Of a stretch of 20,000 nucleotides of DNA, positions 1 through 20,000 are shown piece after piece. The position numbers were made by a program, and so were the translations under genes. Each line of letters starts with the position of its first letter. Position 1 is the stretch's first letter. The notes beneath the pieces were generated by a model. It ran no database searches. It was given only the letters and a program-made list of their open reading frames with translations, and had not been told where the DNA came from. This DNA comes from an uncultured virus (IMG/VR IMGVR_UViG_3300042542_004481) (Duplodnaviria; Heunggongvirae; Uroviricota; Caudoviricetes). The DNA is taken from positions 57,223 through 77,222 of IMG/VR virus record IMGVR_UViG_3300042542_004481, one strand, 5' to 3'.

Positions 1-3000
1 CGGTAGGGACAGCAGGAGCAGGGGTAGCTGTTGTAAGAGGAGCCCCTGTTGGTGTACCATAAGGTGTAGTCGGAGTAAATGTTGCTGCTGTAGGAGCAGG
101 AGTCGGTTGAGGAGCAACTTTTGTTCTATTGTATTCATTAAGAATCCTTTGTACTTCTCCGCTGCCCATCTGCAGATACTGTCTAAATTCTGGGCTATTT
201 GCTACCTCGTCATCTGTTTTAGAAGCAACGTTTTGATCCGGCCACTGTTCTGCAGTAAGGCTATCAGCCCCTGTACGATCTTTAACAAAATTTCTATAAG
301 ACTGCACAAGAGCTGGCAATACACCCGCCGATCTGTATTGTTCAATACTTGATCCAGGATTAAGCGTAGCTCCTGCTGTAGGTCCGGTAGACGGTCTGCG
401 ACGACCAGGACGTATCTTTTCTCCAACTCTTTCTGGCTGAGCCACGCTCTGACCATGGATAGTTTCGATGTAGGATGTAGCAATATTAAGAGCTTCCTTA
501 AGGAGAGTATTATCCTTTGTTACTCCAAGAATCTGCGACAGCATATACTGAAGCATATTCAAAAACTCTTTCCAAACAGTTTTGCCTGTAGTTTCGTATT
601 CTATTGTATCAAGCCATGCCGCAAACCTAGGATTTGTAAACATCTCAGCAAGAAACTCATGTTCATTTTTAAGACCATAGAAAGGTTTTGATACAGCATA
701 ACCATATACCATTTCATCAGAAGGACGATTAGTCTCATACTCTTTGATAGCTCTATCCATAAGCTTTTTAATAGCCGCTTTGAACTGAGGGTTTTTATCT
801 AGTTCAAAGCTGGTAATCTCATGGATAAGCTCATGAAGAAAAACTGTTTCAATAGCTTTTGAATCTCCTCTATAGTCTGAAGAAAAATATCTAGGATCTA
901 TAAAGGTTCCTGTTTTACCATCAGCACTATATTGAAAGTATCCGCCTAGGCTAAGCTTCTTAAAGGTTATTACACTCTCCTTAGATACAATACCTAAAAG
1001 ACGTCTAGCAAGAGCTTTTTCCCGGTAAGTAGAATACTTACTATCGATTATTTTTTGTAAAATATCTCTAGTTTTAACTTTAGTTTCTACAGAAGGGTCA
1101 AGATTAAAGCCATATTCTTTGGCAAGATCCTCATATGTTCTGACGTCACCTTTGATTTTATTACGGGTTTGTCCAGAAAACATAAGAGCATCCATCCGCA
1201 TCTCTTCTTCGGGTATAGGCTTCTCTGTAAATCGAACTCCTTGTGCAGCTTCATACTTTTCAAATAGATCAAGGATCTTTTTATAAGTATCAGATTCAAA
1301 AGGAACCATTTCTTTTTCGCCGGCAATGTAGTAGAAAACAGAAGGTATCTTTTCTTCAAGGATAGCTTCCATACCTTTTTCATCTACAAATACTCCCATC
1401 TCATAAAGCTTTGAGAAAAGCTGGCTCTTATGCATACCTGCTAAGAACTTCTTATAGCTTTCTTCAATCTTAGCTTTATTTTGACGCTTAAGTTCTCCAG
1501 CAAGTTGAGCAATACGACTAGCGTATTCTGTAAACTTACTAGGATTGTGCAGGATGTCAACAGCTGCTGCATAAGACTCTCGGTCAACTCCTAAAGCATA
1601 GTAATCTTTGAGCTTCATAAAAGACTCATCAATACCAGCATCTATTGCTACTTCACCTTTAGCTCTAGAAATATATTTGACAAATTCTCTATAGTTGTCG
1701 TAAAGGTTCTGTGTAGCACTAGTTAGTATATCCTCTTCTCTTTCTCCCTCAAGTATTTCTAAACTGCTTACCTTACCGATAAGACCGCCGTTTTCATCAT
1801 AAGCTTTGCCCTTTTTAATCTTAGCAACAACAGCTTCCCGGCCTTTTTTATTCTTGACTTTTGTACCTTGTTTTACTTTAGCTCCTTTTTCGACAGATCT
1901 CTGTTCTTCGCTAACAACTCCTGTTTGATTAGCTTTATCTATCTCAACGGCTTTTTTATACTCGTCGATAGCGTCTCTGTATTTTTCAAGAACATCTAAT
2001 CTACCCTGCAGCTCATCCGCTTTCTTTTGAGATTCTTCATCTCCTTCACGGTAAACTTCAATAAGACCTTTTTCATTTTTGGCTTTATTACCTTTAAGAG
2101 ACTCTATTTCTACATCAAGAGTATTAGTATTAAGAGCCATCATGTATTCAGAAGCTATACTTTCAGCAACTGGCTTATTTGCAATAAGCTCATCCATAAC
2201 ACTCTTCATACGACCAGTTGTTCTGAAAAAGTCGTAGCTAGATTTTACAGCAGCTTTTTTAGCTTCTTCCCATCCTACCCAAGCGTTATATTCTCTTTCA
2301 TACCCTTCAGGATCAGTCTTACGGTTATAGCTTTTTGGATCAAAAGGATTACCGTATTTCTCTTCAGTTTCAGTAAACATCTTCTCGACCATATCAGCTT
2401 TCTTAAGGAAAGAATCTAAGCGAGATTGATATTCATTGCTTACTTCTTGATCAGTGCCCTCCATTGGACCAAAGGCTTCTTGTAAACCTTTAGCATCAAG
2501 ACCTTTCATATCCTTAATTTGATCTCTTATAAGATCTAGTTTTCCGAAACGAATAAGAGTATGAAGATGTTGAGATACACTATCGTCTGTAATAGTGTAA
2601 TAAGAACGCTTGTCATTGGCCTCATTGGCCATATCAGCTTCTCGCTGATTGGTAATCTGAGATACTGTGTTTTCAGTAATAGCATCCCAGAAACCGTTAT
2701 TCTCAGTAGCAGCGTTAAGAGCATCTACAATACTCTTTGTGTTTTTTTCTTGACTATCCCTCCACTGTTTATAATCTTCCGGTTTAGTCCACTTATGAAA
2801 CTGTTCTGGTACAATATCGAACATTAGCTTCTGAGGAAACTTGGCCATAGAGCCCATAAAGTATCCTGAAGAAAAAGTTTCAACAGCTCTTCCTGGATCA
2901 ATATTTTTCATATGATCATAAAAAGATCCAAATACAGATCTTGAACCTGTAGTATAGAAGTTATGGAAACGATCTTTATAATAATCAGTCATGGTATTTT

Positions 3001-4501
3001 GTACCACGTCCTGATATACTTCTTGAAGACCTTCTGTAATATTGGCTTTGCTATAGTTTACAAAAGAACCTAAGGCGTTATTGAGAAGATTTTTAGGTCG
3101 ATATGTAGCGCCTGTAGTAAGAGTTTTCCAAGTACCTTTCCATCCATCATCTACAACGCTCCAGGCAGCTTTACCTGCTTTTCTTAAAGCTTCATCGTAT
3201 ACTAGTTTACCTTTAATACCTTTTTCAAGTTCTTCTCTAAAAGCAGACATCGGTTTCCAACCTCTGAGAGCTTTATCAAAAACTATCTTATTAGATATCC
3301 AAAGAGCAGGAAGGTTCCAATAGAAAGCTTGTCGACCGGCATTACCGGCTTCTTCATAGATTCTTTTTAAATCTTCTTCTCCAGGAAGCTTTCCGTTGTT
3401 TTTCTTATAGTACTCATCTATAAGACTATCTCTTACATCTAGTTCTGTACTTCCTCCTTCTAGTTTGGATTCGGATACTATTGCTGTATAAGCTCGAGCA
3501 TCGCGATAGAAAGCTCCAAATGTTTTAGAGGCTCCGGCCCAACTAAGAGCTTTTTCAAAAGCTTTAGGACTTTTAGCAAGCTCTGTTCCATACTTAAATG
3601 TTTCTGGAAGAATCGCTTTTCCTATACCGCTAATACCCTTGCCTCCGTATGTTTTAGCAAACTTCCAAAAATCATTTGCTTTATCTGCTTTTTTAAGCCA
3701 GTCATATGTGGTAGTGATACCTTTTTGTACATCTTTGAACTTATCGTAAAGATTAAGAGCTTTTTTAATGTTTCTACCAGCTTGTGTGGCCGCTGCAGCC
3801 CAACTTGCTCCTGCAGTCTCTGGAGCTAAAAGAGTAGACGCCCCCCAAATAACAATTTCTTCTGAGGCCATCTCGGCAAGAATACCTCCTGTATAACCAA
3901 AGTCTACAGTCATATTATTAATCCAAGATCCTAGCCCTCCTTTGCTGTCATGACCTATAGCGTGCCATCGAGCCATTTCTTTAGCCGATGTAATATTAGG
4001 ATCATTCCAATCCCTCCAAGTATTCCAAGGAAGCATATCTGTATATGCAGACTGAGCAAGATTCAAACTAGAGGTCAAACTTCGACTATATCTCTCTAGC
4101 CAACTAGATTCTTTATTATAAAGCGATTCATTATCTCTGAAAGGAGTAAAGCCATACTTTTTATAAACACTAGGCAAAGCTGCATACTTCTTAAAGTTTG
4201 CTCCATCATAATCAGAGTTATAAGCTTTTACTTTAGAATAGTACGTAGGGTTATTAGCCCAAGTTCCAGCTGTTCTACCAAGTTCTCTTAATCTTTCGGC
4301 ACCTGCTTGAGACGAGGAAACACTTACCTGTTTTTGAGTAGGTATCATGTTTGTACTCATCACTCCCACAGGATATGACCGAGGAGGATCTGGAACTTTT
4401 ATATCAGTGATATCTAAACTTCTAGGATCTACTAACCCTGCCGATACATCAAGTTGTATGTTAGAAGTAGGAGCATCTAAAGGATTAACCGGTTCTGCCA
4501 T
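1..4501 (-). CDS. Giant virion-associated/ejection protein with zincin-like (HExxH) metallopeptidase domain; 3'-truncated by the window edge (at least 1500 aa)
   Basis: ATG at 4501-4499 lies 5 nt after the upstream stop (TAA TAA TC ATG). My manual translation (MAEPVNPLDAPTSNIQLDVSAG...) stays open to position 2, and the ORF track reports nothing in this frame because there is no stop. It contains a Gly/Ala-rich hydrophobic segment (3776-3901), EGLQEVYQ (3011-3034), long charged helical regions, FLHELIHE (HELIH at 821-835), YGLKNEHEFLAEMFTNPRF (about 623-680) and a Pro/Thr/Ala linker at the edge. Confidence 0.9.
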   Translation of the reverse strand, partial: MAEPVNPLDAPTSNIQLDVSAGLVDPRSLDITDIKVPDPPRSYPVGVMSTNMIPTQKQVSVSSSQAGAERLRELGRTAGTWANNPTYYSKVKAYNSDYDGANFKKYAALPSVYKKYGFTPFRDNESLYNKESSWLERYSRSLTSSLNLAQSAYTDMLPWNTWRDWNDPNITSAKEMARWHAIGHDSKGGLGSWINNMTVDFGYTGGILAEMASEEIVIWGASTLLAPETAGASWAAAATQAGRNIKKALNLYDKFKDVQKGITTTYDWLKKADKANDFWKFAKTYGGKGISGIGKAILPETFKYGTELAKSPKAFEKALSWAGASKTFGAFYRDARAYTAIVSESKLEGGSTELDVRDSLIDEYYKKNNGKLPGEEDLKRIYEEAGNAGRQAFYWNLPALWISNKIVFDKALRGWKPMSAFREELEKGIKGKLVYDEALRKAGKAAWSVVDDGWKGTWKTLTTGATYRPKNLLNNALGSFVNYSKANITEGLQEVYQDVVQNTMTDYYKDRFHNFYTTGSRSVFGSFYDHMKNIDPGRAVETFSSGYFMGSMAKFPQKLMFDIVPEQFHKWTKPEDYKQWRDSQEKNTKSIVDALNAATENNGFWDAITENTVSQITNQREADMANEANDKRSYYTITDDSVSQHLHTLIRFGKLDLIRDQIKDMKGLDAKGLQEAFGPMEGTDQEVSNEYQSRLDSFLKKADMVEKMFTETEEKYGNPFDPKSYNRKTDPEGYEREYNAWVGWEEAKKAAVKSSYDFFRTTGRMKSVMDELIANKPVAESIASEYMMALNTNTLDVEIESLKGNKAKNEKGLIEVYREGDEESQKKADELQGRLDVLEKYRDAIDEYKKAVEIDKANQTGVVSEEQRSVEKGAKVKQGTKVKNKKGREAVVAKIKKGKAYDENGGLIGKVSSLEILEGEREEDILTSATQNLYDNYREFVKYISRAKGEVAIDAGIDESFMKLKDYYALGVDRESYAAAVDILHNPSKFTEYASRIAQLAGELKRQNKAKIEESYKKFLAGMHKSQLFSKLYEMGVFVDEKGMEAILEEKIPSVFYYIAGEKEMVPFESDTYKKILDLFEKYEAAQGVRFTEKPIPEEEMRMDALMFSGQTRNKIKGDVRTYEDLAKEYGFNLDPSVETKVKTRDILQKIIDSKYSTYREKALARRLLGIVSKESVITFKKLSLGGYFQYSADGKTGTFIDPRYFSSDYRGDSKAIETVFLHELIHEITSFELDKNPQFKAAIKKLMDRAIKEYETNRPSDEMVYGYAVSKPFYGLKNEHEFLAEMFTNPRFAAWLDTIEYETTGKTVWKEFLNMLQYMLSQILGVTKDNTLLKEALNIATSYIETIHGQSVAQPERVGEKIRPGRRRPSTGPTAGATLNPGSSIEQYRSAGVLPALVQSYRNFVKDRTGADSLTAEQWPDQNVASKTDDEVANSPEFRQYLQMGSGEVQRILNEYNRTKVAPQPTPAPTAATFTPTTPYGTPTGAPLTTATPAPAVPT
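480..1000 (-). other. Zincin-like metallopeptidase domain within the giant ORF
   Basis: GGYF...TFID strand region, then VFLHELIHEIT, then the downstream EFLAE helix that probably supplies the third Zn ligand. This pattern is typical of MPTase/zincin domains in large phage polyvalent and virion proteins. Boundaries are approximate. Confidence 0.8.
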
Positions 4502-4506
4502 GATTA

Positions 4507-7500
4507 TTACTGAGCTGGGGTGTTATATAAAATCTGATTAGGATCTCCTTTATACTGTTGAGCGGCATTAGTCAAAGTAGTTCTATTAAGCATAGCATTG
4601 ATATCAAGATTTTGACTAAATCTTGTATAAAGATCGCCAAGATCTAACGTAAGGTCATGATAGGTAGGTTCAGCGGCTCGTGAAATATTATTACCATTAT
4701 CATCGTACTCGATAAGATTCATATCTAACCGATACATGTTTGTTTCTTTTGTTATAGTAATATTACCAGCCATAGGGTTTTCTATTTTAAGCTTCCCTGT
4801 ATTTTCCATAATAAAATCATACTCGTCATATACACTTCTTCTTAGATAGTCACTTTGCATTTTATCCTTAGGCATGTATACAACAATCCCTTCATCAGCG
4901 TATCTGTCATCATCAATAAGCTTATCGCTTTTACCTTGAGCTGAACGATATTGCTTACCCCAAGCTTTACTAGGAACAATTCTAAAAGCCATAGTTTTTT
5001 CATCACCTGCGGCTATAGGTACAATATCAAATCCTCCGGCAACTCTATCTTCATTTATCGGTAAACCTTCTTTTGAAAGTCTTCCACCTAAAGGAAAATC
5101 TTTTATTACTTGGTCTAATATGTCTCTAGCTCCAGCATCATTGTCTTCACCATCTCTATATCTTTCACCTGTATTTTCAATGTTACCGTAATAGATTTTT
5201 GCCTCATCTCTCAATGTGTTATAGTTCTGAATCATATCCATAAAATCCATATTGGATTGAGAATACTCAGGACTTACTCCAGAATCTATGACTCCGGAAT
5301 ATCCATGAGCGGCGTCATCTGTAGCTTTTAATCCTTTTGGATTTGTCCAAGAAGCTCCTTTATCTGAATAAGCTTGTCTCCACATAGCATAGCCTTGCTT
5401 ATATTCTTTTACAACAGCATCATATGACATTTCTTCTACAGTACCTAATTGACTAAGAGCTTGAAGACTTGGATTAATATACTCTCCTGCTTTTACAAAG
5501 GCTTTAGTTAATCCTCCAAAAGGTGTTGCTACCGCTTGAGCATTTAATGAAACATCACGAGCTTCTCTAGCAAGAACCATTGCGTTATGCTCCTGATAAC
5601 CTCTAGGATTACTCTTTTTAAAATTATTTACTCTTTCTGTAGCAATCTTTTTTAATTTCTCATCTAGTGTTTTATTTGTAGCAGGGTCATCTGCTACAAA
5701 ACCATCAACATTAGAGGTATCGTAAACTTCTTTAAACACTTTAAAAGAGCGATCCATCTCATTCCAATCGTCTTCATCTTCTGTATTTTGTTTTTGACTA
5801 AGATCCGCTTGAGCAAGAGTGATAGCTAGCTCAGATTGTTTTTTAGAAAAGTCGGTATGAGCCTCTACAAATTGATCACTAAGCTTAAAGTCTTTCTCGT
5901 ATTTAGATAACGTAGTACGAGTATCTTCTGTCACCCAAGAATTATTAAGCCATCCTGAACCGTTTGTAGGATCAAATTGTGTTTTAGTATTAGCGTAGAG
6001 CTGATTAAGAATTGCAGGATCGTCTAATAGCTTTTCAAAATCTTCAACAGCTTTTTTATCTCCGGTAATAAGAGCTTGAGGGTTTATGCCGTACTTGTTT
6101 TTCTTACCTATCGTACCGTAAGTTACATCACTTAGGTCATATGGTGTTATTTTGCCTGAGGCACCGCCTAAGATATTGTAAGTTACTTGATTTAATGCAT
6201 CTAAAGAAGCTCCTGCTTTAGGGTTATTTTGGTTTACTTGATGAGCTTGTTGAATAGCACGAATACCCTCTAAAACATATTGTTTAGCTGAACTATTTTT
6301 TCTATCAAGAAGAGCATTTCTTTGAGAAACGTTATCCTTATAAGCTTTGTTCTGATCAACAAGTGTTGTAGCTGTTCCTCCAAAATCTTTAGGAGTGTAG
6401 GTAGTTAATTTTTTTGCAAGTTCTGCCTCAGCTCTTTTTTTCTCTTCTTCTTCTATTCTTTTAAGCTCATACTTTTGATACATATCGGTTCCCCAAACGT
6501 ATCGTCTTTGACCAGTTTCAGGATCTATTTCAACGTAACCTTCTTTTTCTCTAGCTCTTTGTAATTGGAAAGCTTGAGCTTTAGCCTGGACAGCATAAGG
6601 GTTTTCTTTAATAGTAACTTCTTGGTTCAGTCTAGCATAGCCTTCTGCTACGTTGTAGGTAGTTTCTCTGAGCATATTAAAGCCCATCACCGAATCAAAA
6701 TTATCTACAGCAAAGCGAACATTATCCCGGTTTATGCCTAAAGCTTTTAAATTGTTATCAGCATCGTCATATACCTGTAGAGTCTGTTCTGTAGAACCTA
6801 CTTCTTCTTTGTCTTCTCTCCACCCCTCTAACCAATTCATGCTAGGAATATATCCTTGCTCTTTAATGGTCTTGTCAATACGCTGAGATCGAGTCTTTGC
6901 AATATCTGCGGCTTCAGAAGCTTCTTGTTTTCCTTGAGTAACTTTTCTCTTAGATGCTTCTACAAGATTACTAATGTAAGCCATGTTAGCTTCATTGGCA
7001 TCTGCATAGTTAGATAGATTCGCTGTTACCCAATCCATACGATTTAGATAAGCCCGCGTCTTATAGAACTCTACGATTTTACCATCGTTGCCATAACGAG
7101 AAAGATAGAAATCAGCAAGAGGCTGAATCATCTCTTTACCATTTTTGGTAGTAACAATCCAGTCTCCTTTAACTTCATCAAACTTTACTTCAAAGCCTGA
7201 GTCTTTTGCAAGCTTAATAGCATCTTCTGTAAAGTCTTGTGCTGCGACGTAAGAAGCATCAGCAAAATTTAAAGCATCTTCTGTTGAAGCATTTTTAAAC
7301 TCTTGAGCTTTGTAGTTAAGAGCTTTTACTCCGCCTTCCCACCAACTACCACCACACTTTTTAGTATCAACACAACTTTTAAAAGCATCTGCCCGCTTGA
7401 GCTCGTTCATGTAGTTCTTAGTCCACATCATATCCTTCACCACATTCTTATCTTCATAAAGACCTTTGAACACATCCATAGCTGCAGTTTGGTTCTGCTG

Positions 7501-7755
7501 CAAAGACAGATCTATCCCAGACATCCTTTGAATCTCTTGATCGATGCTTTTAAAGAACTGATCTCGAGCATCAATATTTTGCTGTCTAAGCATAGGAGAA
7601 TTAAGCAATGTACCATATACACTGCTTAATTGTTTGTGGGCCGCATCATAACGACTCTGCTTAGTCTGCAGAACGTTAGCGAGCATATTAAAATCCGGTT
7701 GGAACGGTTGTAGCTCTGGAATATAATCAGTTACACCTTGTATGTATGTTGCCAT
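4507..7755 (-). CDS. Putative internal virion/ejection (cargo) protein, 1082 aa
   Basis: Long uninterrupted ORF. The N-terminus (MATYIQGVTDYIPELQPFQPDFNMLANVLQTKQSRYD) is followed by a helical or coiled-coil-rich region. It sits between the cargo-like genes and the giant zincin gene. No catalytic motif was recognised; function is inferred from context. Confidence 0.75.
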   Translation of the reverse strand: MATYIQGVTDYIPELQPFQPDFNMLANVLQTKQSRYDAAHKQLSSVYGTLLNSPMLRQQNIDARDQFFKSIDQEIQRMSGIDLSLQQNQTAAMDVFKGLYEDKNVVKDMMWTKNYMNELKRADAFKSCVDTKKCGGSWWEGGVKALNYKAQEFKNASTEDALNFADASYVAAQDFTEDAIKLAKDSGFEVKFDEVKGDWIVTTKNGKEMIQPLADFYLSRYGNDGKIVEFYKTRAYLNRMDWVTANLSNYADANEANMAYISNLVEASKRKVTQGKQEASEAADIAKTRSQRIDKTIKEQGYIPSMNWLEGWREDKEEVGSTEQTLQVYDDADNNLKALGINRDNVRFAVDNFDSVMGFNMLRETTYNVAEGYARLNQEVTIKENPYAVQAKAQAFQLQRAREKEGYVEIDPETGQRRYVWGTDMYQKYELKRIEEEEKKRAEAELAKKLTTYTPKDFGGTATTLVDQNKAYKDNVSQRNALLDRKNSSAKQYVLEGIRAIQQAHQVNQNNPKAGASLDALNQVTYNILGGASGKITPYDLSDVTYGTIGKKNKYGINPQALITGDKKAVEDFEKLLDDPAILNQLYANTKTQFDPTNGSGWLNNSWVTEDTRTTLSKYEKDFKLSDQFVEAHTDFSKKQSELAITLAQADLSQKQNTEDEDDWNEMDRSFKVFKEVYDTSNVDGFVADDPATNKTLDEKLKKIATERVNNFKKSNPRGYQEHNAMVLAREARDVSLNAQAVATPFGGLTKAFVKAGEYINPSLQALSQLGTVEEMSYDAVVKEYKQGYAMWRQAYSDKGASWTNPKGLKATDDAAHGYSGVIDSGVSPEYSQSNMDFMDMIQNYNTLRDEAKIYYGNIENTGERYRDGEDNDAGARDILDQVIKDFPLGGRLSKEGLPINEDRVAGGFDIVPIAAGDEKTMAFRIVPSKAWGKQYRSAQGKSDKLIDDDRYADEGIVVYMPKDKMQSDYLRRSVYDEYDFIMENTGKLKIENPMAGNITITKETNMYRLDMNLIEYDDNGNNISRAAEPTYHDLTLDLGDLYTRFSQNLDINAMLNRTTLTNAAQQYKGDPNQILYNTPAQ

Positions 7756-7811
7756 TGTATCTGCGAAATTTAGACAAAAATCTTATAAGTTTTTTAAACC
7801 TATAAAGTTTA
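7756..7811 (-). promoter_or_regulatory. Only intergenic spacer in the window: AT-rich, two adjacent imperfect palindromes, possible promoter/operator
   Basis: AAAAATCTTATAAGTTTTTT (7776-7795) matches its reverse complement at 18 of 20 positions. It abuts TAAAC-N7-GTTTA (7795-7811). On the minus strand these are followed by TAAATTTCGC, one mismatch from the Bacteroidota -7 element TAnnTTTG, just upstream of the ATG at 7755. Confidence 0.4.
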
Positions 7812-10340
7812 TTGTCCTTGTGATGTATTGTACATGTTAGCTTGAGCCTGAAGCATAGCCTGGTAGTTAGGATCAACCGCGTTCTCATCAGCTACTCCCA
7901 TCTGGTTCTTTGTAATCTGCCAGATAACGCTGTCATCTACACCTGGCATATTTTCACGATTTGTCATGAAAGCATCGCTAAGTGATGTAGAAGATGAGCT
8001 ATCCGGCTGAACAGGTCTTCCATGATCAAAGAAGATTCCTCCACCAATTTCCGGATGCATCTGATATTGATCTGTAAGCTGATTAACGTTAAAGGCTGTC
8101 CAGCGATTATTCATAGCATTGATATAAGACTGGCGAAGATTATTTCTAGCTGCTGTCTCAGCGTTCTGGAAGTTCTGATCTACAATAGCGTTATACATAT
8201 CTTCTTGAGCTTTTATATTAGCTCGATTTGTATTAGCCGCATTAAGGATTTGTGATCTTTGAGACTCTAGCTGATTTGCTATACCGACGTTCATGGTATC
8301 GTAACGACCCATGATGTCTGCAGCTTGACGAGCAGCCTGTCCTTGAATCTGAGAAGAACGACTAGATAAAGCTTGAGGTCCTTGGAAAGCAGCAAGATTC
8401 TGAGCCATAATATTAGCTTGTTCAGCATTAGCTGCTAGAGCGCGATTAGGATCAGCGAACACTCCTTCTGGAAGTACTACTTCAGGTACAGGAAGATTTG
8501 GATAACGTTTTCTAAGTCTTGCCCAATCTCCAAACTTACCTGAAATATTTATGATATCTTGTAACCACCAAGGAGCGGAAAGATTTCCAGCTGTGTATTC
8601 AGGAGCCGCAGGATCAGTTACTTTTTCTTCAGTTTCTTCTGCAAGCTCTTCGATGATACTCGGAGCGCTTCTTATACCTGCCACCTCACCAGCTGTAGTA
8701 TTGGTATAAACACCGTCAGCTTTAGAAATTCTTTTGTTTGCATCTGGTCCTGTTTCATCGTCATAGCCTTTTGCTTCAATAGCAAAAGGCTTAAGAGTTT
8801 CTGCTAAAGTTGGGTCTAGCTTTTTATCAGATAGAAGGTCACGATATCCGATGTAGGATATTTGTTGAATCCCTATTGCTTTTCTATCGGCTGGAGGTTG
8901 AACACCTGCTCCTACAAAAGCTTCATTTAAAGTTTTATACTTATCGTTTTTACAGTCAGGACCGGACTTAAAATCTCCTTTATTATCAAAGCAGTTAAAC
9001 CCTATACCCTCACTTTTTAAGTGAGCAGACAGTTTAACATTTCTGTTCTGCATCTCAAGAAATTGTGTTGTAAGTTGAGCAGGAGTCATAGCTTCTAACT
9101 CTTGTACAGTGAAGCCTGGATTTTTTCCTAGGTTTTCTGAGTTTTTAGCCGCAGCTAAAGTCTTATCGTAAAGAGCTTTCTGTACTTTGTCATTACCAAA
9201 AGCTTTTCCTAACATGCTAAGGTTTTCATCAGGTGTAGTTCCCGTAGGAGCTTTTTCACCAACCTTATAGTATTTACCATCCGAACCTTGAGTATAAACT
9301 TTTTTGTTTCCTCTAGTTTGGTAAGCATTGTCACGAGCCTCTATGTATTCTTTTTCTGTTTTATAATCAGCACGTTTGATGATAATACCGTCTTTAGGTA
9401 TATCCTGGCGCTTAACTACTCTAGATACTTCAGTACCTGATTTACCTGGAGCAGGAATACCCATACCTCCGCCCATAACAGGAGGATATCCACCGTATAC
9501 CGGCGGAGCAGGATATTGAGGTCCAGGATTACCAAAACCAATAACGTTACCGTTTTCATCTAGAACTTCGTAAGCTCCGGATTGAGGATTATAACGCATT
9601 GTTGTTTTACGACGATTGAATAATCCTCGCTGAGCTTTAGGAACATAACTTCCTCCTTTAGACATATTGTCTGGAGCTGGTTGTTCCGGTTGACCCTGCG
9701 TCTGTGTAAAATCATTAGGATCAATATTCATAGTCATCATATACGGCATAGCAATAGCCGGGATCCCCTGAGGAAATCCTTTGATAGACTCTTGCGCTAA
9801 AGCGAGCTTACCCAACTTTAAATTGTAGTTGGTGATCATCATCTCTGCAGTTTCGCGCTGAAGACGATCTGAATCAGGATCTCTAAGAATCTTGACATAC
9901 TTGTTTATATCGTATTGCTTAGCAATATCGGCCGGGGTATATCCACTTTTCTTTTCGGTTTTACCAAACATCTTTTGGACATCACCATCTTTTATCTTCA
10001 TAGAACTGTGGTCAGAGAAGATAAAGGAATCTGGTGGAGCATTTAGCTTTGTTCCACCATCGTAGTGTTTTTTACCACCGATTTTAAAGTGCGCTGGGAT
10101 TCCTCCAAAACCTGCAGGCTGAAAAATAGTTTCACCTTTTTCAGCTTCAATATTAAAAGGACCCTTTGCTTCTTGTATTGTACTTGCTACCTTAAGATCT
10201 GGAGCAGAAAACTCGCCGGCCATAACAGGCCAGCTAAGCTGATTAGCATTTAAACCAATCGCTGCTCTACCGGCATTCATCTTTACAGCCAGCCCAGACT
10301 GTGCCTTAGGCATGGACACTATTCTGACTTTTCTTTTCAT
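7809..10340 (-). CDS. Putative virion cargo/structural protein, 843 aa
   Basis: Long ORF starting 1 nt after the upstream stop. The N-terminal region NIEAEKGET...FKIGGKKHYDGGT...FIFSD resembles, from recall and unverified, a conserved block of crAss-like structural proteins. It has a Pro/Gly/Tyr linker, a Lys-rich middle, and a Gln/Asn/Ala-rich helical C-terminal region typical of ejection proteins. Confidence 0.75.
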   Translation of the reverse strand: MKRKVRIVSMPKAQSGLAVKMNAGRAAIGLNANQLSWPVMAGEFSAPDLKVASTIQEAKGPFNIEAEKGETIFQPAGFGGIPAHFKIGGKKHYDGGTKLNAPPDSFIFSDHSSMKIKDGDVQKMFGKTEKKSGYTPADIAKQYDINKYVKILRDPDSDRLQRETAEMMITNYNLKLGKLALAQESIKGFPQGIPAIAMPYMMTMNIDPNDFTQTQGQPEQPAPDNMSKGGSYVPKAQRGLFNRRKTTMRYNPQSGAYEVLDENGNVIGFGNPGPQYPAPPVYGGYPPVMGGGMGIPAPGKSGTEVSRVVKRQDIPKDGIIIKRADYKTEKEYIEARDNAYQTRGNKKVYTQGSDGKYYKVGEKAPTGTTPDENLSMLGKAFGNDKVQKALYDKTLAAAKNSENLGKNPGFTVQELEAMTPAQLTTQFLEMQNRNVKLSAHLKSEGIGFNCFDNKGDFKSGPDCKNDKYKTLNEAFVGAGVQPPADRKAIGIQQISYIGYRDLLSDKKLDPTLAETLKPFAIEAKGYDDETGPDANKRISKADGVYTNTTAGEVAGIRSAPSIIEELAEETEEKVTDPAAPEYTAGNLSAPWWLQDIINISGKFGDWARLRKRYPNLPVPEVVLPEGVFADPNRALAANAEQANIMAQNLAAFQGPQALSSRSSQIQGQAARQAADIMGRYDTMNVGIANQLESQRSQILNAANTNRANIKAQEDMYNAIVDQNFQNAETAARNNLRQSYINAMNNRWTAFNVNQLTDQYQMHPEIGGGIFFDHGRPVQPDSSSSTSLSDAFMTNRENMPGVDDSVIWQITKNQMGVADENAVDPNYQAMLQAQANMYNTSQGQ

Positions 10341-10341
10341 G

Positions 10342-13300
10342 TTAGTCTAAGTATTCAATTGTACCACCTTTTGCCATAAACTCCGCAATCTCATTGTCAT
10401 CCATGTAAACATAGTCGTTTTCACCACCTAGTTTACTTTGATAAGGATTACCAATATTCATAGCTCCTATATTACCCATAGATCCAGGTTGAACCTTTGC
10501 TCCCATTTGATCTGGGCGGAAACTTTGTCCGGCATAAATATCAAATGTATAATCTCCTTTTTTCATACCCTGAGCGTAATAGTTAGCATCCGCTCCTTGA
10601 CGAGAGCGGATACGATCCAACATAGCTTGTTGTTCGTCCATCTCTCCGATTCTTGCTCCTAAATCTAATCCGGCAATCATCCACGGTGGTGTAGAAGGAT
10701 TTGTAAAGATTCCAAAACGACGACGCTCATCAGTGCTATAACCCATAGAGTTACCTATTCCTTCATGAGCCGTTTCTTCACCACCATCTTGATAATATCC
10801 ACCGTATGCATATGCTCCTCCCATTTTACGACGGTATAAAAGAGCATCCATCTGCTGTTCTTGTTCAGGTGTCACAACTTGTTCAAATCTTTGAGCATAA
10901 GGATTAGCCATTATGATATTTCCTTGAGCATCTCTTGGCATATCTCCTGCAGGATTAGCATTAGGGTCTGTATAATTTGATCCTGTTGTCGAAGATGATC
11001 CAGTTGTAGAACTTGATCCACTCGCTGAAGATGATCCGCTTTGACCAGGCATCCTTTCAAGACTTACATTAGTCTTTACTCGGCGAGGTGCAAATCTTGT
11101 AGGAGCAATTGTATGTAATAGGCCGCTTTTTTTATCTACTTCAACATTAGCCTTAAAGCCTTTATCTCCCCAGTACTTTTCTATTTGTTCAGGAGTCATG
11201 CCTGCTGTAGGATTGTTTGCTACGTAACCGGTGCCTTGTTGCCAGTTATACGTAGTAGGCATGTTGCTCCATCCTTTGAACTTAGTTTTGTAATAAGGTC
11301 CAGTAGGATTGTAAGGGAACATGCCATAACCAGTTCTATACTCAGGATTATACCCATAAGGATTATATCCATACGGATTATATACAGGATAATTTCCCTG
11401 AGGGTAATACTGCTTTAGATAATCATCAAGCATTTTTTGAGCATCCTCTTTGGTAAGATAATTAGAAGATGTTTGACCAGTTCTTTGAGGAAAACAACCT
11501 TGACTTGTACAAATCATTGAAGGATCATAATTAGTATTACTTCCCGGTGTTCCTGCCTGTATCTGAGCCCATTTTTCTGGAGTCATTGGTACCTCATTAC
11601 CTTGATCATCTGTATAAGTGTCCGGCATAGCCGCTCCAGCTTGAGCAAAGATTGAGTTATAAGCTTGCGGAATAAACTGCTGATTCATAGCTCTCATGTT
11701 AGCACGAGCTTGTGCTCTAGCTTGTTCTCCTGAGTTATATCGATTCATATCCGCTCTTTGTTGCATAGAGTTGTAAGGATTGAATCCGAAGCTTCCGCCA
11801 TCTTGAAACATTTCATCAGCAACTTTTTCATCTACCGCAGTAAGCATATTATCTTTTAGGTAGTTGTTAAAAGTTGTTTGATTATCCATAAGATAACCGC
11901 TCTGACCTACATTCTGAGGAGCTTCTCCACCGTCTTGTTTACGCATAGAGCGCATGTATTTCATTAGAGCAGCTTTAGCTTTTTTACCACCCTTTTTGTA
12001 AGTCTCTACCATCTCATTTTGAGCTTGCTCTAAACCTACATTACCACCAAACTCAGTGGCAGGGCGATAACCGTATCCGAAGATTGATCCGCCAACATCG
12101 TAGCTTCCTCCGCATTCCATACAAGGAACATTTTCATGAGCTCCTCCAGGAAGAACTTTTCCTCCCATATTCTTTTTAGGAGCATAAAGTATATCCATAA
12201 GAACTTGTCGCTTAATGTCTAATCCTTCTTGAGGATAAACATTAGGGGCAGCTATTTGAGCATTAACATTTGACAATTCTTCCTGAATATCTTGAGGAGA
12301 CATCCCTTGATAAACAGTTTTATAGTCAGAATATACTGTACTTAAATTTTGAGGGCTTCCTCCGTTTTGATAAATTCCTCCCATATTATAATGAGTATAA
12401 GTACTTCCGCCACCCATATATTGAGGTTGGAACGGATAGCCGCTAAAGAACATATTTGCCGGCGGTTGCTGAGGGAAAGCAATCATATCTGTTGGCCCTC
12501 CCATAGCATAAAATCCCACAGGAGAATTAGGAACATATCCTCTTTCAAAGAATCTTTCTTCAGTAGGCTGCTGTGGGAATGCGATGCCTCCTTGCTTTTT
12601 TTGTGGAGTACTCATATCATTGTTGTTTTGTACTACGGGTGACGTAGGTTGTATGTACATTGCTAAAGTATCTTTTTCTTGTTGATCAAGAGCTTCTAAA
12701 TCAGCTTTTTTCTTACGTTTTGATAAATATTTTTTATTTTCTATAGCTTTTCTTTCTTGATCAAACTGCTCTTTTCTTTGATCATACATTTGCTGGTAGT
12801 TAGGAGTAATAACACCAGTAACTGGAGAAGACAAATATGCTGGTTTTGGTGCTATGTAAGGTGTAGCTGCTAGCATCTGTTGACGATTCTGTTGAGCTTC
12901 TGATTCAAGAGTTGGAGTATTACCTACATACTTATAAGCTTGCATTCTAGATGTACCCATAGGGCTACCTGTAAAAGTACCTCGAGTATTTTCTTTCCAC
13001 TCAGAAGGTTTGAAAGTTCTAGACTCAAAAACATTTCTACCACCAGGACTATTGTAAACCATAGGATTTCCTTGAGCATCAGTACCAGCATAGATCATAC
13101 TATGTCCCGGTGACCAATAAGGATTTCCTTTCGGATTATAATTTCCTTGCCAAGGAAGACCCGGTGAATAGTACTCTTTCTTTATAATGTCTCCTGGTTG
13201 AGCTTCTGATAAAGGAATAGGAACTATTCCTTCTTGAGATAAAACAGCTTGTTGAGCAAGGTTACCAGGAATCATTGGCATACGAGATCCTGCAGGTATG

Positions 13301-16300
13301 TTCCCAATTGGAGCAACTGTTGTAGCACCAGCAATATTGTAACACTGATTTGTATAAGCATTGCAAAAATTACCAGTAGCAGGTGCTCCTACTAAGAATT
13401 TTTGAGGGTTGGCTGCTGCATCTATTTTTTGAGCTGTAGGTATAATATTAGATCTCACTTGAGCAACGCGAGCTTTTTCAGCTTCTAGTTCCGCAAGCTT
13501 TTGAAAATAAGCATCCGCGTACTCGTCGTAAGTCATAGGAGCTGCAGGTTGACCACCATCTTGGTAAGGCTTAAAATATTTCTTACCCTTTGGTCCAAAG
13601 AGATCTTCATTTCTTTTATAAAGAATCTCATTGATACTGCTCTTTATATTTTTAGAAGTGCGCTTGCTATCGCGTCCACGCTTAAGACCGCCTTTTTTAT
13701 ACTCCATCATAACTTCTGTTTCGTCTTCCATTTGCTCTTTCGGATCATTACCGTACTCATCAGTACCCGCTATTGCAGCAAAATATCTTCTCTGAGCAGT
13801 GCTTAGTCTTCTGCCGTAGGAATAACCGGATTGTAAAATTCTCTTAGCTGTATCTGGATTTGTAGATCCGCCTTTAGCATAAGATCCCATAAACAAAGCA
13901 CTTAAAGGATACTGACTTTCAACAGGTTCAGAAAAATACAAACCTGTTACTTTTTGAGTAGGATTATCCCACATCTGGCCAAACTGTTTTCCGCCAAAAA
14001 TGTTACGATAATAACCTTCAGAAGCTAATCCCATATACATTTCGGCCGCAGTATCATCAATAAGATCTTTAGGTCTTATACCTTCTGCATGACGTAACTG
14101 CATTACTCGAGCATGTATTTCTGTAGGATCTACCATATACTCTGCAAAATCTGTTTTAGGTCTAGCATAAATCGGATTCCGAATCATAGATCTATAAACA
14201 TCCTGATGGAGCTGTGGTAAATAATCATTAGCATCAGTCCAAGCATGTGTGTTTTCATGCACCGCAACAGATTCTAATTCTTCAGGAGAAAGGGTTCTAT
14301 TTACCCAAGATTGTCCTGATCTTTTTGGAAAAATTGCTGATAAAGCATCATCATATGCTGTAAAACTTGGAGGGTAATACACACCACCTATGACACCGCT
14401 GCCGCCAAGATCTTTAGGATCAGTAAAAATATGAGGTCTTCCTATAAGCATATCAGCGTACTGATTTCTTAATGGATAAAATTTAGACTGAGCATGTTCC
14501 CAACGATATAAGCGGTCTGCGGCTTCTATACCGATATCTCCCGCTAAAAGATCATTATTAATTTTTTCAATAGTAGCCGCATCTTGTATCCAATTCTTTG
14601 ACCACGTATTTCCTCTATTTAAAGCATCTACCTGTTGCTTATAAAGCTTAGGATTTAGAAAACGTAGCGCTGCGTAATTAGTTTCCTTAGCAACTATAGG
14701 TAAAGATTGTTTTAGATTAGTTACATATGCTGACTTCATTATAGGAGCTATAGCTTTACTAACTCCTTTTCCCATTAAAGAAACAACAGGTGCTGCTGCT
14801 TCAAAAAGTGGAAAAGAACCATACGCTGCAGATTGTAAAGGTATACCTACTTGTTCGTAAGCTCCTACTTCGCTAAAAGATCTCATCTGCCCAGTATCTG
14901 GGTCTTTGTAATAATACTTAGATCCTTCTTCTCCTTCTGCCCATTCCTCTGTTTTATTAGCGTAGTATCTAAGTGTTCCTAAGGTATTACCATAAAGATT
15001 TTTTTGAACCTGCAAGTCAGCCGCATCCTTTTTTTCTTTTGCTTCTGCCTTAGCTTTAATGACCTTTCCCTCTCTGATATAATCATATTGAGGCATAGAG
15101 GCACTGGTCATAACTACTTGCGGTGTTGCAACAGAACCTGGTTTAGATTGAATATCTGCAGGACTCCAGTTATAAGTATATGCTGGACTACTTTGAGGTA
15201 AAGGTGTACCACTACTCTTTGGAAAAGAGGTAAAGAACGGTTGCTGAGTTTTAGCTTGATTAGCGGCAGCTACTTTTTTAGCAACCCAAGCTCTCTCAGC
15301 ATCTATTCTCTCCTTAGTCTTATTCTTCATGAGAAGAGATTTTTGATACTCTTCTTCTGAGTTGATAGTTACTCCACCTTTCTGATACTGATTAATCCAA
15401 CCACCTTTTTTAATCGGTGGAGCATTATAAACACCTGTACCAGTTGAATTATATCCATGACTTGTCCACCAAGCAGCACGCTGCTCTGGAGTTGTGTTTG
15501 GTGCTTGAAGGTGTGCTGGTAAAGGAGCACGACCTGATTGCATCACCGGGCTACCATCCGGATTAAAAAGAGGTTTACCTGCTTGCATAACCTGGTATTG
15601 AGGAGGTTGATAAGTAGCAGGTTTAGCTACTGGTACTGGAGCCGGCACTTTTGGTGCAGGTACCGGTACAGGTACCGGTACAGGTACTGGTGCTGGTACT
15701 GGTGCTGGTACTGGTGCTGGTGTTGAAACAGGAGTTGAAGTAGGCGCAGGTTTAGGTTTGGCTGGCACCGGCTTACTTGATTTAGGTTTAGATGCCGGTT
15801 TAGCTGGTACAGGAGGCGCTTGATATATTACAGGCTGAGGTCTTGGAAAAATTGCAGTTTGGGGCCACACCCCGAAAACATTTGTAAATCCTCGACGCTG
15901 ATCATATGTTGGAGGATGATGAAAATATAACGTTCCTGTACTCCTAAAAGGAACTGTATGACTAACAGCATTATTATACACTAATCCGTATTGAGATTGT
16001 AGTCTATTTTGCTGCCCCTTAAATTGATGATAAGCTCTCTTTGCTTCGTCTTCTGATGAAAAACCATAATTTGATCCCCATCCTGTCAGGTAATAACGAT
16101 CATGAGTACGTGTAGCACGATTTGCAAGGTTTTGATTTACTAAATTTTGTATCGCTATATTATAAAGCTGAGCGTTGTTATATGTACTTAGACTGTCTGT
16201 ATAAGCTTTTAATCTAGGATCATTTCTATCGTAAACAATAGTAGGTCTAGGACCCCCTACTTGCATTGCTATCCCAGTATATTCAGATTTTACCGTAGGC

Positions 16301-16656
16301 CATGGTACACCTGTAGATCTTGAAGGCATGTTTGCTGTAGGAAACGGTATGCCTGATCCAGAAGAAGTATTATCCCAGTAAGCATCTCTTTTTCTACGAA
16401 GAGCATCTTTATAGAAATCTTCTTTTGTTTCAAAAATAGGCATAGGTATTTCCTTCACCATAGTGCTCCCTGGAAACATGTAATTCTGTCCAGGATACAT
16501 AACCGTCGGAGGACCCTGGTTATTAGGTATAGCCATTATAGGATAAGGCACTCCCTGCATTGTAATGTAAGGACTAGGTATAATGTTGAAATCATTAAAC
16601 CTATCTGGCGAGTTAGGTAGATACCCGGTATTTGTTATGGCTCCTTTTTTCTTCAT
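10342..16656 (-). CDS. Mosaic 2104-aa putative virion cargo polyprotein with HExxH metallopeptidase, NlpC/P60-like domain and repeated xxGG motifs
   Basis: Uninterrupted ORF whose start overlaps the upstream stop (ATGA). It contains HENTH (14245-14259) with PTEIHAR, FCNAY...AQPGDII...GHSMIYAG, a Pro-rich linker, and about 20 [YFMK]xxGG motifs. Confidence 0.88.
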   Translation of the reverse strand: MKKKGAITNTGYLPNSPDRFNDFNIIPSPYITMQGVPYPIMAIPNNQGPPTVMYPGQNYMFPGSTMVKEIPMPIFETKEDFYKDALRRKRDAYWDNTSSGSGIPFPTANMPSRSTGVPWPTVKSEYTGIAMQVGGPRPTIVYDRNDPRLKAYTDSLSTYNNAQLYNIAIQNLVNQNLANRATRTHDRYYLTGWGSNYGFSSEDEAKRAYHQFKGQQNRLQSQYGLVYNNAVSHTVPFRSTGTLYFHHPPTYDQRRGFTNVFGVWPQTAIFPRPQPVIYQAPPVPAKPASKPKSSKPVPAKPKPAPTSTPVSTPAPVPAPVPAPVPVPVPVPVPAPKVPAPVPVAKPATYQPPQYQVMQAGKPLFNPDGSPVMQSGRAPLPAHLQAPNTTPEQRAAWWTSHGYNSTGTGVYNAPPIKKGGWINQYQKGGVTINSEEEYQKSLLMKNKTKERIDAERAWVAKKVAAANQAKTQQPFFTSFPKSSGTPLPQSSPAYTYNWSPADIQSKPGSVATPQVVMTSASMPQYDYIREGKVIKAKAEAKEKKDAADLQVQKNLYGNTLGTLRYYANKTEEWAEGEEGSKYYYKDPDTGQMRSFSEVGAYEQVGIPLQSAAYGSFPLFEAAAPVVSLMGKGVSKAIAPIMKSAYVTNLKQSLPIVAKETNYAALRFLNPKLYKQQVDALNRGNTWSKNWIQDAATIEKINNDLLAGDIGIEAADRLYRWEHAQSKFYPLRNQYADMLIGRPHIFTDPKDLGGSGVIGGVYYPPSFTAYDDALSAIFPKRSGQSWVNRTLSPEELESVAVHENTHAWTDANDYLPQLHQDVYRSMIRNPIYARPKTDFAEYMVDPTEIHARVMQLRHAEGIRPKDLIDDTAAEMYMGLASEGYYRNIFGGKQFGQMWDNPTQKVTGLYFSEPVESQYPLSALFMGSYAKGGSTNPDTAKRILQSGYSYGRRLSTAQRRYFAAIAGTDEYGNDPKEQMEDETEVMMEYKKGGLKRGRDSKRTSKNIKSSINEILYKRNEDLFGPKGKKYFKPYQDGGQPAAPMTYDEYADAYFQKLAELEAEKARVAQVRSNIIPTAQKIDAAANPQKFLVGAPATGNFCNAYTNQCYNIAGATTVAPIGNIPAGSRMPMIPGNLAQQAVLSQEGIVPIPLSEAQPGDIIKKEYYSPGLPWQGNYNPKGNPYWSPGHSMIYAGTDAQGNPMVYNSPGGRNVFESRTFKPSEWKENTRGTFTGSPMGTSRMQAYKYVGNTPTLESEAQQNRQQMLAATPYIAPKPAYLSSPVTGVITPNYQQMYDQRKEQFDQERKAIENKKYLSKRKKKADLEALDQQEKDTLAMYIQPTSPVVQNNNDMSTPQKKQGGIAFPQQPTEERFFERGYVPNSPVGFYAMGGPTDMIAFPQQPPANMFFSGYPFQPQYMGGGSTYTHYNMGGIYQNGGSPQNLSTVYSDYKTVYQGMSPQDIQEELSNVNAQIAAPNVYPQEGLDIKRQVLMDILYAPKKNMGGKVLPGGAHENVPCMECGGSYDVGGSIFGYGYRPATEFGGNVGLEQAQNEMVETYKKGGKKAKAALMKYMRSMRKQDGGEAPQNVGQSGYLMDNQTTFNNYLKDNMLTAVDEKVADEMFQDGGSFGFNPYNSMQQRADMNRYNSGEQARAQARANMRAMNQQFIPQAYNSIFAQAGAAMPDTYTDDQGNEVPMTPEKWAQIQAGTPGSNTNYDPSMICTSQGCFPQRTGQTSSNYLTKEDAQKMLDDYLKQYYPQGNYPVYNPYGYNPYGYNPEYRTGYGMFPYNPTGPYYKTKFKGWSNMPTTYNWQQGTGYVANNPTAGMTPEQIEKYWGDKGFKANVEVDKKSGLLHTIAPTRFAPRRVKTNVSLERMPGQSGSSSASGSSSTTGSSSTTGSNYTDPNANPAGDMPRDAQGNIIMANPYAQRFEQVVTPEQEQQMDALLYRRKMGGAYAYGGYYQDGGEETAHEGIGNSMGYSTDERRRFGIFTNPSTPPWMIAGLDLGARIGEMDEQQAMLDRIRSRQGADANYYAQGMKKGDYTFDIYAGQSFRPDQMGAKVQPGSMGNIGAMNIGNPYQSKLGGENDYVYMDDNEIAEFMAKGGTIEYLD
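10978..11037 (-). repeat. Degenerate 18-bp tandem repeat encoding a Gly/Ser/Thr linker (GSSSASGSSSTTGSSSTTGS)
   Basis: Plus strand reads tgatcctgttgtcgaaga / tgatccagttgtagaact / tgatccactcgctgaaga / tgatcc. Confidence 0.8.
12930..13450 (-). other. NlpC/P60-like (papain-fold) Cys-His hydrolase domain
   Basis: Candidate catalytic Cys in GNFCNAYTNQCYNIAG (codon 13363-13365, aa 1098). The typical 'IPLSEAQPGDII' segment follows, then His in GHSMIYAG (13102-13104, aa 1185) and a polar residue in VYNS. Boundaries are approximate. Confidence 0.75.
13885..14650 (-). other. HExxH zincin-like metallopeptidase domain within the 2104-aa protein
   Basis: GGVYYP...SWVNR strands, then AVHENTHAW (aa 800-804), then YMVDPTEIHARVMQLR (Glu aa 846, candidate third ligand). 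Confidence 0.75.
15659..15718 (-). repeat. 12-bp tandem repeat (5 units) encoding a Pro-Ala/Pro-Val linker
   Basis: Plus strand has ggtaccggtaca x2 followed by ggtactggtgct x3, inside the Pro-rich tract at about 15600-15830. Confidence 0.9.
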
Positions 16657-19600
16657 CGCTGAGATAGAAGATTTTTGTTGTTTGTAATGAGTACCAGGAT
16701 CTTACGATTGCCAGACACCTTTCTACGTAAAAATACAAAATTTGCGTAGTGTCTAAACTTTTTTCTTTGCAGAGGATCTTTACTATAATTTAAGTTATTT
16801 GGATTAAGAATCCTAACATAACCATTAGGTTCTGTGTTCCAAATCATCCTCTCAGCATACGAACCTACGTTAGGTGTAGGAGGAGGATAAGCCGATCCAA
16901 TCGGAAACTCTCCTCTGCTATCTGTAATATCCCAAAACTGATTGAAGCGATACTTCTGTTCTTCTTTAGAATAAAGGATCTCAATATTAGTCGGGTTAAC
17001 CTGTGGATAGCTCAAGATCAAAGGAGCATTGTTCTTAGGTGTAAGATTAAGCTTGAGAAGACCTGAACACTGTTCTGTGTTATAAACAACAGCTTCATCA
17101 AAGTTAAAATCTAGCACATGGAATCGATCGTAGCAGTTATCAGCATATTTGTATACTTCCATCTGATACTGAATCGACCGCAATGTGTTTACGTTCTGCA
17201 CAGTGTTGACCATATATTCTATCTCGAAAGGATAGTCTATACCGTAATAGTTACAGTAGCTGTCACAGCGGTAATTATGTATCCATATACCATTCTCCTG
17301 ATTCTGATTAGGATTATCATTAAGAACGCTCAGGAAAGTATTTTTACCTGGGATCAAAAGATTAGGATGCCAATCGTGCCAGCTAATCCAAGCTCCTCGC
17401 TTAGGATCAAAACTTACGGTCCAGGATGCATCTTCAAAATAATCAGGATCGCCTAGCTTTATCGGAAGCATATTGTTTACAAGGAAGTTATCCCTGTTTA
17501 CATATGTAATAGTAGTCCCAGCCGGAAGACTTCTTTTTACAACAAAATCTCGCTTAGTAAAATACGCTAACTGGTTTTCGTTGTCGTAGATAGATTGACA
17601 TCCTATACCGATTACTGGGTTTTCTACTAACTCAAAATTAGGGAAGGCCTCGAGAAGCTTGTATGGTAAATAGTTAAGGAACCACCATCTCAAATCTTCG
17701 CCGGATATTTCTGTTATACCACCTTTGATAGTGAAGATTTTACCTTGGTCTTGGTTAATCCAATAGATACCTAGAGGAGTATTGATTACACTAAGTCTGT
17801 CTTGACAAGATCCATACTGATATGGTTTGTCAGCATTAAGAAGACTCTGCATAGGTTGACTAAACAATCCTCCATCACCAATCGTAAGCTTAGTACCAGC
17901 ATCTGTTTGAAGCTGGTCTACTCCTAAGAATTGTACAGGGCTTTCGGCATAGAAAAAGATTACCGCACCGTTTTTATTAATCGGTTTGATACAACTTACT
18001 TTATTGTTAAAATCAAAGTAGTTGTTGGCAAGAAACAAGTACCAGTTATCTCTTGTGCCTTCACGTTGTGCAGGTAGAGAGTAGATTACTCTTGTAGGAT
18101 AATACTGATAACAAGTTTCAGCTAGGTTTGGATCATATATTCTAGGTTGTGTTTCTCCCCAGGAAACATAGTTGAGATACGTTTTACCAATGCCCAGACT
18201 TATATCGTATTTGTAATAGTTACCGGCTTTTATAATCGAAGTATCAAAAAGAGCTTTGACATCGAGGATAGGGTAATGTTTCTGAGAATCCATATCGCCC
18301 CAATCACGTAAGCCTACGTTAATCTCTGTCTCAACAAAGAAATCTTTTACTCCAGAGTTGAAAAGATAAAAGTACGCAAACTTTACAGCAAAGCCTTTTC
18401 CTTGAAGAGTAAGGATACCATGACAAGAATATCCATCTAAAGAAAATTGTCTACTAGGTGGAATCTGTTCCCAAATTGGATCGCTAGGTGTAAACAACGA
18501 CGTCACTGAATCAGTAAGCGCCGATATAGAATCCTGTACTTCAAACTTTTGACTATTGAGCCAAAAGCGAGGATAAGGAAGCATCCGCTTTTCTAGATAG
18601 TTAAACTCATAACCATCCGGCTGATCATACAACCAATCGTAGAAATAGAAGAAAGTATTCTTTTCTGTATATCTAGCTAAGTAAATATCACCATTAAAAA
18701 GTGTTACTGTTTCAGCAGTAGATTTAGTACTCTTATCTGTCCAACAAGTTGATACCGGAACCTGAATTATACCTTCTATTTGACCATATTGATTACGAAG
18801 TCTTTGCTTATAGCCTACGTAATAGCAAACCGAATTTGTAGTGAAAGCTTTTGCTGTTGGATTGATAAGTCTCATTTGATTATTAAACAATCCATATGGT
18901 TCCATAAGATTGGCTACAGGAGATGTAGCAAGCTGACGAGTATTATCACCTACAGGAAAAGGTAATGGAGAATTTACTTGTAAAGCTACAGTAGTAGATC
19001 TAAACAGATTGTTGATTCGATAGTTGCTACCAAAATCTAAAATGTTCGGCCCAAGATAACTTTGCTCGATAATACTTCTACGACGATCACCAGATACTGG
19101 AGGAATAGCAAAAGAATCATACAAACAATGAGAATTATACTTAAGAGCAAAATCTCTATATTTAATAATAGATCTTATAAGATCTAGTGTTGAATCAACC
19201 CCCTGCGACCAAAACGATATAAAAGTAGGGATACCTTGAACAATAAGTAACGGAACAGGAATATCTTCAGTTGCTCCTCCTTTTTGATCAATTTGATAAC
19301 TATATCCAGCTAATCCAGGAATAATTCCTGCAGTAGCTCCAATAGTCGCAAGAGTTGCATAATAAGTTCCTGGACCAAATCCTAAAGCATTCAAACCTAA
19401 AATTCCTCCAGCATCCCAAGCAGCAGCGTTAGCGGTAGCAAGGGCTGTTGCCATAACACCATAACCAGCGTTTGCTGCAGCAACTCCTGGAGCATTTGTA
19501 ATAAGATCCGTAGGAGTCATGATTTGATACGGCATGTTTCTACGAATGGTTCTTTCCCCATTCATAGCCACAGATGCTATACCTATACCTACAATAACTG

Positions 19601-20000
19601 ATGTATAAAAAGCTGTATTAGAAATAAGCTTAGTCTTAGGATGTCTTTCAGAAAACTCAAACTTCCCTGTAACAGTGCCTCTTAGTTCTTCATAAATCTT
19701 AAACTCTTTTCCTGATAAAAAAGGTTTACTAAAGTTTGTATCAGGGGAATGGAAACTATAAATAGTATTAGAAAAACTTCCTACTGGCGTATAGCCATCT
19801 CCTGCAGCCGTAGGAGAACCATCTATTTTGCAAACAGGCGCATTAGTTTCTGTAGCAGATAAGAAAGGATCTATATTAAGATCGTTGTAAGGATAGTTAG
19901 GATATAAACCGGTGCGAGGTGTAATGTTGCCTTCAATAGTGTAGACACCCATATTGGATACTACACCTTTAGCAAGAACTGTACGATTCCCTTGACGGGT
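16653..20000 (-). CDS. Putative tail stabilisation/nozzle ('muzzle')-like structural protein; 5'-truncated (at least 1115 aa)
   Basis: The frame stays open upstream of the track's ATG at 19952 to the window edge (TRQGNRTVLAKGVVSNMGVY), so the true start is probably outside the window. The C-terminal two-thirds is aromatic- and beta-rich, with propeller-like segments (RVIYSLP, GDGGLFSQ, YGSCQDRLSVINTPLGIYWINQDQGKIF, WTVSFDPKRGAWISWHDWHP) that resemble podovirus nozzle/stabilisation proteins. Confidence 0.72.
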   Translation of the reverse strand, partial: TRQGNRTVLAKGVVSNMGVYTIEGNITPRTGLYPNYPYNDLNIDPFLSATETNAPVCKIDGSPTAAGDGYTPVGSFSNTIYSFHSPDTNFSKPFLSGKEFKIYEELRGTVTGKFEFSERHPKTKLISNTAFYTSVIVGIGIASVAMNGERTIRRNMPYQIMTPTDLITNAPGVAAANAGYGVMATALATANAAAWDAGGILGLNALGFGPGTYYATLATIGATAGIIPGLAGYSYQIDQKGGATEDIPVPLLIVQGIPTFISFWSQGVDSTLDLIRSIIKYRDFALKYNSHCLYDSFAIPPVSGDRRRSIIEQSYLGPNILDFGSNYRINNLFRSTTVALQVNSPLPFPVGDNTRQLATSPVANLMEPYGLFNNQMRLINPTAKAFTTNSVCYYVGYKQRLRNQYGQIEGIIQVPVSTCWTDKSTKSTAETVTLFNGDIYLARYTEKNTFFYFYDWLYDQPDGYEFNYLEKRMLPYPRFWLNSQKFEVQDSISALTDSVTSLFTPSDPIWEQIPPSRQFSLDGYSCHGILTLQGKGFAVKFAYFYLFNSGVKDFFVETEINVGLRDWGDMDSQKHYPILDVKALFDTSIIKAGNYYKYDISLGIGKTYLNYVSWGETQPRIYDPNLAETCYQYYPTRVIYSLPAQREGTRDNWYLFLANNYFDFNNKVSCIKPINKNGAVIFFYAESPVQFLGVDQLQTDAGTKLTIGDGGLFSQPMQSLLNADKPYQYGSCQDRLSVINTPLGIYWINQDQGKIFTIKGGITEISGEDLRWWFLNYLPYKLLEAFPNFELVENPVIGIGCQSIYDNENQLAYFTKRDFVVKRSLPAGTTITYVNRDNFLVNNMLPIKLGDPDYFEDASWTVSFDPKRGAWISWHDWHPNLLIPGKNTFLSVLNDNPNQNQENGIWIHNYRCDSYCNYYGIDYPFEIEYMVNTVQNVNTLRSIQYQMEVYKYADNCYDRFHVLDFNFDEAVVYNTEQCSGLLKLNLTPKNNAPLILSYPQVNPTNIEILYSKEEQKYRFNQFWDITDSRGEFPIGSAYPPPTPNVGSYAERMIWNTEPNGYVRILNPNNLNYSKDPLQRKKFRHYANFVFLRRKVSGNRKILVLITNNKNLLSQR

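Follow-up and report, generated by a model that had tools for sequence, protein, structure and literature searches.

A conserved Gly-Gly seam peptide joins exchangeable cassettes in a probable virion cargo protein of an uncultured crAss-like phage

The analysed stretch of DNA (the window, 20,000 nucleotides) carries the muzzle gene, directly followed by the gene of a large modular protein, P0001, and by a further gene, P0158. In a longer copy of the locus (L009), the muzzle measures 1693 aa and the genes are ordered ring 2, ring 1, muzzle, P0001. The following features are located on the minus strand:

16653..20000, minus: muzzle gene, running past the window end (PF25731 crAss_MUZ, E 6.9e-12 and 4.6e-27)
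10342..16656, minus: P0001 (ORF of 2104 aa), variable modular cargo-position protein, first gene after the muzzle, placed by synteny
7809..10340, minus: next gene, P0158 (843 aa), N-terminal domain conserved
16429..16653, minus: N-terminal cassette, residues 2-76, family-defining; M-K-K-K-G, then A-I-T-N-T-G-Y
15607..15843, minus: Pro/Val/Ala-rich low-complexity spacer, residues ~272-350
15373..15414, minus: double seam, residues 415-428; GG, a W-I-N-Q-Y handle and GG
14737..15372, minus: mostly helical cassette, residues 429-640; shares homology blocks with P0009, P0011, P0003, P0002 and P0013
13921..14679, minus: zincin-like cassette with HExxH, residues 660-912; homology blocks 660-880 in many representatives
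13867..13881, minus: seam YAKGG, residues 926-930
13552..13866, minus: linker cassette, residues 931-1035; small helical domain, two seams, basic stretch
12601..13551, minus: Cys/His cassette, residues 1036-1352, the putative NlpC/P60 module of the earlier note
12586..12600, minus: seam KKQGG, residues 1353-1357, pLDDT <50
12406..12585, minus: residues 1358-1417, two repeats of 30 residues that both end in Y-x-M-G-G
10345..12585, minus: C-terminal 747 residues, collinear with the entire body of the 821-aa L012 orthologue
10345..10734, minus: C-terminal cassette, residues 1975-2104, ending in GG and the 6-residue tail T-I-E-Y-L-D

P0001 is probably located inside the particle of an uncultured crAss-like phage, judging from synteny and from a weak similarity, over 70 residues, to an annotated virion structural protein. 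Its N-terminal cassette resembles residues 6-79 of Cellulophaga phage phi17:2 gp041 (E 6e-6). This cassette takes most of the P0001 homology matches, and the family contains 71 N-terminal and 28 internal copies of it. The spacer harbors the DNA repeat families D1 and D3 (15618-15729). In the double seam (pLDDT <50), Y424 and G428 are invariant and G427 is conserved in at least 90% of 13 sequences. The helical cassette behind it has a mean AF2 pLDDT of 54 and matches no PDB fold, and the zincin-like cassette, with its HExxH at residues 800-804 (nt 14245-14259), matches no Pfam family. YAKGG forms the end of a segment with a pLDDT <50, directly after which a confident small domain begins. The linker cassette is composed of a helical domain (930-975), YKKGG (986-990), the basic stretch and YQDGG (1031-1035), and 37 alignment ends cluster at residues 1029-1046.

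The Cys/His cassette has a folded core (pLDDT 70-96). Its assignment to NlpC/P60 in the earlier note was not confirmed by Pfam, a PDB profile search or Foldseek. Its bracketing by YQDGG and KKQGG, proposed in the same note, is clear: residues 1042-1357 are missing from the L012 orthologue, and a close relative encodes them as the end of a protein of their own, 426 aa long. Residues 985-1357 are 80% identical to the separate protein P0010, and KKQGG is both the end point of P0010 and the point where homology to L012 down1 resumes. The 30-residue repeats are shared with P0006, P0007, L012 down1 and L017 down1. Over the C-terminal 747 residues, identity with the L012 orthologue is 46% across 585 aligned residues; a 93-residue indel begins immediately after GGG, and the largest indels relative to the orthologues adjoin GG. 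The last GG of the C-terminal cassette is invariant or nearly so (alignment A4, 20 sequences), and this GG-plus-tail ending precedes the next gene in 23 loci.

All 22 pentapeptides listed earlier as recurring xxGG motifs are present in the P0001 ORF. The form [YF]xxGG is found at 13 sites where 1.64 are expected, a count reached in 0/5000 shuffles, both of the whole protein and within windows of 200, 100, 50 or 30 residues (means 1.6-2.3, maxima 7-9). GG alone is a weaker signal, with 29 dipeptides against 16.4 expected from composition, reached in 9-45 of 5000 shuffles. Tyr is found at position -3 in 12 of these 29 sites, 6.1 times the background. The 64 other ORFs of the 77-kb contig together contain eight [YF]xxGG, at most one each. 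Enrichment is absent both from the muzzle ORF (0 against 0.71 expected) and from three giant ORFs, 1871, 3511 and 2654 aa long (0, 1 and 0 against 0.60, 0.98 and 0.85). Conservation at the protein rather than the DNA level also stands: the motif glycines use mixed codons (GGT 24, GGA 22, GGC 10, GGG 2), the 15-nt motif stretches have on average 7.9/15 bases in common, and no direct-repeat family coincides with the motif positions.

The survey of relatives covered 40 related phage loci, 245 family proteins and 149 representatives. The three genes that follow the muzzle are each enriched in [YF]xxGG, 4.0-4.75 times (113/23.8, 87/18.7 and 36/9.0 observed/expected, in gene order), compared with 0.95 times in 218 upstream ORFs (34/35.9) and 1.3 times in 35 muzzle ORFs (48/37.0). 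The motif is confined, family-wide, to the cargo-position genes after the muzzle. Among the representatives, 412 were observed against 87.8 expected. The family consensus reads P-x-[YFM]-[QK]-x-G-G: over 2189 GG runs, M, F or Y stands at -3 in 43%, Q or K at -2 in 47% and P at -5 in 15%, while 737 control runs have no pattern of that kind. The glycines of GG are kept at 25/27 positions in the L012 orthologue (46% identity; other Gly 26/45) and at 22/26 in the L017 orthologue (31% identity; other Gly 9/26). In a comparison with P0006, they are conserved no better than other glycines (19/32 against 24/44). The [YF]xxGG pattern holds as a real and widespread family trait, and no published description of such a seam motif was found in the literature. 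An origin as a compositional artefact of Gly/Tyr-rich disordered sequence could be considered, as G (8.8%), Y (6.8%), P, Q and N are abundant in P0001, which also has Y/G/N/P-rich stretches. This explanation is refuted for practical purposes by the shuffles, including those confined to 30-residue windows, by the family-wide enrichment and by the retention of the same positions in orthologues.

In keeping with the earlier note, the motifs lie at module borders and in predicted linkers, with differing payload domains between them. P0001 strings together cassettes that can be exchanged independently of each other and are joined by a conserved seam peptide. The cassette order is mosaic among homologues, and corresponding cassettes are found either fused or as separate genes, joining exactly at GG. 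Of the 28 internal copies of the N-terminal cassette, 18 are preceded by GG within six residues (background 4.7%), and four more are, by eye, one-residue register shifts. All six motif-type GG sites covered by two AF2 models lie in low-confidence segments (pLDDT <50) or directly border them; the sole non-motif GG covered, NSPGG, lies in a folded core. Within P0001 itself, 36/280 BLAST alignment ends fall at most 2 aa from GG against a null of 19 +/- 27 (reached by 199/2000 shifts), a difference that is not significant in a set dominated by the N-terminal cassette.

The last GG lies at most 15 residues from the C-terminus in 118/245 family proteins and is followed by one of a few conserved tails, with length peaks at 6 (51), 5 (16), 9 (14) and 15 (12) residues. 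These endings lend some support to the earlier suggestion that the motifs act as targeting tags. Three kinds of handle can be distinguished, W-L-D-x-Y, x-V-E-Y-L-D and the basic R-K-V-K-I-K-S-L-P, placed at protein ends or between two GGs within the chain. W-L-D-x-Y-type peptides have a GG at most 8 residues upstream in 124/169 cases and on both sides in 52. The N-terminus of P0158 is itself a basic handle, M-K-R-K-V-R-I-V-S-M-P-K-A-Q-S-G.

One of the nearest known counterparts is gp45 of Bacteroides phage crAss001, cargo protein C1 (PF25725 crAss_CARG1; Bayfield et al. 2023, PMC10172136). Like P0001, it is encoded directly after the muzzle gene and is Gly-rich (21 GG against 13.3 expected), with aromatic-GG joints at the start of both ordered segments. 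Following the residue ranges of that paper, the ordered tail-bound helix 214-245 begins four residues past A-Y-G-G (207-210), and the joint A-F-G-G-W (425-429) is inside segment 425-552, reported as one modelled portal-bound domain. Since this segment starts with A-F-G-G-W-L-N-T-Q-G-G, the joint would be continuous in the mature virion. Residues 379-422 share 59% identity (E 9e-12) with a cassette that occurs in family member P0007 and again in L012 down1, and the basic N-terminus of gp45 resembles, by eye, the R-K-V-K-I-K-S-L-P handle. Nevertheless, gp45 has no significant similarity to P0001 (best E 0.27), a PF25725 search of this genome returned nothing even at E 10, and its aromatic residue stands mostly at -1, not -3. 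P0001 is moreover 2.5 times longer and has enzyme-like cassettes. The neighbouring P0158, of the same length as gp45, may be its truer counterpart; its profile match to gp45 459-506 is weak (probability 2.6%).

Related strategies are known from other systems. The polyvalent proteins of phages and conjugative elements (Iyer, Burroughs, Anand, de Souza, Aravind 2017, PMC5512222) are large, multi-domain and codelivered with DNA, with shuffled architectures including zincin-like peptidase and ParB-like domains, and their processing by such embedded peptidases is proposed. The P0001 family is similar, with the HExxH cassette in P0001 and a ParB-like D-G-H-H-R cassette heading the L012 orthologue, although no Pfam model of polyvalent-protein domains matches P0001. 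The polyvalent concept includes no shared junction peptide, and 'glycine' and 'crAss' have 0 occurrences each in that paper. In T4 (PMC9026906), the capsid targeting sequence is a short terminal peptide that loads diverse or foreign proteins into the head, a working precedent for the 'plug-and-play cargo' of the earlier note. This propeptide spans 10 residues at the N-terminus and is cleaved off by the gp21 protease at a Glu site, whereas the P0001-family peptides are mostly C-terminal or internal and set off by GG; a search of the relatives' records for a prohead protease of the gp21 kind, with a silent control, had no match. Tal of the lactococcal phage TP901-1/Tuc2009 (PMC11409707) is a virion protein in which a Gly-rich motif between the linker domain and the catalytic domain is the site of cleavage. 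It differs in being a siphovirus tail-tip protein with one site, another motif and no repeated punctuation.

Adenovirus protease, ASFV pS273R, ubiquitin-like processing enzymes and C39 peptidases recognize a Gly-Gly that occupies P2-P1 and is preceded, a few positions before, by a hydrophobic residue, and precursors matured in this way carry a short tail after GG. GG plus a short C-terminal tail, as found in this family, resembles such precursors. In the P0001 motif, the hydrophobic residue lies further out by one position (-3, counted from the first Gly). It is conceivable, but unlikely, that P0001 is a processed polyprotein, cut after GG by a virion-borne, phage- or host-encoded protease such as one of the zincin-like domains in the cargo block. 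Such cutting would free the cassettes as individual proteins, either in the head or once injected, and the handles would be trimmed targeting propeptides, as with T4. Selection on the GG glycines and on positions -3 and -2, sites in exposed linkers, and the joining of fused and separate cassettes exactly at GG are in keeping with this. HExxH is strongly over-represented in six cargo-block proteins (5 observed against 0.07 expected), and candidate processing enzymes are therefore present in the particle, which also counts against an uncut hinge. In print, polyvalent proteins are predicted to be processed by zincin-like peptidases, P1 DdrB being processed before packaging (PMC5512222), and fused RNAP-block proteins of crAss-like phages are 'likely cleaved', with a zincin-like protease adjoining (bioRxiv 10.1101/2020.03.07.982082); Tal and the T4 sequence are further precedents. 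Pro at +1 is reduced to 0.5 times background after strict motifs (n=552), but also to 0.7 times at non-motif GG.

Cleavage at the joints is nevertheless unsupported. The C39, S78, C48, C5, S77 and ClpP families had no match in five records, four of them complete relatives (the S77 control was silent), and a Pfam scan of 47 + 10 + 17 ORFs, structural block included, revealed no protease family. As 0/245 family proteins end 0-2 residues past GG, the supposed mature end is not encoded by any of their genes. Strong conservation of the tails is what functional parts would show, the first cassette retains the preceding Gly (M-K-G) even in its N-terminal copies, where a cut would be needless, and some C-terminal seams read G-Y or G-D in place of G-G. 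The giant RNA-polymerase-block proteins, virion cargo in crAss001 (PMC10172136), lack the motif, joint 425-429 of gp45 is continuous in the model, and in the crAss001 papers searched, words starting with 'proteol' or 'cleav' are absent. The earlier interpretation stands for protein-level conservation, border sites, predicted linkers and restriction to the cargo position, but not for cleavage by a head protease. Still less probable is a purely evolutionary seam, a neutral to mildly useful flexible linker, uncut and without a partner, that travels with shuffled cassettes. The mosaic order, the indels adjoining GG and the low-confidence linkers agree with it. However, codons differ and no DNA repeat is found at the seams, so that these cannot be a DNA-level recombination site; moreover, the -5, -3 and -2 preferences persist over 245 proteins of low overall identity, GG is kept in orthologues of 46% and 31% identity, and the tails behind the last GG have set lengths.

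The preferred reading, with a probability of roughly 0.45, is that the seam is an uncut flexible hinge tethering docking handles. The conserved aromatic or Met at -3 and Gln or Lys at -2 would be needless in a plain hinge, and the alignment-end test and the P0006 comparison also speak against it. The crAss001 joint is a distant variant, and no tie was found between the fold of the cassette after the double seam and the portal-bound domain of gp45. The peptide P-x-[Y/F/M]-[Q/K]-x-G-G marks each cassette border of P0001 and, in the hinge model, would presumably be left uncut. During assembly, the handles may dock the cargo chain onto virion parts such as the portal, the tail rings, the muzzle or neighbouring cargo, and the Gly-Gly breaks would let the cassettes unfold and thread singly, in succession, through the tail.

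The stretch lies within a 77,222-base viral contig, the genome of a crAss-like phage, with an estimated completeness of 64% (69% for a longer 82.6-kb copy; CheckV). Its tail module is ordered as ring protein 2 (PF25702), ring protein 1 (PF24228), the muzzle (PF25731; 1693 aa in the longer copy) and then P0001, the 2104-aa protein under study. Upstream of this module are genes for a portal (phrog_6547, E 8.8e-85) and a major capsid protein of the crAss type (PF23898). By synteny, P0001, as the first gene after the muzzle, occupies a crAss_CARG1-like position, and it is followed by genes for proteins of 843, 1082, 1871, 3511 and 2654 aa, in that order.

Window 10342-16656, - strand: P0001 ORF, 2104 aa
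Window 7809-10340, - strand: 843-aa neighbour
Window 2-4501 (in full G000:C1:56108-61723), - strand: 1871-aa ORF, HExxH at residue 1223
G000:C1:45571-56106, outside the window, - strand: 3511-aa ORF, D-F-D-I-D at residue 2388, HExxH at residue 795
G000:C1:37601-45565: 2654-aa ORF, HExxH at residues 134 and 887

The DFDxD of the 3511-aa ORF is the motif found at the catalytic site of virion RNA polymerases in crAss-like phages. P0001 itself belongs to no Pfam (scan at E 0.01) or PHROG family. A ferritin-like gene (PF00210, E 1.2e-22) is present inside the virion gene block (L050:10575-11165, +).

In Bacteroides phage crAss001, the gene after the muzzle encodes cargo protein C1 (gp45, PF25725 crAss_CARG1), which mass spectrometry and cryo-EM detected in virions (PMC10172136). 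P0001 resembles it in that its gene comes immediately after that of the muzzle in a tail module of crAss type, but does not match the family profile (portal-bound domain); searched against the whole contig in six frames at E up to 10, PF25725 gave no match. Residues 2-71 of P0001 are similar to a protein of Cellulophaga phage phi17:2 annotated as virion structural, and this similarity, together with synteny, suggests that P0001 is located in the virion. The 843-aa neighbour, which may be the true C1 counterpart, is close to gp45 in length (843 vs 842 aa) and gives a weak profile match to its portal-bound domain (probability 2.6%). It has a strongly conserved N-terminal domain at residues of about 55-130 (E-A-E-K-G-E-T ... 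G-G-K-R-H-S-x-G-G ... D-S-F-I-F-S-D; column identity averaging 44% across 20 phages), which recurs, as judged by eye, in phi17:2 gp041.

The 22 pentapeptides ending in GG that the earlier note had listed were all found in P0001. The protein contains 29 GG where 16.4 are expected and 13 [YF]xxGG where 1.64 are expected. None of 5000 shuffles reached 13, either over the whole protein or within windows of 200, 100, 50 or 30 residues, so local Gly/Tyr-rich composition is not the explanation. Elsewhere in the contig, 64 further ORFs contribute eight [YF]xxGG altogether, none with more than one. Conservation is at the protein level, as proposed: codon use varies among the motifs, which do not constitute a DNA repeat. 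Compared with itself (BLAST), P0001 shows no internal repeats at E 1. Two short in-frame tandem repeat tracts occur in its gene, one encoding a Pro-Val/Pro-Ala run (window 15618-15729, residues about 310-345) and the other a Ser/Thr-Gly run (window 10969-11037, residues about 1873-1892).

With the muzzle as query, 40 IMG/VR loci were collected (39-68% identity, 10 kb on each side), one of which is the longer copy of the window's own phage. Across these loci, [YF]xxGG characterises the family, and its enrichment is limited to genes that follow the muzzle.

Table. [YF]xxGG by gene position in the related loci (non-duplicate + strand ORFs of at least 150 aa)
Upstream genes (218 ORFs): 34 observed, 35.9 expected
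Muzzle (35 ORFs): 48 observed, 37.0 expected
First gene after muzzle (32 ORFs): 113 observed, 23.8 expected
Second gene after muzzle (32 ORFs): 87 observed, 18.7 expected
Third gene after muzzle (27 ORFs): 36 observed, 9.0 expected
Fourth gene after muzzle (18 ORFs): 8 observed, 5.7 expected

An exhaustive profile-free search with P0001 residues 1-1200 returned at least 1000 proteins at E <= 0.001, 163 of them to 1e-10, and the 149 listed family representatives contain 412 [YF]xxGG against 87.8 expected. P0001 had no match in 50,697 phage records (tblastn), and a related-locus search with P0001 as query returned its own contig only. In crAss001, virion cargo also includes the giant proteins of the RNA polymerase block (PMC10172136); those of this contig hold 0, 1 and 0 motifs, so the motif is not a mark of all cargo. 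The phi17:2 protein gp041 (L001:25179-27866), annotated as virion structural, has the N-terminal cassette in common with P0001 and contains [FY]QxGG four times where 0.52 would be expected. As phi17:2 is a cultured phage, outside Crassvirales as classified, gp041 offers a system in which these sites could be tested.

A consensus for the seam, the peptide found at cassette borders, was derived from 2189 GG runs in 245 family proteins. It reads P-x-[YFM]-[QK]-x-G-G, with Pro at position -5 in 15% of the runs, Met/Phe/Tyr at -3 in 43% and Gln/Lys at -2 in 47%; Trp at +1 is 4.8 times as frequent as in the background. Upstream and muzzle proteins, with 737 GG runs, show no such consensus, and no published description of these seams was found in the crAss-like/Crassvirales literature outside subscription journals and picture-only supplements.

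Short conserved peptides, here called handles, are often found beside GG. W-L-D-x-Y is present in 169 copies in the 245 proteins, 124 with a GG at most 8 residues upstream; 54 copies are C-terminal and 52 internal with GG on both sides. The basic handle R-K-V-K-I-K-S-L-P (42 copies) is C-terminal in 22 cases, 20 of these after GG, and N-terminal in 14, and x-V-E-Y-L-D has 29 C-terminal copies, 23 of them after GG. The last GG lies at most 15 residues from the end in 118/245 proteins, and the length of the remaining tail peaks sharply at 6 (51 proteins), 5 (16), 9 (14) and 15 (12) residues, while none of the 245 ends 0-2 residues past GG. P0001 has W-I-N-Q-Y internally between two GGs and terminates with GG and T-I-E-Y-L-D. 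At 23 loci, a protein with this type of ending is directly followed by a gene starting with the basic handle, which after P0001 is that of the 843-aa protein.

Homologues match P0001 in pieces only, and the order of the pieces differs among them. Residues 2-76 make up the N-terminal cassette, of which 71 proteins have a copy at the N-terminus and 28 an internal one. A GG falls in the 6 residues preceding 18 of these internal copies, mostly touching them, compared with 4.7% of random 6-residue windows; a further four copies are one-residue register shifts by eye. The closest orthologue (821 aa, locus L012) is collinear with P0001 residues 985-1041 and 1358-2104, and the parts of P0001 beyond it start and stop at seams. 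Within the collinear part, an indel of 93 residues, larger than any other, begins directly after GGG. The placement of the motifs at segment boundaries was borne out, as most internal cassette copies, the additional parts and the indel abut GG. Glycines of GG are kept at 25/27 aligned positions in the L012 orthologue (46% identity) vs 26/45 other glycines, and at 22/26 vs 9/26 in a second orthologue (L017, 31% identity), but are no better kept in the homologue P0006 (19/32 vs 24/44). When BLAST alignment ends in P0001 were compared overall with the positions of GG, no significant association emerged. A 42-row mosaic alignment was discarded, since all 11 of its zincin rows were misaligned, sharing no pairs with BLAST.

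The payloads themselves vary. At the same place, the L012 orthologue starts with a ParB-like cassette (D-G-H-H-R; L012:13324-13550, +), closed by Y-K-R-G-G. DUF5872 (PF19197, unknown function, E 1e-10 to 3e-12) is a cassette in four relatives, at residues 69-138 of P0045, P0074 and P0150, where it begins directly after a G-K-G-G seam, and at residues 862-927 of P0031. Across the loci examined, products of the cargo genes after the muzzle range from about 215 to 2926 aa.

Two parts of P0001 were modelled with AlphaFold2 from shallow alignments: residues 405-660 (13 sequences, mean pLDDT 54) and 900-1360 (21 sequences, mean pLDDT 66). In the first, the double seam at 415-428 is below 50 and is followed by helices. 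In the second, YAKGG, the GG of YKKGG, YQDGG and KKQGG are in or at the edge of segments with pLDDT below 50, a small domain (930-975, pLDDT 87-93) begins directly after YAKGG, and the non-motif NSPGG is within the folded Cys/His core. All six motif sites covered are thus placed in predicted linkers; such linkers account for 54% and 33% of the two models, respectively.

Neither model had a PDB match at E <= 0.001 (Foldseek); for the first, compared with a view to the portal-bound fold of C1, the mean pLDDT was 54. Papain-like top rows for the second (CcbD, USP47, USP28, a Josephin-type clippase) were not counted, with E 0.05-0.6 and TM about 0.1. VIA-align (wide) gave helical-hairpin matches only (Z <= 7, model residues 380-442), barely covering the Cys/His core, and querying PDB sequences with P0001 or profile A3 returned nothing meaningful. 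YQDGG and KKQGG, said to bracket an NlpC/P60 module, do flank the Cys/His cassette (1042-1357), which in a relative forms the end of a separate protein, 80% identical over that region; the NlpC/P60 label was confirmed neither by Pfam nor by PDB profile or fold. The putative zincin-like cassette owes its label to HExxH at 800-804, and a Pfam scan of residues 640-930 (E 0.01) gave no family. P0001 may be comparable to the polyvalent proteins (Iyer et al. 2017), with an HExxH cassette and a folded Cys/His cassette as candidate enzyme or effector domains; neither has a Pfam, PDB-profile or PDB-fold match, and no zincin-like MPTase domain is recognised by profile. The word 'glycine' does not occur in that paper (PMC5512222).

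The earlier note had taken the motifs for head-protease cleavage sites and/or capsid-targeting tags, yet no evidence for cutting at GG was found. Unlike for the substrates of GG-directed proteases (adenain, pS273R/Ulp1-like, C39), no cognate protease gene was detected in five records, four of them complete relatives of 122-129 kb: adenain PF00770, Ulp1-type PF02902 and C39 PF03412 were each absent, the controls matching 7/14 genomes for PF03412, one for PF02902 and two, below cut-off, for PF00770. As for head-protease processing (T4 CTS, HK97-type), HK97-type PF04586 and ClpP PF00574 matched none of these five records, nor did T4 gp21-type PF03420, for which the control was silent everywhere. 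Peptidase-like Pfam matches in 47 + 10 + 17 ORFs of this phage comprised only DUF2201-type metallopeptidase-VWA and DUF1287/CHAP-like genes of the replication half. Between the genes for portal and major capsid protein, a position at which a scaffold or prohead protease is encoded in many phages, lies a 417-aa ORF (L050:3984-5237, +) without a Pfam or PHROG family; it would be the obvious place for an unrecognised protease.

The ordered segments of crAss001 gp45 are 214-245 on the tail rings and 425-552 on the portal (PMC10172136). Aromatic-GG joints bracket both: 214-245 begins four residues after A-Y-G-G, and 425-552 starts A-F-G-G-W-L-N-T-Q-G-G and stops 10 residues short of F-A-Y-G-G. Because the portal-bound segment begins with the joint, this joint is continuous in the mature particle, and the two crAss001 papers searched contain no word beginning 'proteol' or 'cleav'. 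The most likely reading, to which we give a probability of roughly 45%, is that the seam is an uncut hinge tethering docking handles. Seams would then lie between cassettes, each of which unfolds in turn as the cargo is ejected.

A processed polyprotein, its handles being targeting peptides trimmed as in T4 (PMC9026906), appears unlikely given the continuous gp45 joint and the lack of a protease among the searched families. A firm 'not cut' is nevertheless weakened by the excess of HExxH in six cargo-block proteins (5 vs 0.07 expected), where zincin-like sites are a recurrent feature. Zincin-like processing of phage polyvalent proteins (PMC5512222) and cleavage of fused crAss-like RNAP-block proteins (bioRxiv 10.1101/2020.03.07.982082) have been proposed, and TP901-1 Tal is cut at a Gly-rich site (PMC11409707). 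That the seam acts without a partner is less probable still, and a compositional artefact is highly improbable in view of the shuffles, even in 30-residue windows. Prokaryotic ubiquitin-like tags, GlyGly-CTERM sorting signals, transglutaminase-type Gln/Lys cross-linking at -2 and internal translation starts at Met-containing seams were dropped as unsupported.

The crAss001 structure raised the question of how megadaltons of protein cargo are loaded and ejected. For this question, a conserved junction peptide and a small set of handles provide concrete, mutable targets, and junction peptide and terminal handles explain how cargo genes vary in length while their ends are kept. In both gut and sea, crAss-like phages belong to the most abundant viruses, and the handles, if sufficient for loading, could become a tool to deliver proteins into Bacteroidota. 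It is conceivable, though doubtful, that seam and handles form a packaging-and-delivery code, in which any domain that stands between seams and is tethered to a handle would enter the crAss-like particle and leave it by threading in a set order, perhaps to be freed by a virion zincin after injection. If true, this would be a natural plug-and-play effector-injection system common to a large clade of Bacteroidota phages.
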